Below, piece after piece: positions 1 to 64,000 of a stretch of DNA of 64,000 bases. The notes beneath the pieces were generated by a model. It saw nothing but the letters and a program-made list of their open reading frames with translations, searched no databases and was not told the origin of the DNA. Positions within the stretch are counted from its first letter, which is position 1. The number at the start of each line of letters is the position of its first letter. The position numbers and the translations under genes are program-made. This stretch comes from Terriglobia bacterium (lineage in GTDB: Bacteria; Acidobacteriota; Terriglobia; Bryobacterales; Bryobacteraceae): positions 220,101-284,100 of the forward strand of contig CAVPVO010000004.1 in assembly GCA_963709215.1 (NCBI GenBank). Direction: 5' to 3'.

Positions 1-848
1 ATCGACTGATAGCGCTGATCGGGATCTTTGCGCAGGCACCGCATCACGATCTCCTGCACTCCGGGCGGCGCGTCGACGCCCGTCTTTCGAAAACTCCTGC
101 GGTGTCGTCGCGCAACACGGCCGTCAGCGTGGCCAGACCCGAGCTGCCGCGGAAAGCCCGCTCGCCGGTGAGCATTTCGTAAAGCACCGACGCCGAACGA
201 AAAAATGTCGGACCGCGCATCCACTTTGCGCCCCTGCGCCTGTTCCGGCGACATGTAGGCGACCGTGCCGATGATGGCGCCCTCCGCCGTCTTCGGGCGG
301 CCGTTCACATGCAGCGACATCGTGGTGTCGGACGTGCCCATGCCGATCCCCAGCGCGTCCTGGCCTTGTTCGTCCGCCGACAGCTTGGCCAGTCCGAAGT
401 CGAGCACCTTTGCCAGGCCGTCCGGCGTCACCATCACGTTGGCCGGCTTCAGGTCGCGATGCACGATGCCGATGCTGTGCGCGGCGGCCAGCGCATCGGC
501 AATCTGCGTGGCGAGTTTCAGGCAGTCGACGGTGGGAATCCGCCCGGCTTCGATCATGTCGCGCCAGCGTCTGGCCGCGCACGAACTCCATGACGATGCA
601 TTCGCCTTCCGTCGATGGTAACGATGTCGTGAATGGTGATGATATTGGGATGGTTCAGCGACGACGCCGCGCGCGCTTCCTGGATGAACCGGGCGCGCCG
701 TGGTCGTTCGATTCGCCCGCGCCGCGATCAGGACTTTGATGGCGACGAAACGACCCAGCTGCATGTCCCGCGCCTTGTAAACGACACCCATCCCGCCCTC
801 GCCGAGCTTCTCGAGGATTTCATAATGCGAAATGATGGTTCCAACCAT
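1..848 (-). CDS. Ser/Thr protein kinase catalytic domain (partial, runs off the window start); contains frame-scrambled segments
   Basis: Reading the reverse strand from ATG 848-846 gives [35 protein letters not shown], then [30 protein letters not shown] and [13 protein letters not shown]. This frame stays open to position 1, which is why it is absent from the ORF track. However, [22 protein letters not shown] and [12 protein letters not shown] (ORF 124..591) lie in the other two frames between ~715 and ~560. [12 protein letters not shown] is also out of frame between ~188 and ~100. Confidence 0.8.
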
Positions 849-952
849 GGCGGGCGCAAAAAGCGCCATTCCAATACGATACTCCCCTCGGATAGCATGG
901 CGCCGGATGTGCGCCGGAGACCCCAAAAATAGTACCATTGCGTTAACAAGCC

Positions 953-2623
953 ATGAAGCGAACCTGGAAGCGCGTGGGCATCTGCGCGGCTATTGCTCTA
1001 GCCAGCGTTGTCGTCACCGTTCTCCTCGGTCACGTGCGCTTTTTTCAGCTGCTCAACCTCAAGGCTCAGGACGCGCATTTTATGCTGCGCGGCACCCAGC
1101 CGACGAAAGACATCGTCATCGTCGGCATCGATGAAAAGACCGAGGACAAGTTCCCGGAGCCGCGCCTCCTGTGGCAGCCCTACTACGCCGAAGCGATTCA
1201 GGCCGCCGCCGCAGCGGGGGCCAAGGTATTCGTACTCGATAATTTCTTCGCCATTCCGGTATCCAAATACCAGCCGGGGACCGATGAGGCACTGGCGGGG
1301 GCCGTCGCAGCCGCCGCCCCGACTATGCCTGTAGTGCTGGCTTTCGTGGCTAATACGGCGGACCAGCACGACCCGGCTTTTGCGGTTCCGGTGAACATCC
1401 TCGCCTCCGCAATGAACGGCGCGGCGATGGCCAACCTGACGGACGACGACGACAACCTGCTGCGCAAACAGGTGCTCATCGAAACTCCACAGCCCGGCGC
1501 GCCGCAGGAGCGCAGCATGGCGCTGCGCGCCGCGGAACTGTTCACGGGTAAGACCGCAACCGTCAAAGATGGCAAGGTTTTCCTGGGCGACCGCGAAATA
1601 CCAGTCGACAAGGACCTCGAAATGACAATAAATTTCGCCGGGCCCGCGGAGACTTTCCCGCGCGTTTCGCTTTCGGACTTCATCGGAGCCGCCCGCGCCG
1701 GAAACAAGACCCAGCTCGAAAAATGGGTGAAAGGCAAGATCGTCCTGCTCGGACCCGACCTGCGCACGGAAGATACCCACGCTACCCCATTCTTCACGGC
1801 CTTCGGCAGCTCGACCAGGTGGATGACCCCTGGTGTGGAGATTCACGCCAGCGCCCTGCAGACTATCCTGAGTGGCGATTTCCTGCGGCCCGTTCCGCAG
1901 TGGGTCACGATGCTCACTGTGGTTCTGGTCGCCGGCGCCACGGTCGCGATTGCGGCTGGCCTGGCCGCATCCCAGGCCGCGATATGGGCGATCCTGGTTC
2001 TCCTGGCCGGGCTGATCTTCACCCACATCATGTTCCGCCTGGGGTGGCTGATATCCAGTACCGATGTCATGCTGGTGTTCGTCACGGCCCTCATCGGCGG
2101 CATCATCTATCGCTTCGCCACCGCGGAAAAGAAGAGCAGCTTCTTCAAGAGCGCCGTGGCGCTGTTCGTCGGTAAGGAGGTCGCCAAATCGCTCGAGCAG
2201 AGCGAACAGATCGGCCTCACCGGCAAGCGCCGGATGGTCACGATTCTTTTCACCGATATCCGCGGCTTCACCGCCTTCTGCGAATCCAAAGATCCGGCCG
2301 TCATCGTCGACCTGCTGAACGTCTACATGGCCCAGATGTGCAAGATCATCGTCAGCCACCACGGCCACGTGAATAAGTTCATCGGCGACGGTATTCTGGC
2401 GGTCTTTTCCGACGACGATGAGGGCGCCGAACCCGGCGGTCACGCGCTGCGCGCCGTCAAATGCGCCGCCGAGATGGTGACCGCGCCGGGCGACTTCAAG
2501 ACCGGCTCCGGGCATGCACTCGGGCGAAGTGGTCATCGGCAACGTCGGATCGTCGGACAAGATGGAGTTCACGGTTCTCGGCGACACCGTCAATCTGGCC
2601 TCCCGCCTGGAAAGCCTGAATAA
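953..2623 (+). CDS. CHASE2 sensor domain / class III adenylate-guanylate cyclase, frame-disrupted at the 3' end (conserved C-terminus continues to ~2814)
   Basis: ORF 953..2623. The N-terminus has a TM segment followed by [21 protein letters not shown], which looks like CHASE2. A block of TM helices follows at ~1900-2100. The cyclase core is [26 protein letters not shown]. The conserved continuation [41 protein letters not shown] is in another frame from ~2510. [29 protein letters not shown] returns to the original frame from ~2660 and stops at 2812-2814. Confidence 0.85.
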
Positions 2624-2816
2624 GGAGCACAAAACAAAACTGCTGATGAGCGGTGTCGACGTATGAAATGCTGAAGGGGGGTATCGACACTATGTATCTG
2701 GGTGCAGTGCCGGTGCGAGGCAAAACCGAACCAATGAAGCTCTATACAGTAGCGTCGCTGGTGACGGAAGAAATGCGGCAGGTTCATCACCTCGAAGAAG
2801 GCGTACCGGCCTGAAA

Positions 2817-5652
2817 ATGCGCCGATTTTCCTCGGCTTTTGCCCTCATACCGGTGACTGGTGCCCGCGCTCTTCGCGCGCCGACACCAAAGAAGAACCAG
2901 TCGGCCTGATCCTCACCGCGCACGGGCGGCAAGGTTCTGCGCGCCAATACCGAAACCCCGCTGGCGGCGCGTTCCGGCGACATCCTCTTTTCCGGCGATT
3001 CGCTGCAGGCCATCGGCGCCCCGCCAATTTTCTCTACTGTCCGGGCAAGACCTCCCAGACGCTGGATCCGGGCGGCGAAGTTCTTCTCGAACGCCAAGGC
3101 GCTCAAGATCAAAACCGGCAAGCTCGATCCGCCCCAGCCCGTCAACGCCTGCTTCCTGCCGCAGCTGGTGCGCGTGGCCGTGGCCAGCCAGCAGCATTAC
3201 GGGGTCAGCATGACGCGCGGCCTGGCGAAGCCGGAAGGCGACGTGATCGCGTTCGACGCGCTGCCCGCCGACGTCCAGACCGCGATCGCGCCCATTGGAA
3301 CAGGCCCTGCGCGCCAATCCGAACGACGTCTCCGCAACTGGTCAGGAAGCCGCCGATCTTCGACCAGAACAAGCTCGAAGCCAACGCGCTCGCCGCTTAT
3401 CAAGAAGGTTGTCCGGCCAGTGGACGGACGCCGTCTGGGTCAAAGGCCGCATTTTCGAGCTGGAGGAATCGCTGGCCAACGCAGGCCGCACTGAAGGCCG
3501 CCGAAATTTCGCCCGACGCCAAAACCTACGCGCTGCTGATCGGCATCTCGAAATACCAGAAGGTGCCGCAGGATCTGTGGCTGCAGTTCGCCGATGCCGA
3601 CGCGAAGACCTTCAGCCAGCACCTGGCCAGCCCGCGCGGCGGCGGCGTTCCAGCCGATCAGATGGTCGTGCTGACCAACGAAGAAGCCACCACAGCCGCC
3701 GTGCGCAACGCCTTCCAGACGATTTCTGCGAAAGCGCGCCGGCAAGAAGGACACGATCTTCATCCTGGTCGCCGGCGCACGGCATCGTCGACAGCCGCGG
3801 CGCGTACATCCTGACCTACGACAGCGATCCGCAGGATCTTTCCACCACCGCGCTCCCGTTCAGCGAAATCCAGTCGCTGGTCGACGACGAGCTCTCGAAA
3901 GTCGGCCGCGTGGTGCTGCTTGGCCGATGTCGCCGCGCCGCGGCTATCGGCAATCTCAAGACCGCCGCAGTCGGCAGCGCGGTGGAGAAGCTCGGCGAAG
4001 CGACAGGGCGAAATGCTCGGCCTGATGGCCGCCCGTCCGCGCGAGGTCTCCGACGAAGGCACGCAGTACGGCGGCGGCCACGGCGCTTTCACCTACTCCG
4101 TCCTGAAAGGTCTCGAGGGCTTCGGCGACCATAACGACGACCGTTTCGTCGACGCCGGCGAACTCACCGACTACGTCCGCGACAACGTGCCGAAGCTGAC
4201 CGAACAACAAGCAGCATCCGCGCGATTTCGGCAACATGGCGGGCGAGACGAAGCTCTCCGATCTCAGCAAGCAGGGCATCACGCTGGCCCGCTTCCGCAC
4301 CCTCTACGATTCGCGCAACGGCGGCCCGCTGTTCCTCGCCGACGCCGACCCGCAGAACGCGCCGATTTCCGGACAGGCCGCCGCAGGATGTCGATGCTTT
4401 CCAGGCCGCTATCCGCGCGCGGCAACCTGCTGCCCGAATCAGCCGAACAGCGCCTGGGCCTCTGCTCGATAAACTGCGCGCCGAACTGCCGCCCGAGCAG
4501 ATGTTCCTGCAGGAAAACGCGCTCCGCGTCGCGCTCGAGAATGCAGGCCCAGCAGGTGCTGCTGCGCTATCTCGCCGGAGACCAGACGCCGCAGACGAAA
4601 GCCGAATTCGACGCCGGATCGACGCTACATGGAAGCCGCCATCGCGCTTACTCCCGAATCGCTTTATCTCGAAGGCCGCAACGATTTCTTCCAGGGCCGC
4701 GGCCTGCTCTACGACAAGCAATATCGCGCAGGCCGCCAATCTGCTCGAGCAATCCGTCCGCATCGATCCCGGCGAGGCCTACGGCTACAACGCGCTGGGC
4801 ATCGCGTATCTCGAGCAGGCCGACTTCGCCAAGGCCATCCCGGCATTCCGCGACGCCGCGCGGCGCGCGCCGAACTGGTCTTATCCGCTGCACAACCTGG
4901 CGCTGGCTTATGTGGAAGCCGGCGATTACCAGGACGCCATCCGCAGCTATCAGCAGGCCATGCGGATCACCCCGCAGTACAGCTATCTGCCTTACAATCT
5001 CGGCCTCGTCTATCAGCGTCTGAACCGGCGCCGCGACGCCGAGACTGCCTATCGCAGGGCCATGGTGCTGGCGCCCGATTCCGCCGAGCCGCTGAACGCG
5101 CTCGGTTCGCTGAAGGCTTCCGAAGGCAAGTCCGCCGAAGCCGAAAAGTTTTATCGCGACGCGCTGCAGAAGAATCCCGCGCAGCTCACTGCGCTTGCCG
5201 CGCGCCACAACCTGGGCCTGCTGCTGGCCGGTCTGAAGAGGCCGCCAGAACGAAGCCATCGCGCTCTGGCAAGCAGAATCTCGCCGCCCAGTCCCGACTA
5301 TCTGGCTTCGCGGCTCAGCCTCGCCGAGCTGCTCGGCGCAAACCGGCGACACGGCCGGCGCTATCGAACAATACGGATATGTGGTCGGTATCGAAGCCCG
5401 AGTACATCGGCGGCGCGCAATGGCTCTGGCGGGCCTGTATTTAAAGGCGAATCAGCCGGAACATGGCGCTCGACCAGCTGCGCGCCGCGGCGAAGCAGGA
5501 AGCGCAGAATGCTTCGCTCTGGGAGCAGATCGGCGACGCCGAAAAGTCCCTGAATCACCCCGATGCGGCCCGCGAAGCCTACGCGACAGCGCTGAAACTT
5601 CAAATCAGAAAGGCGGACGCGAAAGCGAATCCGTGCCAAAATGGCCTTTTAA
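2817..5652 (+). pseudogene. caspase-like (peptidase C14) domain + TPR repeat protein, heavily frame-disrupted
   Basis: Conserved blocks are spread over all three plus frames. YALLIGISKYQKVPQD / PQDLWLQFADADAKTF..VVLTNEEATTAAVRNAF lie in and just upstream of ORF 3563..3814. LVAGHGIVDSRGAYILTYDSDPQDL..VVLLAD(V)C is in ORF 3295..4134. GLMAARPREVSDEGTQYGGGHGAFTYSVLKGLEG is in ORF 3920..5023. TPR repeats YGYNALGIAYLEQADFAKAI..NLALAYVEAGDYQDAI..NLGLVYQRLNRRRDAE are in ORF 4501..5553, and SLWEQIGDAEKSLNHPDAAREAYATALKL is in ORF 5463... I count at least 10 frame switches. The start (ATG 2817, signal-like MRRFSSAFALIPV) and the end are approximate. Confidence 0.65.
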
Positions 5653-6491
5653 TGGATGGCGTGAATATACGGCTCAAATTCTGGGGGGTGCGCGGCTCCA
5701 CTCCCACTCCTCAGATTGAGAACCTGAAGTTCGGCGGCAACACGTCCTGCGTCGAAATGCGCACCACGAACAACGAGTGCGTGATCTTCGACGCCGGCAG
5801 CGGCATTCGCGCGCTGGGTCAGACGCTGATGCAGGAAGCCAACGGCGAGCGCCATCAACACCAAGATATTCCTGACGCATTTCCACTGGGACCACATTCA
5901 GGGCATTCCCGTTCTTCGCGCCGCTTTACGGGCCCAAGAATCACATCTCGTTTTATCTCCGGCACCACCGGCCGGCCGCTGCAGGAGACGCTGGAAGGCC
6001 AGATGGCGAAGCCCTATTTCCCGATCGACTTCAGCCAGGTGGCCGCCAAACGCGACTTCCATCAGATCGAGACCGGTGCCTGCGTTAAGGTCGGCGGCCT
6101 CACGGTGCGGCCCTTCCCGCTGAATCATCCGCAGGGTGCGTCCGGATACCGCATTGAATCGAACGGCGTCACGGTGATCGTTTACGCGACCGACTACGAG
6201 CACGGCGTGAAGAAGTCGGACGACATTCTCGCCGAGTACGCGCAGGACGCCGACATTCTGATCTGCGACGCGCAGTATACGCCCGCCGAGTACGAAACGC
6301 ATCGCGGCTGGGGCCACAGCACCTGGGAGAACGCCGTGCTGGTGGCACGGGACGCCCACGCCGAGCACCTGATGCTTTTCCATCACGACCCGATGCACGA
6401 CGATCAGACGATGATGCGCATCAGTCAGGACGCGCGTCTGCAGTTCGACAACACGACCGCCGCCTGGGAAGGGTTTGTCGCCGCGCTGTAA
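5652..6491 (+). CDS. MBL-fold metallo-hydrolase; the metal-binding HxHxDH block is encoded out of frame
   Basis: The gene uses an internal ATG of ORF 5463..6491: MDGVNIRLKFWGVRGSTPTP..NTSCVEM..VIFDAGSGIRALG, ending ..LMLFHHDPMHDD. The expected [34 protein letters not shown] is only readable in another frame between ~5855 and ~5945. The called frame stays open through this stretch but reads RHQHQDIPDAFPLGPHSGHS. Confidence 0.75.
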   Translation: MDGVNIRLKFWGVRGSTPTPQIENLKFGGNTSCVEMRTTNNECVIFDAGSGIRALGQTLMQEANGERHQHQDIPDAFPLGPHSGHSRSSRRFTGPRITSRFISGTTGRPLQETLEGQMAKPYFPIDFSQVAAKRDFHQIETGACVKVGGLTVRPFPLNHPQGASGYRIESNGVTVIVYATDYEHGVKKSDDILAEYAQDADILICDAQYTPAEYETHRGWGHSTWENAVLVARDAHAEHLMLFHHDPMHDDQTMMRISQDARLQFDNTTAAWEGFVAAL

Positions 6492-6579
6492 AGAAGCGTC
6501 GCAGCCACCTTCAGGCGAAACACGCGCCTCAACTGGTCGGCGTTCAATGGCCGTGTACGCGAGACGCGGGGACCTCCAG

Positions 6580-7317
6580 CTACGGGTCCAGGCGGACCAC
6601 AAAAGCCTGAGGTTCGCGCTGGTCGGCCCGGATACGCTGAGCCAGCGCTTCGGCGGCTTCCGGCGAGGGCTCGCGTCCGGCGAGGATGCGCCACAGCGGC
6701 GGATCGCCCTGACGCAGCACTTCTTTCGCCGCACCGTAGGCCGTAATCATATTCTGTTGCTGACGGTCGGCGTTGGCCTTATCGCGGAAAGCGCCGATCT
6801 GCACGGCAAATACCGCCGGTTCCGGCGCTGCCGGCGCGCCGATGAGGATCAACTCGACTTGCGCCACGCCCGGGCCGATCAGATCGACCTCCCGCGCGGC
6901 GGCGTGCGAGAGATCGATGACACGTCCGTCAACGAAAGGGCCGCGGTCGATGATGCGCACGTCAACGGTCTTGTCGTTTGTCAGATTGCGCACCCGGATC
7001 ATGGTCTGAAACGGCAGCGTACGATGCGCGGCCACCATCGTTTCCATGTCGTAGATTTCGCCGTCGGCGGCTTTGCGGCCATGGTAGGGATGGCCGTACC
7101 AGCTGGCGAGTCCGCGCTCGAGGACGGTGCCGATCGTTGGCATCGGTGCTGTCGGGATGAGGCCGGGAACCGGTGCGGTGTTCGGTACCGGAGCGGGTGC
7201 GGCGGGCGTGACCGGGGGTGGGACGACCGCGATGGTTTTCTTCTTCGCGCACCCCGTGATTGCAATCGCGAGGGTGATGACGAAAGCCAGTCGCCGGGTC
7301 ATCGGGTTCTTAACCAT
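6580..7317 (-). CDS. rlpA: septal ring lytic transglycosylase RlpA family lipoprotein (DPBB domain + C-terminal SPOR domain)
   Basis: Lipoprotein signal MTRRLAFVITLAIAITGC. DPBB block GLASWYGHPYHGRKAADGEIYDMETMVAAHRTLPF..VRIIDRGPF..RVIDLSHAAA. SPOR-like block FAVQIGAFRDKANADRQ. The start is either 7317 or 7302; the upstream part of ORF 6580..7593 was rejected. Confidence 0.9.
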   Translation of the reverse strand: MVKNPMTRRLAFVITLAIAITGCAKKKTIAVVPPPVTPAAPAPVPNTAPVPGLIPTAPMPTIGTVLERGLASWYGHPYHGRKAADGEIYDMETMVAAHRTLPFQTMIRVRNLTNDKTVDVRIIDRGPFVDGRVIDLSHAAAREVDLIGPGVAQVELILIGAPAAPEPAVFAVQIGAFRDKANADRQQQNMITAYGAAKEVLRQGDPPLWRILAGREPSPEAAEALAQRIRADQREPQAFVVRLDP

Positions 7318-7330
7318 ACTAACCTCGATC

Positions 7331-8350
7331 TTGGTCCAAAGCGTCACAATCGTTGTCGCCTGCCGCAATGAGATCGCGCACATCCCGGCGTTTCTGGACA
7401 GCCTGGCGCGGCTCGATCGTTCGAATCTCAAACTCGACGTAATTGTGGCGGACGGTATGAGCACGGACGGCACGAGGCAGATCCTCGATACGTTCGCGCG
7501 GGAACACGCCTGGTGCAAAGTCATCGACAATCCAGGCAAAATCGTTTCGACCGGACTGAACCAGGCGGTGCAGCTCGCCCAGGGGGAGTTCATTGTGCGG
7601 ATGGACGCCCATACTGTTTACGAACCCGCGTACGTGGTCCAAAGTATCGCTGTGCTGCAGTCGACCGGCGCGGCGAACGTGGGCGGTCCGCAGCGGTCGC
7701 GTGCCCGGGGCTATTGGACGCGCGCGATTCACGCGGGATTTCATGCGCCATTTGCGACCGGCGGCGCCCGGTTTCGCGACGACAACTATTGCGGCCCGGT
7801 GGACACCGTGCCCTACGGCTGCTGGCGGCGCGAGTATCTGATCGCCATCGGGCTCTTCGACGAAACGCTCGTGCGGAATCAGGACGACGAGCTTAATCTG
7901 CGTATCCGGCTGGCGGGCGGAATCATCCGGCAGGATCCGTCGATTGTTTCCTGGTATGCGCCGCGCGCCACCCTCGCAGGCGTTTTCCGGCAGTATTTTG
8001 AATACGGATTCTGGCGCGTGGCCGTGCTGCGGAAACATGCGGGCCAGGGAGCGTTGCGGCATTTCGTTCCGGCCGCGGCACTGCTGAGCGGGATCGGCCT
8101 GCTTCTGTTTGACCGGCCGATACTGATGGTGCTGGCGCTTATCTATCTGCTGCTAAGCCTGCTCGCGAGCGTGCAGTCCGCGCGACGGGAAGGCTGGGAC
8201 CTCTTCCCGGCCCTGCCGATCACTTTCGCTGTTTATCAACTGGCGTACGCGGCTGGCTTTCTCGCGGGACTCGTATACTGGACCCTGTTTGGACGATATC
8301 GAAAGAATCCGCGCCGAGTTTCAGACGCGCGACCGGACGATTCCGCCTGA
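7331..8350 (+). CDS. glycosyltransferase family 2 with C-terminal TM helices
   Basis: VTIVVACRNE..DVIVADGMSTDGT..IVRMDAHTVY..NQDDELNLRIRL, followed by hydrophobic helices. The start is uncertain; I chose TTG 7331, in frame with ORF 7127..8350. Confidence 0.8.
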   Translation: MVQSVTIVVACRNEIAHIPAFLDSLARLDRSNLKLDVIVADGMSTDGTRQILDTFAREHAWCKVIDNPGKIVSTGLNQAVQLAQGEFIVRMDAHTVYEPAYVVQSIAVLQSTGAANVGGPQRSRARGYWTRAIHAGFHAPFATGGARFRDDNYCGPVDTVPYGCWRREYLIAIGLFDETLVRNQDDELNLRIRLAGGIIRQDPSIVSWYAPRATLAGVFRQYFEYGFWRVAVLRKHAGQGALRHFVPAAALLSGIGLLLFDRPILMVLALIYLLLSLLASVQSARREGWDLFPALPITFAVYQLAYAAGFLAGLVYWTLFGRYRKNPRRVSDARPDDSA

Positions 8351-8984
8351 CTTCTACGCCTGGCATCGCCCCGAGATTCGGTACTGGCAGAGGCAGACGG
8401 CGCACGCCTGCACCAGGCTTCTTGAAAACGCCGGCGCACTCCCACTCGATAACGCTTCGATCGCCGATATCGGATGCGGTACCGGCCAGTGGCTCGCGGA
8501 GTTTGTACATTGGGGCGCGAAGCCGGCCAACCTGCACGGCATCGATCTTCTGGAAGAGCGCATTGCCGGCGCGCGGGGGCGCCTGCCGGATGCCGATCTG
8601 CGCTGCGGCGATGCGCGCCATCTCCCGTGGCCGGATGCATCTTTCGATCTGGTGACGCAATTCACCGTCTTCAGCTCGATTCTCCATATCGACGTGCAGC
8701 GCGAAATCGCCAATGAGATGTTGCGCGTCCTGCGTCCCGGCGGACACATCCTCTGGTACGACTGCCGGTACCCGAACCCTCTGCGCCCGGCCGTGCGCGG
8801 CCTGAATCGCGGCGATGTCCGTCGACTTTTTCCGAACTGTGCGATCGGTCTCACCGTAACCACTCTTGTGCCTCCGTTATCGCGGGCCATTGCGCGCCAT
8901 TCCTGTAAGCTCGCCGCTCTCCTGGAAAGCCTGCGCATTACTTGCACGCATCTCGCAGCCGTAATCACCCCTGAAAAACAGTAA
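8289..8984 (+). CDS. class I SAM-dependent methyltransferase
   Basis: Motif I IADIGCGTGQWLAEF, then DLVTQFTVFSSI and LRVLRPGGHILWYD. Overlaps the GT2 3' end by ~60 nt. Confidence 0.8.
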   Translation: MDDIERIRAEFQTRDRTIPPDFYAWHRPEIRYWQRQTAHACTRLLENAGALPLDNASIADIGCGTGQWLAEFVHWGAKPANLHGIDLLEERIAGARGRLPDADLRCGDARHLPWPDASFDLVTQFTVFSSILHIDVQREIANEMLRVLRPGGHILWYDCRYPNPLRPAVRGLNRGDVRRLFPNCAIGLTVTTLVPPLSRAIARHSCKLAALLESLRITCTHLAAVITPEKQ

Positions 8985-8997
8985 AATGGAGAGACCT

Positions 8998-9972
8998 ATG
9001 CGGGGAATTTTGCTTTTTCTGTTGACTGCGGGGCTCGTGTGCGCGCAGACCGCCGCGCCGACCAAAGCACCTGCCTTCGAAGTCGCTTCCATCAAACCGG
9101 CGCCGGACCTCATGACGCTGATGCAGCAGATTCAGAGCGGCAAAGGACACCTCGGGGTAAAAATCGACGGGCATCGTCTGGACATCGGCTTTTCGTCGCT
9201 GCGCGATCTGATCTGCTACGCCTACGATGTGAAGCCGCATCAGGTGATTGGTCCGGATTCGCTGCTTCTCAGCCAGCGCTGGGAAGTAATGGCCACCATT
9301 CCGGATGACGCGACCAAAGAGCAGGCGCCGCAGATGATGCAGGCCCTCCTTGCGGAGCGCTTCGGCCTGAAATTTCATCGCGAGAGCAGGGAACATCCGG
9401 TTTATGCGCTGGTGGTGGCGAAGGGCGGGATCAAGATGAAGGAGGCTCTGCCTGACGAGCCTGCGCCGGCGGCGCCGCCGCCCGATTCCAAGGACACAAG
9501 AACCATCGACGTCGGTCAGGGGCCGATGACTGTCAAACAGGACGGCAAAGGCGGAGCGTCCATCAACGCGGGTGCGCTTGGAAACATCAAAGTCAACATG
9601 AGTCCGGAAGGTCTCATCCATATGGAGATGAGCAGGATGTCGATGGACAAGCTGGTCGGGCAGATGGCGCCGATCATGGACCGCCCGGTAGTCGACAAGA
9701 CTGATCTCAAGGGCAATTATCAGGTGGCGCTTGAGTTCCCCATGAGCGCAATGCTGGCGGTGGCGCGCGCGCAGGGTATCAACATTCCCGGCATGCCGCC
9801 CGGTCTGGGTGGTGGCGGCGGAACGGGTCCTGCGGATGCCGCATCCGATCCGGCCGCCATGGACGCCGTCTTCAAATCGATGGACAAGCTGGGCCTGAAG
9901 CTGGAGCAGCAGAAACAGCCGTTTGACGACATCGTTGTCGACCACGTGGAAAAAACTCCGACTGAAAATTAA
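8998..9972 (+). CDS. secreted protein of the Solibacter-expanded TIGR03435-like family
   Basis: Signal MRGILLFLLTAGLVCAQ, then APAFEVASIKPA, LRDLICYAYDVKPHQV, QMMQALLAERFGLKFHRESRE.PVYALVV and a C-terminal FDDIVVDHVEKTPTEN. A GGAGAG sequence precedes ATG 8998. Confidence 0.75.
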   Translation: MRGILLFLLTAGLVCAQTAAPTKAPAFEVASIKPAPDLMTLMQQIQSGKGHLGVKIDGHRLDIGFSSLRDLICYAYDVKPHQVIGPDSLLLSQRWEVMATIPDDATKEQAPQMMQALLAERFGLKFHRESREHPVYALVVAKGGIKMKEALPDEPAPAAPPPDSKDTRTIDVGQGPMTVKQDGKGGASINAGALGNIKVNMSPEGLIHMEMSRMSMDKLVGQMAPIMDRPVVDKTDLKGNYQVALEFPMSAMLAVARAQGINIPGMPPGLGGGGGTGPADAASDPAAMDAVFKSMDKLGLKLEQQKQPFDDIVVDHVEKTPTEN

Positions 9973-10027
9973 CGCGCTGAAGTCCCGCCGGAAAATTGAT
10001 CCTTCCCACGCCCGCCGCATCAGGTCT

Positions 10028-10165
10028 TAGCAGGCTGCTGAAAAACGCTTCTTGCCACTCCCTTACCGTCGCGGTTCGGAAAAGCAGGTGCTGATTCCGC
10101 AGTGGTTACTGAACCGCGCGCGTCAGCAAGCGGCAACGAAAAGAGCTTTTTCAGCATCCCGTCAG
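10028..10165. repeat. palindromic MITE/REP-like element, copy 1 (3' end degenerate)
   Basis: About 97% identical over ~120 nt to 12845-12978: tagcaggctgctgaaaaacgcttcttgccactccctta.cgtcgcggttcgg...gaaccgcgcgcgtcagcaagcggcaacgaaaagagc. Confidence 0.85.
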
Positions 10166-10259
10166 GTGATCATCACGGACCATGCCGGCAACACCGCAAG
10201 AAATGCTTTCATCCGTCGGCAAGGATAACGCTAAGCGATAAAATTCACCCGGGGGGGCA

Positions 10260-11078
10260 ATGATGTTCCATTGGCGAAGGCTGGTTGCGGCCTTGGTTTT
10301 GTCAGGCATTGGCACCTTCGCCCAGCCGCCTGCCGTCCAGCCGCCATCTGGCGAATTTGAGGTGGCGACGGTCAAACCGACTGCACCCGATTGGCGGGGC
10401 GGAGCGTATTTCACCATGCAGGGCGGCCACCGGTTTGTCGTACAAAACTACACTCTGAAGTCGCTTGTCGGGGCTGCCTGGGACCTGCCAATGAGACTTA
10501 TCTCAGGCGGGCCGGCCTGGGTCAACGCGGAGCATTACGATATTGTGGCGGAGACACCGGGAAACGCGGGCCGTCCCGACACTGATAAACAAATGTCGAT
10601 GCTTCGGAATCTGTTGATAGACAGGTTCCAGCTCACATTCCACCGAGAACAGAAAGAACTCCCGATCTATATTCTGACCCTGTCGAACAGCGGGCCAAAA
10701 ATGACAAAAAGCGACGGGCCTCCGTCCGCCGGACGCCCTGCGCTTGTTTTCCGCCTCTTTCCCGAGCGCCGAGCTTTGCTGCCGGTTCACGATGCGACGA
10801 TGGCCGAGCTTGCCTCAGCGCTCCAGCGCGGTCCCCTTGACCGTCCGGTCGTGGATAAAACAGGCCTGTCCGACAGGTACGATTTCGATCTGGACTGGGC
10901 GCCAAACGAGGATGAATTCTTCGGAATGATGAGTGCACGTCCGCCACTTTCGGACGATGAGGCCAAGCCTGATATTTTCGCGGCCATTCAACAGCAGCTC
11001 GGCCTGCGATTAACGCCGACAAGAGGAGCCGTGGAGACATTCGTAATCCACAACGCACAGCGGCCCTCAGATAATTGA
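10260..11078 (+). CDS. second TIGR03435-like family secreted protein
   Basis: Signal MMFHWRRLVAALVLSGIGTFAQ, then FEVATVKP, YTLKSLVGAAWDL, MLRNLLIDRFQLTFHREQKELPIYIL, RPVVDKTGL and a C-terminal FVIHNAQRPSDN. Confidence 0.75.
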   Translation: MMFHWRRLVAALVLSGIGTFAQPPAVQPPSGEFEVATVKPTAPDWRGGAYFTMQGGHRFVVQNYTLKSLVGAAWDLPMRLISGGPAWVNAEHYDIVAETPGNAGRPDTDKQMSMLRNLLIDRFQLTFHREQKELPIYILTLSNSGPKMTKSDGPPSAGRPALVFRLFPERRALLPVHDATMAELASALQRGPLDRPVVDKTGLSDRYDFDLDWAPNEDEFFGMMSARPPLSDDEAKPDIFAAIQQQLGLRLTPTRGAVETFVIHNAQRPSDN

Positions 11079-11149
11079 TTGGCTGGCAGGCTGTTTCCAG
11101 GCACTCAGAGGTAACAATCAGCGTCCGGGAATGGCGTCACGGAAAAGCA

Positions 11150-11265
11150 GGGCCCGCAGATTATGCAGACGCTCGTGGCCGAGCGCATCAAGCGAGAGCG
11201 GCAGAAAACAGTCGTTCGACGACGTCGTTGTCGATCGCGCGGAAAAAACTGCGACTGAAAATTGA
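11150..11265 (+). pseudogene. decayed remnant of a third TIGR03435-like paralog (internal deletion; C-terminal tag and 3' flank retained)
   Basis: GPQIMQTLVAERIK resembles APQMMQALLAERFGLK of gene 8998..9972. ..SFDDVVVDRAEKTATEN* with the flank cgcgccaaagtccgccggaaaattgacc is ~85% identical at the DNA level to 9918-9995 (PFDDIVVDHVEKTPTEN* cgcgctgaagtcccgccggaaaattgatcc). Confidence 0.7.
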
Positions 11266-11392
11266 CGCGCCAAAGTCCGCCGGAAAATTGACCAGGCCGG
11301 CGCGCGGTCCCGCAGGGTGGTTGTTATATGATGAACACCGAAGAGCGCGCCCTGTTGTTCCGCGGCCGCGAACCACATAAAGGAATTCGTTA

Positions 11393-12559
11393 ATGACAGT
11401 TCGGTCGAAGCGCCGCTTGAAACGAGGGATAGTTGCCGGTACAGTCGCGTGCGTGGCTGCGGCTCTGCCGTTCGGTGCGAAGATTTTCGCGCAGAATCCG
11501 GCTCCGGCGACGCCGAAGCTGGAGATGTCGGACAAGTATTTCAAGAAGGTCCAGGTACTCACCAACATTCCGGTCGACGAATTCATGGGAACGATGGGTC
11601 TCTTCTCCGCTGCCCTGAGCTACTGCTGCGGCGACTGCCACGTAGGCGCCGGAACCGATAATCCCGACTGGGCCTCGGATAAGAATCCGCGGAAGGTCAG
11701 AGCCCGCCAAATGGCCGCCATGGTCAAGGAAATCAACCGCGCCAATTTCGGCGGCACCAACCAGGTCACCTGCTGGACCTGCCATCGCGGCAGCCCGAAT
11801 CCCGCGGTTACGCCCTCGATCGACACCATTTACGGTGAGCCGCTGCAGTTCCCGCCGGATGTGGTTCTGTCCGCGAAGACCGGTCAAGGCGCGCTCACGC
11901 TGGATCAGATTTTCGATAAGTACGTGCAGGCGCTCGGCGGCGCGGCCGCGACCGGACGTCTGACCAGCTACACGGCAAAAGGTACCAGCCATCTGTTCGG
12001 CGAAACGCGCGAAGATCCGGTGGAGATTTACGCGAAGGCGCCGGACAGTCTCGCGACGTTCGTGCACCAACGCGGCGGGGATCTGGCGCGCACGTTCGAC
12101 GGGCGCGATGCCTGGGTCATGCTGCCGCTCACCGTGGTCGGCAAGTATCCGCTGAGCGCCAGCGCGCGCGAAGGCGGCAAGCTGGACGCCGAAATGGCCT
12201 TCCCCTGGCGTATCCGCGGCTTCTTCCAGAACTGGCGCGTGGGCATCCCGGGGACGCTCGACGGCAAAGACGTCCAGATTGTGCAGGGCAGCGCGACCGG
12301 CATCATTGCCACGTTCTACTTCGACAAAACGACCGGTCTGTTAACGCGTATGGTCCGTTACGCCAACTCCATCTCGGGCCGCGTGCCGACGCAGATCGAT
12401 TACTCGGATTACCGCGCGGTGGCGGGCGTGATGATGCCGTTCAAATGGACGTTCGGCTGGGTCAGCGGCCGCGAGGAGTATTCGATTTCGTCCTACGACG
12501 CAAATGCCACCGTGGACCCGGCGAAGTTCCGCGAGCCGATGCAGCGGCCGAAGCAGTAA
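11393..12559 (+). CDS. diheme c-type cytochrome (reaction-centre cytochrome c subunit-like N-terminal part) with a C-terminal beta-rich domain
   Basis: Signal/TM sequence, then two CxxCH motifs (CGDCH and CWTCH) embedded in ..VLTNIPVDEFMGTMGLFSAALS..RQMAAMVKEINRANFGG. The ~250 aa C-terminal domain is unassigned. Confidence 0.7.
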   Translation: MTVRSKRRLKRGIVAGTVACVAAALPFGAKIFAQNPAPATPKLEMSDKYFKKVQVLTNIPVDEFMGTMGLFSAALSYCCGDCHVGAGTDNPDWASDKNPRKVRARQMAAMVKEINRANFGGTNQVTCWTCHRGSPNPAVTPSIDTIYGEPLQFPPDVVLSAKTGQGALTLDQIFDKYVQALGGAAATGRLTSYTAKGTSHLFGETREDPVEIYAKAPDSLATFVHQRGGDLARTFDGRDAWVMLPLTVVGKYPLSASAREGGKLDAEMAFPWRIRGFFQNWRVGIPGTLDGKDVQIVQGSATGIIATFYFDKTTGLLTRMVRYANSISGRVPTQIDYSDYRAVAGVMMPFKWTFGWVSGREEYSISSYDANATVDPAKFREPMQRPKQ

Positions 12560-12585
12560 TCCGCGGGGCCGCGCGCGTGAAATAC

Positions 12586-12842
12586 ATGGTGGTCGAGCAT
12601 TTCAGGATGCGCCGGCCGTGTACGCGCGCTTCCGCGAAAGCGGCCGCATGATGCCTGAGGGGCTCATTTACATTTCGAGCTGGATCGACGACAAGGTGGA
12701 GCGCTGCTTCCAGCTTATGGAAGCCCCCGACCGCGATCTGCTGGATGATTGGATATCGAACTGGACCGACCTGGTGGACTTCGAAGTCTTCCCGTTGATC
12801 ACATCGCACGAAGCCGGCGAAACTCTGTCGCGGCGGCCCTAG
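12586..12842 (+). CDS. DUF3303-like small protein, one frameshift near 12604
   Basis: MVVEHF (ATG 12586) continues in the frame of ORF 12504..12842 as DAPAVYARFRESGRMMPEGLIYISSWIDDKVERCFQLMEAPDRDLLDDWISNWTDLVDFEVFPLITS. This matches my recollection of DUF3303. Confidence 0.6.
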
Positions 12843-12844
12843 TC

Positions 12845-12978
12845 TAGCAGGCTGCTGAAAAACGCTTCTTGCCACTCCCTTACGGTCGCGGTTCGGAAAA
12901 GCAGGTGTTGATTCCGCAGTGGTTACCGAACCGCGCGCGTCAGCAAGCGGCAACGAAAAGAGCTTTAGCAGCCTGCTA
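12845..12978. repeat. palindromic MITE/REP-like element, copy 2 (complete, 134 nt)
   Basis: Terminal inverted repeats TAGCAGGCTGCTGAAA ... TTAGCAGCCTGCTA. Internal perfect 10-bp stem CGCGGTTCGG / CCGAACCGCG. It fills the convergent gap between the stop at 12840-12842 and the minus-gene stop at 12976-12978. Confidence 0.9.
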
Positions 12979-14103
12979 GAAGATTGTCCGGTGTGCGGAA
13001 TCTGCCGCAGCGGCCAACTCTGTGAGCGCCTCGATGAAGCTCAGTGACTGGCCAATGAAAAGCCCGTCGGCGATGAACGCGCTGACGGCCCCCATTGCAT
13101 CGATCTGTCCCGGCGAGGTCGGGCGAATCACCGCGCACAGAGGCAGAGTGGAGTTGATGAACTCGCACGGCACGGGAAAGATCAGGTTGGTCTGGAGGAG
13201 AGGATTTACCGGTCCCGGGCTGGCTGTCGACGCATCGAAATTCGGGAATTCCGGTAATCCGTTCGCCGCTGCCATGGGCGCTAGGGGCGGCTGGACGGAA
13301 TTTCCAGAGAAATCAACCCACTCCAGGAAATGGCATATCTCGTCTCCGCCGATGCTCAGCGTGATCTTCAGGACTTCCGGGCTGGAGACCTTTTGGCTTA
13401 GCGTGGCATAGAGACTCGAACCACCCTGCTCGATAAACCCGAAGTGAAACGCCGCGATATTGGCGATCGCCTGGATATTGGACAAATTGTAGTCATCATT
13501 ATTTCTGGGAATTGCCGGAACGTTCACTAAGTTGATCGCCTGCGCAAAAGTGGCTCCCAGATCAGGGTTTTTCGTGCTGTGGTACCTGGTAAACCAGCTG
13601 GTATCCACCGTCAGATTCATGAGGTTTGTGAGGCGGCCGATTTGCCGGGCCGGGGTTGCCTGGCTGCTCTGCAAAGTGCGGAATTCATCAAGGTTCACGG
13701 GTTGCGCACCGATGAACGCAAGGTACGCATTCAGGAAGGCCGCGTGGCTTTGCTCATCCGTGTTATTGCTGGAGATGTATTGCGGGCCGTCAGAATCGAG
13801 GTTCATGAAAGCCGCCTGATAGCTGTTCATCGGCGTGAACGGGGCGTTTGCCGGGAACGTCTCGACGGGCGGCTGGCCTGGGGTGAGACCACCGAGTTCC
13901 GCGTACTGCTGCCATAGATCAGCTTCTATCAGTTCAGCCGCTGCCAGAAACCTGAGAATGGCGACGTCTCCCCTTGTCGGGGCCGGCGCTGCGAACAGCT
14001 TACTTTCACTGAGGGCGCCGCCGATCACGGCTGCGCCGGTGGCGATTGAACCTCGCAAGAAGGAGCGGCGGTTCTTATACTGCGTCGATTTATTGGCGTT
14101 CAT
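12976..14103 (-). CDS. Tat-signal ferritin-like domain protein
   Basis: Twin-arginine signal NRRSFLRGSIATGAAVIGG. Ferritin_2-like block GDVAILRFLAAAELIEADLWQQYAEL. ..EICHFLEW. Confidence 0.7.
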   Translation of the reverse strand: MNANKSTQYKNRRSFLRGSIATGAAVIGGALSESKLFAAPAPTRGDVAILRFLAAAELIEADLWQQYAELGGLTPGQPPVETFPANAPFTPMNSYQAAFMNLDSDGPQYISSNNTDEQSHAAFLNAYLAFIGAQPVNLDEFRTLQSSQATPARQIGRLTNLMNLTVDTSWFTRYHSTKNPDLGATFAQAINLVNVPAIPRNNDDYNLSNIQAIANIAAFHFGFIEQGGSSLYATLSQKVSSPEVLKITLSIGGDEICHFLEWVDFSGNSVQPPLAPMAAANGLPEFPNFDASTASPGPVNPLLQTNLIFPVPCEFINSTLPLCAVIRPTSPGQIDAMGAVSAFIADGLFIGQSLSFIEALTELAAAADSAHRTIF

Positions 14104-14194
14104 GAATCTCCTGCAGAATTTAATTGAGCGTTTGTGCGCTTCTGTTCCAGTGTGGGGCGACAGGATGGTGGAGTCGTCGGAACTCAGTGACCAA

Positions 14195-14206
14195 GTTGTA
14201 AATTCG
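14195..14206 (+). promoter_or_regulatory. single copy of the GTTGTAAATTCG motif upstream of the Wzy_C gene
   Basis: Exact 12-mer shared with 36489-36500. Its last 11 nt (TTGTAAATTC core) are shared with 19554-19564. Confidence 0.35.
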
Positions 14207-14220
14207 TCTGCGCGTCATCT

Positions 14221-15597
14221 ATGCACCGGTGCGATGACAATTGTTCTGTCGATTCCTCCGGCTGGGTCAAACCGGAGAGAGCATTCTCCGTGCACGGTCT
14301 CACCCTTACCCGGGCCACAGGTTTCACTGCGCGCGACGCATCTGATCCCGGATTTCCGGCCCTCCTGTGGCTCGGCTCTTTCTTCGCCTGCCTGCTGCTG
14401 CTGCCGCCGCTGCCTTTTCCGATCGGGAACTCGGGAGCTCACGTGGCGCCGTTTGTGGCTCTGCTCGGAGTGCCTGGCAGTGTGCGCGCGATACGAAGGC
14501 GACAGGCTGCGATGCCGACGTTGGCGTTGCTACTGCTCCTTTTCCTGGCTGTGCTGCTTGTCAGCGTGGGATTCGCGGCGGCTTACTCGGGATGGAAGAT
14601 TGCGCTCGGAAGCCTGGCGCGTGTTTTGCTGTTCGGCGTGGGAGTCTGCTTGTTCTTCCACGGCCTTGCCGGACCGCGCGGGGAAGAATGGGACGCGCTG
14701 CGGTTCGCGCGTGTGCTCTTCCTCATTGGGCTGGTCGGCGCGGCTTTTGCGTGCATCGATTTCTACTTCCAGTTCCACGTGCCGGCGGGATTCGCGATGC
14801 AGCTGGTGTGGCTGAAGTCCGGGATGATGCGCCGGGCGCAGGGGGTGTTTTATGAAGCCAGCACGCTGGGGAATTTCTGCGCGTTTTTCCTGGTGATGAT
14901 CCTGGTCGCGGCATTTCCTGTGCGACGCCGGATTTGCCCGCCCGCGCTGCTGGCTGCGGGGGCTTTGATTTTCGGAACCGCGCTGATTCTGTCGGGCTCA
15001 CGCGCGTCGGTCGTGGCGGTCATTGTGGCTGGCTGTGCATTTTCGGTGCTGCGCCGCGTCCGGACCGCCGGAGTTCTGGCGGCAATGGCGGCCTGCCTGG
15101 GCGCGGCAGCGGTAGTGCGTATCGCAGTGCCGGCATTTTGGGATAACTACTGGTTCCGGCTGGCGGGCTCGGCGACCGGTGTCTGGTCGTACCCCAACGA
15201 AGTCTTGTCGGGCCGGCTGGCGAACTGGAAAGTGCTCGTCGATTTTCTGATGCAGCATCCCTGGCATCTGTTGTTCGGGATCGGATACAAAACGATTCCT
15301 TATACGAACTACATCGGAGCGCACGTGGTGGCGGATAACACGTGGCTGGGTCTGCTGGTTGAGACCGGGGTTATTGGAGTCTTAGTGTTCGCGGCGCTGA
15401 ACGCTGCGATCCTGCGAACGTCGCTGCGTGCGGCGCGGAGTGACCAGGGCGAGGCGGCGTTTTTTGGCGCATGGATATTCTGCTTCTGGTGCGTGGAGAT
15501 GGTGCAGATGCTCACCGCGGATGTGATCACGTACTGGCGCGTGCTCCCGGTCTATTTCTGGGTGCTCGCGACCGCAGCACGCGAGTCGGGTCAGTGA
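14221..15597 (+). CDS. O-antigen ligase/polymerase family (Wzy_C) polytopic membrane protein
   Basis: More than 10 hydrophobic helices. LILSGSRASVVAVIV and a large loop, then ADNTWLGLLVETGVIGVLVFAAL. The true start may be downstream of 14221. Confidence 0.75.
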   Translation: MHRCDDNCSVDSSGWVKPERAFSVHGLTLTRATGFTARDASDPGFPALLWLGSFFACLLLLPPLPFPIGNSGAHVAPFVALLGVPGSVRAIRRRQAAMPTLALLLLLFLAVLLVSVGFAAAYSGWKIALGSLARVLLFGVGVCLFFHGLAGPRGEEWDALRFARVLFLIGLVGAAFACIDFYFQFHVPAGFAMQLVWLKSGMMRRAQGVFYEASTLGNFCAFFLVMILVAAFPVRRRICPPALLAAGALIFGTALILSGSRASVVAVIVAGCAFSVLRRVRTAGVLAAMAACLGAAAVVRIAVPAFWDNYWFRLAGSATGVWSYPNEVLSGRLANWKVLVDFLMQHPWHLLFGIGYKTIPYTNYIGAHVVADNTWLGLLVETGVIGVLVFAALNAAILRTSLRAARSDQGEAAFFGAWIFCFWCVEMVQMLTADVITYWRVLPVYFWVLATAARESGQ

Positions 15598-16739
15598 AGA
15601 TCCTGTTTCTCGATCAGTTCAGCGAGCCCGGCGGCGCGCAGCTCTGTCTGCGGGATGTGATGGCGGAATGCGTCGCGCTCGGATGGCAAACGATTCTGAT
15701 GGCGCCGGGCGAAGGGGCGCTGGTCAGATGGAGCCTCGGCATCGGGGTTCCGACGCATCCGCTGCCGCTGGGGAGTTATTCGAATGGCAGGAAGACGTTG
15801 CCGGATGGCGCGCGGTTCGCCGTGGATGTGGCGAGAATGTCGCTGGCAGTGAGGCGCGTCGTGGAGCGCGAAAGGCCGGATCTCGTCTACGCAAACGGAC
15901 CGAGGGTGCTGCCGTCCGTCACTGGTCTCGCGTGTCCGGTGGTGTTCCACGCGCACAGCTGTGTGCGCCGATGGCCCGAACGGCAGATCATACGCTCGAG
16001 TCTGCGATCTGCGAAGTCCACAGTAATCGCAGCATCGAGCTATGTGGCGGCGGACCATGAATCGGCGTACGTCATTTATAACGGCGTGGCGGACCTGTGG
16101 CGTGGCGCGCGAAGCTTCGGGCGGACTATTGCGCGTGTCGGTTTCATGGGGAGAATCGCCCGGGAGAAAGGGCTGATCGACTTTGTGCAGGCCGCGAGAC
16201 GACTTGCCGAAAGCCGGGCCGACGTCGAGTTCCTCGTTTACGGCGAGACGCTCTTCGGCGATCCGCGATACGAGCGGGAGGTGCGGGCAACCGCCGCGGG
16301 AGCTCCGGTCACGTTCTGCGGCTGGACGGACGATGTGGCGCGGGCGCTGCGCGATATCGAGATTCTGGCGGTGCCTTCGGGTCCGGATGAAGCGGCGACC
16401 AGGGTGATCATGGAGTCGTTTTCCGCGGGGACACCGGTGGTGGCCTATCCGGCGGGCGGCATCCCGGAACTGGTGGAACATGGGCGCACTGGATTGCTGA
16501 CAGAGACTCCTGACAGCGACGCACTGGCGCGAAGTATCGGAATTCTTCTGGAGGATCGGCGATTGATAGACCGATTGTCCGCTGCCGGACGGGAAGAATG
16601 GAAGCAGAGGTTCAGGGTTGAGCGTTTTCAGCGCACGGTTTGCGATCTGCTGAAGCAGTGTGCGCAAAGTGCCACAGCCAGGCGCCATGAAGCGTGGGCG
16701 CCAGCACGCGGACATGATGAAGCAGCCGCTTCGCGATAA
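15594..16739 (+). CDS. glycosyltransferase family 4
   Basis: GTG 15594 overlaps the previous stop (GTGA). VKILFLDQFSEPGGAQ.., FMGRIAREKGL.., EAATRVIMESFSAGTPVVAYPAGGIPELVEHGRTGLL. Confidence 0.85.
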   Translation: MKILFLDQFSEPGGAQLCLRDVMAECVALGWQTILMAPGEGALVRWSLGIGVPTHPLPLGSYSNGRKTLPDGARFAVDVARMSLAVRRVVERERPDLVYANGPRVLPSVTGLACPVVFHAHSCVRRWPERQIIRSSLRSAKSTVIAASSYVAADHESAYVIYNGVADLWRGARSFGRTIARVGFMGRIAREKGLIDFVQAARRLAESRADVEFLVYGETLFGDPRYEREVRATAAGAPVTFCGWTDDVARALRDIEILAVPSGPDEAATRVIMESFSAGTPVVAYPAGGIPELVEHGRTGLLTETPDSDALARSIGILLEDRRLIDRLSAAGREEWKQRFRVERFQRTVCDLLKQCAQSATARRHEAWAPARGHDEAAASR

Positions 16740-17913
16740 AAGAAAGCTCGAACAGCTTGCGGCGGGCGCGCAGTCCGATTCCAACCTTTGACGCCGGGAC
16801 GTGAGGGTGGAGGTGAACCCGCATGCGCCGCCGCGGGAAGAGACGGCGCATGGCGATTTCGCGTTTGTCTTTAGCGTTCGAAAGAAGGCAGAAGTGCAGC
16901 CAGATTTCGTTCTTTCCGGCGCCACCGGTCGCAGTCGAGGGCGACCAGGCGGGAGATGATCCGAAGATTGAGAACCAGCGGTTGACCGATGCCGGGAGTT
17001 GTTCGATCGCGGAGAACGCAGCAGGATGGAGATCGCAGTGGAACCAGTCGCGAGCGAGGCGGAAGGTGATGCCTTCCATCACGCGGGACGACGGAAGAGC
17101 GGTGGCACGCCATTCGGTCCAGAAACCGTCTTCTCGTGAGGATCGTTCCAGAAAGTGTGCGACTTCGTAAACGTGCCGAAGACGCATGTCGCCGTTCAGA
17201 AGGTGGCGGACAAGGTGCATCGCCGAGTAGGAGAGAGCATCCACAGGATGGAGCGTGTGAAAGCGCAGGCCGCCGATCTGACGCGCGGCGCGACGCTGCC
17301 AGAATTGACTGAAGTCTGCATCGCAGAAGCGCATCCTCGGCGGATTCCAGAAGCGGAAATGCAACTCGACGGAAAGCGGCATGGCGGGGTCGTAGTAGTC
17401 GTCGCGCCAGGTCCAGCCAGTGCGACGAATCATGACGGGGAGATGATCGGCGCCGGGATCGAGTACTTCGCCGGCGAAACCGTATCCGAGCGACTGAACT
17501 GCACGGGCGGCGTCGGGCATCGATTTCGCGGGAACGTAGATGTCGATGTCGTACTGCGGCCGGTCGGTTGGATCGTCGGTGTACCACGGCCGCTGCGCAA
17601 GGCCTTTCAACACGACGTGCTCGATGCCATGGAGACAAAGCGCGTCCGTGATCTGAGATTGTGCCGTGACGAGGCGCTCGTGACGGACGCGGTTATCGGC
17701 CAGATTGCGGTCGATGCGGCGCCGAACCGATTCGGGCAATTTGGGCAACGACGCGCGGCAGTGCGTCCCGAGTGCAAGAGTGAGATGCGCGCGGTCCATG
17801 GCGTGAAGCAGTGCCGGCCAGTCCTGGTCCGGAATCGATTCCAGTTCGGCCAGCGACCTGTCGTGAAATCGCAGCGCCGTCAGGACTGCAGAGAGGTGAG
17901 TGCGGTCAGCCAT
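16612..17913 (-). CDS. uncharacterised nucleotidyltransferase family protein (PF14907 / NTP_transf_5-like)
   Basis: IEHVVLKGLAQRPWY..PQYDIDIYVP (nucleotidyltransferase-type D.D motif), HLPVM..VELHFRFW, and a helical C-terminal half. The start overlaps the kinase stop by 8 nt. Confidence 0.65.
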   Translation of the reverse strand: MADRTHLSAVLTALRFHDRSLAELESIPDQDWPALLHAMDRAHLTLALGTHCRASLPKLPESVRRRIDRNLADNRVRHERLVTAQSQITDALCLHGIEHVVLKGLAQRPWYTDDPTDRPQYDIDIYVPAKSMPDAARAVQSLGYGFAGEVLDPGADHLPVMIRRTGWTWRDDYYDPAMPLSVELHFRFWNPPRMRFCDADFSQFWQRRAARQIGGLRFHTLHPVDALSYSAMHLVRHLLNGDMRLRHVYEVAHFLERSSREDGFWTEWRATALPSSRVMEGITFRLARDWFHCDLHPAAFSAIEQLPASVNRWFSIFGSSPAWSPSTATGGAGKNEIWLHFCLLSNAKDKREIAMRRLFPRRRMRVHLHPHVPASKVGIGLRARRKLFELSFIAKRLLHHVRVLAPTLHGAWLWHFAHTASADRKPCAENAQP

Positions 17914-18877
17914 TGGAATTCACGAAATCCCGAAGGACATGCTCCGCGCTGTCGAAATCGTGGTAGGTTAATTCGCCGATCGGTAGCTGCAGGAATTCCT
18001 TCAGGGCGCGGTTCTGGTCCCGGCGGATTGTTTGGTCGCCGTAGATGGCGGGATTGCGGAGGCGACGCGCCGCCTGTGTCCGGTCCACCGGTGCGATTCG
18101 CGCATCGACCTGTTCAGGCCGGCGATTCAGAAAAACAATATGGCTGGCGTGACCGGCGAGCGCAACCGGTATGTCGAGCGTATCGGTTTCGACCTCGATA
18201 TCCAGCTTGCCGTTGGGCCGCAGTTCCGGCTTGAACCGGTCCAGTTCGGGGAAGAGCCGGCGTGCTGAATCACGGAAACGAATGCGAAACGGGCGGCCGA
18301 CAACTTTGCGATCGTCACGACCGCGGACGATGTGCGTGGCGTCGTCAGAGAGATAGGTCCAGCCGCGGCGGGCGCACGCATAAGCGAGAGACGTCTTCCC
18401 GGCGCCGGATTCGCCGCAGAGGAGCACGGCGCGTCCGTTGAACGCGGCGCAGGAGGCGTGCAGCGGACTGAGATGACGCGCATCGATCATCGAATAGCCG
18501 GCGGGCTCGAGAAAGTGATATCGAACGTAGCTCTGGTTGCGTGCGACGTCGCGCGTGAGGCAGACAAAGGTGAAGAAACCGGCGAGATCACACATTCCGA
18601 AGTTGTCCGGACCGTGGACGATAGAGATGAGATGGTTGCGGCCACGGGGCATGCGGGCGACAGGAGGCATTGATGCGTCGCGATCCTCCACGACGATTCG
18701 CACGGTCACGGGGCGTTCCGCATCAGCCGGAGATGGAAACTTCTGCCAAAGCCAGTCAGCGGCCGCGATGATGTCCTGCGAATTCGTCTCGAGGTCGAGT
18801 GGAAAACCCATGGGGTAGTAGCGCGACCGCAGGGACAGCGGGAGATCGTAACCCAGAGGATCCTCCTTCGGTTTCAT
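17906..18877 (-). CDS. HPr kinase/phosphorylase-related P-loop kinase
   Basis: Internal start MKPKEDPLGY (ATG 18877-18875) forms an ATGA overlap with the sigma factor stop. Walker A block AVLLCGESGAGKTSLAYACARRGWTYLSDDATHIV is typical of the HprK C-terminal domain. The upstream half of ORF 17906..19417 is an out-of-frame overlap with the sigma gene. Confidence 0.7.
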   Translation of the reverse strand: MKPKEDPLGYDLPLSLRSRYYPMGFPLDLETNSQDIIAAADWLWQKFPSPADAERPVTVRIVVEDRDASMPPVARMPRGRNHLISIVHGPDNFGMCDLAGFFTFVCLTRDVARNQSYVRYHFLEPAGYSMIDARHLSPLHASCAAFNGRAVLLCGESGAGKTSLAYACARRGWTYLSDDATHIVRGRDDRKVVGRPFRIRFRDSARRLFPELDRFKPELRPNGKLDIEVETDTLDIPVALAGHASHIVFLNRRPEQVDARIAPVDRTQAARRLRNPAIYGDQTIRRDQNRALKEFLQLPIGELTYHDFDSAEHVLRDFVNSNG

Positions 18878-19500
18878 GCGGCCGAGCGGCGCTGGATGGC
18901 GCGGTTGAGCTTGCGGCGCGCGTTGACGACATACGCTTTGGCGCCGCTGGGGTTCGTCAGCGCGAGATCGCGGGTGATGGTGGCAAGCGGGACTTCGTAG
19001 CCATAGTGGAGCGCCATGACGCGCGCTTCGGTGGCGTCGAGAGTATTTCCGATCACGCGCCACATTTCCTCGTGGCGCTGGCGGCGCTCGAGGGCGATGT
19101 CGGCCGGAAGGGAGGACGAGTCGCGGAGACGCAGGGGCACCGTTTCGCCGATGTCGACGGGATCGGCAATGCGGGAAACCGAACTCAGGCAATGATTGCG
19201 CGTGATGGCGTAGAGCCAGGTGGAGAATCGCGAATCTCCGCGGAAACCGCTGCGGTGACGATATGCGCGAAAGAAAACCTCCTGGGCGAGATCGAGGGCC
19301 CGGCAGCGGTTGCGCGTGAAACGCAGGCACCAGGAGGTCACGCGCGCGTGATAGCGCCGGAAAAGCTCGTTGAACATCAGCTCGCCGAGATCTGCGTTTG
19401 GATCGCAAAGTACACACATGACTTCTTCATCCGTGAGAGCTTCCGGACAGTCCTGCGCCATACGAAAAAGCTGCGGACGAAGGGCCGCTTGGGTTGACAT
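18874..19500 (-). CDS. ECF-type RNA polymerase sigma-70 family factor
   Basis: Region 2: LFRRYHARVTSWCLRFTRNRCRALDLAQEVFFRAYRHRSGFRGDSRFSTWLYAITRNHC. Region 4: EARVMALHYGYEVPLATITRDLAL..AKAYVVNARRKL. Confidence 0.85.
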   Translation of the reverse strand: MSTQAALRPQLFRMAQDCPEALTDEEVMCVLCDPNADLGELMFNELFRRYHARVTSWCLRFTRNRCRALDLAQEVFFRAYRHRSGFRGDSRFSTWLYAITRNHCLSSVSRIADPVDIGETVPLRLRDSSSLPADIALERRQRHEEMWRVIGNTLDATEARVMALHYGYEVPLATITRDLALTNPSGAKAYVVNARRKLNRAIQRRSAA

Positions 19501-19507
19501 GCCCGAA

Positions 19508-20668
19508 TCATAGGGGCCGGACGCTGCGGGTGTCGTGATGGGTTTGTAAACACGTTGTAAATTCAGTCTCGGCGGGGCCGGCGACCACCGGGCGTCCGGC
19601 GAGTTTGTTCAGCGCGACGGCGAAATTCCGGGTGAAAGCTGCTTCGGAGAAGTCGCTGACGCCGGTTCGGAGATAGAGCGGGTTGAACCAGGATTCCGTG
19701 CGGTCAAATGTGCGAAGCGCTCCCGCGAGGCTGGCCTCGGTGGCTTCGTCGTAGAGCACGCCACAGCGTTCACGAACGATTTCAAGCGACCCGCCCCGGG
19801 CCAGCGCGAGGACCGGTTTACCGCTGGCGAGCGACTCGACTGTAGTGATGCCGAAGTCCTCTTCGCCGGGCACGATAACCGCCGCGGAGCGGGCGTAGAG
19901 GCCGCGAAGTTCCGCGTCGGAAACGCGGCCGCAGAATTCGATGTTGGGTGCGGCGAGGCGTCTGAGATTGGCGTATTCGGGACCGTCACCGACGATTTTC
20001 AGGCGGCGTCCCTGCCGCGCGAAGGTGCGGACGGCGTAGTCGAGCTGCTTGTACGCGACGAGTTCCGCGACTATCAGGAAGTAGCCTTCCGAGGGTTCGT
20101 GATAGAAGGAATCGACGGCGACCGGAGGATGGATGACCTCAGCCCGGCGGCGGTAAGTGCGCCAGATACGGCGGCGAACATTCCAGCTGTTGGCGACGAA
20201 GCGGTCGACGCGCGCGGCCGAGGCGTAGTCCCAGGTGCGCAGGTAGGTCGAAAGAGAAGCCAGCGCTGCGCGCTTTATCGCGTTGCGGGAGAAGTCGTGC
20301 AGGTAGGCCGGATAAAGCTCCCACAGATAACGCATCGGCGTGTGGCAATAGCAGAGATGGCGGCATGCTGAGGGAACGAGAACACCTTTCGCAGGGCCCG
20401 ATTCACTGCTGATGACGAGATCGTAAGAGCGGAGGTCGAACGATTCCAGCGCGAGCGGCATCACAGGCAGAAGGCCGCGATGAAATCGTTTCAGCGGATT
20501 CAGGAATGAGGCTGTGACTTTGCGCGAGCGGATCAGAGGGGACACGCGGGCGGGATCGTAAAAGAGGGTGAAGATGTCGGCTTCGGGAAGCATCCGCAGG
20601 ATTGCCTCCAGGACTTTTTCGCCGCCACGTGAGCCCAGCAGCCAGTAGTGGATTACCGCAATCCGCAT
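19508..20668 (-). CDS. glycosyltransferase family 4
   Basis: MRIAVIHYWLLGSRGGEKVLEAIL.., LKIVGDGPE.., VPGEEDFGITTVESLASGKPVLALARGGSLEIV. Confidence 0.85.
   Translation of the reverse strand: MRIAVIHYWLLGSRGGEKVLEAILRMLPEADIFTLFYDPARVSPLIRSRKVTASFLNPLKRFHRGLLPVMPLALESFDLRSYDLVISSESGPAKGVLVPSACRHLCYCHTPMRYLWELYPAYLHDFSRNAIKRAALASLSTYLRTWDYASAARVDRFVANSWNVRRRIWRTYRRRAEVIHPPVAVDSFYHEPSEGYFLIVAELVAYKQLDYAVRTFARQGRRLKIVGDGPEYANLRRLAAPNIEFCGRVSDAELRGLYARSAAVIVPGEEDFGITTVESLASGKPVLALARGGSLEIVRERCGVLYDEATEASLAGALRTFDRTESWFNPLYLRTGVSDFSEAAFTRNFAVALNKLAGRPVVAGPAETEFTTCLQTHHDTRSVRPL
19544..19564 (+). promoter_or_regulatory. TTGTAAA-N4-TTGTAAATTC direct-repeat motif, 44-64 nt upstream of the ECF sigma start (inside the 3' end of the GT4 gene)
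   Basis: TTTGTAAACACGTTGTAAATTCA matches 36478-36500 (GTTGTAAAAGTGTTGTAAATTCG) at 18 of 21 core positions with identical 11-bp phasing. Confidence 0.4.
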
Positions 20669-20715
20669 TGCAACGTAGGACCGATTGGGTGACGCGCGGA
20701 GAACAGCTTTGCGCG

Positions 20716-21438
20716 TTACCAGGCGTCGCGACCGCTGAAAATGTCGCGAATAGAGCAGAGCAAAATGTGGAGGCGAAGGGCCGACGAACCACGGCGAACG
20801 AGGAACTGGTCGAGCCGTTTCCTGCGGGCGTAGCTCAGCCGGCTTCGACCGCGAACCTGCCAGAGCCCTGTCAGTCCGGGGCGCACCGAGAGGACTTCTT
20901 TGGTGGCGGCCCCGTAGAATTCGTCGAGTTCCGAAGCCGTGATTGGCCGCGGACCGATGAACGACATCTCGCCGCGAACCACGTGGATGAGTTGTGGAAG
21001 CTCGTCGAGCGAATGACGGCGGCAGAAGCGCGCAAATCGGCTGGTGATGCGAGGATCATGCGGTGTTTTGACCGGTTGTGCTTCGACGTCGGCGCCCCAC
21101 ATGGTGCGGAATTTGAGCATGAGCAAGGGCCGGCCGAGCCATCCGACTCGGGCGTGGCGAATCAAAGGAGGGCGGCGGGAGACCAGCAGGATGGTGACCG
21201 CGATGGCGAGGATCAGCGGTGACGCCAACACAAGCAGGACGGCGGCGATTGACCTTTCGCAGGTTAGGGTCACAGTACGGGCGCGAGCTGACAGATTGGA
21301 CGCCAACCCCGGCCGGGCGGGAACAAAATTGTTCCGGGGCTTTACCATGTGCTGTCCAAATGGCTGAGCGACACGGATGTCGAAGTCCCAAAGAAAAGTT
21401 GTTTTCTTCTTCCCGGCGTTTTCCAGTACAGAAGCCAC
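20716..21438 (-). CDS. polyprenyl-phosphate sugar phosphotransferase (bacterial sugar transferase family, short one-TM form)
   Basis: AAVLLVLASPLILAIAVTILLVSRRPPLIRHARVG..LKFRTM..DELPQLIHVVRGEMSFIGPRP..RPGLTGLWQV. An alternative start is Met31 at 21348. Confidence 0.85.
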   Translation of the reverse strand: MASVLENAGKKKTTFLWDFDIRVAQPFGQHMVKPRNNFVPARPGLASNLSARARTVTLTCERSIAAVLLVLASPLILAIAVTILLVSRRPPLIRHARVGWLGRPLLMLKFRTMWGADVEAQPVKTPHDPRITSRFARFCRRHSLDELPQLIHVVRGEMSFIGPRPITASELDEFYGAATKEVLSVRPGLTGLWQVRGRSRLSYARRKRLDQFLVRRGSSALRLHILLCSIRDIFSGRDAW

Positions 21439-22885
21439 GGCGCCACTGGGAATTCTGGCGGTTTCAACGCCGCTGCTGAGGGCCGGGTATCAGGTGCGAA
21501 TCATCGATTCGACCATTACGCCGAACTTCCAGAAACGAACGCTGGAGGAACTGGACGATGCGCTGTGTCTGGCGATTTCGCTGGTCACGGGACCGATGAT
21601 TCACGAGACGGTACAGATCGCGCGCGCGGCGAAGAGGCGCTATCCGGATAAGCCGGTGATTCTCGGCGGCTGGCATCCGTCTCTGCTGCCGGATCAGACG
21701 TTGGCGGCCGAGTGCGTAGACGTCGTGGTTAAGGGACAGGGCGAGGAAGCGCTGCTCGAAATCGTGGAGCGCATCGCGGCTGGAGAGTCGATGAAGGGCA
21801 TCGCAGGCGTCGGCTACAAGGAAGACGGCAGGATCGTGTTCAACATGCCGCGCGCGTTGAAGCCGATTCGCGAGTTGCCCCCTAAGGCTTATCATCTGGC
21901 CGATTTCGACGAGTACGAGCGCGTTTGCGGGCGGCGCTGGGCGATGTACACGTCGAGTCTGGCCTGTCCGTATAACTGCGCGTACTGCACGAATGACGGA
22001 GTCTACGGGCGCAAGTGGAATGCGCTCGAGCCGGCGCAAGTGGTCGAGGAGACCAGCGATCTGGTGGAGCGGTACGGCCTGTCGCTGCTGTGGATCGTCG
22101 ACGACAATTTCCTGGTCGATAAGGAGCGGGCGCTGGGGATCGCCGAGGGACTGGTGCGGCGCGGTGTGAAGTTCGACTGGAGCGTGCAGTCGTCGACGAA
22201 TCTGGTGTCGCGTTTTTCGGTGGATGAGCTCAAGCTGCTGCGGCGCGCGGGGCTGTCGCAGGTGTCGCAGGGAGCGGACAGCGGTTCGCCCAAAGTGATG
22301 CACCTGATGAACAAGGATTTTCAGAAGATCGAAACGATCTACACGGCGGCGGACAAGCTGTCGCGGGCGGGAATTCGTCCGTCGTTCAACATGATCTTCG
22401 GCTTTCCGGGCGAAGGCGAGAGCGAGCGGAAGGAATCCATCGCACTCATCATGGATGTCTGCCGGCGGTTTCCGGGCGCGGAGTTCTGGACGAATATCTT
22501 CACGCCGTACCCGGGTTCACCGATCATGCAGCGTGCGTTTGAGCTCGGGATTCACGTGCCGAAGACCCTCGAAGGCTGGACCGATTTCTTCCCGCGCTAC
22601 ACAACGCTGCCATGGCTGAAGGGTCGCAAGCACCGCGAGGTGCAGACTATGCGCGAATATCTGCGCATCGCGTTTCATCGCGTGCCCATCGGGATGCAAA
22701 AGAAGAACAGGCTGCAGAGGATTATGCACGGGATGATCGGCGTGCCGGCGCGATGGCGGCTGGATCACGGATTCTACTGGCTGCCGTTTGAACTGTGGCT
22801 CAAAGAAATGATGAACCGGCTGATGCAGCCGCCCAAACCGAAAGTGGACGCACATCAACTGGAAGCGGAAGCTGTGACGTGTTGA
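21377..22885 (+). CDS. B12-binding-domain radical SAM protein 1 (paralog of 26389..27855)
   Basis: N-terminal Rossmann-like KVVFFFPAF..PLGILAVSTPLLRAGYQVRIID..VVVKGQGEEALLEIV. Radical SAM cluster motif CPYNCAYC. C-terminal ..LPWLKGRK. Confidence 0.85.
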   Translation: MSKSQRKVVFFFPAFSSTEATAPLGILAVSTPLLRAGYQVRIIDSTITPNFQKRTLEELDDALCLAISLVTGPMIHETVQIARAAKRRYPDKPVILGGWHPSLLPDQTLAAECVDVVVKGQGEEALLEIVERIAAGESMKGIAGVGYKEDGRIVFNMPRALKPIRELPPKAYHLADFDEYERVCGRRWAMYTSSLACPYNCAYCTNDGVYGRKWNALEPAQVVEETSDLVERYGLSLLWIVDDNFLVDKERALGIAEGLVRRGVKFDWSVQSSTNLVSRFSVDELKLLRRAGLSQVSQGADSGSPKVMHLMNKDFQKIETIYTAADKLSRAGIRPSFNMIFGFPGEGESERKESIALIMDVCRRFPGAEFWTNIFTPYPGSPIMQRAFELGIHVPKTLEGWTDFFPRYTTLPWLKGRKHREVQTMREYLRIAFHRVPIGMQKKNRLQRIMHGMIGVPARWRLDHGFYWLPFELWLKEMMNRLMQPPKPKVDAHQLEAEAVTC

Positions 22886-24246
22886 GACCGGAAGTACTCC
22901 TGACGCACAGCAACAATCTGTTTTCGGACCGAAAGCAGATGGAGAAGATGCAGCCATATCCGCCGCTGCAGACGATACTCGCGGCGGCGGTGCTGCGGGA
23001 AAGCGGGATCGGCGCGGCCTTGTTCGATCCGACGCTGGAAGCGCCCGGGCCTGCGCTGCTGGAGGCGTTCGAGGCGAGTCTCGAGGCGCATAACCCGCGC
23101 CTGGTCGTGGTTTGCGAAGACAGCTTCAACTTCCTCTCCAAAATGTGCCTGGTGCGGAACCGGGAATTGGCGTTCGAGATGGCCACGATCGCGCAGAGGC
23201 GCGGGATTCCGATCGCCGCACATGGACCAGATGCGACGGACCGCGCGGGTGAGTATCTGCGGGCCGGATTCTTTGCGGTGCTGATCGGCGAAGTGGAATC
23301 GACACTGCAGGAGCTGGCGCGGCGCGAGTGCGTCGACGAATTTCGCGGCTTGTTGGCCAAAACGGCGCGCGCGGGAAACGCCGAGCTGGATGCGCTTCCG
23401 CTGCCTGCCTGGGATCTCGTGGATGTGGAGCGCTACCGGCGCGCGTGGATTGAGGCGCACGGGTATTTTTCGCTCAACATGGCAACCAGCCGGGGATGTC
23501 CCTACCGATGCAACTGGTGCGCGAAGCCGGTGTTCGGGCAGCAATATCATTGCCGCTCGCCGCGGGCGGTGGCCGCAGAGATGCTGCATTTGAAAACTGC
23601 ATACGCGCCGGACCAGATCTGGTTTGCGGACGATATCTTCGCGCTTTCTCCGAAGTGGACAGGCGAATTTGCGGAGGCTGTCGCTGAGCTGCGGGGCGAG
23701 ATTCCTTTCCGAATGCAGTCGCGATGCGATCTGATGACCCGGCCGACCGTGGCTGCACTGAAACGCGCCGGTTGCGCGGAAGTGTGGATGGGCTGCGAAT
23801 CGGGCTCGCAGAAAATTCTCGACGCCATGGACAAGGGTATTCGCGTGGAACAGATCTACGCCGCGCGGGAGAATCTGCGGCGTCACGGAATTCGCGCGTG
23901 CTTTTTCCTGCAGTTCGGTTATCCGGGCGAAGGATGGAGCGAGATCCAGGCGACCCTGCGGATGGTGCGGGAGACGAAACCGGACGATATCGGGATTTCG
24001 GTTTCATATCCGCTGCCGGGTACGGTATTTCACCGCAACGTTTTTCGCGGCATCGGACCACGCGCTAACTGGTCGGACAGTGCCGACCTGGCGATGATTT
24101 TTGCGGGGCCTTATCCGAGCGAGTTTTACCGGGCGCTGGCCGATGCGCTGCATCTCGAGGTGCGTGAAGGCAGGTACTCAGAGGCCGCCTGGGAGCGCGT
24201 GTACAGGCTGGAACGCAGTGCGAGCCGGGCCGAGGCGGTCGCGTGA
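22879..24246 (+). CDS. B12-binding-domain radical SAM protein 2 (paralog of 24243..25592)
   Basis: GTG 22879 overlaps the previous stop. LLTHSNNLFSDRKQMEKMQPYPPLQTILAAAVLRESG. SRGCPYRCNWCAKP. FFLQFGYPGEG. Confidence 0.85.
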   Translation: MLRPEVLLTHSNNLFSDRKQMEKMQPYPPLQTILAAAVLRESGIGAALFDPTLEAPGPALLEAFEASLEAHNPRLVVVCEDSFNFLSKMCLVRNRELAFEMATIAQRRGIPIAAHGPDATDRAGEYLRAGFFAVLIGEVESTLQELARRECVDEFRGLLAKTARAGNAELDALPLPAWDLVDVERYRRAWIEAHGYFSLNMATSRGCPYRCNWCAKPVFGQQYHCRSPRAVAAEMLHLKTAYAPDQIWFADDIFALSPKWTGEFAEAVAELRGEIPFRMQSRCDLMTRPTVAALKRAGCAEVWMGCESGSQKILDAMDKGIRVEQIYAARENLRRHGIRACFFLQFGYPGEGWSEIQATLRMVRETKPDDIGISVSYPLPGTVFHRNVFRGIGPRANWSDSADLAMIFAGPYPSEFYRALADALHLEVREGRYSEAAWERVYRLERSASRAEAVA

Positions 24247-25592
24247 TGAAGCTGCTGCTCACACACGCCTACTTCCTGTATGAAGACGCCAAAGAGATGG
24301 CGATCATGAAGCCCTATGCACCACTGGGGATTCTCTACCTCTCGTCGTACCTGCGCGCTAAGGGATTCGATGTCGAAATCTACGATTCCACGTTCGGCTC
24401 GCGTGAGGAGTTGCTCGGGATCCTGAATGACGGACCTCCGGCGGTGCTGGGCATCTACGCGAATCTGATGACGCGCGCGAACGCGGTGGCGATTATCGGC
24501 GCGGCACGGTGCGCGGGATGGCGCGTCATCGTGGGCGGGCCGGAGCCGTCGAATTACGCCGCAGAGTATCTCGATGCGGGCGCGGACGTTGTGGTGCGCG
24601 GCGAAGGGGAGACGGCGGTTGAGCAATTGATGGCGAGCGGATTCGACCGATGTGCCTGGCCGCGCATCGACGGGATCGTTTTTCGCGGTGACAGCGGACG
24701 GACCATTGAAACGGGCGCGGCGCGGCATCTGCCGGACCTCGATCGACAGCCGTGGCCGGACCGCGACCGGATCGATATTCCGCGCTACATGCAGGTGTGG
24801 CGGGACAATCACGGAAGGTCGTCGATCTCGCTGATTACAGCGCGAGGGTGCCCGTACAAATGCAACTGGTGCAGCCATTCTGTTTACGGCCACACGCACC
24901 GGAGGCGATCGGCGAAGGCGGTGGCGGAGGAGGTCGAATGGCTGCTGCGGCGCTACGCACCGGACATGTTGTGGGTTGCCGACGATGTGTTTACGATCCA
25001 TCACGGCTGGCTGTTCGAATACGCGGCGGAGTTGAAGCGGCGCGACATTCGCATTCCTTTCGAATGCATCACGCGCGCCGATCGAGTCAATGAGGGTGTG
25101 GCGGCAACGCTGCGCGACCTCGGATGCATGCGGGTGTGGATCGGATCAGAGAGCGGATCGCAGCGTGTCCTCGACGCGATGCAGCGCGGTGTAACTGTCG
25201 AGCAGGTGCAGCGCGCGGTCGGGCTCGCGAAAGCGAACGGAATCGAAACCGGCATGTTTCTGATGTGGGGCTACGACGGTGAAGAGGTCTCCGACATTGA
25301 AGCCACGGTCGAGCACGTAAGGAAGTGCCGGCCGGATATTTTTCTGACGACGGTGTCATATCCGATCAAGGGGACGCCGTACTTCGAAAAGGTTGCGTCG
25401 CGCCTGGTGAATATCGGCCCGTGGGCAGATACCACCGACCGCGGGTTTCAGATTCGGGGACGGCATTCGCGGCGGTTTTACAAATTCGCGGATGAGTTAC
25501 TGCGAAGCGAGATGGCCGCGGTGCCCGACGCCGCAGCCGCACTCGCGGCGCGAAATGGCCTGCGTGAGGCGTTCGCGGAGACGGAGGCGTGA
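24243..25592 (+). CDS. B12-binding-domain radical SAM protein 3
   Basis: ATGA overlap with the previous gene. LLLTHAYFLYEDAKEMAIMKPYAPLGILYLSSYLRAKG. VVVRGEGETAVEQL. ARGCPYKCNWCSHS. Confidence 0.85.
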   Translation: MMKLLLTHAYFLYEDAKEMAIMKPYAPLGILYLSSYLRAKGFDVEIYDSTFGSREELLGILNDGPPAVLGIYANLMTRANAVAIIGAARCAGWRVIVGGPEPSNYAAEYLDAGADVVVRGEGETAVEQLMASGFDRCAWPRIDGIVFRGDSGRTIETGAARHLPDLDRQPWPDRDRIDIPRYMQVWRDNHGRSSISLITARGCPYKCNWCSHSVYGHTHRRRSAKAVAEEVEWLLRRYAPDMLWVADDVFTIHHGWLFEYAAELKRRDIRIPFECITRADRVNEGVAATLRDLGCMRVWIGSESGSQRVLDAMQRGVTVEQVQRAVGLAKANGIETGMFLMWGYDGEEVSDIEATVEHVRKCRPDIFLTTVSYPIKGTPYFEKVASRLVNIGPWADTTDRGFQIRGRHSRRFYKFADELLRSEMAAVPDAAAALAARNGLREAFAETEA

Positions 25593-26392
25593 TCGATGTG
25601 AATCGCGAAATGCGACTGCAGTTCCTGCGCGACTACGCGAAGATCCGTCAGGCGGAAGGACGCGGTTCGGACGACCCGGCCTGGTATTGCGCACTTCCTT
25701 ATCGCGATCTGACCGGCAGGAACTCCGCGCAGTGGAAGATTCGCGCGCGGACATGGAAGCATTTCGAACACTCCGTGCTTCGCGGGATGGAGTTGGGAAC
25801 GACGCGGTCGCTCGAAATACTGGATATCGGCGCGGGAAACGGATGGATGTCTTACAGGCTGGCGCTGCGGGAGCATCAGCCGGTTGCAGTCGACATCTTC
25901 GCGGATGGCAGCGACGGATTACGCTGTGCGCGGCATTATCCGCGGCGATTTCCGTGCGTCGAAGCCGAGTTCGACCGGCTGCCGTTTCGCGACGCTACAT
26001 TCGACCTGGCGATCTTCAATTCGTCCATTCACTATTCGACCGATTACCGGCGCACGCTGACGGAAGCACGGCGATGCCTGCGACGTTCGGGCCGCATTGT
26101 GATCATGGATTCGCCGATTTACAGACGCGCCGCGCACGGAGAACAGATGCGAGCCGAACGGCACGAGCTGTTCGAGAGAGCGTATGGGTTTCGGTCGGAT
26201 GCCGTGCCGAGCATCGAATACTTCGACGAGGCAACGCTCGAGTCACTGGCCAGAGAGCTGAAGATCGAGTGGCAACTCAGCCAACCGTGGTACGGCATCT
26301 GGTGGGCACTCCGTCCATGGAAGGCCCGATTGCGCGGGCGGCGTCCGCCATCACGATTCTGCATTCTGGTCGGGAGTTTCGGCGCACCGTGA
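25589..26392 (+). CDS. class I SAM-dependent methyltransferase
   Basis: GTGA overlap with the previous gene. Motif I ILDIGAGNGWMSYRLA, then FDLAIFNSSIHY and LRRSGRIVIMDSPIY. Confidence 0.8.
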   Translation: MIDVNREMRLQFLRDYAKIRQAEGRGSDDPAWYCALPYRDLTGRNSAQWKIRARTWKHFEHSVLRGMELGTTRSLEILDIGAGNGWMSYRLALREHQPVAVDIFADGSDGLRCARHYPRRFPCVEAEFDRLPFRDATFDLAIFNSSIHYSTDYRRTLTEARRCLRRSGRIVIMDSPIYRRAAHGEQMRAERHELFERAYGFRSDAVPSIEYFDEATLESLARELKIEWQLSQPWYGIWWALRPWKARLRGRRPPSRFCILVGSFGAP

Positions 26393-27855
26393 TTATTCTG
26401 CTGCATCCGCGCGCTACGCGGCCGAAGAACCGGCGGTTTCCGCTGGCAATTCTCTCGATCGCCGCTGTGCTTGAGGGCAAGGAAGACTACGTCATTGTGG
26501 ACGGCAATCTCGATCCGCAGCCGATGCAAACGATCACGCGGATTATGGCTGCCAGCGAAGTCGAAATGCTGGCGGTTTCCGTCATGCCTGGGCCGCAGAT
26601 GGTGGCGGCGATTGAGCTGTCGAAGGAATTCCGGCGCCGGTGGAAGTCAGTTCCGATTGTGTGGGGCGGCTACTTCCCTTCGCTCTACACCGATGCCACG
26701 CTGAATGCCGAGTACGTCGATTTTGCGGTGAAGGGGCAGGGCGAGGAGACGTTTCCGGAATTGGTCTCTGCGCTGCGCGGGGATCGGAAATTCGCCGGTG
26801 TGCGGGGACTGTCGTTCAAAGATGCGTTCGGGCTGCACGTGCACAATGCGCTGCGTCCGCTGCGTTCGCCGGGCGATTTTCCGGAGCTGCCTTATCACAA
26901 ACTGCAGTCGGTGGAGAAGTATCTGCTGCCGACGTTTCTGGGTAAGCGGACGGCGGTGCATCACGCGAGCATAGGGTGTCCGTTCCGGTGCCAGTTCTGC
27001 GGCGTCGTGCCGATTTACGACGGGCGGCAGAAGACGGAACCGGCAGAGCGTACGGCGCGGGTGCTGGGGAGGCTGCAGCGCGAATACGGCATCGATGCGG
27101 TGCAGTTTTACGACAACAATTTTTTCCTGAGCGAGAGCCACGCCGTGGATCAGGCCGAGCGTCTGATGCCGCTGAAACTGCGCTGGTGGGCGGAAGGGCG
27201 CATCGACGCGATGCTGCGGTATTCGGATGAAACGATGCGCGCGATTCGCGATGCCGGTGCCACCATGATTTTCTTCGGCGCGGAGTCGGGCTCGGACGCG
27301 ACGCTCGCCGAAATGAACAAGAAGATCACGACGGAACAGACGCTCGAGCTGGCAGCACGCATTTCGAAGTTCGACATCATTCCGGAGTTTTCGTTCGTCA
27401 TCGGAAATCCAGGCGATCCGGGACGCGATACGAACGAGACGATCCGGTTCATCCGGAAGATCAAGCGGCTCAATCCGGCGGCTGAGATCATCGTGCAGCA
27501 CTACATTCCGACGCCGCATCCGGACGGCATGTACGGCAGCGTGGACGAAGCGATCCGGTTTCCGGATACACCGGACGAATGGGCCAGTGAACGCTGGTTC
27601 AACTTCACGATTCGGCAGGACCCGCGCCTGCCGTGGCTGCCGCGTCGTGTGAAGCGGCGTATCGATCACTTCGAGCTGGTAATCAATTCGCGCTGGCCGA
27701 CGGTGCAGGACATCCATCTGCCGCGATGGAGCCGCGTGCTGCTGCAGTCGCTGAGCAGCTGGCGGTACGCGCTTGGAATTTACGCCGCGCCGTTCGAACT
27801 GGAGTGGGCACAGAAACTGGTGGCTTTGCGAAAGCCGCGATGGGAGAGCCTCTGA
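26389..27855 (+). CDS. B12-binding-domain radical SAM protein 4
   Basis: GTG 26389 (GTGA overlap) is in frame with the long ORF 25492..27855, whose upstream part overlaps two other genes. IILLHPRA..PLAILSIAAVLEG..AVKGQGEETFPELV. SIGCPFRCQFCGV. ..RLPWLPRR. Confidence 0.8.
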   Translation: MIILLHPRATRPKNRRFPLAILSIAAVLEGKEDYVIVDGNLDPQPMQTITRIMAASEVEMLAVSVMPGPQMVAAIELSKEFRRRWKSVPIVWGGYFPSLYTDATLNAEYVDFAVKGQGEETFPELVSALRGDRKFAGVRGLSFKDAFGLHVHNALRPLRSPGDFPELPYHKLQSVEKYLLPTFLGKRTAVHHASIGCPFRCQFCGVVPIYDGRQKTEPAERTARVLGRLQREYGIDAVQFYDNNFFLSESHAVDQAERLMPLKLRWWAEGRIDAMLRYSDETMRAIRDAGATMIFFGAESGSDATLAEMNKKITTEQTLELAARISKFDIIPEFSFVIGNPGDPGRDTNETIRFIRKIKRLNPAAEIIVQHYIPTPHPDGMYGSVDEAIRFPDTPDEWASERWFNFTIRQDPRLPWLPRRVKRRIDHFELVINSRWPTVQDIHLPRWSRVLLQSLSSWRYALGIYAAPFELEWAQKLVALRKPRWESL

Positions 27856-28520
27856 CTGCTGCGGGCGAGGGATTCCGTCTATGGGCGACAAGCTACGATG
27901 CCACACCGAACGCGCTTCTTGCGCTCGAAATGCGCATTCTGTCTGAGCGGATCAGTCTGGCGCCGGGAACGAGTTTCCTCGACGCCGGAAGCGGTACGGG
28001 GCGATGGATGACGTGGGCGCAGTCGCGAGGCGCAAGGGTTTTTGGCATTGACTCGTGCCGCGAGATGCTCGTTCAGGCGGAACACAAACCAGGACTGCGG
28101 GGACGGTCAGTGCTCGCCGACATCAGTGCCATTCCCATGGCTGACGGCGCAGTCGATTTCGCGATGTGCTCTCTCACGATCGGATACGTGGCGTCGCCCG
28201 CGATTGTATTTCGGGAAATGGCACGCGTGTCGAGACGCGTCATCGTGAGCGATCTGCATCCCGACGCGGTCCGGGCCGGCTGGACGCGGTCGTTTCGCAG
28301 CGGCGATCGGCGCATTGAGCTTCAACATTTCGACCATTCGATCGCCAGCCTTGACAGGCACGCGCAGGCAGCGGGGCTGGAACGCGAATGGCGCACCGAA
28401 GTTTCGTTCGGCGAACCGGAACGCGAAATATTTGCTCGCGCCGGTAAGGAAAAAGCCTTCGAAGAGAGCCGCGGGATACACGTGGTGTCGATCACCTCAT
28501 GGCGGAAATCGTCCGACTGA
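27840..28520 (+). CDS. class I SAM-dependent methyltransferase
   Basis: MGEPL.. starts 16 nt before the previous stop. Motif I FLDAGSGTGRWMTWA, then GIDSCREML and VDFAMCSLTIGY. Confidence 0.8.
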   Translation: MGEPLTAAGEGFRLWATSYDATPNALLALEMRILSERISLAPGTSFLDAGSGTGRWMTWAQSRGARVFGIDSCREMLVQAEHKPGLRGRSVLADISAIPMADGAVDFAMCSLTIGYVASPAIVFREMARVSRRVIVSDLHPDAVRAGWTRSFRSGDRRIELQHFDHSIASLDRHAQAAGLEREWRTEVSFGEPEREIFARAGKEKAFEESRGIHVVSITSWRKSSD

Positions 28521-29680
28521 CCGGGGCGCGCGTCGCGCGGGATGCGAATCGCGGCGAACGTATCGATCTCACGATCGAAGACAGCCGCATTTTGCCGTTC
28601 GATTCCCGCATCAGTCCGCACGTCGAGCTCGATCTCACCGGATGCCTGCTGCTTCCAGGTCTTATCAACGCGCACGACCACCTGGAGTTTAACCTTTTCC
28701 CCCGGCTCGGTAATGGACCTTATGCAAACGCGTCGGAATGGGCGAGGGATATTTATCATCCGGACGCGTCGCCGATTCGGGAGCATCTGCTGGTGCCGAA
28801 ACCGATACGGCTGATCTGGGGCGGGATCAAGAACCTGCTCAGCGGCGTGACGACGGTCGCGCACCACAATCCTTATGCGCGGCGCGTTTTCACGGAGCGC
28901 TTTCCTGTGAAGGTACTCAGGCGTTATGGGTGGGCGCATTCGCTCGATTTCAGCCCCGATATCTGCGATTTGTGGGAGCGCACGCCGGAACACTGGCCGT
29001 TTTTCATCCACGCGGCCGAGGGAACGGATGAGCACGCGCGCGTGGAAATTTCCCGACTCGCGGAGATGGGCATGCTCTCGCCGCGCACACTCCTGGTGCA
29101 TGCGGTGGCGATGGGCGCGCCGGAAGTGGAAACGGTTTCCCGGAATGGATGCGGCATCGTGTGGTGCCCAACGTCGAATCTGTTCTCGCTCGGGCGGACC
29201 TTGTGTCCGGACGTTCTTCGGTCGGACATCCCGGTAGCGCTGGGCACTGATTCCGGACTGACGGCGCAGGGCGACATGATCGACGAAATCCAGGGCGCGA
29301 TGGCAACCTCCGGGTTAAACGCGGAAGAGATTTACCCGATGGTCACGACGCAGCCCGCCGGACTGCTGCGGTTGGGCGGGGGCCAGGGACGAATCTGCGA
29401 AGGCGGTGCGGCCGATCTGGTGGCGGTGGCGGATACCGGGCAGACACCTGCGCAAGCCGTGGCCAATCTGAAGCCGGAACTGGTGATGGCGCGCGGGCGC
29501 GTCATGCTGTTGTCAGCCCGTTTTGCCCGCATGCAAACCGGCTGGAAGAGTTTTCACGCGATCCACGTGGAAGGACGCGGAAGCTTTATGATCCGGGCGG
29601 ACGTCCCGAGGTTTTTCGGCGCCGCGTCGACGGCTCTCGGCTCGGAAATAAGACTGGCCGGGAGGCGCGTGTGCATCTGA
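28499..29680 (+). CDS. amidohydrolase superfamily protein (metal-dependent hydrolase/deaminase fold)
   Basis: LLLPGLINAHDHLEF (HxH motif), ..FFIHAAEG.., LLVHAV.., VALGTDSG... Overlaps the previous gene by 22 nt. Confidence 0.75.
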   Translation: MAEIVRLTGARVARDANRGERIDLTIEDSRILPFDSRISPHVELDLTGCLLLPGLINAHDHLEFNLFPRLGNGPYANASEWARDIYHPDASPIREHLLVPKPIRLIWGGIKNLLSGVTTVAHHNPYARRVFTERFPVKVLRRYGWAHSLDFSPDICDLWERTPEHWPFFIHAAEGTDEHARVEISRLAEMGMLSPRTLLVHAVAMGAPEVETVSRNGCGIVWCPTSNLFSLGRTLCPDVLRSDIPVALGTDSGLTAQGDMIDEIQGAMATSGLNAEEIYPMVTTQPAGLLRLGGGQGRICEGGAADLVAVADTGQTPAQAVANLKPELVMARGRVMLLSARFARMQTGWKSFHAIHVEGRGSFMIRADVPRFFGAASTALGSEIRLAGRRVCI

Positions 29681-30654
29681 ATCCGGTGCTCAAGCGCCTG
29701 CCGATTCTCATTCTGAGCCCGCACAGCCGGTGCAACTGCCGCTGCGTGATGTGCGACATCTGGAAGCATCCGGACACGGATGAAATCAGTGCGCAGGATC
29801 TGGAGCGCCACATCATCAGTCTGGAAGGCATGGGCGTCGAGTGGGTTGTGTTTTCGGGCGGTGAGCCGCTCATGCATTCCGATCTTTTCCGGCTTTGCGC
29901 GCTGCTGCGGAAACGGAAGATTCGCGTCACGATTCTCAGCACCGGGCTGCTTCTGGAGAGACACGCCCCGTCGATCGTGGAGAATACCGATGACGTGATC
30001 GTCTCGCTCGACGGCCCGCGCGATGTCCATGACTGGATCCGGCGTGTGGCAGGTGCATTCGACAGGCTCGCGGCGGGAGTGCGTTCGATACACGCGCGGC
30101 GAGCGGGGTTTCCGGTTCATGCGCGCTGCACCGTGCAGCGGCTGAATCACAACCAACTGCGGGCGACGGTTGCGGTAGCGCGGAGGATCGGCCTGCACGG
30201 GATCTCATTTCTGGCGGCAGACCTGACGTCAACCGCATTCAACCGGCTGGCCGTATGGGACGCTGACCGGCAGATGCAGGTGGCGCTCGACCGGGAACAG
30301 ACGGTCGCTCTCGAATCGGAAATCGAAGCGCTCGCGCTCGAAGGCGACTGTGGAGAGTTCGTGGCGGAATCGCCGGAAAAGCTGGGGAGAATCGTGCGGC
30401 ACTTCCGCGTCCATCTCGGGGAGATTGCGCCTGCGGCGCCGCGGTGCAACGCGCCGTGGGTTTCCGTGGCGGTGGAAGCCGACGGAACGGTGAGGCCGTG
30501 TTTCTTTCATGCGCCGATCGGAAAGATCGATGCCGGAACGACGCTTGGCGACGTAATCAATGGCGCCGAGGCTATCCGATTCCGGAACAGCCTCGAGGTT
30601 GCGTTGAATCCTGTTTGTCAGCGCTGTGTGTGCTCGCTGAACTGGCGCGGCTAA
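29671..30654 (+). CDS. radical SAM protein with C-terminal SPASM/twitch-like Cys cluster
   Basis: GTG 29671 overlaps the previous stop by 10 nt. LSPHSRCNCRCVMCDIW (CxxxCxxC), VVFSGGEPLMH. C-terminal CNAPWVSVAVEADGTVRPCFFH...NPVCQRCVCS. Confidence 0.8.
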   Translation: MHLNPVLKRLPILILSPHSRCNCRCVMCDIWKHPDTDEISAQDLERHIISLEGMGVEWVVFSGGEPLMHSDLFRLCALLRKRKIRVTILSTGLLLERHAPSIVENTDDVIVSLDGPRDVHDWIRRVAGAFDRLAAGVRSIHARRAGFPVHARCTVQRLNHNQLRATVAVARRIGLHGISFLAADLTSTAFNRLAVWDADRQMQVALDREQTVALESEIEALALEGDCGEFVAESPEKLGRIVRHFRVHLGEIAPAAPRCNAPWVSVAVEADGTVRPCFFHAPIGKIDAGTTLGDVINGAEAIRFRNSLEVALNPVCQRCVCSLNWRG

Positions 30655-30661
30655 GCTTTGT

Positions 30662-30681
30662 CAGTGACCGCGCGGTCACTG
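30662..30681. terminator. perfect 20-nt palindromic hairpin between convergent genes
   Basis: CAGTGACC-GCGC-GGTCACTG. It lies 8 nt after the plus-strand stop (30652-30654) and overlaps the minus-strand stop (30676-30678). There is no U-tract. Confidence 0.55.
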
Positions 30682-31542
30682 AAGCGAGATCACAACGCCC
30701 GTTGGAGTCTGCATACCACCGACCATAGCGAGCAGCGGCACATCGCCCGTACCCAGCCCCGATGGAATCGTCAGGTTGAACTGGTAAAGTCCCGCACCTG
30801 TCAGGCCGGCGAACGCGGGCGTAATCCCCGTGCCGTTGACTAAGATCGTCACCGGATTGGACGGCAGAATCGGCGCTGCGCTCGAGAACGGCTGACCGGC
30901 AGGGACCGGCGGATTAGTAGGGCCGAACCCGACACCGAAGAGTTCCACGACATCCCCGGCCTTTGCAGGTACGGTCACATAGCCGAGGGGCGAACCCTGC
31001 GGCCCGATGATGTCGTAGCTGCCACCGCCCTGCGTGCCGGAACCGTCTGTCCGGATGATGATGCCGGCCACATGCGAGCTGTCGAGGAGGCTGAACGACG
31101 GGCCGAACTGGCCAAGCGTGACTGTCGAGGTAGCCGTACCGGTCGGCGTATGGACGACCACGGGCACGGTGCCGGTGGCGGTGTCGCTGGGAGCCTGCAC
31201 GTTGACCTGCCCGGGACTGACGAACCACAGGAATGCGGATTTGCCGTTGATGGTGACGCTCGTGCCGCCGAGGTTCTCGGGGAAATTGCCTGTCCAGGTA
31301 GCGTCCTGTGTTGCAAGATTCTGGCCGTAGATGGAAATCCACGAGCCGGGCTGAATGGTAGTGCTGGAGCTGTAGACCGGGACGACGCCGCCCTGACTGA
31401 TAGACACTGTGGTGGTGTCCGAAGCGGCGAGCTTCGATGCGAACGCGCCGGAAAAGACAGACCTCAGCGCTGCCGGCGGGGTGGATGGCGGCGGTGTCAC
31501 CTGACCCATCGCGATGCCCGCTACGAGGGGCAGAAGAAGCAT
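30676..31542 (-). CDS. secreted Ig-like protein with TIGR03437 (Soli_cterm)-like C-terminal domain
   Basis: Signal MLLLPLVAGIAMGQ (ATG 31542). ..PGSWISIYGQNL..TSVTINGKSAFLWFVSPGQVNVQAP..TPAFAGLTGAGLYQFNLTIPSGLGTGDVPL. The upstream part of ORF 30676..31758 was rejected. Confidence 0.7.
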   Translation of the reverse strand: MLLLPLVAGIAMGQVTPPPSTPPAALRSVFSGAFASKLAASDTTTVSISQGGVVPVYSSSTTIQPGSWISIYGQNLATQDATWTGNFPENLGGTSVTINGKSAFLWFVSPGQVNVQAPSDTATGTVPVVVHTPTGTATSTVTLGQFGPSFSLLDSSHVAGIIIRTDGSGTQGGGSYDIIGPQGSPLGYVTVPAKAGDVVELFGVGFGPTNPPVPAGQPFSSAAPILPSNPVTILVNGTGITPAFAGLTGAGLYQFNLTIPSGLGTGDVPLLAMVGGMQTPTGVVISLQ

Positions 31543-31645
31543 CTGCAGAGCTGATTGAAGGTTGTGTCTCACTCTGATTTCGAGGTTATGCGCGTTGCGG
31601 GGCGCAGTTGTTCGCGAAGGGTAAATTTCCTGTAAATCGGTTGGG

Positions 31646-33466
31646 TCAGCGGGGTGGTTCACGCCCGGTGAGTTCTGACAACGTGCGGGAGACGTCGGCG
31701 TCTTTGCCTGCATCGAGATCGAAGGCGTGCGAGGCCTCGGCACGGGCGGCGGCAGCACGGCCGGTCAGGGCCAGAAAGTTCGCCAGCGCCCAGTGGGGCC
31801 GGAACCAGTTCGGCGCCTGCGTGGCGGCGGTGCGAAGGGATGTTTCCACTTTGGCGGCATCGTTCTGTTCGGCGGCGAACATCGCCAGGTTGTACCAAGC
31901 GTTGGGGGGATTGTCCGAAGTTTCAGTTGCGCGTGCGGCGGCCTGCAGTGAAACCTGTACGCAGGCAGCCCGGATCGCAGGGTTCGTCCCCGCGCCGCAC
32001 AGGGTTGCGAGGCGTCTGGAACAGTACAGATCTTCGCCCGCGCCTGCGATCGCGGCGCGGCTGGCGGAGTTGTACAGGGCGATCGCACGCGGCAGATCGG
32101 CGGGTGAGCTTTGAAACCGCGCCAGTTCGACGTCGGCATGCGTCAGGGAGAGAGCGAAGTATCCGAGGCAGAGGGCGATGGGTGCGGAAACAGCCAGCGC
32201 AGAGGAATGCCTGACGGCGGGCCGGTGCGCGTCTTCGCGTGTGGATGCAACAAGGATGGCGATAACCAGCAGCGTTGCGAGGACCGGCCCCGCCATGGCT
32301 GCGACGAACAGGGATTCGACAGAGGAGGCGATCAGGGCGGCGGTGAGTGCGGACACCGGGACTGAGCGCGCGCGGCGCACGCTGATAGCCCCCAAGCCAA
32401 CCCAGCCGAGAGCAAGGAGAAGGCCAGGAATGCCTTCGCTGGTCAGGGCGTCGAGAGCGACGTTGTGGGGCGACTCGTGGTAGAAGTCGGGGAACAGACG
32501 AGCGAGTTCGGCGGACTGGAAGCGCGGGAACTCGGCGCTGAAGGTCTCGGGACCGAAACCGGTGAAGGGTCTAGCCATTGCCATGCGCAGCGAATCGCGC
32601 CAAAGAAGCGGACGCGCACCGCCGGTAGGTTCGTTGCCCGACCAGCGAACGCGGGCGCGTAACCGCGTTCCGGCCGGCGAGAACAGGAACGCAACGAAGA
32701 GAGCACCGCAGATCAGCGCGGTGAGGACGTGCCGCCGCCGCGGTTTCCATCCTGATTGAAACGCAATTGCAGCGAATCCGACAACGACTGCGAGCATGGC
32801 GGCGCGCGTGCCGCTGAGAACGATCGCGATGATCGACAGCAGGCAGGCCGTGAGGGCTGTCCGGCGCCACCATTCACGTTCGATCTGTGCCGACGCAATC
32901 GCAATGAAGACGGCAATCGCGAGCCACCAGCCGAAGTAATCCGCGTGGCCGAGCGGGCCCGGCGGACGAACGATGGTCGAATTGCCGGCCTGCGCGTGAT
33001 AGCCCGCGGGATTCTGCAGAGGGTCGATGTCGAAGTATTGGATAATGCCGTACAGCGACGCGATGCTGGCCGCAATCGCAAAGGCGCGCAGGATGGTTCG
33101 TAATGCGGCGGGTTCGCGGGACAGATGACCTGCGGCGACGACAACAAATACGCTGAGAGCGGCCACCGTCACCAGACCCATGCGGCGCCAGTTGCTTCCG
33201 AACAACGAAAACCAGGGACGCGACGATGCAGCCGTCGCGACGCCGTACCAAAGGGTCTGGACGGTGGCCAGGCAGCAAAGCCATCGGCCGGTCCGGCGAG
33301 TCCATAGCGCGGCGATGCCATCGGCGATCTGTTTCGGAAGCAGCAGACAGACCACCACGCCAAGGCAGAGAACAACGATCTTCGGCGTGATGTCGTAGTG
33401 AAACAGTACGCCCGGGAGAATCAGCAGCGGCAGAAGCAGGACGATGGCGGGCAGCAGAATCGCCAT
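31646..33466 (-). CDS. O-antigen ligase-like (Wzy_C) polytopic membrane protein with C-terminal TPR-like region
   Basis: About 12 hydrophobic helices. IVLSGTRAAMLAVVVG, PFTGFGPETF, HESPHNVALDALTSEGIPGLLLAL. C-terminal NAWYNLAMFAAEQNDAAKVETSLRTA..ANFLALTGR. The start lies 4 nt after the barrel gene stop. Confidence 0.7.
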   Translation of the reverse strand: MAILLPAIVLLLPLLILPGVLFHYDITPKIVVLCLGVVVCLLLPKQIADGIAALWTRRTGRWLCCLATVQTLWYGVATAASSRPWFSLFGSNWRRMGLVTVAALSVFVVVAAGHLSREPAALRTILRAFAIAASIASLYGIIQYFDIDPLQNPAGYHAQAGNSTIVRPPGPLGHADYFGWWLAIAVFIAIASAQIEREWWRRTALTACLLSIIAIVLSGTRAAMLAVVVGFAAIAFQSGWKPRRRHVLTALICGALFVAFLFSPAGTRLRARVRWSGNEPTGGARPLLWRDSLRMAMARPFTGFGPETFSAEFPRFQSAELARLFPDFYHESPHNVALDALTSEGIPGLLLALGWVGLGAISVRRARSVPVSALTAALIASSVESLFVAAMAGPVLATLLVIAILVASTREDAHRPAVRHSSALAVSAPIALCLGYFALSLTHADVELARFQSSPADLPRAIALYNSASRAAIAGAGEDLYCSRRLATLCGAGTNPAIRAACVQVSLQAAARATETSDNPPNAWYNLAMFAAEQNDAAKVETSLRTAATQAPNWFRPHWALANFLALTGRAAAARAEASHAFDLDAGKDADVSRTLSELTGREPPR

Positions 33467-33470
33467 GACT

Positions 33471-35474
33471 TCAGAACGACCAGAGCAGACTCGTGTAGCC
33501 GGTGTGCGCCCGGTAGCTCTCGTTGGTTTCGAGGAGTCCGAAATCTTCGTGATAGCCGTAGTACTGGTAGCCGAGGTTGTAGCGGAGTTTCGGCGTGATT
33601 CTGACGGAAAGACGAATGAGAGGCGTCTGGTAAGTCAGAGGAAACGTCTGAACACTGCTGAGCAGATTCTGAACAGGTGTGGATGGGTTCTGCACCGCAG
33701 AGGCGCGGCCATCGCCCGTGTCTTTCGTGATGTTGTAGCCGATGTAGAGATCGGCGCGCGAGGTAACCGGAAAGCGCAACCCCAGATTGGCGGCGTGGAT
33801 ATTGCTGATGAAGATCGATTGTTCGTTCAGCGAGACCGCCGGAGTTCCCGCGAAGAACGCGAGACCACCGAGGGTGTCGAGGTGAAGCTTCGAGTAAGAG
33901 GCGTCGACGGAGAGCCAAGGCTTCGCGTTCCAGGAACCGTTTGCGGTGTAAGTGCGCGAGCGCGAACTGTAAGCCGTGATGACGATGGAGTTGTTGTTGT
34001 ATTCCTCCGAATACCCAGCTCCGAACGAATATGCCTTCTTTCGATAAAGAACGCGCGAACGGATATTGTGATAATCGCCAAGGCTGATGGGAGCGAAGGG
34101 ATGGTCGTTGCTGCCGACTTCGCCTTCCACGTGTACGCGAAAATCGGGCAGCGGAATCCAGCTGAATCCGGCCACGCCCGCACGAAGCTGATTGGACTGG
34201 CTGGCTGTGGTGTTAAAGGTTGGGCCAGGAAGCAGCGCGGCTTCGATGGAGCGGATTTGCCGATCGGAGTATCGATAGCCGGCGAACGCATCGAACTTTT
34301 TCGAGAAGCGGTAGTGTACGTCCGTTGAGTTCGTGATGAGCAGAATCCCGAGGAACTGGAAGTTCACCATCTCGGAGGTGAACGTGGCGTCATTGAACTG
34401 CTCGAAGAGGTTGTTGCCGGTCATTCGCTCATTGGAGACCGAGGTGTTGTTTGTGAAACTCAGGCGCGAAGTGGGCAACAGCGTGAGATTAAGATCGCCG
34501 GAGATAACGGGCCGGTCGCCATTTCCGGAAACCGCGTACTGAACATCCTGTCCCGTGTCGAAGCGGGAGACGCCGAGAGCAGATTCGTCCTGGATGAAAT
34601 TGCCGCGGCCTCCCGCGTAGGTGAAGCGGCCGTTCACGGCGAACCATTTGTGCTCGCCGTACACGGTGACGAGCCAGCCGGGAGTCCGGCCGCGATACGG
34701 CTGCGAACGGTTGAACGAGTTCAGCGCGGAGGGATCGCCGGGGATGCCGCTCGTTTCGGTTGTGCTGAGGACGTCGCCGGTGTCGTCTTTGAAATACTCC
34801 CAGCGGCGCATCACGGTGAAGCGGAAGCTCTTCAGAAAAATCTCCGCGCCCAGGCGGTATTCGTTGTACTCCGCGCGCGTGTTTTGGAAGATCGGGAAGA
34901 CGTCACTTTGAGAATCGAACTCCTGCTGCGTGGTTAGCGCAGGGCCGTCCTGCGTGGTGTGGCTGTATCCGGCGCGCGCGCGAAGCCAGCTCTGCGGGAA
35001 CAGAGTCAGGTCATGATCCTGAAACCGGTACGTGGTGTCTTCGAGGTGTTCGCCGTCGGCAACCGTGAGGCCGGGGTTGAAGTAATCGTTCGAGCGCCAA
35101 AGCAGATCGTAGCGGTACCACTGATTCTTCTGTATGCGAAACGTGGCCGACTGATAGGGGTCCTTGCCGAGTCCCTGCGTGGTCAGAACCAACTCGTCGA
35201 ACCAGCGCCCGCGTCCATCGCGCGAGTTGATCGCCAGGTAGCTGCTGAGCAGGCGAACGCCGTCGCGGTAGTTCACATCGCTGCGATACTTGCCCTCGTC
35301 GCCGCCGATCGACGCGAACCGGTAGCCGAGTTCCCAGCTTTGCACCACGTTGTAATCGCCCGTGTCTTCTCCACGCGGGGACATCGTGCTTTCGCCGACG
35401 CTGGGGGCAACCGTCTCCTGCGCGCTGACCAGCCCGGGCAGAAGAAATATCGTGAATAAGGGAAGAACTCTCAT
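33471..35474 (-). CDS. large outer-membrane beta-barrel protein, MtrB/PioB-like (decaheme-associated)
   Basis: Signal MRVLPLFTIFLLPGLVSAQ (ATG 35474, ATGA overlap with the cytochrome stop). About 660 aa of alternating beta-strand-like sequence rich in Y/G/N/D. Terminal ..YTSLLWSF (aromatic C-terminus). The family assignment rests mainly on coupling to the decaheme gene. Confidence 0.6.
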   Translation of the reverse strand: MRVLPLFTIFLLPGLVSAQETVAPSVGESTMSPRGEDTGDYNVVQSWELGYRFASIGGDEGKYRSDVNYRDGVRLLSSYLAINSRDGRGRWFDELVLTTQGLGKDPYQSATFRIQKNQWYRYDLLWRSNDYFNPGLTVADGEHLEDTTYRFQDHDLTLFPQSWLRARAGYSHTTQDGPALTTQQEFDSQSDVFPIFQNTRAEYNEYRLGAEIFLKSFRFTVMRRWEYFKDDTGDVLSTTETSGIPGDPSALNSFNRSQPYRGRTPGWLVTVYGEHKWFAVNGRFTYAGGRGNFIQDESALGVSRFDTGQDVQYAVSGNGDRPVISGDLNLTLLPTSRLSFTNNTSVSNERMTGNNLFEQFNDATFTSEMVNFQFLGILLITNSTDVHYRFSKKFDAFAGYRYSDRQIRSIEAALLPGPTFNTTASQSNQLRAGVAGFSWIPLPDFRVHVEGEVGSNDHPFAPISLGDYHNIRSRVLYRKKAYSFGAGYSEEYNNNSIVITAYSSRSRTYTANGSWNAKPWLSVDASYSKLHLDTLGGLAFFAGTPAVSLNEQSIFISNIHAANLGLRFPVTSRADLYIGYNITKDTGDGRASAVQNPSTPVQNLLSSVQTFPLTYQTPLIRLSVRITPKLRYNLGYQYYGYHEDFGLLETNESYRAHTGYTSLLWSF

Positions 35475-36394
35475 CGCAGGAATGTGGGGTCGCTGTTCGA
35501 TCCGTGGATACGCACGTGGCACAACGTGCAGCGCTGGTATTTCGGGTCAAGAAGATTGTGGCCGGGGTCGAGTTTGAAAACGCCGACGTTCTCGCGGCCG
35601 AACGTGCCCGCGCCGTTGTGACATTCGAGGCACATCGTGAACACGACCGGACGCCGCATGAGCTTGGCGTTCATCGATCCGTGCGGAACATGGCACGCCT
35701 CGCAGCCTTCCACGCGCACGCTGGCGTGTTCGAAGACGAAGGGGCCGCGCTTGTCGACATGGCATTTGAGGCACGGCTCTTCGTTGTCGAACGCCGGCTG
35801 CAGCATGGCGGAACTTCCGCCCATGCGGTTGGTCATGGCGGAGGAACCGTGTGGATTGTGGCAGTCGCTGCATTTCACGACGCCTTCATTCACACGGTGC
35901 TTCGAGGGCATCTCAAACGCCGCGCGCTCGGCGGTGTGGCAGGAATAGCAAAGTTCCGTCTGACTTTTCGCGAGCAGAAATTTCGGAGTGGCCGGTTTGT
36001 GTATCGAATGGCAATTGGTGCAGACGACGTCGGCTTCGGTGTGCGGCGAGCGCCGGATGTTTGATTTCGAAATGTCCCGTGAATGGCAACCGAGACACGT
36101 ATCGAGCGTTTCGGCGGGCGTCAATGTCGAGAACGCCCGGATGGTGGCTTTGCCGCCGTGCGCCGCAACGTGATTACCACCGGGGCCGTGACATCCCTCG
36201 CATCCGGTGGCTGCAGGAGCCTCTTTGCCCGAAGCTACCGACTTGAAGTGCGGGTTTTTATAAAAGTTCAGCCAGACGTCGGCGTGACATGTCTTGCAAG
36301 CCTCGCTGCCGACGAATTGAGCGGGTTCCGCCGGGATCGCACGCGCCGCAAAAAGCAACGGTACAACCAGCAGCGCCGTCCATCTCAATCTCAT
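35471..36394 (-). CDS. periplasmic decaheme c-type cytochrome, MtrA/DmsE/PioA-like
   Basis: 307 aa with a signal peptide and exactly ten CxxCH motifs: CKTCH, CEGCH, CLGCH, CTNCH, CYSCH, CSDCH, CLKCH, CEACH, CLECH, CTLCH. Confidence 0.85.
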   Translation of the reverse strand: MRLRWTALLVVPLLFAARAIPAEPAQFVGSEACKTCHADVWLNFYKNPHFKSVASGKEAPAATGCEGCHGPGGNHVAAHGGKATIRAFSTLTPAETLDTCLGCHSRDISKSNIRRSPHTEADVVCTNCHSIHKPATPKFLLAKSQTELCYSCHTAERAAFEMPSKHRVNEGVVKCSDCHNPHGSSAMTNRMGGSSAMLQPAFDNEEPCLKCHVDKRGPFVFEHASVRVEGCEACHVPHGSMNAKLMRRPVVFTMCLECHNGAGTFGRENVGVFKLDPGHNLLDPKYQRCTLCHVRIHGSNSDPTFLR

Positions 36395-36477
36395 GCCTGC
36401 CCCATGTTAGGCAGAGCTGGAAAACGGGGTTGTAATGAAGATGTGAAAGTATTGTCCGCAAACGCAGAGTGCGGTGA

Positions 36478-36500
36478 GTTGTAAAAGTGTTGTAAATTCG
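36478..36500 (+). promoter_or_regulatory. 11-bp-phased direct repeat GTTGTAAA-N3-GTTGTAAA(TTCG) in the divergent cytochrome / response-regulator intergenic region
   Basis: GTTGTAAAAGTGTTGTAAATTCG lies 58-79 nt upstream of ATG 36557. A third, related TTGTAAT is at 36430-36436. Confidence 0.45.
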
Positions 36501-36556
36501 CCGCCCGGCGACGATCGTCAGCGCGTTGCGGCGCATCTATTTAAGTTAAAATCGCC

Positions 36557-37237
36557 ATGCAAGTGCAAACGATCCTTGTAATCGATGACGACGAGAATCT
36601 CCGCGACACCATCGGGGTGTTGCTGGAACGCGAAGGTTTCCGGGCGATCCTCGCAGCAAATGGCAAGACCGGATTGGATCAGGCCATCCTCGGAAAACCC
36701 GCGCTGATTCTCGCAGACCTTCGCCTGCCCGATCTGAGCGGCGTGGAGATCTGCAAGCGCCTGCGCAGTTCCGGCATTCAGACGCCGATCATCGTGCTGA
36801 GCGCAGTCGGAGAGGAGATCGATAAGGTTCTGCTGCTTGAAATGGGCGCGGACGATTACGTGGTGAAGCCGTTCGGTACACGCGAACTGCTGGCGCGCAT
36901 TCGGGCGGTGCTGCGGCGTGCGCCAAGTGAACACGAGAAGGTCATTTCGTTCGCGGACACGCAGGTCGATATCGAACGGCGCGTCGTTATTCGGAAGGGA
37001 CAGGAGGTCAAGTTCACGCCTGCCGAATATAATTTGCTCACTTTCTTCCTGCAGAATCCGGACCGGCCGTTATCGCGCGACATCATACTGAACTCGGTCT
37101 GGGGCTATGAATCGTTTCCGAACACGCGCACGGTCGATGCCCACGTGGTGCGGCTGCGCCAGAAGCTGGAAGCCGATCCGGAGTGTCCGCGGCATTTCCT
37201 GACGCTTCACAAGGTCGGTTATCGATTCCTTCCCTGA
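36557..37237 (+). CDS. OmpR/PhoB-family response regulator (receiver + winged-helix)
   Basis: MQVQTILVIDDDENL..LILADLRLPDLSG..ADDYVVKPF. C-terminal ..FTPAEYNLLTFFLQNP..VDAHVVRLRQKLE..LHKVGYRF. Confidence 0.9.
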   Translation: MQVQTILVIDDDENLRDTIGVLLEREGFRAILAANGKTGLDQAILGKPALILADLRLPDLSGVEICKRLRSSGIQTPIIVLSAVGEEIDKVLLLEMGADDYVVKPFGTRELLARIRAVLRRAPSEHEKVISFADTQVDIERRVVIRKGQEVKFTPAEYNLLTFFLQNPDRPLSRDIILNSVWGYESFPNTRTVDAHVVRLRQKLEADPECPRHFLTLHKVGYRFLP

Positions 37238-37248
37238 AGACGGCGTCC

Positions 37249-37638
37249 ATGTCGAGGCTGGTACTCATCGTCGAAGACAGCGAAGCCTGTGCGGAGACGC
37301 TGCAGATTGCGCTGGAGCTGATACCCGGAGTCGAGGTGCGCAGCATTCACAGTTCCGTTGCGGCCATCAATTTTCTAAACGGCCGCGACAACGAGATCGC
37401 CGCCATCGTTACCGATCTGAATCTGCCGCGAAACGGCGGATCGCCGGGCGATGGCCTCGATCTGATCCGGCAGATTCGCGCCGAGCCGCGATTTGCCCGG
37501 CTTCCGATTGTCCTGATCAGCGGCGACAGCGACCCGCGGCTAAGTGAACGCGCGCTCGCCCAGGGAGCGGATGCGTTCTTTCCCAAACCTTATTCGCCGG
37601 CGGCCGTGCGCAGGAAACTGGAGCAACTCCTATGCTGA
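37249..37638 (+). CDS. single-domain CheY-like response regulator
   Basis: MSRLVLIVEDSEAC..AAIVTDLNLP..PIVLISGD..GADAFFPKPY. Confidence 0.85.
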   Translation: MSRLVLIVEDSEACAETLQIALELIPGVEVRSIHSSVAAINFLNGRDNEIAAIVTDLNLPRNGGSPGDGLDLIRQIRAEPRFARLPIVLISGDSDPRLSERALAQGADAFFPKPYSPAAVRRKLEQLLC

Positions 37639-38981
37639 CGAAATCGCTGGTAGTGTGTCTGGTGCTGTTGGCCGTAACAGGCCGGGCGTTCCCGCAGAAC
37701 GTCGATCTGCAGAAGATCATGGAACGTCTGGACAAACTGGAAGGCGAAAATCTGAAGCTGCTCGATGAAGTGCGCCAACTGCGCAGTGAACTTAAGGCGG
37801 CACGGCCGGCTGATGCAGCCGAGTCTCCGGGATCCCCGGGCCTGGCGCCTGACAGCGAGCGTGTATCAGTGCTGGAAACGAAGACCGCGGATCTCGATCA
37901 GTCGAAGGTATCGGCATCGCAGCGGTTCCCGATCTCGCTTACCGGCATGCTTCTGTTCAACGCATTTATGAACGGCCGCAACAGCGGAGGTGCAGAGTAT
38001 CCGGTGGTCGCCGGTGCTCCGTCTGCTTCAACCGACGGAGCCACCCTGCGACAGACAATCATCGGCCTCAGGTTCAGCGGGCCCGACCTTCCGGGTGGCG
38101 GCAAAGCCAGCGGATCGATCTACATGGATTTCTTCGGAGGCACGTCCGCGCCTTACAACAACCTGTTTCGCATCCGCACGGCCACGCTGGATCTGAACTG
38201 GAAGAACACGACTCTGACCGTCGGTCAGGACAAGCCGCTTATTTCGCCGCGCGAGCCGACTTCGTTCGCGCAGGTCGGTATTTCGCCGCTGACAGGAGCG
38301 GGAAACCTGTGGGACTGGAATCCGCAGGTGCGCATTGAGCAGCGATTTTCCTTCGGCGAGAACACGGGGCTGAAAGCACAGGCGGGAGTCTACGAGACGA
38401 CCGAAGACTACGGCTCTGCGCTTCCGGCTGAATACTCAAATACGCTCGAGCATTCGCGCCCGGCTTACCAGGGACGGTTCGAATTCTTCCATGGCGACGA
38501 TCACCGGCGGTTCGAAATTGCGCCGGGATTCAGTCTCAGCGCCACGCGTGTGGCCGGTCAGTCGGTATCGTCGCGGATCGCGTCGATAGACTGGCTGATC
38601 CGGCCAATGCCGCTCATCGAGTTCTCGGGCGAAGCATTCAACGGACAGGATGTCGGAGGCTTCGGTGCGTTACTCGGTTTTGACATTCTGTATTCCGGCG
38701 GGGTCATCCCCATTCACAGCCACGGCGAATGGGGGCAGATCGCCTTGTTCCCTGCGTCCCGGCTGTCCGCTCATATCTATGCAGGAGAGCAGTCGAATCG
38801 CGCGTCCGATATTGCGCCCTACAGCGTGCGGCGTAATTTCACGTATGCCGGAAACATCATGTACAAGCTCGCGCCGAACGTGATTGCCGCGCTCGAAGCG
38901 GCACAGACGCGGACGCAGTATCTGGGTTCCCTGCTCCGCCTGAACAACCACTATGATCTGGCGCTCGCTTATCTGTTTTAG
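37632..38981 (+). CDS. outer-membrane beta-barrel (porin-like) protein with N-terminal coiled coil
   Basis: Signal peptide, then coiled coil LQKIMERLDKLEGENLKLLDEVRQLRSEL, then beta-strand-like sequence ending ..DLALAYLF. Confidence 0.6.
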   Translation: MLTKSLVVCLVLLAVTGRAFPQNVDLQKIMERLDKLEGENLKLLDEVRQLRSELKAARPADAAESPGSPGLAPDSERVSVLETKTADLDQSKVSASQRFPISLTGMLLFNAFMNGRNSGGAEYPVVAGAPSASTDGATLRQTIIGLRFSGPDLPGGGKASGSIYMDFFGGTSAPYNNLFRIRTATLDLNWKNTTLTVGQDKPLISPREPTSFAQVGISPLTGAGNLWDWNPQVRIEQRFSFGENTGLKAQAGVYETTEDYGSALPAEYSNTLEHSRPAYQGRFEFFHGDDHRRFEIAPGFSLSATRVAGQSVSSRIASIDWLIRPMPLIEFSGEAFNGQDVGGFGALLGFDILYSGGVIPIHSHGEWGQIALFPASRLSAHIYAGEQSNRASDIAPYSVRRNFTYAGNIMYKLAPNVIAALEAAQTRTQYLGSLLRLNNHYDLALAYLF

Positions 38982-39672
38982 TCTGGCCGCCCTGCCTGCG
39001 TGCTGCGCCGCGATATCCGGTATGGTCGTGCTGCGCGACTCGCATGTGGATGCGGTGAGCCGCCGAAAGGATTTCTCAGGCGTCGTGATTTACGCGCAGC
39101 GGGTCGGCGCACCACAGCCAACGGAGCAGGCGTCCCGCGCCACACCTCACGCAATCATGCTGCAAAAAGGTAAGACGTTCACGCCGCATATCCTGCCGGT
39201 CGAGGTCGGAAGCATCGTAGATTTTCCCAATGCCGACCCGATTTTCCATAACGCGTTCTCCAGTTACAACGGACAGATATTCGATGTCGGCCTCTATCCG
39301 CCCGGCACGTCACGCTCGGTGCACATGACACGGCCCGGAGTTCTGCGGGTATTCTGCAACATCCATCCCACAATGAGCGCGATTATTCTGGTGTTGAATA
39401 CGCCATACTTCACGAAGACGGCCATGAACGGGTCCTTCGATCTGAACGTTCCGCCCGGCGAATACGATCTTAGTGTCTTTCACGAGAGGGCCACAGAGCA
39501 GGAACTGTCGGGTCTGGAGCGGCGCGTGATTGTTCCGGAAAGCGGTCTGCAGGTGCCCTCGATTACGGTCTCTGAGGCCGGCTATCTCGTAGCGCCGCAC
39601 AAAAACAAATACGGGCATGACTATCCGCCTGCGCATGACGACCAGGTGTTTTATCCGGGGGTGAGGAACTAG
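38953..39672 (+). CDS. periplasmic cupredoxin-like protein with C-terminal CarboxypepD_reg-like domain
   Basis: FTPHILPVEVGSIVDFPNADPIFHNAFS..FDVGLYPPGTSRSV..PGVLRVFCNIHPTMSAIILV gives an H...C-x2-H-x2-M ligand-like pattern. This is followed by NGSFDLNVPPGEYDLSVFHE. Confidence 0.5.
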   Translation: MIWRSLICFSLAALPACCAAISGMVVLRDSHVDAVSRRKDFSGVVIYAQRVGAPQPTEQASRATPHAIMLQKGKTFTPHILPVEVGSIVDFPNADPIFHNAFSSYNGQIFDVGLYPPGTSRSVHMTRPGVLRVFCNIHPTMSAIILVLNTPYFTKTAMNGSFDLNVPPGEYDLSVFHERATEQELSGLERRVIVPESGLQVPSITVSEAGYLVAPHKNKYGHDYPPAHDDQVFYPGVRN

Positions 39673-39673
39673 C

Positions 39674-41410
39674 TTGAGCCAGCCTCCCGCACGACCACCG
39701 TCACTGCTGTGGAAGATCCTGTTGTCCACTTCCGTCGCCATCACCGTTCTGCTCGCGCTGGCGGGCTGGTTCGCGCAGGATCAGACGCGTTCCGTTCTGC
39801 TCCGCAACATGCGAAGCGAACTGCAGACCAGTTTCGGCGCGTACGAATCGCTCTGGCAATCGCGCGCGGCGACGCTACGGTCGGTCAGCCGGGTGCTGAG
39901 CGGGATGCCGGATGTGCGGGCGGCATTTCAGACCAACGATCGCGCCACGATCAAAGACACCGCGGCGGAAGTGTGGAAGAGGGCGTCGCAGTCCAACGCC
40001 CTGTTTCTGGTGACCGACCCCCGCGGCGAAGTGATCGCGTCGCTCGGCGGCGGCGAGGTACTGGGTAATCACATCGATGCTGTGCTCGCGGCGGCATCTC
40101 GTTTCCCGGCCCAGACGGATGGTTATGCGCTGGAGAACGGGCGGCTGTACGAACTCGTGGTAACACCGGTATACGTCGAGACCGGACACGGTTCAGGACT
40201 GTTGAATGTGCTGGTAGCGGGCTTTCCGATCGATGAAATGGTGGCGCGCGATCTGAAGAAGCAGACGGCGGGCAGCGATTTCCTGTTCCTCGCAAATGGC
40301 GGCGCGGTCGCATCCACGCTGCCCCCGGCGCAGAGCGCGCAACTCGCGGCAAGGTATCGCCGGGATCCGAACCTGCAGCGCATCGATTTATCTGATGGCG
40401 AGTTTGCCGTGCTGGGAAGCACCCTGCGGGACATCGAGGGCGCGCCGCTGGCCGATCTGCTCACCGTTCACACATTCGACTCCATTCGGCGCGAACTCGA
40501 CTCCCTGCTGCGGAGACTGGTGCTGGTATGGGCCGCGGCGATTCTGACGGGTCTGGCGCTGAGCGGCTTTCTCGCCTACCGGTTCCTCAAACCGATTCGT
40601 CAGCTGGATGAGGCGGCCGCCATGATTGCGCGACAGGAGTACGGTACGCGCGTTCCCGAAAGCGGCAGCGGCGAGCTGGCACGGCTGGCGCGCACTTTTA
40701 ACGATATGTGCCGTTCCATTCAGCAGGCGCGCGAAGAGCTGATCCGGCAGGAACGGATCACCACCATCGGCCGCCTGTCGACCTCGATCGTGCACGATCT
40801 GCGGAATCCGCTGGCATCGATTTACGGCGGTGCGGAGATGATGATGGACGGCCATCTCAGCGAGGCCCAGATGCACCGCGTCGCCACGAACGTCTATCGT
40901 TCCTCGCACGCCATCAATGAACTGCTGCAGGAACTGGTCGATGTGTCGCGCGGCCGTACGCGCACGCCGGAGATGTGCCGGCTGAGCGAGGTGATTGCGG
41001 CGGCTTCCGACACGCAGGCGGCTCCGGCGGAGCAGCGCGGCGTGAAGATTGAATCCGACGTCGACCCCTCGATCGAGCTGCCGCTGGAGCGCACGCGCAT
41101 CGAACGGGTGTTTCTGAATCTCATCGGCAATGCACTGGAGGCGATGCCGAACGGAGGCAGCGTCGAGATTCGCGCGGAGCGAACCGGCGACTCCGTGCTG
41201 GTGAAGGTGGACGACACCGGACCCGGTATTCCGCCGTCTGTGCGCAAAGAGCTGTTTCAGCCGTTCGTTTCCGACGGGAAGAACGGCATGGGGCTGGGAC
41301 TCGCGCTTTCCCGCCAGACGCTGCTCGATCATGGGGGCGATCTCTGGGCGGAAGACACGGAATCGTCGGGTGCGCGGTTTCGGCTTCGCCTGCCCTGCCA
41401 GCCTGCGTAG
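39674..41410 (+). CDS. sensor histidine kinase (periplasmic sensor domain, HAMP, HisKA, HATPase_c)
   Basis: TTG start. Two TM helices flank a ~260 aa periplasmic domain. HAMP block FLKPIRQLDEAAAMIA..ELARLARTFNDM. H-box STSIVHDLRNPLASI. N/G boxes LNLIGNALEAM, DDTGPGIP, GLGLALS. Confidence 0.9.
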   Translation: MSQPPARPPSLLWKILLSTSVAITVLLALAGWFAQDQTRSVLLRNMRSELQTSFGAYESLWQSRAATLRSVSRVLSGMPDVRAAFQTNDRATIKDTAAEVWKRASQSNALFLVTDPRGEVIASLGGGEVLGNHIDAVLAAASRFPAQTDGYALENGRLYELVVTPVYVETGHGSGLLNVLVAGFPIDEMVARDLKKQTAGSDFLFLANGGAVASTLPPAQSAQLAARYRRDPNLQRIDLSDGEFAVLGSTLRDIEGAPLADLLTVHTFDSIRRELDSLLRRLVLVWAAAILTGLALSGFLAYRFLKPIRQLDEAAAMIARQEYGTRVPESGSGELARLARTFNDMCRSIQQAREELIRQERITTIGRLSTSIVHDLRNPLASIYGGAEMMMDGHLSEAQMHRVATNVYRSSHAINELLQELVDVSRGRTRTPEMCRLSEVIAAASDTQAAPAEQRGVKIESDVDPSIELPLERTRIERVFLNLIGNALEAMPNGGSVEIRAERTGDSVLVKVDDTGPGIPPSVRKELFQPFVSDGKNGMGLGLALSRQTLLDHGGDLWAEDTESSGARFRLRLPCQPA

Positions 41411-41464
41411 TGTGGGCGGATTTTGATCAGCCTCGGTCCGTCCGTGGTTAAAATGTTTCCAGCC

Positions 41465-43402
41465 ATGCGAATCAGGTTGATCCTCGCGGTTGCGCTGGTT
41501 GCAGCCCCCGCCAGCCGCGCTCAGACCTCCGCCGCCGACTGGCCCATGTTTAACCGCGACCTCGCGGGTACACGCTACTCCCCGCTGACGCAGATCGACA
41601 CCACCAACGTGGCAAAACTCGCAAAGGTCTGGAATTACGCATTTGAACGCCCGGGCAAACCAATCAAAGGCGACAGCCCGAGCGAACTCTACCAGGAAAT
41701 CACGCCCATCGTCGTGAATGGCGTCATGTACCTGCCGTCGGGCGACCGTATCGTCGCGCTCGAGCCGGAAAGCGGCAAAGAAATCTGGACCTATGAACTG
41801 CAGAGCGGCCTCGCGTCCTTTCGGGGCGTTGCGTATTGGCCCGGCGACAAGAGCAATCCGCCGCGCATCATCTTCACTACCTCGCGCAAAATGATGGCGC
41901 TGAATGCGGGCACCGGCAAGGTCGATCCGGGATTCGGCAACGAAGGCGAAGTGCCCCTCACCGTCCCCTATGATGGCGCGCCCACTATCTATAAGAACGT
42001 CCTGCTCGTCGGTACCAACTTCTATGGACCCGGCGAGCGCCACATCGGTCCGCAGCTCGAACAGGCGGGCGGGCAGATTCCCGACTCGCACGGCTACGAC
42101 GTCCGCACGGGCAAGGAGATCTGGACTTTCCACACCTTCCCGCATCCGGGCGAGGTGGGCAACGACACGTGGGCAAAAGACAGCTGGAAGAACCGCACCG
42201 GCAACAACGTCTGGGCCTTCGCGCTCACGGTAGATGAGGAACATGGCATTGTCTACGAACCGGTCAGCGGGCCCGGCGCGAACTTCTACGGCGGCGATCG
42301 CCCGGGCGCGAATCTGTTCGGCAACACGCTCGTGGCGCTCGATGTGATGACCGGCAAGCTCAAGTGGTACTTCCAGGTGGTGCGCCACGAGCTGTGGGAT
42401 TACAACCTGCCTCCCGCGCCGGGCCTCATCGACATCAAACGCAATGGAAAAAAAATCCAGGCGCTCGCTCAGGTGGGCAAGTCGGGGTACATGTTCATCC
42501 TCGACCGCGTCACCGGTAAGCCGGTGTTTGACGTCAAAGAAACTCCCGTAGATAAAAGCAATGTTCCGGGCGAGGCCAGTTATCCGACGCAGCCGATTCC
42601 GGTGAAGCCACCGCCTATCGCACGCGTGAGTTTCACCCGCGACGATATCGTCACCGCGAACGACACCACGCCGGAACATGCGCAGGCGTGTCAGGAGCTT
42701 TACGACAAATTCGGCGGGCTTTATAACAACGGTCCGTTCACCACACTGCGCTATCACGCAAAAGGCGCGCAGACGCAGCCATCGATCATCTTTCCCGGTC
42801 TGACAGGCGGCGCCAACTGGGGCGGGACTGCGACCGATCCGAAGCTCGGCTACATCTTCGTCAACACGAAAGACGCGCCGCTTACGGGCTGGATGGAGGA
42901 TAACCCGCGCTATACGCCGAACAATCCCGACGGCCTGATGCCTTACATCCGAACCGGTCCGCCGGGTCTTGGTTTCTTCGGCGTGGTGGCGCACGATGCC
43001 GGGGGACGCACGTTGGGAAACTGGCCCTGTTTCAAACCACCATGGGGACGGCTGATGGCGGTCGACGCCGCCACCGGGGACTTCGCCTGGCAGGTGCCGC
43101 TCGGCATTACCGATACTCTGCCTGAGGGCAAGCGCAACACCGGCGCATCGAACAGCGCGGGTCCGATTGCGACGGCGGGAGGCCTGGTCTTCATCGGTTC
43201 GACCAGCGACAATCGCTTCCGCGCTTTCAATTCGAGAACCGGCGCGGAGCTGTGGACGTATAAGCTCGACTACACGGCGACGGCGGTGCCGATGACGTAT
43301 CAGGGGAAGAACGGCAGGCAATACGTGGCGATCGTGGCAGCCACCGGCGGTGGGCGCGGCGCGACGACGGAGAAAGGGCTGTTCGTTTTCGCGCTGCCGT
43401 AA
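41465..43402 (+). CDS. PQQ-dependent dehydrogenase (quinoprotein beta-propeller)
   Basis: Signal MRIRLILAVALVAAPASRAQ, then ADWPMFNRDLAGTRYSPLTQI..VAKL..VW, followed by repeated propeller W-motifs. About 645 aa. Confidence 0.75.
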   Translation: MRIRLILAVALVAAPASRAQTSAADWPMFNRDLAGTRYSPLTQIDTTNVAKLAKVWNYAFERPGKPIKGDSPSELYQEITPIVVNGVMYLPSGDRIVALEPESGKEIWTYELQSGLASFRGVAYWPGDKSNPPRIIFTTSRKMMALNAGTGKVDPGFGNEGEVPLTVPYDGAPTIYKNVLLVGTNFYGPGERHIGPQLEQAGGQIPDSHGYDVRTGKEIWTFHTFPHPGEVGNDTWAKDSWKNRTGNNVWAFALTVDEEHGIVYEPVSGPGANFYGGDRPGANLFGNTLVALDVMTGKLKWYFQVVRHELWDYNLPPAPGLIDIKRNGKKIQALAQVGKSGYMFILDRVTGKPVFDVKETPVDKSNVPGEASYPTQPIPVKPPPIARVSFTRDDIVTANDTTPEHAQACQELYDKFGGLYNNGPFTTLRYHAKGAQTQPSIIFPGLTGGANWGGTATDPKLGYIFVNTKDAPLTGWMEDNPRYTPNNPDGLMPYIRTGPPGLGFFGVVAHDAGGRTLGNWPCFKPPWGRLMAVDAATGDFAWQVPLGITDTLPEGKRNTGASNSAGPIATAGGLVFIGSTSDNRFRAFNSRTGAELWTYKLDYTATAVPMTYQGKNGRQYVAIVAATGGGRGATTEKGLFVFALP

Positions 43403-43649
43403 GGCTATCCAGCCCGGCGGTTTTCAGCGGCCAGCTCAATCGCTACCGGCTCTGCGCCTTCGATTACCACCACAACCGGGACCGACGGCATCGGCCACAG
43501 TTAACGGCATGCAGGTCAGCGCGGGCATGAGCTTGCGGCTGAGGGGCTGGAGCCGGCACCGAAGCGATTCGCAACGCCAGCGGCAGCGCGATTTGGCAAA
43601 TCGCGCGCGGGATGGCATCCCGCCCCACAAGCCCGATATAATCACCCCC

Positions 43650-45566
43650 ATGCGGAAAGCCCTCGTCTGCGCGACCCTCGCTCTGGCCGCGATCGCACTC
43701 CTGGCGCAGGATACGGATAACTTGTCCGGGAAATACTACGCCGCCATCCGCGAAAACAACCTGGCGCAGCTGAAATCTCTCCTCGACTCGAACCCCAACG
43801 TCACAGACGACCGCGGCATCACCCCGCTCATGTATGCCGCCGAAATCGGCTCCCTCGACGCCATGCGGCTTCTCATCGACCGCGGCGCCGATGTCAACCT
43901 GCAGAACAACTTTGGTTCCACCGCGCTGATGTGGTCCGTTTCCGATGCCGCGAAAGTACGGCTGCTTCTGGATCACGGCGCACAGGTCAACACCGTCGCG
44001 CGCAGCGGACGCACCGCTCTGATCGTCGCGGCGTTCGCCAATCCGTCGGCCGAAGTGGTGAAGCTGCTGCTCGCAAAAGGTGCGAAGGTCGACGTCATGG
44101 ATGCGCGCCACGTCACGCCGCTCAACGCGGCCACTTTCGGCAACGACACTGCCACCACCCGGCTTCTGCTCGACGCCAACGCCGACATCAACACGCCCGA
44201 CACGTTCATCGGCCTGACGCCTCTGATGAACGCCGCGGGCAATCGGAACGTGGAAGCCGTGAAGCTGCTGCTGGCCAAAGGCGCGGCCGTGAACGCCGTT
44301 TCGAAGACCGAGGGGCTGCCGAAGATTCAGACCGGCACCGTTGAATTCGGCGGCTGGACACCTTTATTAATGGCGTCGGCTTTCGGGCCGTCCGAAGCCG
44401 TCAACATCCTTCTCAATGCGGGCGCGAAAATCGACGCGCAGGACTACCGCGGCTTCACTCCGCTCATGCTCGCGGTGGGGACGGATCGGTACGACCGCCA
44501 CACTGTCGACCTGCTTCTCTCGCACCACGCCGACCTTCGCCCCATGAATCACGATGGCGAAACGGCTCTCGACTGGGCTTACAAATTCAACGATGCCGAA
44601 GTCATTCGGGCGGTGGGCGGCAAACCCCAGGACATCGCGAAACCGGCGCAGCTTCCGGCTGAAATTCCGGACACACGCACCGCTATCACGCGCAGCCTGG
44701 ATCTGCTGACGCGGACGAACGACCAGTTCTTCAGGAAGGCCGCCTGCTTCGCCTGTCACGAACAGCCGCCTTCGACATTCGCCGCCGCCGCCGCACGCGC
44801 CAAAGGCATTCCAGTCGACGATAAAGCCTTCCGCGAGCGCCTGCTGCAGATCACGTCCACGATCAACGCCGTCGCGCTCGAAGGCGCGGCTGCGCTGGGC
44901 GGGGCGGATAACAATCTCTATTCCGTGGAAGCTCTGGTACGCGGTGGCTACGCTCCCAATCGCATTACCGATTACCTGGCCGCGAATCTCGCGCTCTCGC
45001 AGGGCGGCGATGGCGGATGGCATCTGCCCGGCTATTCGCGTTCGCCACTGCAGGACAGCGATTTCTCGCGTACGGCCATGGCCATGCGCGGCCTCAAAAC
45101 CTACGGTACGCCCGGGCGCGCTTCCGAGACGAAGGAGCGCCTGGCGCGCGGCAAGCAGTTCCTGCTGCATGCTGACCCGGTCATCCTTGAAGACATGGAT
45201 ATGCGGCTGGTGGGGGTAGCTGCGGCGGGCGCGACGCCGGCTGAGTTACGCAAACTCGCGGAGCCGATTCTCGCCGTACAGCGATCCGATGGCGGCTGGG
45301 CGCAGCGCCAGGGTTTTCCGAGCGACGCCTATGCCACCGGGATGACTATCTGGGCGCTCAATGAATCGGGCGTGATGCGACCCGAGGCGAAGGCCGTAAA
45401 ATTCCTGCTCGGCACGCAGGCCGATGACGGCTCGTGGCACGTCTCCAGCCGGGCGACGAAGTTCCAGCAGTATTTCGAAAGTGGCTTTCCGTACGGCCAC
45501 GACCAGTGGATTTCCACCATGGCTACGGGGTGGGCAGCGAATGCCCTGGCGCTGTCGCTGCCCTGA
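43650..45566 (+). CDS. secreted ankyrin-repeat protein fused to a CxxCH motif and prenyltransferase/terpene-cyclase-like alpha-toroid repeats
   Basis: Signal MRKALVCATLALAAIALLAQ. At least 7 ankyrin repeats (GITPLMYAAEIGSLDAMRLLIDRGADVN ...). AACFACHEQ. Then QGGDGGWH, QRSDGGWAQRQGFPSDAYATGMTIWAL and GTQADDGSWH repeats. Confidence 0.65.
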   Translation: MRKALVCATLALAAIALLAQDTDNLSGKYYAAIRENNLAQLKSLLDSNPNVTDDRGITPLMYAAEIGSLDAMRLLIDRGADVNLQNNFGSTALMWSVSDAAKVRLLLDHGAQVNTVARSGRTALIVAAFANPSAEVVKLLLAKGAKVDVMDARHVTPLNAATFGNDTATTRLLLDANADINTPDTFIGLTPLMNAAGNRNVEAVKLLLAKGAAVNAVSKTEGLPKIQTGTVEFGGWTPLLMASAFGPSEAVNILLNAGAKIDAQDYRGFTPLMLAVGTDRYDRHTVDLLLSHHADLRPMNHDGETALDWAYKFNDAEVIRAVGGKPQDIAKPAQLPAEIPDTRTAITRSLDLLTRTNDQFFRKAACFACHEQPPSTFAAAAARAKGIPVDDKAFRERLLQITSTINAVALEGAAALGGADNNLYSVEALVRGGYAPNRITDYLAANLALSQGGDGGWHLPGYSRSPLQDSDFSRTAMAMRGLKTYGTPGRASETKERLARGKQFLLHADPVILEDMDMRLVGVAAAGATPAELRKLAEPILAVQRSDGGWAQRQGFPSDAYATGMTIWALNESGVMRPEAKAVKFLLGTQADDGSWHVSSRATKFQQYFESGFPYGHDQWISTMATGWAANALALSLP

Positions 45567-45917
45567 TAAGGTTCCCCGGGGTTCGTTTGGCAAAAATCGG
45601 TTTGGCCACCGATGAACACGGATTAACCCGGATAAGACCCAGGCAAATAAGAGCTTCATTGCGATCCCAGTATGACGCGCGTTTTGACGGATGAGCGGCC
45701 GCATGGCGGGCTATTGGTGATTCTAACCGGAATATAAGCTCCGCCCTGTCGTGAACAGCGAAATCCCCATCCGGGTTGACATGCCTCCGGACAATACAAT
45801 TCCACCTGCTGCCATCATTCTTTCCTCACCATAGAAACTTTGGATACATCAGATTGTTTTTGTGTATACTGGGCGTAGCGGACCACATGAGTCCGTCGCG
45901 ATGGAGCGGATATACCC

Positions 45918-46217
45918 ATGAATCGAAAGATCTTACTTGTTGCAACTGTGATCGCTGGCCTCGCCGGAGCCCGGGCTTTAGTTTCCACGGCATCGGCTAA
46001 CCCCCACATGGATGTGGATACGGCCGCCTTCAAGCCCACCCTCGAACTGCTTCGCCTGATGGACATCGACGAAAACGGCAAGGTCTCCAAAGCCGAGTAC
46101 ATGAAATTCATGGAAGCTGAGTTCAACCGCCTCGACATCAATCGCGACGGCGAACTGGACCTGAAAGAACTCGGGGCCAGCCGGTATCACATCCAGGGCG
46201 GAGCCCGCGGGCGATAA
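45918..46217 (+). CDS. small secreted EF-hand calcium-binding protein
   Basis: Signal peptide. Two EF-hand loops, DIDENGKVSKAE and DINRDGELDLKE. Confidence 0.8.
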   Translation: MNRKILLVATVIAGLAGARALVSTASANPHMDVDTAAFKPTLELLRLMDIDENGKVSKAEYMKFMEAEFNRLDINRDGELDLKELGASRYHIQGGARGR

Positions 46218-46222
46218 AAGAA

Positions 46223-46242
46223 CCGGCGGCAAGACCGCCGGC
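46223..46242. terminator. GC-rich hairpin CCGGCGG-CAAGA-CCGCCGG between convergent genes (member of a repeated ~35-nt element)
   Basis: It lies directly after the EF-hand stop and 10 nt before the minus-strand M20 stop. The same sequence occurs at 61158-61182. Confidence 0.5.
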
Positions 46243-46252
46243 GCTACAGCCT

Positions 46253-47641
46253 TCAGTGTTTTGCCGCGATGGAGTTGACTGTGTCCCAGAGAAACTCCAC
46301 GTGCCGGTAGATTGCCTCTTCGAGCACACGCTCCTGATCACTATGCGGCCCGAATCCTTTCGCGCCGTCTTCTTCATCGACCATCGCGCCGACCCCGTAG
46401 CACTGCACACCTTTCGCGCGCAGGAACGCCATGTCGGTCGCGCCCGTACTCATCTGCGGCATCGTGATCACGCCGTAGATTTTCCTGTAAGCCGCTTCGA
46501 TCGCCTTGTACGCTTCCGAATCGAGCCGTGAAGGCGAGGCGCCCGGCCGCGCATTCTTCGATTCCGGTATCAGCTTCACCGCTGGATCGTTGATCACCTT
46601 GCGCATGGCGTCGTAGAACGCTTCGATGTTTTCATCCGGCAGCGCGCGGATATCGAGCGTGGCCTCGGCTTCGGACGGAATCACGTTCACCTGATAGCCG
46701 CCCTTGATGATGTTGGGCGAAATCGAAGTGTGCAGCATCGAGTAAAGCGTCGGTTCGTTTTCGGCGAGGTATTCGCGTGCCGCAGCCGCCTTTTCCGGGT
46801 TGAAGAGGTCGCGGTAGTGCGCCGCGGTTACCGGATCGCTGACGGTGGCGAGTTTCTCGAAGTAATAGCGAGTCGTGTCGTTGAAGCGCGTGGGCGGCTC
46901 CCACGCCGCGATCGTCGCCACGGCCTTTGACAGATGCACCAGCGCGTTAGAGCGCAGCGGCCTCGACCCGTGCCCCGCCGGACCGGACGCCACCAGCCGC
47001 GCACCCTTTGGCTGTTTTTCCGTCGTCTCGACTGTCGCGAAAAGCGCCTTTCCATCGCGCCGCCGCACGCCGCCGCCTTCGGCCAGCACGTACTCGGCTT
47101 CGATTTCCTTCCAGTGATCGTTGACCAGATACTCGATGCCGGGCCCGGTGGAAGCTTCTTCGCCGACCTCGGATACGAAGATCACGTCGCGGTCGAGAGG
47201 CACTTTCAGCCGCTTCAGCAGCACCATCGTCATCAGATCGGCGATGAGATCGCTCTTGTCGTCGAGGGTGCCGCGACCATATATGTAACCGCCATCGCGC
47301 GCCGCGCTGAACGGCGGAAACTTCCACTTCATCGGATCCACCTGCACCACGTCGCTGTGGCCCATGATCAGAAGCGGACGCCGGCTGCCGTTGCCTTTGA
47401 TCCGCGCAATCACATTGGCGCGCGCCGGCTCTTTCGCCGCGAGGGTTACCGGAATGCCTTCGGCTTCGAGAACCTTGCGGACGTACTCCGCGACGCGCGT
47501 CTCGTTGCCCGGGGGATCGCTCGAATCGATCTGCACCAGCGCCTGAAAGTGTTTCAGCGTTTCCGTGTTGACTTTCTGCCAGTCGGGCGTCTGCGCGGAA
47601 AGCGCGGCGGCCAGAAGAACGCAGAGCAAGGCTGTTCGCAT
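46253..47641 (-). CDS. M20/M25/M40 family metallopeptidase, secreted
   Basis: Signal peptide. LLIMGHSDVVQVDPMKWKFPPFSAARDGGYIYGRGTLDDKS. ..FVSEVGEE. Confidence 0.8.
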   Translation of the reverse strand: MRTALLCVLLAAALSAQTPDWQKVNTETLKHFQALVQIDSSDPPGNETRVAEYVRKVLEAEGIPVTLAAKEPARANVIARIKGNGSRRPLLIMGHSDVVQVDPMKWKFPPFSAARDGGYIYGRGTLDDKSDLIADLMTMVLLKRLKVPLDRDVIFVSEVGEEASTGPGIEYLVNDHWKEIEAEYVLAEGGGVRRRDGKALFATVETTEKQPKGARLVASGPAGHGSRPLRSNALVHLSKAVATIAAWEPPTRFNDTTRYYFEKLATVSDPVTAAHYRDLFNPEKAAAAREYLAENEPTLYSMLHTSISPNIIKGGYQVNVIPSEAEATLDIRALPDENIEAFYDAMRKVINDPAVKLIPESKNARPGASPSRLDSEAYKAIEAAYRKIYGVITMPQMSTGATDMAFLRAKGVQCYGVGAMVDEEDGAKGFGPHSDQERVLEEAIYRHVEFLWDTVNSIAAKH

Positions 47642-47662
47642 GGCTCAGTGTAGCGTTTCAGC

Positions 47663-50134
47663 CTATTTCGCTGCACGCCCAAAGAAGCGGATGCGCACCA
47701 CGTAGTGGCGGCCCTCATCGCCCAGAAACTGCCGAAAGTCCTGGGAGCCGATCACGTTGTAAACTGCGGTCGGATTGGACTGATTCGTCAGGTTGTCGAC
47801 GCCGCCGCGCAGCGCAAAGCGATAGCCGCGAAGCGTGACCAGACGCTCGATGGCGAGGTTCAGGTCGAAGTTGAACGGGTAGCGATACGAGTCGAACGCC
47901 CCCACCACGATGCCGGTCTGATCGCGCACCGAAAACGGAAATCCGGAGCGCGCATCCGCCAGCACGGACACAGCCCAGTTCTTCGTCAACCGATGATTCT
48001 GCGGCAAGGGGAAATAGGCCCACGCGAGCAACCGGTTCGGCGCGTCCCAGGGCGTCGGGACGAGATTCGGCAGCACCTGCAGCGGCTGTGTCGTGTAAGG
48101 ATCGAGCACGGCATTCGAATGCGACTGCGAACGCGTGTACGACACCATAGACTCATATTGTCCGGAGAGTTTCTTCCGCACCGCGACCTGAAAAGCGTCG
48201 TAGTTATCGCTGCGCGAATTCGTGAGCTGATAGACACCTGGCGAGTCGGCGCCCGGCAGAGGCAAAAGTGAGGGCGGCGCTTGCGGAGCAAGCGTGTTCT
48301 GAAGCGCGAACTCCCGGGTACTGCGGCGACGCAGGTATTTCGCCGTGAGGAACACACGCTCGCCGAACTGCCGGTCCAGAGCCAGATTCCAGTTCGTGGC
48401 GCGCGGCAGAAACAGCCCGCCGTTCGGGATGACGAACGACGTGGCCGCCGGGGGCGCCAACGGTGTCGAGTTCGCGGTGTACTCGGTGGTGTAAGCGATC
48501 TGATCCAGCGGACGCCCGAGTATATCCATGGTCACGGCGTCGTGGGTCAGCGCGAACCCACCCGAGATCCGCGTACTGTCCGACCCGAACGGCGCCCAGG
48601 AAAATGCGGCCCGCGGCGACCATCCGGTGCTGTCAATGCGCCGGTCCCAGTCCGCCCGGATGCCGGCGGTGAACTGCAGCCGCTTCGCAACCCGCCAGGT
48701 ATCCAGCGCGTACCCGGCTGCATCCGTATCGCTGACCTGAAACGTGGCAGGCGATGGAAAGACAGTTTCGGAAAGCAATTGGCCGGCAAGTCCCAGCACT
48801 TCGTAGCCAGTGCGATTAAAGTCGCCGTAGTAGCGCAGCCAGTCGGCATCGGCGCCGACCTCGATCTGGTGGGATCCGAGGAAAGTGAACTTCGGCAGGT
48901 AAGCGTGCACCATCCCTTCATCGCGCGACGCGTTCTGGCGCGCATCGAGAAAATAGTTGCCGCTGTTGCCTGTGGTGGCGATCACATAGAGGTTGTCACC
49001 CTGCGGCGTCTGCGTGTTCGTAAACTCCGTGTGGGCGTAGCCGAATTCGACCAGCGTGCCGCGTCCGAAGAACGCCTGGTCCCTGATGCTGGTGAAGTAT
49101 TCGTGGGCGTGCAGGCTCGTGGTGGTCGAAATCGGATTCAGGGGCGCGAGCCCCAGACGGCCTTCGTTATCGACGTTCACCAGAAAATCCACGTAGAGAA
49201 TATTCGAAGGCGTCAGATTCACCTGCGTGTGCAGCAGATTGCTGCCCGCGAAACCGCTGCGCGTATTTTCGCCGCGCGACAGTCCGGTGATGAGCGAGTC
49301 CGTGTAAGTCGCATCGAAGGTGTCGGAAAACCAGGCCTTCCCTTTGAGGATGGGCCCCGAGACGCCGAATCGCGGATACCAGTTCCCGAGCCGCACACCC
49401 TGTTTGAAGCTCAGCCCCGGAATGAAATCGGTCGCCGTGTAGTGGAATCGGTCTGTGCCGTTTTCCGTCTGAATGTTCATCACACCCGCCGATCCCCTGC
49501 CGTACTGCGGGGAAAACTGACCGGACAACACGTCGAGCGAACGAATCCCCTCCACCGCAAGATCGGTCTGAAACTGGCCGGAAATCGGGTTGGTAATGTT
49601 GAAGCCGTTGAGGACGTAGTTGACCTGATTCCCGGACGACCCGTTGACGTGCAGTGTGCCGCTCTGATCTTCGATGACTCCCGGCATGAGGATCAGCGAA
49701 CTGCGCAGGCTGTGACTGTTGGTATACGGAAGCGCGTTGATTTCGGTCCCGGTCAGCCGTTCCCCGTTCTGCGACTGATCGATGTCCACGGGCGAAGTTT
49801 CCTCATTGACATTTTCCGACTGAAAAATCTCGCGCACCGTGTTGATGACCAGCGTGACTTCCTGATCCGGCTCAACGCTTAAGGCCCGGTCCTTCAGCGC
49901 GTAATATCCTTCGCGCGCGACACTGATTCGGTATTCTCCGGCCGCGGGGAGGCTGAACCGGAATGCACCGTCCGGATCGGTTTGAGCTTCTTCAGAACCG
50001 GCCGTCACGCGGGCATCCGGCACCGGCACGTCGTTTTCGTCGACGACGTGGCCGTTCAGAACCACACCCGCCGCACACAGCGGTATGGCGGCGAGCGCAA
50101 ACAGAACGAGGCGCGATACTGCTGCCACAGGCAC
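47663..50134 (-). CDS. TonB-dependent receptor with N-terminal CarboxypepD_reg domain
   Basis: LNGHVVDENDVPVPDARVTA..DPDGAFRFSLPAGEYRISV. Plug region ..LMPGVIEDQSGTLHVNGSSGNQVNYVLNG. Long beta-barrel. Confidence 0.85.
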   Translation of the reverse strand: MPVAAVSRLVLFALAAIPLCAAGVVLNGHVVDENDVPVPDARVTAGSEEAQTDPDGAFRFSLPAAGEYRISVAREGYYALKDRALSVEPDQEVTLVINTVREIFQSENVNEETSPVDIDQSQNGERLTGTEINALPYTNSHSLRSSLILMPGVIEDQSGTLHVNGSSGNQVNYVLNGFNITNPISGQFQTDLAVEGIRSLDVLSGQFSPQYGRGSAGVMNIQTENGTDRFHYTATDFIPGLSFKQGVRLGNWYPRFGVSGPILKGKAWFSDTFDATYTDSLITGLSRGENTRSGFAGSNLLHTQVNLTPSNILYVDFLVNVDNEGRLGLAPLNPISTTTSLHAHEYFTSIRDQAFFGRGTLVEFGYAHTEFTNTQTPQGDNLYVIATTGNSGNYFLDARQNASRDEGMVHAYLPKFTFLGSHQIEVGADADWLRYYGDFNRTGYEVLGLAGQLLSETVFPSPATFQVSDTDAAGYALDTWRVAKRLQFTAGIRADWDRRIDSTGWSPRAAFSWAPFGSDSTRISGGFALTHDAVTMDILGRPLDQIAYTTEYTANSTPLAPPAATSFVIPNGGLFLPRATNWNLALDRQFGERVFLTAKYLRRRSTREFALQNTLAPQAPPSLLPLPGADSPGVYQLTNSRSDNYDAFQVAVRKKLSGQYESMVSYTRSQSHSNAVLDPYTTQPLQVLPNLVPTPWDAPNRLLAWAYFPLPQNHRLTKNWAVSVLADARSGFPFSVRDQTGIVVGAFDSYRYPFNFDLNLAIERLVTLRGYRFALRGGVDNLTNQSNPTAVYNVIGSQDFRQFLGDEGRHYVVRIRFFGRAAK

Positions 50135-50146
50135 CCTGTGCCGATT

Positions 50147-51100
50147 TTAGAGCAAAGTCGATCTCAGATGCGCGTTCGCCGCGCCGATCGTCGCGCGTAC
50201 TGCGGGCGTATTCGCCAGCGGCCCCAGCGTCACACAGCCGTGAATCGCACCCAACGCTCTCACGGCCGTAACCGGTACTCCGGCCGCAATCAGCTTGTGC
50301 GCAAACCACTCGCCTTCGTCGCGCAGCACATCGAACTCGCAAGTCATGAGGAACGTCGGCGGCATCGCGCGCAGCTGTGCTTCGCTCGACTGCAGTATTG
50401 CGGCGTGCGGGCTGCGACGCGCGTCGCCAGGCGCGTAGTTGTCCCACATCCACTTCATCGAGTCGCGCGTCAGAAAGTAACCATCGGCGAACTGTTTGTA
50501 AGTCGGGGTGTCGGGGTCTGTGTTCGTCACCGGGAAGAAAAGCACGGCGCCGGAAATCTTCGGACCACGTCTCTCCTTCGCCAGCATGCAGACGACCGTA
50601 GCCATGTTTGCGCCCGCGCTGTCTCCGGCTACCGCGATGCGCGACCCGTCGACATTCAGCTCCTGCGCGTGCTCAGCAACATATTTCGTCGCGAAATAAG
50701 CTTCTTCGTTAGCCACCGGAAACCGCACTTCGGGGGAAAGCGAGTACTCCGGAAACACCACCGCCGCGCCGACGCCGACCGCGATCTCATGCACGAGCCT
50801 GCGGTGCGTCCCGAAATCGCACAGCACCCAGCCGCCGCCGTGGAAGTACATCACTACCGGGAGCGGTCCGGATATGCCCGGCGGACGCACGATGTAGAGC
50901 GTCAGATCGCCGTTCGGACCGCCAGGAACGGTTCGCTTCTCCACAACGGCCGCGGGCTCCGGAAACGTATCCGGAAAGGCAGCGCGCATTCCGGACGCCA
51001 TTTCGCGCGCTTCCGCGACGGGCAATTCATGCATCTGCGGTCCGGGCGGACCTGCCGCCAGCATGTCAAGAAACTGCTGTGTGATCGGATCGGGCGCCAT
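50147..51100 (-). CDS. alpha/beta hydrolase, hormone-sensitive-lipase-type esterase
   Basis: VVMYFHGGGWVL (HGGG oxyanion motif). VAGDSAGANMA (GDSAG nucleophile elbow). Confidence 0.85.
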   Translation of the reverse strand: MAPDPITQQFLDMLAAGPPGPQMHELPVAEAREMASGMRAAFPDTFPEPAAVVEKRTVPGGPNGDLTLYIVRPPGISGPLPVVMYFHGGGWVLCDFGTHRRLVHEIAVGVGAAVVFPEYSLSPEVRFPVANEEAYFATKYVAEHAQELNVDGSRIAVAGDSAGANMATVVCMLAKERRGPKISGAVLFFPVTNTDPDTPTYKQFADGYFLTRDSMKWMWDNYAPGDARRSPHAAILQSSEAQLRAMPPTFLMTCEFDVLRDEGEWFAHKLIAAGVPVTAVRALGAIHGCVTLGPLANTPAVRATIGAANAHLRSTLL

Positions 51101-51106
51101 TCAGTT

Positions 51107-51952
51107 TTAGCTCTCCAGTCCCACCAGCTTAGCGGTCTCCTGCCAGAGACGCCGGGCCGATTCGTCGTCGCGGGCTTCAGCCGACGGCCTGGTCTCTTTG
51201 CACTTGTAGAAATAGGCGCCGCTGACCTTTGCCGCTTCGTCCGCCGATGCGAGCCAGACAATCGTTTCCGCGCCTTTCTCCGGCGAAATCGCGAGGTTCT
51301 TCAACAAGCCGAAAATGGCGGTACCGATACCCGGGCCGCTGTTGTCGCCGAAACGCGTGTTGACAAAGCCCGGATGCAGACTGTTTGCGGTAACGCCTGT
51401 TCCCGCGAGGCGCTTCGCGAGTTCGCGCGTGAACAGAATATTGCAGAGTTTCGAGCGTCCGTAAGCGCGAAATCCACTGTATCCCTTTTCCATCTGCAGA
51501 TCGGCGAAGTCGAGCTTCATTCCCTTATGGGCGTGCGATGCAGTCGAAATCACGCGCGCCGGAGCGGCAGCCAGCAAACGTTCGCGCAGCATGTGCGTCA
51601 GTACGAAATACGCCATGTGATTGGTGGCGAACGTCATTTCCAGTCGATCCTCGGTCACTTGCCGCTGCGTAAACATCGCGCCCGCATTGTTGATCAGCAC
51701 GTCGATGCGAGGCTCGCGGGCGGCGATTTCCTCTCCGACGCGCTTCACTTCGCCGACGCGCGAGAGGTCCGCATAATGTACGGAATGGGCGGCCGCGGAA
51801 TTCTTCGCGCGCAACTGAGCGAGGGCAGCCTCGGCTCTGGCGCGGTCGCGCGCTACCAGGACGATACGCGCGCCTTTTGCCGCGAGCGCATCGGCGGCTA
51901 CCTGGCCGATGCCTGATGTGCCGCCGGTGATCACTACCGTCTTGCCGGTCAT
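51107..51952 (-). CDS. SDR family oxidoreductase
   Basis: VVITGGTSGIGQ (TGxxxGxG). YGRSKLCN (YxxxK). Confidence 0.85.
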   Translation of the reverse strand: MTGKTVVITGGTSGIGQVAADALAAKGARIVLVARDRARAEAALAQLRAKNSAAAHSVHYADLSRVGEVKRVGEEIAAREPRIDVLINNAGAMFTQRQVTEDRLEMTFATNHMAYFVLTHMLRERLLAAAPARVISTASHAHKGMKLDFADLQMEKGYSGFRAYGRSKLCNILFTRELAKRLAGTGVTANSLHPGFVNTRFGDNSGPGIGTAIFGLLKNLAISPEKGAETIVWLASADEAAKVSGAYFYKCKETRPSAEARDDESARRLWQETAKLVGLES

Positions 51953-52004
51953 TCCACCAATCTACTTCGCCCGGCCGTCGAAGACACCGGAAAATATTGC
52001 CGGT

Positions 52005-52034
52005 TTGATTGATAACTCCGCAGTGGCCGATAAT
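52005..52034 (+). promoter_or_regulatory. candidate sigma70-type promoter for the NusG paralog
   Basis: TTGATT followed by an 18-nt spacer and GATAAT. GGAGGA at 52049-52054 precedes ATG 52059. Confidence 0.35.
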
Positions 52035-52058
52035 GAGTTTTCGGGTACGGAGGACGCC

Positions 52059-52640
52059 ATGTCGCCGCTGAACACAGACAATTCGCGCGACCCCTGGTAT
52101 GCGCTGTGGGTCCGCGCGCGCCACGAGAAGACGGTCCTCGATATCCTCAGCAGCAAGGGCATCGAGACGTTCCTCCCTGTCTATCGTTCGCGGCGACGCT
52201 GGTCGGACCGCATACAGGAACTCAACCTGCCGCTCATCCCCGGATACGTATTCGGACGCTTTGATGTGAAAAACCGGATGCCGATTCTCACGACACCGGG
52301 CGTGGTGCAGATTGTCGGCGCGGGTAAGAGACCCGAACCTGTAGATGAAATCGAGATGCAGTCACTGATCACCGCCGTCGAGTCCGGCGTTCACCTGCAG
52401 CTCTGGCCTTTTCTCAAAGCCGGCCAGCGGGTTTCGATCGAAGAAGGGCCGCTGCGTTCTCTCGAAGGCATCCTTGTGACAACCAAAGGAAAGGACCAGC
52501 TGATCCTTTCCCTTTCTCTGCTGCAGCGCTCCATTGCGGTTGCGGTGGACCGGCGCTGGGTCCGCCCCATCGGCGACGGTGCACGTTTTGTGGGCGGAGG
52601 CGGCCGGCTGGATCAAGCGTCCGCGCCTGGCCGGGCCTGA
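52059..52640 (+). CDS. NusG-family transcription antitermination paralog (RfaH/UpxY-like)
   Basis: WYALWVRARHEKTVLDILSSKGIETFLPVY..LIPGYVFGRFD (NGN domain). KOW-like AGQRVSIEEGPLRSLEGILV. Confidence 0.75.
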   Translation: MSPLNTDNSRDPWYALWVRARHEKTVLDILSSKGIETFLPVYRSRRRWSDRIQELNLPLIPGYVFGRFDVKNRMPILTTPGVVQIVGAGKRPEPVDEIEMQSLITAVESGVHLQLWPFLKAGQRVSIEEGPLRSLEGILVTTKGKDQLILSLSLLQRSIAVAVDRRWVRPIGDGARFVGGGGRLDQASAPGRA

Positions 52641-52676
52641 TCCGTCTGCCTCGCGGCCGGGATATCATTTCTCAGT

Positions 52677-53856
52677 ATGAAAATCCGCGCCACGCTCGTC
52701 GCTGCCTCTTTGTGTCTCGCTGCGCTGTCCTCGGTGAATGCGCAGGACCTCACCATCACGAATGTCCGCATCGTCGGCCCCGACGCCAAAGTGATCGAGC
52801 GCGGATCGATCGTCGTGCGCGGCGGCAAAATCGTCTCCGTTGCCGCCGGTAACCCCGCCTCCACCGCCGGGCGCACCATTGACGCCAAAGGCATGTCCGC
52901 CATGCCTGGTTTCATCGACGGGCATCGCCACATCAACACCGGCCCTAATGAGAAGGCGCAGATGCAGGCGCTGCTCGAAGCCGGCTACACGACTGTGCTC
53001 TCCGGCGGCGGCCCCGCGGAAGGCAACATCACCTTGCGCGATCACATCGAGCAGCGGCATGATCAACGGTCCGCGCATTATCCCCTCGGGGTCTATCCGG
53101 CTGAACAACAACACGCCCGACACGGCGCGCGCCGAGGTGCGGAAGATGGCCGCCATGGGCATTAAGTTCACGGGCGAGATCGCGCTTACGCCCGTCCCCG
53201 GCCCGAGCGAGAAGGAGATCGAGACCCTGCGCGCCATTGTCGACGAGGCGAAGAAAGCCGGCGTCATGGTGCAGGTGCATGCGGTGAGTTCGAAAGCGAT
53301 GGTTGCGGCGGTCGAAGCCGGCGTGCCGCTGCTGGTGCACCTGCCCAACAAGGACTGGGTCAGCAAAGAAGACGCGAAGAAGGTCGCGGCGGCGGGCACG
53401 AAAGTGCTGGGCACGACCGCGTTCGGTTCGCCCGTCTTCGGCGTTTTCGCCGATGACAACAAGCCGCGCTTCCGCGATGGCAAGCCGTGGCCCGAAGGCA
53501 TCGTCGACGGGGTCCGTCTGGGTGAAGAAGCCGGATACATGCCAGTGAATGCGCGCACGATCTGGGATGCCGGGGTGGTGCTCGGCTACTGCACTGACAC
53601 CACGTACGATCCGCTGGCTGGTCTCGATCACGAGCTGAAAATGCTGAACGTCATGTTCTCGATGAAGGACCTGGTCAAGATGATGGGGCCGAATACCGCT
53701 TCTTACATTCAGATGGGCGATCAGCTCGGCACGCTGGAGGCGGGGAAGATCGCCGACATCGTGCTGCTGAACGGCGATCCGCTGGAGGGCTACTGGAACT
53801 GGCTGAAGACGAAGGTTGTGGTTAAGGGCGGCGTGGTGGTTGTGGATAAGCGTTAG
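52677..53856 (+). CDS. secreted amidohydrolase family protein, one frameshift near 53055
   Basis: ORF 52677..53165 gives a signal peptide, then ITNVRIVGPD..VVRGGKIVSV..AMPGFIDGHRHI. The sequence continues in ORF 52840..53856 as GMINGPRIIPSG..VQVHAV..CTDT..GTLEAGKIADIVLLNGDPLE. Confidence 0.75.
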
Positions 53857-53927
53857 TTGCCGCTTGCTCACGCGCGCGGTTCAGTAAGTGCGGCCTGGCA
53901 GTCCGATTTCTCCGCTATCATTAGCCC

Positions 53928-55277
53928 ATGAAGCGATCGATTTGGGTGGTGCTGTGCCTTTCCACGGGAACCGCATTCGCAGCCGATTCCGTCACCTTCC
54001 ACAAAGATGTCGAAGCCATCCTTCAGGCCAACTGCCAGAGCTGCCATCGGCCCGGCCAGGTGGCGCCGATGTCGTTGCTGACCTACGAAAACGCCCGGCC
54101 CTGGGCGAAGGCCATCAAGACCGCCGTGCTTTCTAAAAAGATGCCGCCATGGTTCGCCGATCCGCGCTTCGGCCACTTCGCCAACGACCGCACTTTGAAA
54201 CAATCCGATATCGACATCATCGCGAAGTGGGCCGATGCCGGGGCGCCGGAAGGCAATCCGAAAGACGCGCCCGCCGCGAGGACGTGGCCTGCCGACGGCT
54301 GGGAGATTCCGCCGGACATCGTCGTGGATGGTCCCGAATTCCCCGTCCCCGCGCATCCCAGCGCAAACGTCATCGAGTGGATGTATGTCACGGTGCCGAG
54401 CGGCATCAAAGAAGACACCTGGGTTACGTCGATGGAGATTCGGCCGAGCGAGCCATCGGTCACGCACCACATCTGCGTCTATTTCAGGCCGCATACAGCG
54501 GACGTGAAGTACAACACGCCCGTGTGGGATGCACGCCCGCGGGACGATCAGGGCCGCGCGCCCGCTGAAGCCGCCGGGGCCAACGGAAAGAATCTTCCCG
54601 ACTCCGTTCTGGCGGGCGCGGGTGGTCCGCAGGGCTGCTACGTGCCTGGCCAGTATACGCAGGACTATCGCCCGTTCCATGCGGCGAAACTCATCAAAGC
54701 CGGCACGGACATGGTCTTCCAGCTTCACTACACGCCTAACGGGAAGGATGTCGTGGATCATCCGCGACTCGGCTTTACGGTATCGAAGACACCGCCGGAG
54801 CGCACGTTCATGACGATCGGTACGTCGGCGCCCAGCGATGCGAAGAGCTTTGCGATTCCCCCCAACAATCCCAACTGGGAGAGCCCGCCTATGCAGGCAG
54901 AGTTCCTGGCCGACGCCGAACTGGTGACGATGTTCCCGCACATGCACGTGCGCGGGAAGGACATGACGTACACGCTGACATTCCCCGATGGCCACACTGA
55001 AACCATCCTCAGCGTGCCGCGCTACGATTTCAACTGGCAGCTGGAGTACGACGTGGCGCAGCCGATCAGGATTCCCAAAGGCACGCGCATCAAGGTCACC
55101 GCGCATTTCGACAACTCGGCGAATAACAAGTTCAATCCCGACCCCAATCAGACCGTTTACTACGGCGACATGACATGGGAGGAAATGATGTTCCCGTTCT
55201 TCAGCGTGACGGTGGATCCGGCAGCGCCGAAGCGGGTGATCCGCATTGTGCGAGGGAAAGAAGGAGATGGGGCGTAG
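53928..55277 (+). CDS. secreted monoheme cytochrome c domain fused to a copper-monooxygenase (PHM/DBH)-like beta-sandwich region
   Basis: Signal peptide. FHKDVEAILQANCQSCHRPGQVAPMSLLTYENARPWAKAI..KKMPPW. The downstream His-rich blocks VTHHICVYF and MFPHMHVRGK are reminiscent of Cu2_monooxygenase folds. The second-domain call is tentative. Confidence 0.5.
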   Translation: MKRSIWVVLCLSTGTAFAADSVTFHKDVEAILQANCQSCHRPGQVAPMSLLTYENARPWAKAIKTAVLSKKMPPWFADPRFGHFANDRTLKQSDIDIIAKWADAGAPEGNPKDAPAARTWPADGWEIPPDIVVDGPEFPVPAHPSANVIEWMYVTVPSGIKEDTWVTSMEIRPSEPSVTHHICVYFRPHTADVKYNTPVWDARPRDDQGRAPAEAAGANGKNLPDSVLAGAGGPQGCYVPGQYTQDYRPFHAAKLIKAGTDMVFQLHYTPNGKDVVDHPRLGFTVSKTPPERTFMTIGTSAPSDAKSFAIPPNNPNWESPPMQAEFLADAELVTMFPHMHVRGKDMTYTLTFPDGHTETILSVPRYDFNWQLEYDVAQPIRIPKGTRIKVTAHFDNSANNKFNPDPNQTVYYGDMTWEEMMFPFFSVTVDPAAPKRVIRIVRGKEGDGA

Positions 55278-56151
55278 GTTGCGTTGCCACTCCCTCACGG
55301 TCGCGGTTCTGTTTGGCGGCATTGCATGGGCGCAGCCGGGGTACTCGGACCGTTTCATCGAGGTCAACGGACTTCGGCTGCATTACCTTGACTGGGGTTC
55401 GCCTGAGAAGCCGCCGTTCATCATGCTGCACGGCATCAGCCGGGTGGCGCATCAGTTCGATCACCTTGCGCCGTATTTCACGGCGAATTATCACGTCATG
55501 GCGATCGATATGCGCGGGCATGGCGATTCGGCGTGGTCGCCGGAAGGCGCATACGTTGTGGAGGACTACGTCAGGGACCTCGAAGCGTTTGCCGACCAGC
55601 TGCATCTGGCGAATCTGACTTTGCTGGGGAACTCGACCGGCGGGCGCGTGGTGCAGGTCTATGCGGGGCTGCATCCGGACCGCGTGGCGCGTCTCGTTGT
55701 GGAAGACGTGGGGCCGGAGCGCACGAATGAAATCGCATCCGCTTTCACGCGTCAGGTGGAGGCCGAGAAAGACGGCTGGGCATCGGAGGATGAGCTGGTG
55801 GCGTATCTGAAAAAGACGAACGCCAAAACGCCGGAGCCGATTCTGCGGACGTACGCGCATTTTGCGAGCCGGGCGCGGGCGGACGGGCGCATTGTCTGGA
55901 AACGCGACCCGAATCTTGCCAAAGGCTTCGTGCCGACGGAACTTTGGCGGTTTGTCGGGCAGATTACGTGTCCGACCATTTACATTCTGGGCGGAGCCAG
56001 CCGGATCGTGCCGCCGGAGACGCAGGAAAAACTTAAGGCAACGCTGCCGAATGTGCAGATTGTGGTGATGCCTGGCCTGGGGCACTATCCGGATCAGGAG
56101 GACACGGCGGGTTTTGTGCCGATCGTGGAGAAATTTCTGGGCCACGCATAA
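55267..56151 (+). CDS. alpha/beta hydrolase (secreted)
   Basis: AAGGAG RBS then ATG 55267. VNGLRLHYLDWG..FIMLHGIS..MRGHGDS..LLGNSTGG (GxSxG)..PGLGHYP. Confidence 0.8.
   Translation: MGRRLRCHSLTVAVLFGGIAWAQPGYSDRFIEVNGLRLHYLDWGSPEKPPFIMLHGISRVAHQFDHLAPYFTANYHVMAIDMRGHGDSAWSPEGAYVVEDYVRDLEAFADQLHLANLTLLGNSTGGRVVQVYAGLHPDRVARLVVEDVGPERTNEIASAFTRQVEAEKDGWASEDELVAYLKKTNAKTPEPILRTYAHFASRARADGRIVWKRDPNLAKGFVPTELWRFVGQITCPTIYILGGASRIVPPETQEKLKATLPNVQIVVMPGLGHYPDQEDTAGFVPIVEKFLGHA
55284..55309. repeat. 26-nt core fragment of the MITE/REP-like element inside the 5' coding region of the hydrolase gene
   Basis: ttgccactccctcacggtcgcggttc differs at one position from the core of copies 10054-10079 and 12871-12896. 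Here it encodes RCHSLTVAVLF. Confidence 0.8.
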
Positions 56152-56740
56152 ACGCCTGCGGGGTATCTGAATAAACGAAGCCATTTGACGGCTTCGCGGG
56201 TTTCGTTTCAAGCGTTTGCGGCACGGTTTGGGGCTTCGTTTCGGCTTCAGCACGGCGGGCGGCCTGGAGTTCGCGGAGTTGTTTCAGGTCGGCCTGAGCT
56301 TTGCGGTGGAGGCGCATTTCGTAAGTCGTCAACAGGTGAAAGCGCTTCGGGTCGTTGGTGAAGGTGCGCATCGGGGCCAGGGCGCGGTCGATGCCGTCGT
56401 AATCGAATTCTTTTTCGGCGGCGTGGTTTTCTTCGTTCCAGGCTTCGGCGGCGAAGATGTTGTCCTCAATGGCAACGGCTCGGTGAAGGCGCCAGTGGGA
56501 ATCCGCGATGGACTGGACGAGAGTTTCTTCCATGGCGCCGACGGGTTTGAGGTCTTCGAAGATGCCGTCGGTGAAACGGCCGCGGGCTTCCGCTTCTTCA
56601 GCGGTCATGATGACGCGCTGGCCGGTGAGACCGTGCTTGTACGCGTTGAGGCTGGAATTGCGTTTGCCTTCGTCGGTGCGCGGGCCGGTTGATTGCTGCG
56701 CGTTCCGGCGATTCGCTTCGGCTTGTTTTTCTGTTGCCAC
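56033..56740 (-). CDS. conserved hypothetical protein (basic N-terminal motif, no assignable domain)
   Basis: MATEKQAEANRRNAQQSTGPRTDEGKRNSSLNAYKHGLTG... I recall this N-terminal pattern from multi-copy hypothetical proteins in Acidobacteria and Planctomycetes. The last ~40 codons overlap the convergent hydrolase gene, so the true 3' end is uncertain. Confidence 0.5.
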   Translation of the reverse strand: MATEKQAEANRRNAQQSTGPRTDEGKRNSSLNAYKHGLTGQRVIMTAEEAEARGRFTDGIFEDLKPVGAMEETLVQSIADSHWRLHRAVAIEDNIFAAEAWNEENHAAEKEFDYDGIDRALAPMRTFTNDPKRFHLLTTYEMRLHRKAQADLKQLRELQAARRAEAETKPQTVPQTLETKPAKPSNGFVYSDTPQAFMRGPEISPRSAQNPPCPPDPDSAPGQASPQSAHSAALP

Positions 56741-56927
56741 AGGTGAAGGCTCCTTTTACCGAAAGCAGTAGCATGGCGGAGGTGCGAAACCGGGCGCATC
56801 GGCGGCAGTCGACGCGCGTGGATTCGGTCTAAGGCGATGGCGGCAGGGGAGTTCGGGCGCGGGAGCAATTATTTCGCCGGGTGGTGACCGCGAAACGAGC
56901 GCGTCATCTGAATGATGGCACTGGTCG

Positions 56928-56957
56928 TATAATCGCTTTGATCGGAGCTTTGATCGG
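56928..56957 (+). promoter_or_regulatory. TATAAT box followed by a tandem 12-bp repeat (GCTTTGATCGGN x2) upstream of gene 56988
   Basis: TATAAT at 56928-56933. GCTTTGATCGG at 56935-56945 and again at 56947-56957. GGAGGGG RBS at ~56977. No convincing -35 box. Confidence 0.3.
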
Positions 56958-56987
56958 CTAACGGGCCAATTCTTCGGAGGGGATTAT

Positions 56988-59000
56988 ATGAAACGATTGC
57001 TGCATCCTGTGGTAGCCATGATGACGTTGCTGTTACCGGGGGCGGTGTTTGCCAATGTGACAGGCTCGCCGACGGTAAACAGCGGCCAGACGCTGAGTCT
57101 GGAAACGGGAACGAGTTCGGGTACCCAGGACATTCTTTTCACCGGCACCGGGATATCTTTTCAGGGGAGCGCGAAGGGCGCCAACCTGACTGCGTTGAGC
57201 GGCTTGTCCGGCTCGTCGTCATTCACTTCGCTCACCAGCGCCGGTGCGACCGCATTCAGCGGCTTCAGCAGTCTTTTTTCGAGCGCTTCGATAACGCCGC
57301 TGACGGCCGGCGCGATCATTGCTTACAAAACCAATGCCGGCAACACGGGCGCGCTGCTGCTCAACACGGTTAGTACCAGTTCCATCAGCATTCAGTTCGT
57401 CACCTTCGAATCAGGCACAGGCGGCGGCTCCGGCGGGCCTTCCATCAGTGCCGTTCTTAACAACTACGGCCTGGTGCCGACTGGATTTACCAATTCCAGC
57501 ATCGCGCCCGGGACGCTTTTCATCATCAAAGGCTCCGGCCTGTCGACGATCACCACTGCGGTTCTTCAGAACCCCGCGGCGCCGGGCCTGCCGAGTACGC
57601 TGGGCGGAACAACCGTCAGCGTTACGGTGAACGGCACTACGACACATCCCGCGTTCTACTACGCCGAGGCCGTACAGCTTGCGCTTGTGCTGCCTTCCAA
57701 CACACCCGCCGGAACGGGAACGGTCACGGTGACGGTCAACGGGCAGAGTGCACAGGCCCCGATTACCGTGGTGGCCAGCAACTTCGGGATGCTCTCGGCC
57801 GATCAGACCGGCAGCGGCACGGTGAAGGCGGTGAATCCGAATAACGCTGCCAACCCCTACATCAGCTTCACGAACTCGGCACCGCCGGGTCAGATTATTT
57901 CGATCTACGGTTCAGGGCTGGGAGCCGATCCGACGAGAGATGTCCAGTTCGTACAGCCGACCGGCGCGCAGATTAACGGCCTGTCCGCGTTTTATGTCGG
58001 CGGCATGCAGGTGCAGATCCAGTATCAGGGCGCGTCCGGATATCCGGGACTTAACCAAGTCAATATTGTGCTGCCCAGCAATGTGCCGACCGGTTGCTTT
58101 GTTTCAATCGTGGGCGTTACCGCCGCGGGAGTTCCGACCAATTTCCTCACGCTGCCGATCGGAAGCGGTGTCTGTCAGGATGCCGGGCTGGGATACAGCG
58201 GTTCCACGCTGACATCACTGAGCGGCCAGACCAACGTCAGAAGCGGTTTCGTGGGAATTGGCTATAGTTCTTCGCCCAACATCACCGGCGGCGGCACGCA
58301 GGTGACCGCGTCGGCTTTTGCTTCTTTCTCGCAATACACGGGCAGCACTTATGGCACGAGCACCGATTCAGTCGTCTCAATCGGCGGCTGTATCGTCAGT
58401 GAGTCACTGGGGACCACGGCAGCGACGCTAGGGACCACGACCCCCCTGAACGCGGGGACGATCACGGTTACGTCTCCCAACGCCGGCATCTCGCCGGTGC
58501 AGTTGATGGGGAACAGTTTTGTGGCCGGCGTGTACGAAGCGGAGCTGCCGTCGGGATTCCTGACCCAGGCGGGCGGAACGTTCCCGATCAGCGCCACCGC
58601 AGGGACGACGGCTCCCGCGGTCGGAGCCTTCAGCACACAGGTGGCGTTTCCCACTCCGCTGCTGACCTGGACCAATCAGGCGGCCGACGGCACGGTGGTG
58701 CGCAGTTCCGGAGTCACTGTGACCTGGAGCAGCGGGTCGCCGGGAACCTACGTGGAAATCAGCGGAGTTTCGATCGGCGCTTCGACATACGGCTTCTTCA
58801 GCTGCCTTGCCCCGGTGGCAGCCGGAACTTTCACCGTGCCGCCCTATGTGCTGGCGACTCTGCCCGCGAGCCTGAGTGGCGCGCCGGGAAGTCTTTCCGT
58901 CGGGAACTACACAGGACTACAGACGTTTACCGCATCCGGACTCGATGTCGGCTTCGCCGAGGGCTATGTGAATTACACCATCAATGCCGTTTATCAATGA
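56988..59000 (+). CDS. large secreted Ser/Thr/Gly-rich Ig-like repeat protein with an internal TIGR03437-like segment
   Basis: Signal MKRLLHPVVAMMTLLLPGAVFA. ..APGTLFIIKGSGL..TTVSVTVNGT..AVQLALVLPSNTPAGTGTVTV.., and GASGYPGLNQVNIVLPSNVPTGC. Confidence 0.6.
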   Translation: MKRLLHPVVAMMTLLLPGAVFANVTGSPTVNSGQTLSLETGTSSGTQDILFTGTGISFQGSAKGANLTALSGLSGSSSFTSLTSAGATAFSGFSSLFSSASITPLTAGAIIAYKTNAGNTGALLLNTVSTSSISIQFVTFESGTGGGSGGPSISAVLNNYGLVPTGFTNSSIAPGTLFIIKGSGLSTITTAVLQNPAAPGLPSTLGGTTVSVTVNGTTTHPAFYYAEAVQLALVLPSNTPAGTGTVTVTVNGQSAQAPITVVASNFGMLSADQTGSGTVKAVNPNNAANPYISFTNSAPPGQIISIYGSGLGADPTRDVQFVQPTGAQINGLSAFYVGGMQVQIQYQGASGYPGLNQVNIVLPSNVPTGCFVSIVGVTAAGVPTNFLTLPIGSGVCQDAGLGYSGSTLTSLSGQTNVRSGFVGIGYSSSPNITGGGTQVTASAFASFSQYTGSTYGTSTDSVVSIGGCIVSESLGTTAATLGTTTPLNAGTITVTSPNAGISPVQLMGNSFVAGVYEAELPSGFLTQAGGTFPISATAGTTAPAVGAFSTQVAFPTPLLTWTNQAADGTVVRSSGVTVTWSSGSPGTYVEISGVSIGASTYGFFSCLAPVAAGTFTVPPYVLATLPASLSGAPGSLSVGNYTGLQTFTASGLDVGFAEGYVNYTINAVYQ

Positions 59001-59161
59001 GGTTGTCTGCTTCGGGTGGGTTTGACGTCAACGCAACGTATCAGTGATCGGCGCGGAAGGCAAGAAACGGCGCGACACAAGCAACGCCGGGCGGAAGCCC
59101 GGCGGGACCCCAAAGGGTACCCCTGGAAAGCCTGGCCCCACTAAATCCGGGAGCGGCCACA

Positions 59162-60280
59162 TCATTTGATGTTTGACGCGATCCACTTCTGCAGGAACGC
59201 GGCGACTTCCATGCTGTTCTTCTCGAGCATCACCATGTGACCGTTGCCGTGGATGCCGGCGTCGCCCAGGCGCACGAATGTGTTTTTGACTCCGGCCTGC
59301 GTCAGGTATTTCGCCGTGCAGTGATCGTACGGGGCGTGGTACGAGGCTTCGGTAACTGCCAGCAGGATCGGGATGCCCTGCAAGTTGACCAGGCGGTGCG
59401 GCGGGTCGGACTGCTTCCAGCATACGGCGAGGTCGGGTGCATCCGACTTTTCTTCGCGCACCGGGTTGAGTTCGGCGGCGGACTTCACAGGCGGGTTGTA
59501 GGTTAAGGGGATGTCGGCTATGCCCCACTCGCGGTTCTTGTCTTCATTCACAACGGCGTTGCGGAATGGCGGACCGGCGGGCTCGATGGCCACGATGCCT
59601 TTTACGGCTTTCGGACGGCTGTCCGCCAGCACCCACCCGAACGCTCCCGACTGCGAATGCGTGACCAGGATCGCGGGGCCGATCTTATCGAGAAGCGCGG
59701 CGCCCGCGTCGCGAATCAGCGTCTCGGTTTCAGCGGCGCTGGCGAGGCTTTCCACCTGGGTGGCGGCGAAGGCGTCGAATACGGGATCGCCGCGGCGGCC
59801 TTTCATCGGGCTGTCGCTCGGCCATTGCGTGTGCAGCTTCGCTTGTGGCCACCAGCCGCCGGTTTCCGGAGACGTGAAGCGCTTCTCTTCGTCGGAAAGA
59901 GTGAGAATCGTCAGGCTCCCGTTGATATTCGGATGCCAGGCGGATCGTCCGCGCGCGGGCTGATCGACGAGATAAACGAGATAGCCCTGGGCGAGAAAGT
60001 AGTCGGCCCAGCCGGGACGGCCGTCGGGAGTGCCGAGCCAGTTCGTCCCGGTCTGTGAGTTGCCGTGGAAGAAAACGAGCGGATATTTTCGCGTGACGCG
60101 CGCGGGGCGGAGGGCTTCGACGTACATCTGACCGGCCATGGTCTCGCCGGAGTACTTGCCGCCGACGTAGAAATAGTCGCGCGTCGCGAGGACGTGCTGG
60201 GTGGGCGCCGGTGCACCGAACGCCCCCGCAGCAATCAGGAAGAGTGCGGCCGTTACGTGGTAGACTTCGCTCGAAAACAT
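59162..60280 (-). CDS. secreted alpha/beta hydrolase
   Basis: Internal start MFSSEVYHVTAALFLIAAGAFGA (ATG 60280). PLVFFHGNSQTG..ILVTHSQSGAFG..GIHGNGHMVMLE. The upstream part of ORF 59162..60550 was rejected. Confidence 0.7.
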   Translation of the reverse strand: MFSSEVYHVTAALFLIAAGAFGAPAPTQHVLATRDYFYVGGKYSGETMAGQMYVEALRPARVTRKYPLVFFHGNSQTGTNWLGTPDGRPGWADYFLAQGYLVYLVDQPARGRSAWHPNINGSLTILTLSDEEKRFTSPETGGWWPQAKLHTQWPSDSPMKGRRGDPVFDAFAATQVESLASAAETETLIRDAGAALLDKIGPAILVTHSQSGAFGWVLADSRPKAVKGIVAIEPAGPPFRNAVVNEDKNREWGIADIPLTYNPPVKSAAELNPVREEKSDAPDLAVCWKQSDPPHRLVNLQGIPILLAVTEASYHAPYDHCTAKYLTQAGVKNTFVRLGDAGIHGNGHMVMLEKNSMEVAAFLQKWIASNIK

Positions 60281-61124
60281 GCTGCTGCCAGTCCTCCTTG
60301 CGTTCGCCGCCGCCAATGCGACTCCGCGCACCCGTGAAGTCGTACATCGAACTGATCCCGGCGGTGGCGCCGTCTCCATAGAGGTTATCGCGGAAGGGCG
60401 CGGGCCGCTGATTGTGCTGCTGCCGTCGCTGGGGCGCGATTCCGAGGAGTTCGATCCGGTGGCGCAGCGGCTGGCGGAGGCGGGGTTTCGGGTGCTGCGT
60501 CCGCAGCCGCGCGGATACGGCAAGAGCACCGGGCCGATGACGGGCATCACGCTGCACGATTATGCGCGCGACGTGGCGGCGGTGGTGGAGCGGGAGAAGG
60601 CGGGGCCGGCGATTCTGGCGGGGCACGCATTCGGGCATTTCGTGGCGAAGATGACGGCAGTGGATTATCCGCAGCTGGTGCGGGCGGTGATTCTGATCGG
60701 CGCGGCGCAGAAGAATCCGGATCCGGAGGTGCAGAAGTCGGTGGCTATTGCGAGCGATCCCACGCAGCCGGAAGCGGAGCGGCTGAAGCATCTGGAGAAG
60801 GTCTTCTTCGCGCCCGGCAATGATGCGAGGCCGTGGCTGACGGGGTTTCACGCGGAGGTTCGGGCAGCCGAAATCGTCGCGCGCGATGCGACACCGCAGA
60901 AAGAATACTGGTCGGCGGGGACGGCGCCGATACTCGACATCCAGGGATCGAACGATCCGTATCGGCCGCCCTCCAGTGCGGATGAACTGGTGAGGGAGCT
61001 TGGCGCGAAGCGGGTGCGGACGGTGGTGATTCCGCATACGGCGCATGCGGTGATCGTGGAGCAGCCGCGCGCAGTGGCGGATGCCATCGCGATGTACGCA
61101 AAATCACTTCCGCGAAAACCTTAG
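60279..61124 (+). CDS. alpha/beta hydrolase fold protein with Ala at the nucleophile-elbow position (GHAFG)
   Basis: Signal MLLPVLLAFAAANA. LIVLLPSLGRDSEEF..RGYGKSTG..ILAGHAFGHFVA..HTAHAVIVEQP. Confidence 0.7.
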   Translation: MLLPVLLAFAAANATPRTREVVHRTDPGGGAVSIEVIAEGRGPLIVLLPSLGRDSEEFDPVAQRLAEAGFRVLRPQPRGYGKSTGPMTGITLHDYARDVAAVVEREKAGPAILAGHAFGHFVAKMTAVDYPQLVRAVILIGAAQKNPDPEVQKSVAIASDPTQPEAERLKHLEKVFFAPGNDARPWLTGFHAEVRAAEIVARDATPQKEYWSAGTAPILDIQGSNDPYRPPSSADELVRELGAKRVRTVVIPHTAHAVIVEQPRAVADAIAMYAKSLPRKP

Positions 61125-61157
61125 CGCAGTTTCGCGACAAGCGTGGATGAAGTAAAA

Positions 61158-61182
61158 GCGCCGGCGGCAAGACCGCCGGCGG
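61158..61182. terminator. GC-rich hairpin CGCCGGCGG-CAAGA-CCGCCGGCG, second copy of the ~35-nt element
   Basis: taaaagcgccggcggcaagaccgccggcggtacagg here, versus taaaagaaccggcggcaagaccgccggcgctacagc at 46215-46250. It lies 34 nt downstream of the stop at 61124. Confidence 0.5.
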
Positions 61183-61322
61183 TACAGGACGTTTAGGCTA
61201 CTGGCGTGCGGGTGCAGCCGGACGTGCCGGGAAATGCAGCACAAAACAGGCCGTCTGAGACAGTTCCCGCAGGGTCGTTTTGCAGCCTCAATGTGGCACG
61301 ATAACTCAAAAAGGAATCCAAG

Positions 61323-63044
61323 GTGATTATTAACAGACTCGTCATCCTGTTCGGAATCGCGGCCACGCTCAGCGCCGCGCCGCAGCTCGTCCTCAGCACA
61401 ACATCGCTGGGGCCGATTCAGATACCGCCTGGGTCCAACGGACCGGCGCAGTCCGTTACAGCACAGAACGTGGGCACCGGAACGCTGAGCCTCAGCGCCG
61501 CGGCATCGGCTCCCTGGCTTTCCGCAGCCATCGGGACCGCGATGAGCTGCAGCGGCGGCAGCGGTACGTGCTATCCGATCTCGATCGCGCTGAACACATC
61601 GGCGCTGACGGCGGGCAGCTATACGGGCTACGTGCTGCTCTCGGATCCCAACGCGATCGATTCGCCGCAGGAGATCGCGGTCTCGGTCAACATCGCGGGC
61701 GTTCCGAGTGCGGTGACGCTGTATGTCACGCCCACGGGCGGGCCGAGCCCGACCGCGTCGCTGCGCATCTACGCCTCAACTTCGGGCAGCCTGACCGGAA
61801 CAGCGACCACGCAGTCGGGCGGGAACTGGCTGTCCCTTATTAACGGTGCGCCGTTTTTTAACGGCTACGCCATTATGGTGGTGGCCCAGTCCGGGCAGGC
61901 CGCGGGGAGCTACACGGGATCGATCGCGCTGAGCGGCGCCGCGACGCAGACGATAAACGTGACGCTGGTGGTGACCGACGCGCCGATCGTACAACCTGTG
62001 ACAACACCGGTCCTGCTGAGCGGCAGCGGCGGCAATGCGAGCGCTGTGGTGTCGTTCAGCAACGGCGGCGCGGGCACACTGGATATCACGGGGGCGACGG
62101 CGACGTCGTCGAGCGGAAGTTTTCTGAGCGCGACGGTGAACAGCGCCAACAGCGTTAAGATCACTGCCGCTCCCGGGTCGCTGGCGCCAGGCCTCTATTC
62201 CGGATCGGTTACGATCACATCGAACGCAGCCAATAACAGCCAGATCTCGGTGCCTGTCGTTTACCAGGCGGAGGCGGCGAACACGCCGTTGATTTATTCG
62301 GGCGGGGTGACGAACATCGGGACCTTCACGAGCGGTAACGGGGCGCCGGGCGAAATTCTGGCGGTGTTCGGCGATCAGCTTGCGCCGGCGGGAACGAGCG
62401 CGCAGAATCCAGGCAATCCTCCGCTGGCCACTACGCTGGGGATGGTTCAGGTGCTGGTGAACGGAACGCCCGCGCCTCTTTACTTCGTTTCACCGGGCCA
62501 GGTGAATTTCCAGCTGCCTTACGCGGCGCCGGTGGGTCAGGTGTCGACGATCCAGGTGGTTTCGAACGGCACCAGCAGTAATCTGCGGCCGGTGAATGTG
62601 GCAGCCGCGGCGCCGACCGAGCTGATCTGGCCGGCATCCGTGATCGCGGGCGGTTATGTCATCGCGGTGAATGCGGCAGACAACAGCCTGGTGCTGCCGA
62701 GCCCGGTGACGGGATTCGTGACGCATCCGGCGAAGGTGGGCGACACGCTGACTATTTACTGCGAGGCGCTGGGCCAGACGACTCCACCCGCGGTGACCGG
62801 CGCGGCCGCCACTTCGAGCCCCCTTGAGGAGATTCAGAACGCGACCGTGACGTTCAGCGGCGGATTCAGCGGCTCTGAGGTGACAGTGCCGGCTGCCTTC
62901 GCGGGCCTGACGCCGACGGCGGTGGGGCTCTACCAGGTAAACGTCACGATCCCGGCCGGGGTGCCGATCTCGAATGCGGTGCCGGTGGTGATCAATCTGA
63001 ATGGCACGGCGAGCAACTCGGGATTCATTGCGATCTCGCACTAG
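61323..63044 (+). CDS. large secreted Ig-like/BACON-like repeat protein with TIGR03437 (Soli_cterm)-like C-terminus
   Basis: GTG start, signal IINRLVILFGIAATLSAAP. Repeated ..NVGTGTLSLSAAASAPWLSA..SYTG.. modules. C-terminal PGEILAVFGDQL..VLVNGTPAPLYFVSPGQVNFQLP..FAGLTPTAVGLYQVNVTIPAGVP. Confidence 0.7.
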   Translation: MIINRLVILFGIAATLSAAPQLVLSTTSLGPIQIPPGSNGPAQSVTAQNVGTGTLSLSAAASAPWLSAAIGTAMSCSGGSGTCYPISIALNTSALTAGSYTGYVLLSDPNAIDSPQEIAVSVNIAGVPSAVTLYVTPTGGPSPTASLRIYASTSGSLTGTATTQSGGNWLSLINGAPFFNGYAIMVVAQSGQAAGSYTGSIALSGAATQTINVTLVVTDAPIVQPVTTPVLLSGSGGNASAVVSFSNGGAGTLDITGATATSSSGSFLSATVNSANSVKITAAPGSLAPGLYSGSVTITSNAANNSQISVPVVYQAEAANTPLIYSGGVTNIGTFTSGNGAPGEILAVFGDQLAPAGTSAQNPGNPPLATTLGMVQVLVNGTPAPLYFVSPGQVNFQLPYAAPVGQVSTIQVVSNGTSSNLRPVNVAAAAPTELIWPASVIAGGYVIAVNAADNSLVLPSPVTGFVTHPAKVGDTLTIYCEALGQTTPPAVTGAAATSSPLEEIQNATVTFSGGFSGSEVTVPAAFAGLTPTAVGLYQVNVTIPAGVPISNAVPVVINLNGTASNSGFIAISH

Positions 63045-63085
63045 AGTTTGTGGCCACCCTGCGGCAATGCGGCGGGGATGTACTG

Positions 63086-63136
63086 GCAGGCTGCGGAAGG
63101 CTTCTTGCCGCTCCCTTACGGTCGCGGTTCGGAAGA
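63086..63136. repeat. partial (5' half) copy of the MITE/REP-like element
   Basis: gcaggctgcggaaggcttcttgccgctcccttacggtcgcggttcggaaga aligns with the first ~50 nt of the 12845-12978 element. The 3' half has diverged. Confidence 0.7.
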
Positions 63137-63216
63137 GTTACGGAAGCGTGCGCGAGCCCGCATCTCTTTGAATCCCGCATGCCGAACCGGAATCCATATG
63201 CTTTTAGCGCGCGGGC

Positions 63217-64000
63217 ATGAACGCAACGGCTGAGTTTGTTATTCGTCACGGTTACGCGGTGCTGTTTTTCTGGGTTCTGACGGAGCAGGCCGCCCTGCCG
63301 CTGCCCTCCGTTCCGCTGCTGCTGGTGTGCGGGGCGCTCGTGAGAGCCGGGCACATGAGCTGGGCACCCGTCCTTCTGTTCGGACTGCTCGCCTGCCTGA
63401 TTCCCGACAGCGTCTGGTTCCGGATCGGCCGCAGCCGTGGGACCAAGGTTCTCAGCTTCCTTTGCCGTCTCGCACTGGAGCCGGATTCCTGCGTGCGTCA
63501 GACGGAGAACGGTTTCACGCGCTTTGGTCCGAGCTTTCTACTGATCGCAAAATTCATCCCCGGGATGAATGCCCTTTCTTCTCCCCTGGCGGGCAGCGCC
63601 GGAACGGGCTGGGCGCAGTTCCTCATCTTCGACGCAATCGGGGCCACACTGTGGATCGCGGGCTGGGGGGTCGTTGGATACCTGTTCAGCAATCAGCTCG
63701 ACGCGATCGGGGAGATAGCCGGTCGCGCCGGGTTCCGGCTGTTCCTTGCGATCGTCCTCGTGCTCGCGGTCTGGATGGCATTCAAGTTTTTCCAGCGAAG
63801 ACGATTTCTGCGGAAGCTGTCGACGGCGCGGATCGCGGTTGAAGAACTGCACCGGATGCTGGTCGCCGGAGAAGATGTCATGATTATCGACGTGCGCGGC
63901 GAGCATGCGAGCCCGCGCGATCCGATACCGGGCGCGCTGCGGATTCCGCTCAGCACGCTGGTCTCGCGCCAGCAGGAGATTCCGCGTGACCGGGACATCG
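63217..64000 (+). CDS. DedA-family membrane protein fused to a C-terminal rhodanese domain (partial, runs off the window end)
   Basis: My own translation from ATG 63217 (no stop in the window, so it is absent from the ORF track): MNATAEFVIRHGYAVLFFWVLTEQAALPLPSVPLLLVCGAL..LLIAKFIPGMNAL..IFDAIGATLWIAGWG.., then VMIIDVRGEHAS..IPGALRIPLSTL. Confidence 0.75.
   Translation, partial: MNATAEFVIRHGYAVLFFWVLTEQAALPLPSVPLLLVCGALVRAGHMSWAPVLLFGLLACLIPDSVWFRIGRSRGTKVLSFLCRLALEPDSCVRQTENGFTRFGPSFLLIAKFIPGMNALSSPLAGSAGTGWAQFLIFDAIGATLWIAGWGVVGYLFSNQLDAIGEIAGRAGFRLFLAIVLVLAVWMAFKFFQRRRFLRKLSTARIAVEELHRMLVAGEDVMIIDVRGEHASPRDPIPGALRIPLSTLVSRQQEIPRDRDI

Follow-up and report, generated by a model that had tools for sequence, protein, structure and literature searches.

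Our analysis suggests that the glycan locus described here is probably driven by an autoregulated, cluster-situated orphan ECF sigma factor, and that the kinase-like protein and the nucleotidyltransferase encoded next to it are tailoring enzymes comparable to PsmK/PsmN. The window, i.e. the whole stretch of DNA that was analysed, comprises 64,000 nucleotides of a contig from a soil-dwelling Terriglobia bacterium (CAVPVO010000004.1, positions 220,101 to 284,100). The product of the locus would be a glycan of the cell envelope that is Wzy-dependent and heavily modified, and the locus would encode its own regulator, the kinase and the nucleotidyltransferase being products of its regulon and not controllers of the sigma factor. 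The genes concerned are:

14290..15597, plus strand: Wzy_C family polymerase or ligase (domain search; ORF opens at 14221)
15594..16739, plus strand: second GT4 glycosyltransferase, GT4b (domain search)
16612..17913, minus strand: PF14907 nucleotidyltransferase, 433 aa (PF14907 126.9 bits, cut-off 31.2)
17906..18877, minus strand: P-loop kinase-like protein of HprK/PEPCK fold, ScmC-type, 323 aa (domain searches, structure model)
18874..19500, minus strand: ECF sigma factor, 208 aa, without anti-sigma partner (domain and HMM searches)
19508..20668, minus strand: GT4 glycosyltransferase, GT4a (PF13692, PF00534)
20716..21273, minus strand: priming polyprenyl-phosphate sugar-phosphate transferase, Bac_transf (PF02397, 147 bits)
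21377..30654, plus strand: divergent cassette (domain searches)

The priming transferase scores below the TIGR03025 cut-off (178 against 295.55 bits) and its open reading frame extends to 21438, GTG 21273 (185 aa) being the most likely start instead, as judged from the promoter position and from orthologue lengths of 177–212 aa. GTG 14290 is the likely start of Wzy and GTG 15594, which shares GTGA with the Wzy stop, most likely that of GT4b, a gene converging on the nucleotidyltransferase gene with a 3' overlap of 128 nt. The divergent cassette encodes four B12-binding radical-SAM enzymes, two class I methyltransferases, a TRZ/ATZ-type amidohydrolase and a radical-SAM/SPASM protein.

The tight packing of the triad noted in an earlier sequence-only reading was confirmed on the minus strand. 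The sigma ORF ends in CGC TCG GCC GCA TGA, so that ATGA (18874-18877) is common to its stop and to the kinase start, with the kinase ATG at a18877-t18876-g18875; the kinase stop and the nucleotidyltransferase start overlap by 8 nt (ATGGCTGA, 17906-17913), and 7 nt separate the GT4a stop (19508) from the sigma ATG (19500). The GT4 and priming transferase genes placed upstream of the triad were likewise recovered by the domain matches listed above. The order PGT-GT4-sigma-kinase-nucleotidyltransferase is present in each related sigma-bearing locus examined and is kept down to about 50% sigma identity on many contigs, and the sigma-kinase junction reads GTGA or ATGA in L002, L003, L004 and L028; in L007 the two genes overlap by a single base (TGATG). 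In related Bryobacteraceae-type loci no gene is linked more tightly to the kinase than GT4a. The sigma factor and the kinase-nucleotidyltransferase pair also each occur without the other, an Ala-Ala-type sigma factor being found in an unrelated setting.

The sigma factor matches PF04542 (60.8 bits) and TIGR02937 (61.8 bits, cut-off 42.9), and the genes flanking it on both sides encode enzymes, in agreement with the earlier remark that no anti-sigma factor is adjacent. Sister sigmas (42–49% identity), which do not end in Ala-Ala, are followed by an overlapping gene whose product, about 240 aa long, contains HxxxCxxC and a single hydrophobic segment, i.e. a single-pass anti-sigma factor. An HMM made from these proteins matches the +1 gene in eight such sister-type loci and has no match in any frame of the window nor in loci of the Ala-Ala type. 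The anti-sigma gene has thus been lost here, and the sigma factor carries instead the following conserved feature at its end:

18877..18882, minus strand: Ala-Ala codons at the sigma C-terminus, putative ClpXP degron (orthologue tail comparison)

The last base of these codons doubles as the A of the kinase ATG. Ala-Ala forms the C-terminal end in 114 of 120 sigma orthologues as against 0 of 63 unrelated ECFs, and it is conserved although the tails otherwise vary widely (7 to 48 residues after RRKL; 109 distinct 12-residue tails). The sigma factors of L109 and L007 end in CAAS and AEKV, respectively. As this conservation coincides with an anti-sigma gene beside the sisters that do not end in Ala-Ala, the di-alanine tail appears to stand in for the lost anti-sigma factor, as in sigma-AntA, an orphan cluster-situated ECF which is degraded by ClpXP via its C-terminal di-alanine, a proven degron (PMC7142297). 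Both sigma factors lack an anti-sigma factor, are encoded in the locus they serve and have a conserved di-alanine end, whereas sigma-AntA belongs to Actinobacteria and to a polyketide/peptide starter unit, and the present one to Acidobacteriota and a glycan. The two probably arose independently, since the closest sisters of the present sigma factor are accompanied by an anti-sigma factor of the ZAS type. By analogy, the Ala-Ala end would probably target the sigma factor for ClpXP-type degradation, so that its level would be set by synthesis versus turnover as for sigma-AntA. By description, ECF248 is also similar, being an ECF group that lacks an anti-sigma factor and lies beside glycosyltransferase genes; the review that describes it names an example from Indibacter alkaliphilus and reports neither a di-alanine tail nor a kinase/nucleotidyltransferase pair for this group (PMC8999054).

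A bipartite motif, TGTTCY-N17-nGTCYHA, precedes the priming transferase, GT4a, the radical-SAM operon and Wzy. The motif scan gave these promoter-like sites:

14242..14271, plus strand: site with one mismatch, before Wzy1/GT4b
20676..20705, minus strand: site in the PGT/GT4a gap
21296..21325, minus strand: site of the priming transferase, TGTTCC-N17-CGTCCAA
21330..21359, plus strand: site of the radical-SAM operon, TGTTCC-N17-TGTCCAA

The -35 of the radical-SAM site makes up half of a palindrome, GGAACAAAATTGTTCC (21320-21335), and its back-to-back arrangement with the priming-transferase site recurs in L002, L028 and L108. The priming-transferase site is found with identical spacing in L002, L027, L028 and L108, and orthologues of the Wzy site lie upstream of the Wzz-Wzy-GT4b operon in L002, L007, L027 and L108. 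At GT4a exactly 7 nt separate the end of the -10 from the ATG, a geometry kept in four loci (here and in L002, L004 and L028), suggesting that the GT4a-sigma-kinase-nucleotidyltransferase transcript is probably leaderless.

Three exact matches occur in the window where 0.02 are expected, the one-mismatch Wzy site being additional. The sigma-bearing loci hold 13 matches in 118 kb, to which L108 adds three, as against one in 339 kb of kinase-only loci and none in 497 kb of unrelated ECF loci; these totals of 16 in 130 kb with the sigma factor versus one in 836 kb of other loci are to be read with the fact that some of the sites counted had already served to refine the degenerate motif, those of GT4a, Wzz, L004-L007 and L108 being independent of that refinement. 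All sites are oriented toward a gene start. L109, whose sigma factor ends in CAAS, has no match and L007 one site only, and one match lies in L006, a locus without a sigma factor within 10 kb. AAC in the -35 is typical of ECF promoters; it is missing from TGTTCC. From the position and the specificity of the motif we infer that the sigma factor reads it, and would thereby serve as a locus-specific regulator of four transcription units, namely the priming transferase, the leaderless GT4a-sigma-kinase-nucleotidyltransferase unit, the radical-SAM operon and the Wzy/GT4b operon. As the sigma gene lies in one of the motif-preceded units, the factor would boost its own synthesis by positive feedback.

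The catalytic motifs of the two enzymes are intact. The kinase has a Walker A motif (GESGAGKT, 155-162) followed by D178-D179, the P-loop and D179 being conserved in 28 sequences; its structure model (pLDDT 94) matches PEPCK and the C-terminal domain of HprK/P. With HprK/P (PF07475; 27.1 bits, under the cut-off of 33.3) it shares GxSGxGKT followed by DD, a His that precedes the P-loop strand, and the way in which that domain is folded, but it scores far below TIGR00679, its N-terminal domain is unlike that of HprK/P, and the locus offers no HPr or PTS context. The nucleotidyltransferase shows a pol-beta-type signature (LKG104 ... Q120-Y-D122-I-D124), and 17 sequences share this G...DxD signature. 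Among the families earlier proposed for search, PF14907 is matched by the nucleotidyltransferase, and TIGR04352 is matched by the kinase weakly and far under the cut-off (27.6 against 200).

The earlier statement that HprK-like kinases and nucleotidyltransferases are paired in clusters of phosphorylated lasso peptides was correct (PMC8498205, PMC6993621). PsmK/PsmN add a sugar or nucleotidyl group on the phospho-serine of the lasso peptide pseudomycoidin, and the double mutants PsmK D158/D159 and PsmN D134/D136, in each of which both aspartates were mutated together, are inactive (PMC6993621). These PsmK DD and PsmN DxD residues are conserved in the proteins here, which resemble PsmK/PsmN (and PadeK) in that an HprK-fold P-loop kinase is accompanied by a nucleotidyltransferase that is of pol-beta type and uncharacterised. 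They differ in that precursor peptide, PqqD/B1, B2, C and ABC exporter are absent, in that an additional N-terminal domain gives the kinase whole-length similarity to PEPCK, and in that the pair is constantly associated with glycan-assembly genes (PGT, GT4, Wzy, Wzz, MurJ and Wza). We infer that the kinase would phosphorylate a hydroxyl of a pathway intermediate or glycan-bearing acceptor, and that the PF14907 enzyme would then put a sugar or nucleotidyl group on that phosphate. The pair recurs with matching glycan genes in about 20 sigma-less loci of distant Acidobacteriota (kinase identity 29–46%), its partners being either GT4a, GT4b, Wzy and PGT or the rSAM-methyltransferase-amidohydrolase set. 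The earlier suggestion that these are modification enzymes, with the sigma factor as pathway regulator, fits this retention in sigma-less lineages as well as the motif before four units. The only characterised precedent for such an enzyme pair acts on a peptide and not on a glycan.

The opposite suggestion, a kinase/nucleotidyltransferase module that controls the sigma factor, gained no positive support and appears unlikely. In this view the kinase, with or without the nucleotidyltransferase, would take the place of the anti-sigma factor and regulate the sigma factor by phosphorylating or nucleotidylylating it. The kinase gene does hold the overlapping +1 slot of the anti-sigma gene in sister loci, where a regulatory partner would be expected, and the ATGA/GTGA coupling is conserved, but MurJ parts the sigma and kinase genes in L109, an Ala-Ala sigma exists without the pair, and the pair is kept without the sigma factor. 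The tails follow the consensus S-[RK]-[T/S]-A-A, and 62% of the orthologues have Ser/Thr at -3. A Ser/Thr directly before Ala-Ala is a possible target, whose modification would hide the degron and make the sigma factor more stable; however, 29% of the tails have Ala or Pro at this position. The HprK homologues of lasso-peptide clusters phosphorylate a C-terminal peptide Ser with few other sequence demands (PMC8498205), and ECF groups controlled by kinases without anti-sigma factors are known (PMC7826278, PMC8999054). In ECF43 (EcfP/PknT, EcfK/PknS) such a sigma factor likewise adjoins a kinase gene, but these kinases, like the sigma kinases known so far, are of Hanks type (Ser/Thr kinases) and not of HprK fold, and the ECF43 sigmas, in which the acidic motif of region 2.2 is missing, become active only on phosphorylation (PMC8999054). 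In the present sigma factor region 2.2 (R-A-L-D; xAxD) resembles that of the sisters with an anti-sigma factor, which argues against an EcfP-like inactive state. The conserved Ala-Ala end, a putative degron, is the simpler explanation for the absent anti-sigma factor.

It is still less probable that the pair and the radical-SAM/SPASM cassette modify a ribosomal peptide in a RiPP- or SynChlorMet-like manner, with the glycan genes merely adjacent. The kinase has a precomputed Pfam match to ScmC (PF27840), the SPASM and four B12 radical-SAM enzymes lie nearby in a divergent operon with the same promoter type, and rSAM, methyltransferase and amidohydrolase genes stay with the pair in L013 and L014. 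Yet TIGR04249 is matched at only 24.7 bits against a cut-off of 125, the ScmE/ScmF equivalog pair is missing, and the constant partners remain those of glycan assembly. In line with the earlier statement that PqqD, lasso B/C enzymes and a precursor are absent, about 27 window proteins and about 36 related-locus neighbours contained no PqqD/RRE, lasso B or C enzyme, peptidase-transporter pair or precursor-like ORF.

Finally, that the gene overlap has no functional meaning and that the sigma factor was inserted by chance and regulates unrelated genes elsewhere is very improbable, for although start/stop overlaps are frequent in compact operons and an Ala-Ala sigma also occurs in an unrelated setting, the five-gene order persists over many contigs and the motif follows the sigma factor in its distribution and is concentrated inside the locus.

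The sigma factor gene lies in a run of five genes on the minus strand, and a divergent cassette occupies the plus strand (window G+C approximately 62%).

Genes of the locus (window coordinates, strand, product)
20716-21438 (ORF; likely start GTG 21273), minus, Bac_transf priming transferase (PGT)
19508-20668, minus, GT4 glycosyltransferase (GT4a)
18874-19500, minus, ECF sigma factor
17906-18877, minus, P-loop kinase-like protein
16612-17913, minus, PF14907 nucleotidyltransferase (NTase)
21377-30654, plus, divergent cassette: four B12 radical-SAM proteins, two methyltransferases, a TRZ/ATZ-type amidohydrolase and a radical-SAM/SPASM protein

The gene order and junctions described in the sequence-only reading were all confirmed in the sequence: ATGA is common to the sigma stop and the kinase start, the kinase and NTase genes overlap by 8 nt (ATGGCTGA) and GT4a is separated from the sigma gene by 7 nt. 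A Wzy_C-family gene, Wzy1, and a second GT4 gene, GT4b, run convergently toward the sigma, kinase and NTase genes from the opposite side. With a Bac_transf protein, two GT4 and two Wzy_C genes, the window has the gene content of Wzx/Wzy-dependent glycan assembly; among related loci (L numbers denote loci with homologues of the sigma factor and/or the kinase), Wzz is present in L002, L007 and L027 and a MurJ-type flippase in L006 and L109. Scans of the 14-22 kb region for sigma-70-type promoters and terminators gave hits at chance level.

The sigma factor belongs to the ECF (group 4) sigma-70 family: it is approximately 200 amino acids long, has sigma-2 and sigma-4 domains and no sigma-3 domain, and matches PF04542 with 60.8 bits and TIGR02937 with 61.8 bits (cut-off 42.9; residues 43-200). 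Its best sequence matches in the PDB are the ECF sigma factors SigH, RpoE and SigW. A cognate anti-sigma gene next to an ECF sigma gene is typical, if not obligatory. The statement that it is missing here was upheld, as the neighbours of the sigma gene encode enzymes (GT4a and the kinase) and an anti-sigma HMM from sister loci finds no match in the window. These sister sigmas, which are 42-49% identical to the window sigma, have the NPSGAKAY motif in common with the sigmas ending in Ala-Ala (AA-type) but do not carry this ending themselves, and the gene downstream of each of them, which overlaps the sigma gene, encodes a protein of approximately 240 amino acids with an N-terminal HxxxCxxC, one hydrophobic segment and a C-terminal domain. 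This architecture is that of a zinc-binding single-pass anti-sigma factor. The assignment is putative and is based on the HxxxCxxC motif, on the presence of just one hydrophobic segment, on the +1 position with its overlap and on the HMM, which we built from four copies of the sister-locus protein and which matches the +1 gene in eight sister-type loci and in none of the AA-type loci; a Pfam search with the proteins gave no match.

The window sigma ends in RSAA. An Ala-Ala ending is found in 114 of 120 orthologues vs none of 63 unrelated ECFs recovered in the same scan, and the orthologues have 109 distinct 12-residue tails, with 7-48 residues following RRKL. Exceptions are the divergent L007 sigma (AEKV) and a related branch (CAAS). 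The possibility that the kinase start codon, through the overlap, dictates the terminal Ala was rejected, because the overlap fixes the last base only and the ending is kept both without an overlap (L005, L027) and without a kinase gene (L029, L030, L032 and contig P0244). Since the sister sigmas without Ala-Ala carry an anti-sigma gene and the AA-type loci do not, tail and anti-sigma factor are mutually exclusive.

A precedent exists in Streptomyces, where the orphan, cluster-situated ECF sigma-AntA is degraded by ClpXP via its C-terminal di-alanine (PMC7142297); as of 2020, sigma-AntA was described as so far unique among orphan ECFs in being directly proteolysed through such a tail, and its group, ECF282, was reported to be 100% Actinobacteria (PMC7826278). 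The window sigma has the same C-terminal Ala-Ala, and by analogy ClpXP may read its tail. It is best seen as a new case, probably of independent origin, in which an orphan ECF carrying a di-alanine tail serves a biosynthetic locus; the Acidobacteriota locus appears to have invented the sigma-AntA solution a second time. The evolutionary step is visible in the comparison of sister sigmas with a zinc-finger anti-sigma factor and no tail with this clade, which has the tail and no anti-sigma factor.

A promoter-like motif was derived by fixed-spacing comparison of the regions upstream of PGT, direct alignment of the divergent intergenic regions being too noisy to use. TGTTCC-N17-CGTCCAA, with TGTTCC as the -35 and GTCC as the -10 part, is located upstream of PGT in the window, L027 and L028 and, as a variant, in L002; this -35 differs from the usual ECF AAC type. 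A second copy in the window, on the opposite strand, faces the radical-SAM operon, and the two back-to-back -35 boxes form a perfect 16-bp palindrome, GGAACAAAATTGTTCC (21320-21335), between the divergent PGT and rSAM1 (the first radical-SAM gene). The same arrangement is found in L002, L028 and L108. A reading of the palindrome as classical GGAAC -35 boxes was dropped, as no -10 lies at ECF spacing and what is conserved on either strand is TGTTCC-N17-GTCC.

Relaxed to TGTTCY-N17-nGTCYHA, the pattern matches the window three times vs 0.02 times expected from dinucleotide shuffles; the third match lies in the 47-nt gap between PGT and GT4a and is independent of the derivation of the pattern; a copy with one mismatch is present upstream of Wzy1. 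Sigma-bearing loci have 13 matches in 118 kb, kinase-only loci 1 in 339 kb (upstream of GT4a in L006) and unrelated ECF loci 0 in 497 kb; L108 has three further matches and L109 none. Across loci the sites precede PGT, GT4a, rSAM1 and the Wzz-Wzy-GT4b operon. This co-occurrence suggests that the window sigma itself reads the motif. The distance from the -10 end to the GT4a ATG is exactly 7 nt in four loci, which implies a predicted leaderless GT4a-sigma-kinase-NTase transcript, and as the sigma gene is inside this motif-driven unit, positive autoregulation of a locus-wide regulon is the simplest reading. The predicted regulon comprises four promoters in the window, at 21330-21359, 21296-21325, 20676-20705 and 14242-14271, one of them leaderless, and makes the idea directly testable. 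In L027, a second divergent motif pair (16607-16732) is located between Wzz and cytochrome P450 genes, the P450 being followed by multihaem cytochromes, and therefore the predicted regulon there reaches beyond glycan genes.

The predicted structure of the kinase-like protein (pLDDT 94, pTM 0.90) matches ATP-dependent PEP carboxykinase over its whole length (TM 0.50-0.56, normalised to the query), and its C-terminal half matches HprK/P (Foldseek 1kkl, 1jb1 and 2qmh, E ~4e-6 to 1e-5), in agreement with weak sequence matches to HprK/P. The protein scores below the cut-offs of PF07475 (27.1 bits, cut-off 33.3), TIGR00679 (24.2, 240) and TIGR04249/ScmC (24.7, 125), and likewise below the equivalog cut-offs of TIGR04352 (27.6, 200) and TIGR04355 (22.5, 200), the models named in the sequence-only reading, and is therefore classed at the level of fold and domain. 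Precomputed annotation gives PF27840 (ScmC domain) for the window kinase and for 120 of 120 homologues among the matches listed, from more than 1000 clusters; a local Pfam scan of the window kinase gave no PF27840 match. A loss of catalytic residues, which had been named as a possible objection, is not seen: the P-loop GESGAGKT (155-162) and D178-D179 are conserved, the C-terminal fold is PEPCK-like, and 28 kinase sequences, down to 29% identity, share the His preceding the P-loop strand, GxxGAGKT, D179 and FPEL.

The NTase is, as proposed, a full-length PF14907 (NTP_transf_5) protein (126.9 bits, cut-off 31.2; 248 of 249 profile positions). Its pol-beta signature G[S/G]...DxD is present; of 17 sequences aligned, at least 90% keep G104, D122 and D124, and R118 and Q120 are conserved among them as well. 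Literature searches gave one mention of PF14907, in a phosphonate cluster, and nothing relevant for PF14907 or SynChlorMet.

The order PGT-GT4-sigma-kinase-NTase is kept in the genome loci L002-L005 and L007 and in the metagenome loci L027, L028, L108 and the P0229 contig, with Wzy and GT4b converging on it, down to approximately 50% sigma identity; the sigma and kinase genes meet at GTGA or ATGA in L002, L003, L004 and L028. In all, more than 100 contigs are syntenic for sigma and kinase. Sigma factor, kinase and NTase had been described as a triad, and within this one large clade their order is indeed conserved. The three are separable, however, and the label overstates their functional unity. 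There is no sigma beside the kinase in 20 genome loci (kinase homologues of 29-46% identity), and many of these retain the NTase together with GT4a, GT4b, Wzy and PGT (L006, L009, L020, L024). In L109 a MurJ flippase gene is located between sigma and kinase, and a sigma of the same family has a HemY-like oxidase and a PMT_2 glycosyltransferase as its neighbours, with neither kinase nor NTase. In the sigma-less L013 and L014 the NTase is accompanied by a Wza-like exporter, a GT28-type transferase, an amidohydrolase, a methyltransferase and B12 radical-SAM genes. In other sigma-less loci the kinase shares an operon with an outer-membrane protein of the TonB-dependent type and a transporter of the MFS or MurJ type. 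The neighbours of the distant kinase homologues in L021, L025 and L026 are heterogeneous and uninformative.

To our knowledge, the pairing of an HprK-fold kinase with a PF14907 protein has so far been known only from lasso peptides, and PsmK/PsmN of the pseudomycoidin system is the only such pair to have been characterised. There, PsmK phosphorylates the precursor at its C-terminal serine (PMC6993621, PMC8498205), PsmN is required to add one or two hexoses onto the resulting phosphate, and each enzyme is inactive when its two equivalent aspartates are mutated together (PMC6993621). By analogy, the present pair would first phosphorylate its target, presumably an intermediate or acceptor of this glycan pathway, and then attach a sugar or nucleotidyl group in phosphodiester linkage; a candidate acceptor other than a glycan is the Ser/Thr-rich TIG/Soli_cterm surface protein encoded at 30676-31758, beside the second Wzy_C-family protein. 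The kinase-NTase pair is best seen as a predicted tailoring module of acidobacterial glycan loci, with a chemistry that may be related to that of PsmK/PsmN. As a widespread fixture of such loci in the Acidobacteriota, which are abundant but poorly studied soil bacteria, it points to a phosphodiester-linked decoration of a cell-envelope polymer.

It is possible, though less likely, that the kinase instead controls the sigma. It holds the overlapping +1 slot which a lost anti-sigma gene would occupy, and in 62% of orthologues a Ser or Thr stands at position -3 of the tail, whose consensus is S-[RK]-[T/S]-A-A; this position is nevertheless variable, and sigma and kinase are separable in the ways described. 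Region 2.2 may speak against such control as well: it reads R-A-L-D, and although only the last Asp of DAED is kept, the same xAxD pattern occurs in the sisters that have an anti-sigma factor. In the phosphorylation-activated ECF43 type, the acidic DAED is lost in favour of Ser/Thr and the adjacent kinase is of the Hanks Ser/Thr type; the kinase here has the HprK/PEPCK fold. The main text of the ECF classification paper does not mention an HprK-like or PF14907 context, and a literature search for ECF sigmas with HPr kinase found nothing relevant. In its most specific form, which we consider quite unlikely, the kinase would phosphorylate the Ser/Thr before the Ala-Ala and so hide the degron from ClpXP, the NTase might cap or extend this phosphate, and the output of the locus would be set by a kinase-gated degron. 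If true, this would be a control mode described for no sigma factor, with a chemistry borrowed from lasso-peptide kinases acting on C-terminal serines.

A RiPP-like system is suggested by the ScmC-type domain of the kinase and by the SPASM and B12 radical-SAM genes, but of the lasso phosphorylation/phosphoglycosylation module (precursor peptide, PqqD-like B1, B2 protease, C cyclase, ABC exporter) nothing was found among the window proteins at 8986-36394, as already noted from the sequence alone for PqqD, the lasso B/C enzymes and the precursor, or among the neighbours in related loci. A peptidase-exporter was likewise found in neither.

Several further features of these loci were observed. In Acidobacteriaceae-type genomes (L006, L010-L012, L016-L018 and L023, around position 10000) the operon of the kinase homologue also encodes a large TonB-dependent-type protein made up of CarboxypepD_reg and an OMP beta-barrel, often together with an MFS transporter, which may indicate that the kinase acts on a transported envelope or carbohydrate substrate. 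In the divergent cassette, four paralogous B12-binding radical-SAM genes stand in tandem (21377-27855), the third and fourth being separated by a class I methyltransferase gene (25589-26392); the chemistry of the product might involve multiple C-methylations. The amidohydrolase (28499-29680) belongs to the TRZ/ATZ deaminase group, has weak matches to 5'-deoxyadenosine deaminase and may remove by-products that the five radical-SAM enzymes form. L013 and L014 have it too, alongside rSAM2 and a methyltransferase, and in L013 a GTP cyclohydrolase II gene (16035-16775) adjoins the B12 radical-SAM/methyltransferase/amidohydrolase set that accompanies kinase and NTase.

At 30676-33466, a Ser/Thr/Pro-rich IPT/TIG protein with a Solibacter C-terminal domain (TIGR03437, 169 bits) adjoins the second Wzy_C-family protein, and homologues of both (weak for the TIG protein, 27-30 bits) are also found with the kinase-NTase glycan cluster of two distantly related Terriglobia genomes (L020, 18176-20942; L024, 18453-20826). 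This could be a protein O-glycosylation or surface-layer system. The window is without the gene for the chain-length determinant Wzz that precedes Wzy1 in L002, L007, L027 and L108; because the promoter and first codons (..FSVHG..) found before Wzz in L002 (15861-15891) are joined directly to Wzy1 in the window (14221-14300), a deletion of Wzz in the window lineage is suggested. The 3' ends of the convergent NTase and GT4b genes overlap by 128 nt (16612-16739), with a similar overlap called in L001, L108 and L109. Finally, two adjacent DUF3738 (Solibacter TIGR03435-type) paralogues are located at 8986-11078, a side-by-side arrangement typical of Bryobacteraceae/Solibacter genomes.

Follow-up and report, generated by a model that had tools for sequence, protein, structure and literature searches.

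Class B (B12-domain) radical SAM enzymes that act on sugar residues have precedents in MoeK5, GenK and GenD1. To our knowledge, no case has been characterized in which multiple B12 radical SAM enzymes work on a cell-surface polysaccharide. For a kinase/nucleotidyltransferase pair, PsmK/PsmN provide a precedent (PMC6993621).

In the window, i.e., the whole 64,000-nucleotide stretch of DNA that was analysed, eight plus-strand genes (G1 to G8, 21377-30654) overlap from stop to start and form a cassette. It encodes four B12-domain radical SAM proteins and one radical SAM/SPASM-like protein, so that five of the eight enzymes are radical SAM proteins; the other three are two class I methyltransferases and a deaminase-type amidohydrolase. 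Our analyses establish its gene content, coupling and deep co-conservation; because it is conserved in hundreds of genomes, the cassette is far beyond chance. It is nevertheless uncharacterized and matches no named pathway. The family-model searches proposed in a preliminary description of the locus were run, and no model reached its cut-off in an NCBIfam search of all eight proteins, pathway-specific models included. No description of the cassette was found in the literature searched.

Eight overlapping genes and their products

All eight open reading frames of the preliminary description were found again upon re-checking, with the same coordinates and strand. From G1 to G8, the junction overlaps are 7 nt, GTGA, GTGA, GTGA, 16 nt, 22 nt and 10 nt; the earlier list differed only by a trivial error, ATGA at the second junction. 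The five CxxxCxxC motifs held exactly, as did the paralogue pairs G1/G5 (29% identity over 477 aa) and G2/G3 (34% over 436 aa). Orthologue lengths back the starts of G2, G5 and G6, and the G2 N-terminus is also homologous to G3; a gene caller placed an alternative G2 start 60 nt further downstream on an identical contig. None of the eight proteins contains a transmembrane segment, and no internal promoter or terminator signal within the block rose above chance. We infer from sequence alone that the eight genes likely constitute one translationally coupled operon of soluble cytoplasmic enzymes.

G1 (21377..22885, plus strand; 502 aa, CPYNCAYC) is a class B radical SAM protein (Pfam B12-binding 59.3 bits, Radical_SAM 74.7 bits), with a mean orthologue identity of 78% in complete loci and a C-terminal Cys, C502, kept in 95% of 66 orthologues. 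G2 (22879..24246, plus; 455 aa, CPYRCNWC) is a radical SAM protein (67.6 bits) with a degenerate B12-like N-domain, whose B12-binding match of 23.3 bits stays under the Pfam gathering score of 32.1. Hence, of the four B12 domains claimed before, Pfam confirmed those of G1, G3 and G5. G2 scored 78.7 bits against the AprD4 family model, far under that model's cut-off. The class B protein G3 (24243..25592, plus; 449 aa, CPYKCNWC; Pfam B12-binding and Radical_SAM) matched QCMT (9ccb, 2.7e-15) and AprD4 (6fd2, 4.1e-15) in PDB sequence searches. G5 (26389..27855, plus; 488 aa, CPFRCQFC), also class B by the same two Pfam families, is highly conserved, G1 slightly more so. More than 6500 G5 homologues were found, with orthologues of exactly 488 aa among them. 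Its AlphaFold model (pLDDT 89.9) has its best fold matches in MgmA/QCMT, OxsB, AprD4, TsrM, CysS and TokK. At its C-terminus, G5 has cationic, amphipathic helices.

The class I SAM methyltransferases are G4 (25589..26392, plus; 267 aa, Methyltransf_11 56.1 bits), for which PDB matches were generic only, and G6 (27840..28520, plus; 226 aa, Methyltransf_11 58.8 bits), which is found in 54/54 Bryobacterales loci yet is the least conserved gene (mean identity 45%). G7 (28499..29680, plus; 393 aa, Amidohydro_1 63.5 bits) is a metal amidohydrolase of the cog0402-type deaminase/chlorohydrolase branch. With H59/H61, H171-x-x-E174, H201 and D251 invariant, it is probably catalytically intact, again an inference from sequence alone. 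Its place in the deaminase branch refines the amidohydrolase assignment of the preliminary description. Best profile matches were 5'-substituted adenosine deaminases (4dyk/4gbd/3lnp/4f0r), although the central region of G7 does not align to them. The G7 model (pLDDT 93.6) resembled 3lnp, 3hpa, AtzA, Vcz and 4f0r at TM 0.65-0.74, and these structural neighbours fail to separate adenosine-type deaminases from triazine, guanine and isocytosine enzymes.

G8 (29671..30654, plus; 327 aa, CNCRCVMC; Radical_SAM 68 bits) is translationally coupled to G7 by a conserved overlap and scores 36.7 bits for SPASM, where the Pfam cut-off is 21.5 bits. Residues C21, C25, C28, C259, C277, C316, C319 and C321 are 98-100% conserved in 61 orthologues. 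Since only five conserved Cys are C-terminal, the SPASM/twitch-type cluster claimed earlier held but is refined to twitch-like or partial, not full, SPASM. The best PDB sequence match of G8 was the cytosylglucuronate decarboxylase BlsE (1.7e-15); HpnH was also matched. Similarity to AprD4, BlsE and QCMT is superfamily-level only (40-60 bits, TM 0.6-0.7) and is no guide to substrates.

Conservation and modular forms of the cassette

With G5 as family marker for cassette searches, a relative was found to be encoded by at least 484 species genomes. Counts in Bryobacterales refer to the 54 genome loci long enough to hold the cassette; as many loci share a common descent, the counts are not independent. 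The cassette is colinear in 54/54 loci. G1, G5, G6 and G8 are present in all of them, G2, G3 and G7 in 51/54, and G4 was detected in 49/54; three loci lack G2-G4. Overlap lengths are conserved as well, with medians of -3/-4, -10, -22 and -10 nt. The comparison of relatives proposed in the preliminary description thus finds the genes co-conserved and colinear, not scattered.

Most relatives possess ten genes, the additional ones being a G1' and a methyltransferase of ~248 aa that in most of them lies between G3 and G4. The eight-gene block in the window is thus a shortened form of this ten-gene cassette, which is taken as ancestral. The cassette consists of two modules: module A comprises G5 and G6, with G8 and in part G7 and G1, and module B comprises G2, G3 and the methyltransferase(s). 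Orthologous modules and modular versions occur in soil clades, among them a second soil/peat clade, in Chloroflexota and in KSB1. In the second clade, the two halves lie on opposite strands, still adjacent and divergent, and in Chloroflexota and KSB1 both modules are found together again, with G2 orthologues of 49% identity. Distant loci keep the G5-G6 adjacency, and a G5-G6-G7 triad occurs. The cassette is hence kept in hundreds of soil Acidobacteria, with simpler forms in other phyla.

Glycan-assembly genes around the cassette

As described before, a priming polyprenyl-phosphate sugar-phosphate transferase (Bac_transf; 20716..21438, minus strand; Pfam Bac_transf 147.3 bits, EPS_sugtrans 178.6 bits) stands back-to-back with G1, its true start probably being internal to this open reading frame. 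It is followed on the minus strand by a GT4 glycosyltransferase (19508..20668; Glycos_transf_1, Glyco_transf_4), an ECF-type sigma factor (18874..19500; NCBIfam sigma70-ECF 61.8 bits, cut-off 42.9), an HprK-like P-loop kinase (17906..18880, start approximate) and an NTP_transf_5 family nucleotidyltransferase-like protein (16612..17913; PF14907 126.9 bits). The kinase has a P-loop, a Hpr_kinase_C match below cut-off (25.9 bits) and weak NCBIfam matches to HprK_rel_A and ScmC; its long reading frame, which continues up to 19417, overlaps the gene of the sigma factor. A second GT4 (15471..16739, plus; Glyco_trans_1_4 95.5 bits) and a Wzy_C (O-antigen ligase/polymerase-like) membrane protein (14221..15597, plus; PF04932 52.7 bits) lie beyond. 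On the other side, a secreted TIG/Soli_cterm-domain protein (30676..31758, minus; TIGR03437 169.3 bits) converges with G8 and is mentioned for context only; a second Wzy_C protein follows (31646..33466, minus; PF04932 79 bits). Glycan genes of the window are thus Bac_transf, two GT4, a GT2 and two Wzy_C, and no nucleotide-sugar modifying genes were found in it. Between the convergent genes, a perfect 20-nt palindrome (30662..30681; 9-bp stem, unique in the window) may mark a bidirectional transcript end. The palindrome reported earlier thus held, but the region folds no better than shuffles (z = -1.3) and a T run is absent.

Such neighbours recur. In Bryobacterales, 22/54 loci have a Bac_transf homologue no further than 10 kb from the cassette, in at least three different arrangements, and GT4 (18/54), NTP_transf_5 (17/54), ECF sigma factor (9/54) and Wzy_C (9/54) genes are found near it. 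In the second clade, NTP_transf_5 follows G6 in many loci, and in 11/20 long loci the cassette has a member of the HprK-like kinase family (cluster c6, ~330 aa) next to it. The pair itself is recurrent; Wzy_C also flanks Anaerolineae versions. Overall, the recurring glycan-assembly neighbours are priming sugar transferase, GT4, GT-C, Wzx/MurJ and Wzy_C. Individual loci carry, for example, Bac_transf, GT4 and MurJ (L002), PMT_2, GT2 and Wzy_C (L083), GT4, GT87, GT4, Wzx and DUF4012 (L085/L086), two GT4 immediately upstream (L087), or Wzy_C and GT4 immediately downstream (L169). In some loci, glycan-assembly genes are translationally coupled to cassette genes; in L113, a methyltransferase, an unknown protein, GT4, GT4 and GT-C follow on one strand with gaps of -4, 18, -4 and -25 nt. 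Lower-bound counts of loci with a glycan gene are 29/61, 12/20 and 4/4; a limited seed search found none within 10 kb in about half of the Bryobacterales loci. Glycosyltransferases are common, and some co-occurrence is expected by chance. Nevertheless, the cassette is recurrently and in places operonically linked to glycan-assembly genes and to the HprK-like kinase/NTP_transf_5 pair. Neither a precursor peptide nor a transporter or lipid-synthesis gene accompanies the cassette, and the earlier observation that substrate gene and transporter are missing held.

Possible substrates of the cassette enzymes

The preliminary description had proposed that a glycan, lipid or peptide is tailored in several steps by a dedicated, co-transcribed pathway; this is supported, with co-transcription inferred as above. 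From the context across three phyla, we favour a glycan or glycoconjugate over peptide or lipid. We prefer to assume that the cassette tailors a lipid-linked glycan or glycoconjugate by radical C-methylation or rearrangement together with O/N-methylation, while conceding that this may as well be wrong as right. Substrate and product are inferred; neither has been observed, and the glycan assignment rests on gene neighbourhood alone. The target would be assembled by the Wzx/Wzy-type genes nearby, with polyprenyl phosphate as the carrier. G1, G3 and G5 would methylate or rearrange unactivated sugar carbons with the help of methylcobalamin and a 5'-deoxyadenosyl radical, and G2, with its degenerate B12 domain, and G8 might carry out cobalamin-independent radical steps, e.g., dehydration, decarboxylation, epimerisation or oxidation. 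AprD4 and BlsE, the solved proteins nearest to them, perform such steps on sugars. G4 and G6 would add O- or N-methyl groups. G7 may clear the inhibitory by-products 5'-deoxyadenosine and S-adenosylhomocysteine of the seven SAM-consuming enzymes or, alternatively, deaminate an amidine or heteroaromatic amine on an intermediate. If PsmK/PsmN are a guide, the kinase/nucleotidyltransferase-like pair may attach a phospho-linked sugar.

Membrane lipids are an improbable alternative. Here, the class B enzymes would methylate or cyclise unactivated alkyl-chain carbons, for example in the unassigned C5/C6 methylation or ring formation of branched GDGTs or related ether/diabolic-acid lipids, and with the membrane as substrate no substrate gene would be needed. 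The cassette is indeed self-contained, without substrate gene or transporter amid variable neighbours. In soil Acidobacteriota of the order to which the brGDGT producer Solibacter usitatus belongs (PMC10087280), it is abundant and very strongly conserved, although carriage by S. usitatus is not established. No methylase is named in the brGDGT biosynthesis literature searched, sub-threshold NCBIfam matches include the lipid-acting class B enzymes HpnJ, HpnR and a ladderane-associated family, and the cationic, amphipathic C-terminal helices of G5 also count in favour. However, recurrent neighbours comprise no fatty-acid, ether-lipid (PlsA/Ger/ElbD) or Tes/Mss/Grs-type genes but glycan-assembly genes, in some loci coupled to the cassette. 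The published S. usitatus Grs homologue has 597 aa and therefore is not a cassette protein. Nor is it obvious what class I methyltransferases and a deaminase-type hydrolase would do on saturated alkyl chains.

Also unlikely is a RiPP-like pathway, in which the class B enzymes would C-methylate a ribosomal peptide or secreted protein encoded elsewhere, G8 would crosslink or epimerise it, and the HprK-like kinase and NTP_transf_5 would phosphorylate and glycosylate Ser as in the lasso peptide pseudomycoidin. In favour are the SPASM match and weak matches to the peptide maturases ScmE/ScmF, PapB and WgkB; G1-G5 have sub-threshold matches to the RiPP methylase models ApyD and rSAM_ocin_1; and a peptide is the substrate of the sole characterized relatives of the recurrent kinase/NTP_transf_5 pair (PMC6993621). 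Some Wzy_C proteins, those of the PglL family, are protein O-oligosaccharyltransferases, and a secreted Soli_cterm protein adjoins the cassette. On the other hand, the small-ORF check proposed earlier found no conserved small ORF within the cassette or next to it in ~160 loci, and with junctions that overlap there is no space for one inside the block. Pfam-scanned neighbours include no PqqD/RRE, leader peptidase, lasso cyclase or ABC exporter. Moreover, G8 has five conserved C-terminal Cys, not seven, and a sugar nucleoside is the substrate of its best solved relative.

Very unlikely is a diffusible small molecule or cofactor, e.g., a nucleoside-type or heavily methylated metabolite, where G8 (BlsE- or HpnH-like) and G7 would act on a nucleoside moiety, like radical SAM adenosylation followed by aminofutalosine deaminase, and the neighbouring glycosyltransferases would be coincidental or glycosylate the product. 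This would fit the nucleoside-sugar decarboxylase BlsE and HpnH as matches of G8, the place of G7 in the nucleobase/nucleoside deaminase branch with aminofutalosine deaminases (2imr, 7lkj) among its relatives, and the conserved G7-G8 coupling. However, no scaffold-forming enzyme (PKS, NRPS, terpene synthase, CGA synthase or similar) or exporter is conserved, many distant versions and 3/54 close loci do without G7, and all similarities are superfamily-level. Finally, a lineage-specific juxtaposition of unrelated operons without a common pathway, to which the splitting of the cassette in three Bryobacterales loci, the second clade and distant phyla might point, is rejected and all but excluded, as split halves remain adjacent and divergent, at least 54 species share the gene order and the conserved overlap lengths, both modules co-occur anew in Chloroflexota and KSB1, and internal promoter or terminator signals are not above chance.

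We hence return to glycan tailoring as the preferred reading. If true, a surface glycan would be decorated by chemistry so far undescribed for such polymers. The nearest solved relatives of the cassette enzymes, AprD4 for G3 and G2 and BlsE for G8, likewise act on sugars.

Composition and enzymes of the cassette

ORF listing and translation confirmed the eight plus-strand genes reported in the preliminary description, here named G1 to G8 (21377–30654). G1 (21377–22885), G3 (24243–25592) and G5 (26389–27855) encode proteins with Pfam B12-binding and Radical_SAM domains. Their B12-binding matches (PF02310) reach 59.3, 61.7 and 56.1 bits, respectively, against a gathering score of 32.1. G2 (22879–24246) shares the Radical_SAM domain, with a B12-binding match of 23.3 bits that stays under this curated threshold; PF04055 scores 54–75 bits in all four proteins. 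G4 (25589–26392) and G6 (27840–28520) are Methyltransf_11 proteins, G7 (28499–29680) carries the Amidohydro_1 domain, and G8 (29671–30654) combines Radical_SAM with SPASM. Composition and translational coupling of the block are shown. Consecutive genes overlap by 7 nt, GTGA, GTGA, GTGA, 16, 22 and 10 nt, as described earlier except for the second junction, which had been given as ATGA. The five CxxxCxxC motifs had been quoted exactly, and in G1, G2, G3 and G5 all three cysteines of this cluster motif are invariant (66–129 orthologues). The two paralogue pairs likewise held, with 29% identity between G1 and G5 and 34% between G2 and G3. None of the eight proteins contains a hydrophobic stretch long enough to span a membrane, and all are predicted to be soluble and cytoplasmic. 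A consensus scan found no excess of internal promoter- or terminator-like sites in the block over shuffled sequences.

The palindrome reported downstream of G8 (30662–30681) is indeed perfect, 20 nt long and unique in the window. It sits between convergent genes and overlaps the stop-codon end (30676) of a gene for a secreted protein with a Solibacter C-terminal domain (30676–31758), a domain that puts the source organism within or close to the Bryobacterales. We rejected the palindrome as an intrinsic terminator, as a T run is absent and its folding z-score against shuffles is only −1.3. As a separate observation, the last residue of G1 is a cysteine (…EAVTC; codon 22883–22885) shared by 95% of 66 orthologues. 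It is reminiscent of radical SAM proteins with a CUAEP/CCAEP tail, a group that G1 matches weakly.

G5, the only class B protein that we modelled, gave a confident structure (pLDDT 89.9). Its top Foldseek matches are MgmA/QCMT (9ccb), OxsB, AprD4, TsrM, CysS and TokK, with E-values from 1e-20 to 1e-15. Compared with these solved class B enzymes, to which similarity is only 13–20%, the model has additional cationic amphipathic helices at its C-terminus. In sequence searches, G3 and G1 matched QCMT, AprD4, TokK and TsrM, and for G3 the nearest solved relatives were nearly tied (QCMT 9ccb, 2.7e-15; AprD4 6fd2, 4.1e-15). The features of class B are present by domain in G1, G3 and G5, by cysteine motif in all four proteins and by fold in G5. 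Cobalamin use and methyl transfer from methylcobalamin are inferred, with no diagnostic sequence motif to rely on, and AprD4 shows that a class B fold is possible without cobalamin.

G8 has the sugar-nucleoside decarboxylase BlsE as its best solved relative (7vob, 1.7e-15), with peptide maturases following weakly behind. Its SPASM match (PF13186) is 36.7 bits against a cut-off of 21.5. The seven-cysteine motif for two auxiliary [4Fe-4S] clusters is not met by G8. Five C-terminal cysteines are conserved (C259, C277, C316, C319 and C321), enough for one auxiliary cluster, and we therefore consider the domain twitch-like or a partial SPASM.

In G7, residues H59, H61, H171, E174, H201 and D251, which correspond to the HxH, HxxE, H and D positions of cog0402, are invariant in 45 sequences. 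The model (pLDDT 93.6) is a (beta/alpha)8 barrel, and its top folds are all cog0402 enzymes. An orthologue profile matched 5′-methylthioadenosine/S-adenosylhomocysteine/adenosine-type deaminases best (1e-20 to 1e-16), followed by 8-oxoguanine, atrazine and guanine enzymes (1e-14 to 1e-11). Against the deaminases of 5′-substituted adenosines, the central region of G7 did not align, and NCBIfam scores were at most 76 bits versus cut-offs above 290. Reading a substrate from the model was rejected, as adenosine-type deaminases and triazine, guanine and isocytosine enzymes superpose about equally well in Foldseek (TM 0.65–0.74). From catalytic residues and fold, we infer that G7 is an active deaminase-type hydrolase with an undecided substrate. 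Because the operon holds seven SAM-consuming enzymes, removal of 5′-deoxyadenosine and S-adenosylhomocysteine (SAH) is an attractive role; DadD has been described as clearing these compounds for radical SAM enzymes. A role within the pathway is just as possible, for example deamination of an adenosyl adduct in the manner of aminofutalosine deaminase after MqnE. For G4 and G6, searches of PDB sequences returned generic class I methyltransferases only.

The preliminary description had been unable to name a pathway, and this held. Every NCBIfam match of G1–G8 fell far under its curated cut-off, and Pfam likewise pointed to no named pathway. The best scores, each given with its cut-off, were BchE 140/481, HpnJ 103/578, rSAM_ladder_B12 109/360, PhpK 102/600, ApyD 102/750, AprD4 79/500, BlsE 66/400 and HpnH 60/225, with HpnR at 96/650 at most.

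Conservation and modular versions

More than 6500 homologues of G5 were found at E ≤ 1e-20. The best 120 share 74–99% identity, almost all with a length of exactly 488 residues. In a scan with one genome per species, at least 484 species genomes encoded G5 relatives. The best 80 of these, with 69–89% identity in G5, were all Bryobacterales/Terriglobia assemblies together with the isolate "Acidobacteriaceae bacterium KBS 96". We searched these 80 loci with the eight proteins by tblastn; 54 had room for the whole block. G1, G5, G6 and G8 occur in 54/54 of them, G2, G3 and G7 in 51/54 and G4 in 49/54. Gene order is identical everywhere, all 54 loci being colinear, so that co-conservation of the cassette is shown. 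Mean identities range from 78% for G1 and 73% for G5 down to 45% for G6, and coupling is also seen in the relatives, with median junction gaps of −3 nt (G2/G3) and −4 nt (G4/G5), then −10, −22 and −10 nt.

A second G1-like paralogue, G1′, about 40% identical to G1, is present in 39/54 loci. Most relatives also encode a third methyltransferase of ~248 aa between G3 and G4, where the median gap is 741 nt. With two further genes in most relatives, the cassette in the window is a reduced eight-gene form of a ten-gene cassette. G2–G4 are wholly missing in three of the 54 loci. Two loci (L002 and L017, 4325–5005) carry just upstream of full-length G1 a 226-aa radical SAM fragment that is 82% identical to part of G1, likely a partial tandem duplication.

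All Bryobacterales G5 proteins fall into one cluster at 50% clustering. The next full-length relatives, 37–44% identical, are assigned by their sources to Anaerolineae, Thermomicrobiales/Nitrolancea, other Chloroflexota, KSB1 and Planctomycetota, and are far nearer to G5 (330–410 bits) than to G1 (140–180 bits). Several Chloroflexota loci (including L085/L086) encode a ~310-aa protein, G2 (49%), G3 (51%) and a methyltransferase, then a fused or enlarged methyltransferase, G5 (45%) and G8 (48%). In KSB1, G2 and G3 come first, followed by two methyltransferases, a G1-like gene, two further methyltransferases and finally G5. A single Anaerolineae locus has G8, a small ORF, G6, the ~310-aa protein and G5. 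A metagenome scan added 80 further loci, among them a large second clade from soil and peat with 58–62% identity in G5. Here the genes are either colinear or split into halves, [G1′, G2, G3, methyltransferase, G4, G8] and [G1, G5, G6], that diverge from a shared intergenic region (e.g., L094, L095, L107, L124 and L129). After G6, where the window has G7 and G8, split loci carry an NTP_transf_5 gene and an HprK-like gene. Distant metagenome loci contain a G5–G6–G7 triad. From these partial and split versions it follows that the cassette is modular, and ancient or mobile across phyla. Two modules are shown: module A consists of G5 and G6 (with or without G7), G8 and in part of the cases G1, module B of G2, G3 and one or more methyltransferases.

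Two features of the distant loci were noted in passing. The ~310-aa protein, conserved in Chloroflexota and KSB1, has no Pfam match (L083 9011–9991, L085 3582–4481, L169 5014–5943, L170 3502–4446). Its GALA…DDDIDLF motif recalls Pol-beta-type nucleotidyltransferases; a distant relationship to NTP_transf_5 was rejected (hhalign probability 0.1%). In the Chloroflexota loci L169 (8316–10007) and L170 (8296–10017), two class I methyltransferase domains are fused in a protein of 563–573 aa, encoded directly upstream of the G5 orthologue and overlapping it.

Glycan-gene surroundings and proposed function

A Bac_transf priming transferase gene (20716–21438, minus strand) diverges from G1. It belongs to a minus-strand run (16612–21438) with overlapping or abutting stops and starts, which continues with a GT4 glycosyltransferase (19508–20668), an ECF sigma factor (18874–19500), an HprK-like P-loop protein (17906 to ~18880) and an NTP_transf_5 protein (16612–17913). 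This run is likely a second operon divergent from the cassette, and the ECF sigma factor could possibly co-regulate both arms. An apparent 1-kb gap beyond it contains a second GT4 gene on the plus strand (15471–16739), whose 3′ end overlaps the convergent NTP_transf_5 gene by ~130 nt. Two Wzy_C proteins (14221–15597 and 31646–33466) and a GT2 gene with a methyltransferase gene (7127–8984) complete the glycan-assembly genes seen in the window, namely Bac_transf, two GT4, one GT2 and two Wzy_C. Of the parts expected in a Wzx/Wzy-dependent locus, we identified no flippase in the window itself, although MurJ or Wzx occurs in related loci; nucleotide-sugar modifying genes were likewise not found in the window.

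Linkage of the cassette to glycan-assembly genes is shown across related loci. In Bryobacterales, Bac_transf lies near the cassette in 22/54 loci, GT4 in 18/54 and Wzy_C in 9/54. Bac_transf stays close to the cassette but not in one place: it can diverge from it upstream, lie downstream of G8 or run in the same direction. Individual loci show Bac_transf, GT4 and MurJ (L002), PMT_2, GT2 and Wzy_C (L083), GT4, GT87, GT4, Wzx and DUF4012 (L085/L086), two GT4 genes directly upstream (KSB1), or Wzy_C and GT4 directly downstream (L169). GT4, GT87, PMT_2-like and Wzx families are among the commonest neighbours in the second clade. In L113, one strand carries a cassette methyltransferase gene followed by genes for an unknown protein, two GT4 and a GT-C, with gaps of −4, 18, −4 and −25 nt, and these tight gaps indicate operonic linkage of the methyltransferase to the glycosyltransferases. 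Overall, a glycan gene lies within 10 kb in at least 29/61, 12/20 and 4/4 long loci of three tiers. These counts stem from seed-based phmmer searches and are lower bounds only, and they include many loci of shared descent. Given how widespread glycosyltransferases are, we give most weight to the rarer families (priming transferase and Wzy_C) and to the coupled arrangements. No transporter, scaffold-forming enzyme, lipid-synthesis gene, PqqD-like protein or conserved short ORF was recurrent among the neighbours scanned.

Linkage to the kinase/NTP-transferase pair is likewise shown. NTP_transf_5 occurs in 17/54 Bryobacterales loci, and 12/20 long loci of the second clade have an HprK-like gene, an NTP_transf_5 gene or both, frequently right behind G6. 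In the window, L094 and L129, the two genes adjoin or overlap each other, by 4 nt in L129. The NTP_transf_5 match (PF14907) reaches 126.9 bits; Hpr_kinase_C scores of 25.9–30.9 bits stay under the cut-off of 33.3, with the P-loop intact. In the literature searched, PsmK and PsmN were the only characterised relatives of the pair, and PF14907 appeared only in an unrelated phosphonate survey.

Other neighbours were recorded as well. On the minus strand at 33471–36394, a 683-aa protein without Pfam match is encoded beside a multihaem c-type cytochrome, and 8/54 Bryobacterales loci have this pair beside the cassette, in one orientation or the other. Further downstream (36557–45566), a two-component block comprises an OmpR-type regulator, a receiver protein and a HAMP histidine kinase; behind it lie genes for a PQQ-dependent alcohol/glucose dehydrogenase (41423–43402) and for a large ankyrin-repeat protein, and none of these seems related to the cassette.

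We propose that the cassette tailors a polyprenyl-linked glycan or glycoconjugate before export. This reading may as well prove wrong as right: the substrate is unproven and the mechanism is inferred. At the cytoplasmic face, the priming transferase and GT4 enzymes would build a polyprenyl-diphosphate-linked oligosaccharide that is then tailored. G1, G3 and G5, and G1′ where present, would carry out cobalamin-dependent radical C-methylations or rearrangements, whereas G2 and G8 may catalyse cobalamin-independent radical steps, e.g., dehydration, decarboxylation, epimerisation or oxidation. O- or N-methylation would fall to G4, G6 and the third methyltransferase, and the target of G7 would be either an intermediate or the by-products of SAM. 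Attachment of a phospho-linked sugar is a possible role of the HprK-like/NTP_transf_5 pair. Finally, Wzx or MurJ together with Wzy_C would export the product, followed by polymerisation or transfer to lipid or protein.

Tailoring of a membrane lipid survives best among the rivals, although we consider it unlikely. The cassette is self-contained and abundant in an order that includes a proven producer of brGDGTs, and the literature searched on brGDGT biosynthesis names no methylase. However, carriage by S. usitatus is not established, no lipid gene co-occurs with the cassette, and the published S. usitatus Grs homologue is a different protein of 597 aa.

Modification of a peptide or protein is also improbable. 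In its favour are the SPASM-like G8, sub-threshold matches to RiPP methylases and the pair resembling PsmK/PsmN. Against it, precursor, RRE, protease and exporter were all not found. The earlier failure to find a candidate precursor peptide was confirmed, since clustering of small ORFs across ~160 loci found none that is conserved. Genes overlap inside the block, and the genes flanking G1 and G8 are variable. A distant precursor is not excluded. Recurrent clusters of 25–120-aa ORFs outside called genes were dismissed as out-of-frame or antisense shadows of conserved genes. A PqqD/RRE partner for G8 was not among the scanned neighbours in the window and related loci. A diffusible metabolite is very unlikely as the product: neither a scaffold enzyme nor an exporter accompanies the cassette consistently. 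The conservation data all but exclude that operons were fused by chance.

Significance and relation to known systems

Every enzyme's superfamily is known, as are radical SAM tailoring operons as a type of system. In the curated models and literature searched, what has not been described is the combination of four to five class B enzymes with a partial-SPASM enzyme, two to four class I methyltransferases and, in many versions, a deaminase-type hydrolase, together with its full coupling, modular build, surface-glycan-locus setting and conservation from Acidobacteriota to Chloroflexota and KSB1. Full-text searches for B12 radical SAM enzymes with Acidobacteria, exopolysaccharide, polysaccharide or Solibacter returned no description of the cassette. 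Bryobacterales and their relatives in the Acidobacteriota rank with the most abundant bacteria of soil, the cassette is among their best-conserved accessory operons, and G5 has thousands of metagenome homologues. The system is real, common in dominant soil bacteria and open to experiment, with strain KBS 96 as a culturable carrier that makes the question directly testable; its substrate is unproven.

If tailoring of a surface glycan were confirmed, radical C-alkylation would be added to the known chemistry of bacterial polysaccharides, envelope structure would be tied to cobalamin supply in soil, and a new family of class B radical SAM enzymes, with four or more members, would become available in a tractable genetic context. 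A bolder reading, which we consider less likely than not, is that the cassette is the first example of a widespread kind of system, with several cobalamin-dependent radical SAM enzymes putting C-methyl groups or rearranged carbons on a bacterial cell-surface glycan or glycoconjugate. Dominant soil Acidobacteria, and Chloroflexota and KSB1 too, would then possess envelope polymers of a class not known before, heavily alkylated and dependent on B12. Less likely still, the enzymes could be the long-sought methylases or cyclases of brGDGTs, the palaeoclimate-proxy lipids; action on membrane lipids would then bear on the unresolved biosynthesis of these palaeothermometers.

Several known systems share parts with the cassette. 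G7 has the cog0402 fold and all catalytic residues in common with DadD, MtaD, TM0936, PA3170 and aminofutalosine deaminase, its best sequence matches, yet the alignment is confined to the N-terminal strand and the C-terminal half, and G7 is 40–80 residues shorter. The pair PsmK/PsmN from the pseudomycoidin lasso peptide pathway, which phosphorylates a serine and then adds hexose(s) (PMC6993621), represents the same two families side by side as in the window and the second clade. This likeness is at the family level, without direct sequence comparison, and in contrast to that pathway, genes for lasso cyclase, protease and precursor are absent beside the cassette and the HprK domain match stays below the Pfam cut-off. 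RiPP C-methylation systems, such as PoyB/PoyC (polytheonamide), BotRMT1-3 (bottromycin) and ApyD, also have multiple class B radical SAM methyltransferases per cluster, and G1–G5 gave sub-threshold matches to ApyD and rSAM_ocin_1. They differ in the precursor, RRE, protease and exporter, none of which was found with the cassette, and scores of 80–102 bits compare with a cut-off of 750.

The hopanoid enzymes HpnH, HpnJ, HpnP and HpnR resemble the cassette in comprising several radical SAM enzymes including class B methylases, in their membrane-embedded substrate and in the lack of a substrate gene. However, equivalog cut-offs were widely missed, squalene-hopene cyclase and other hpn genes are absent nearby, and the cassette neighbours are glycan genes. 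AprD4, the radical SAM 1,2-diol dehydratase of apramycin, and BlsE, the radical SAM cytosylglucuronate decarboxylase of blasticidin S, both act on carbohydrate rings. The B12-like domains of G2 and AprD4 both get low scores from the B12 model. Against these two, G2/G3 reach only 63–79 bits and G8 66 bits in NCBIfam, with cut-offs of 500 and 400, and the partner enzymes (AprD3, BlsD and others) are absent from the cassette.

MoeK5, GenK/GenD1 and Fms7 have been named as class B radical SAM enzymes (PMC12931638). They are sugar C-methyltransferases, MoeK5 of moenomycin and GenK/GenD1 of gentamicin biosynthesis. These enzymes methylate unactivated sugar carbons and are encoded next to glycosyltransferases; in moenomycin the sugar is lipid-linked. 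They have the B12-domain plus radical SAM architecture found in the cassette. In contrast to MoeK5-type pathways, which use one or two such enzymes for a secreted antibiotic, the cassette brings together four or five of them with two or three class I methyltransferases in loci of the Wzx/Wzy type.
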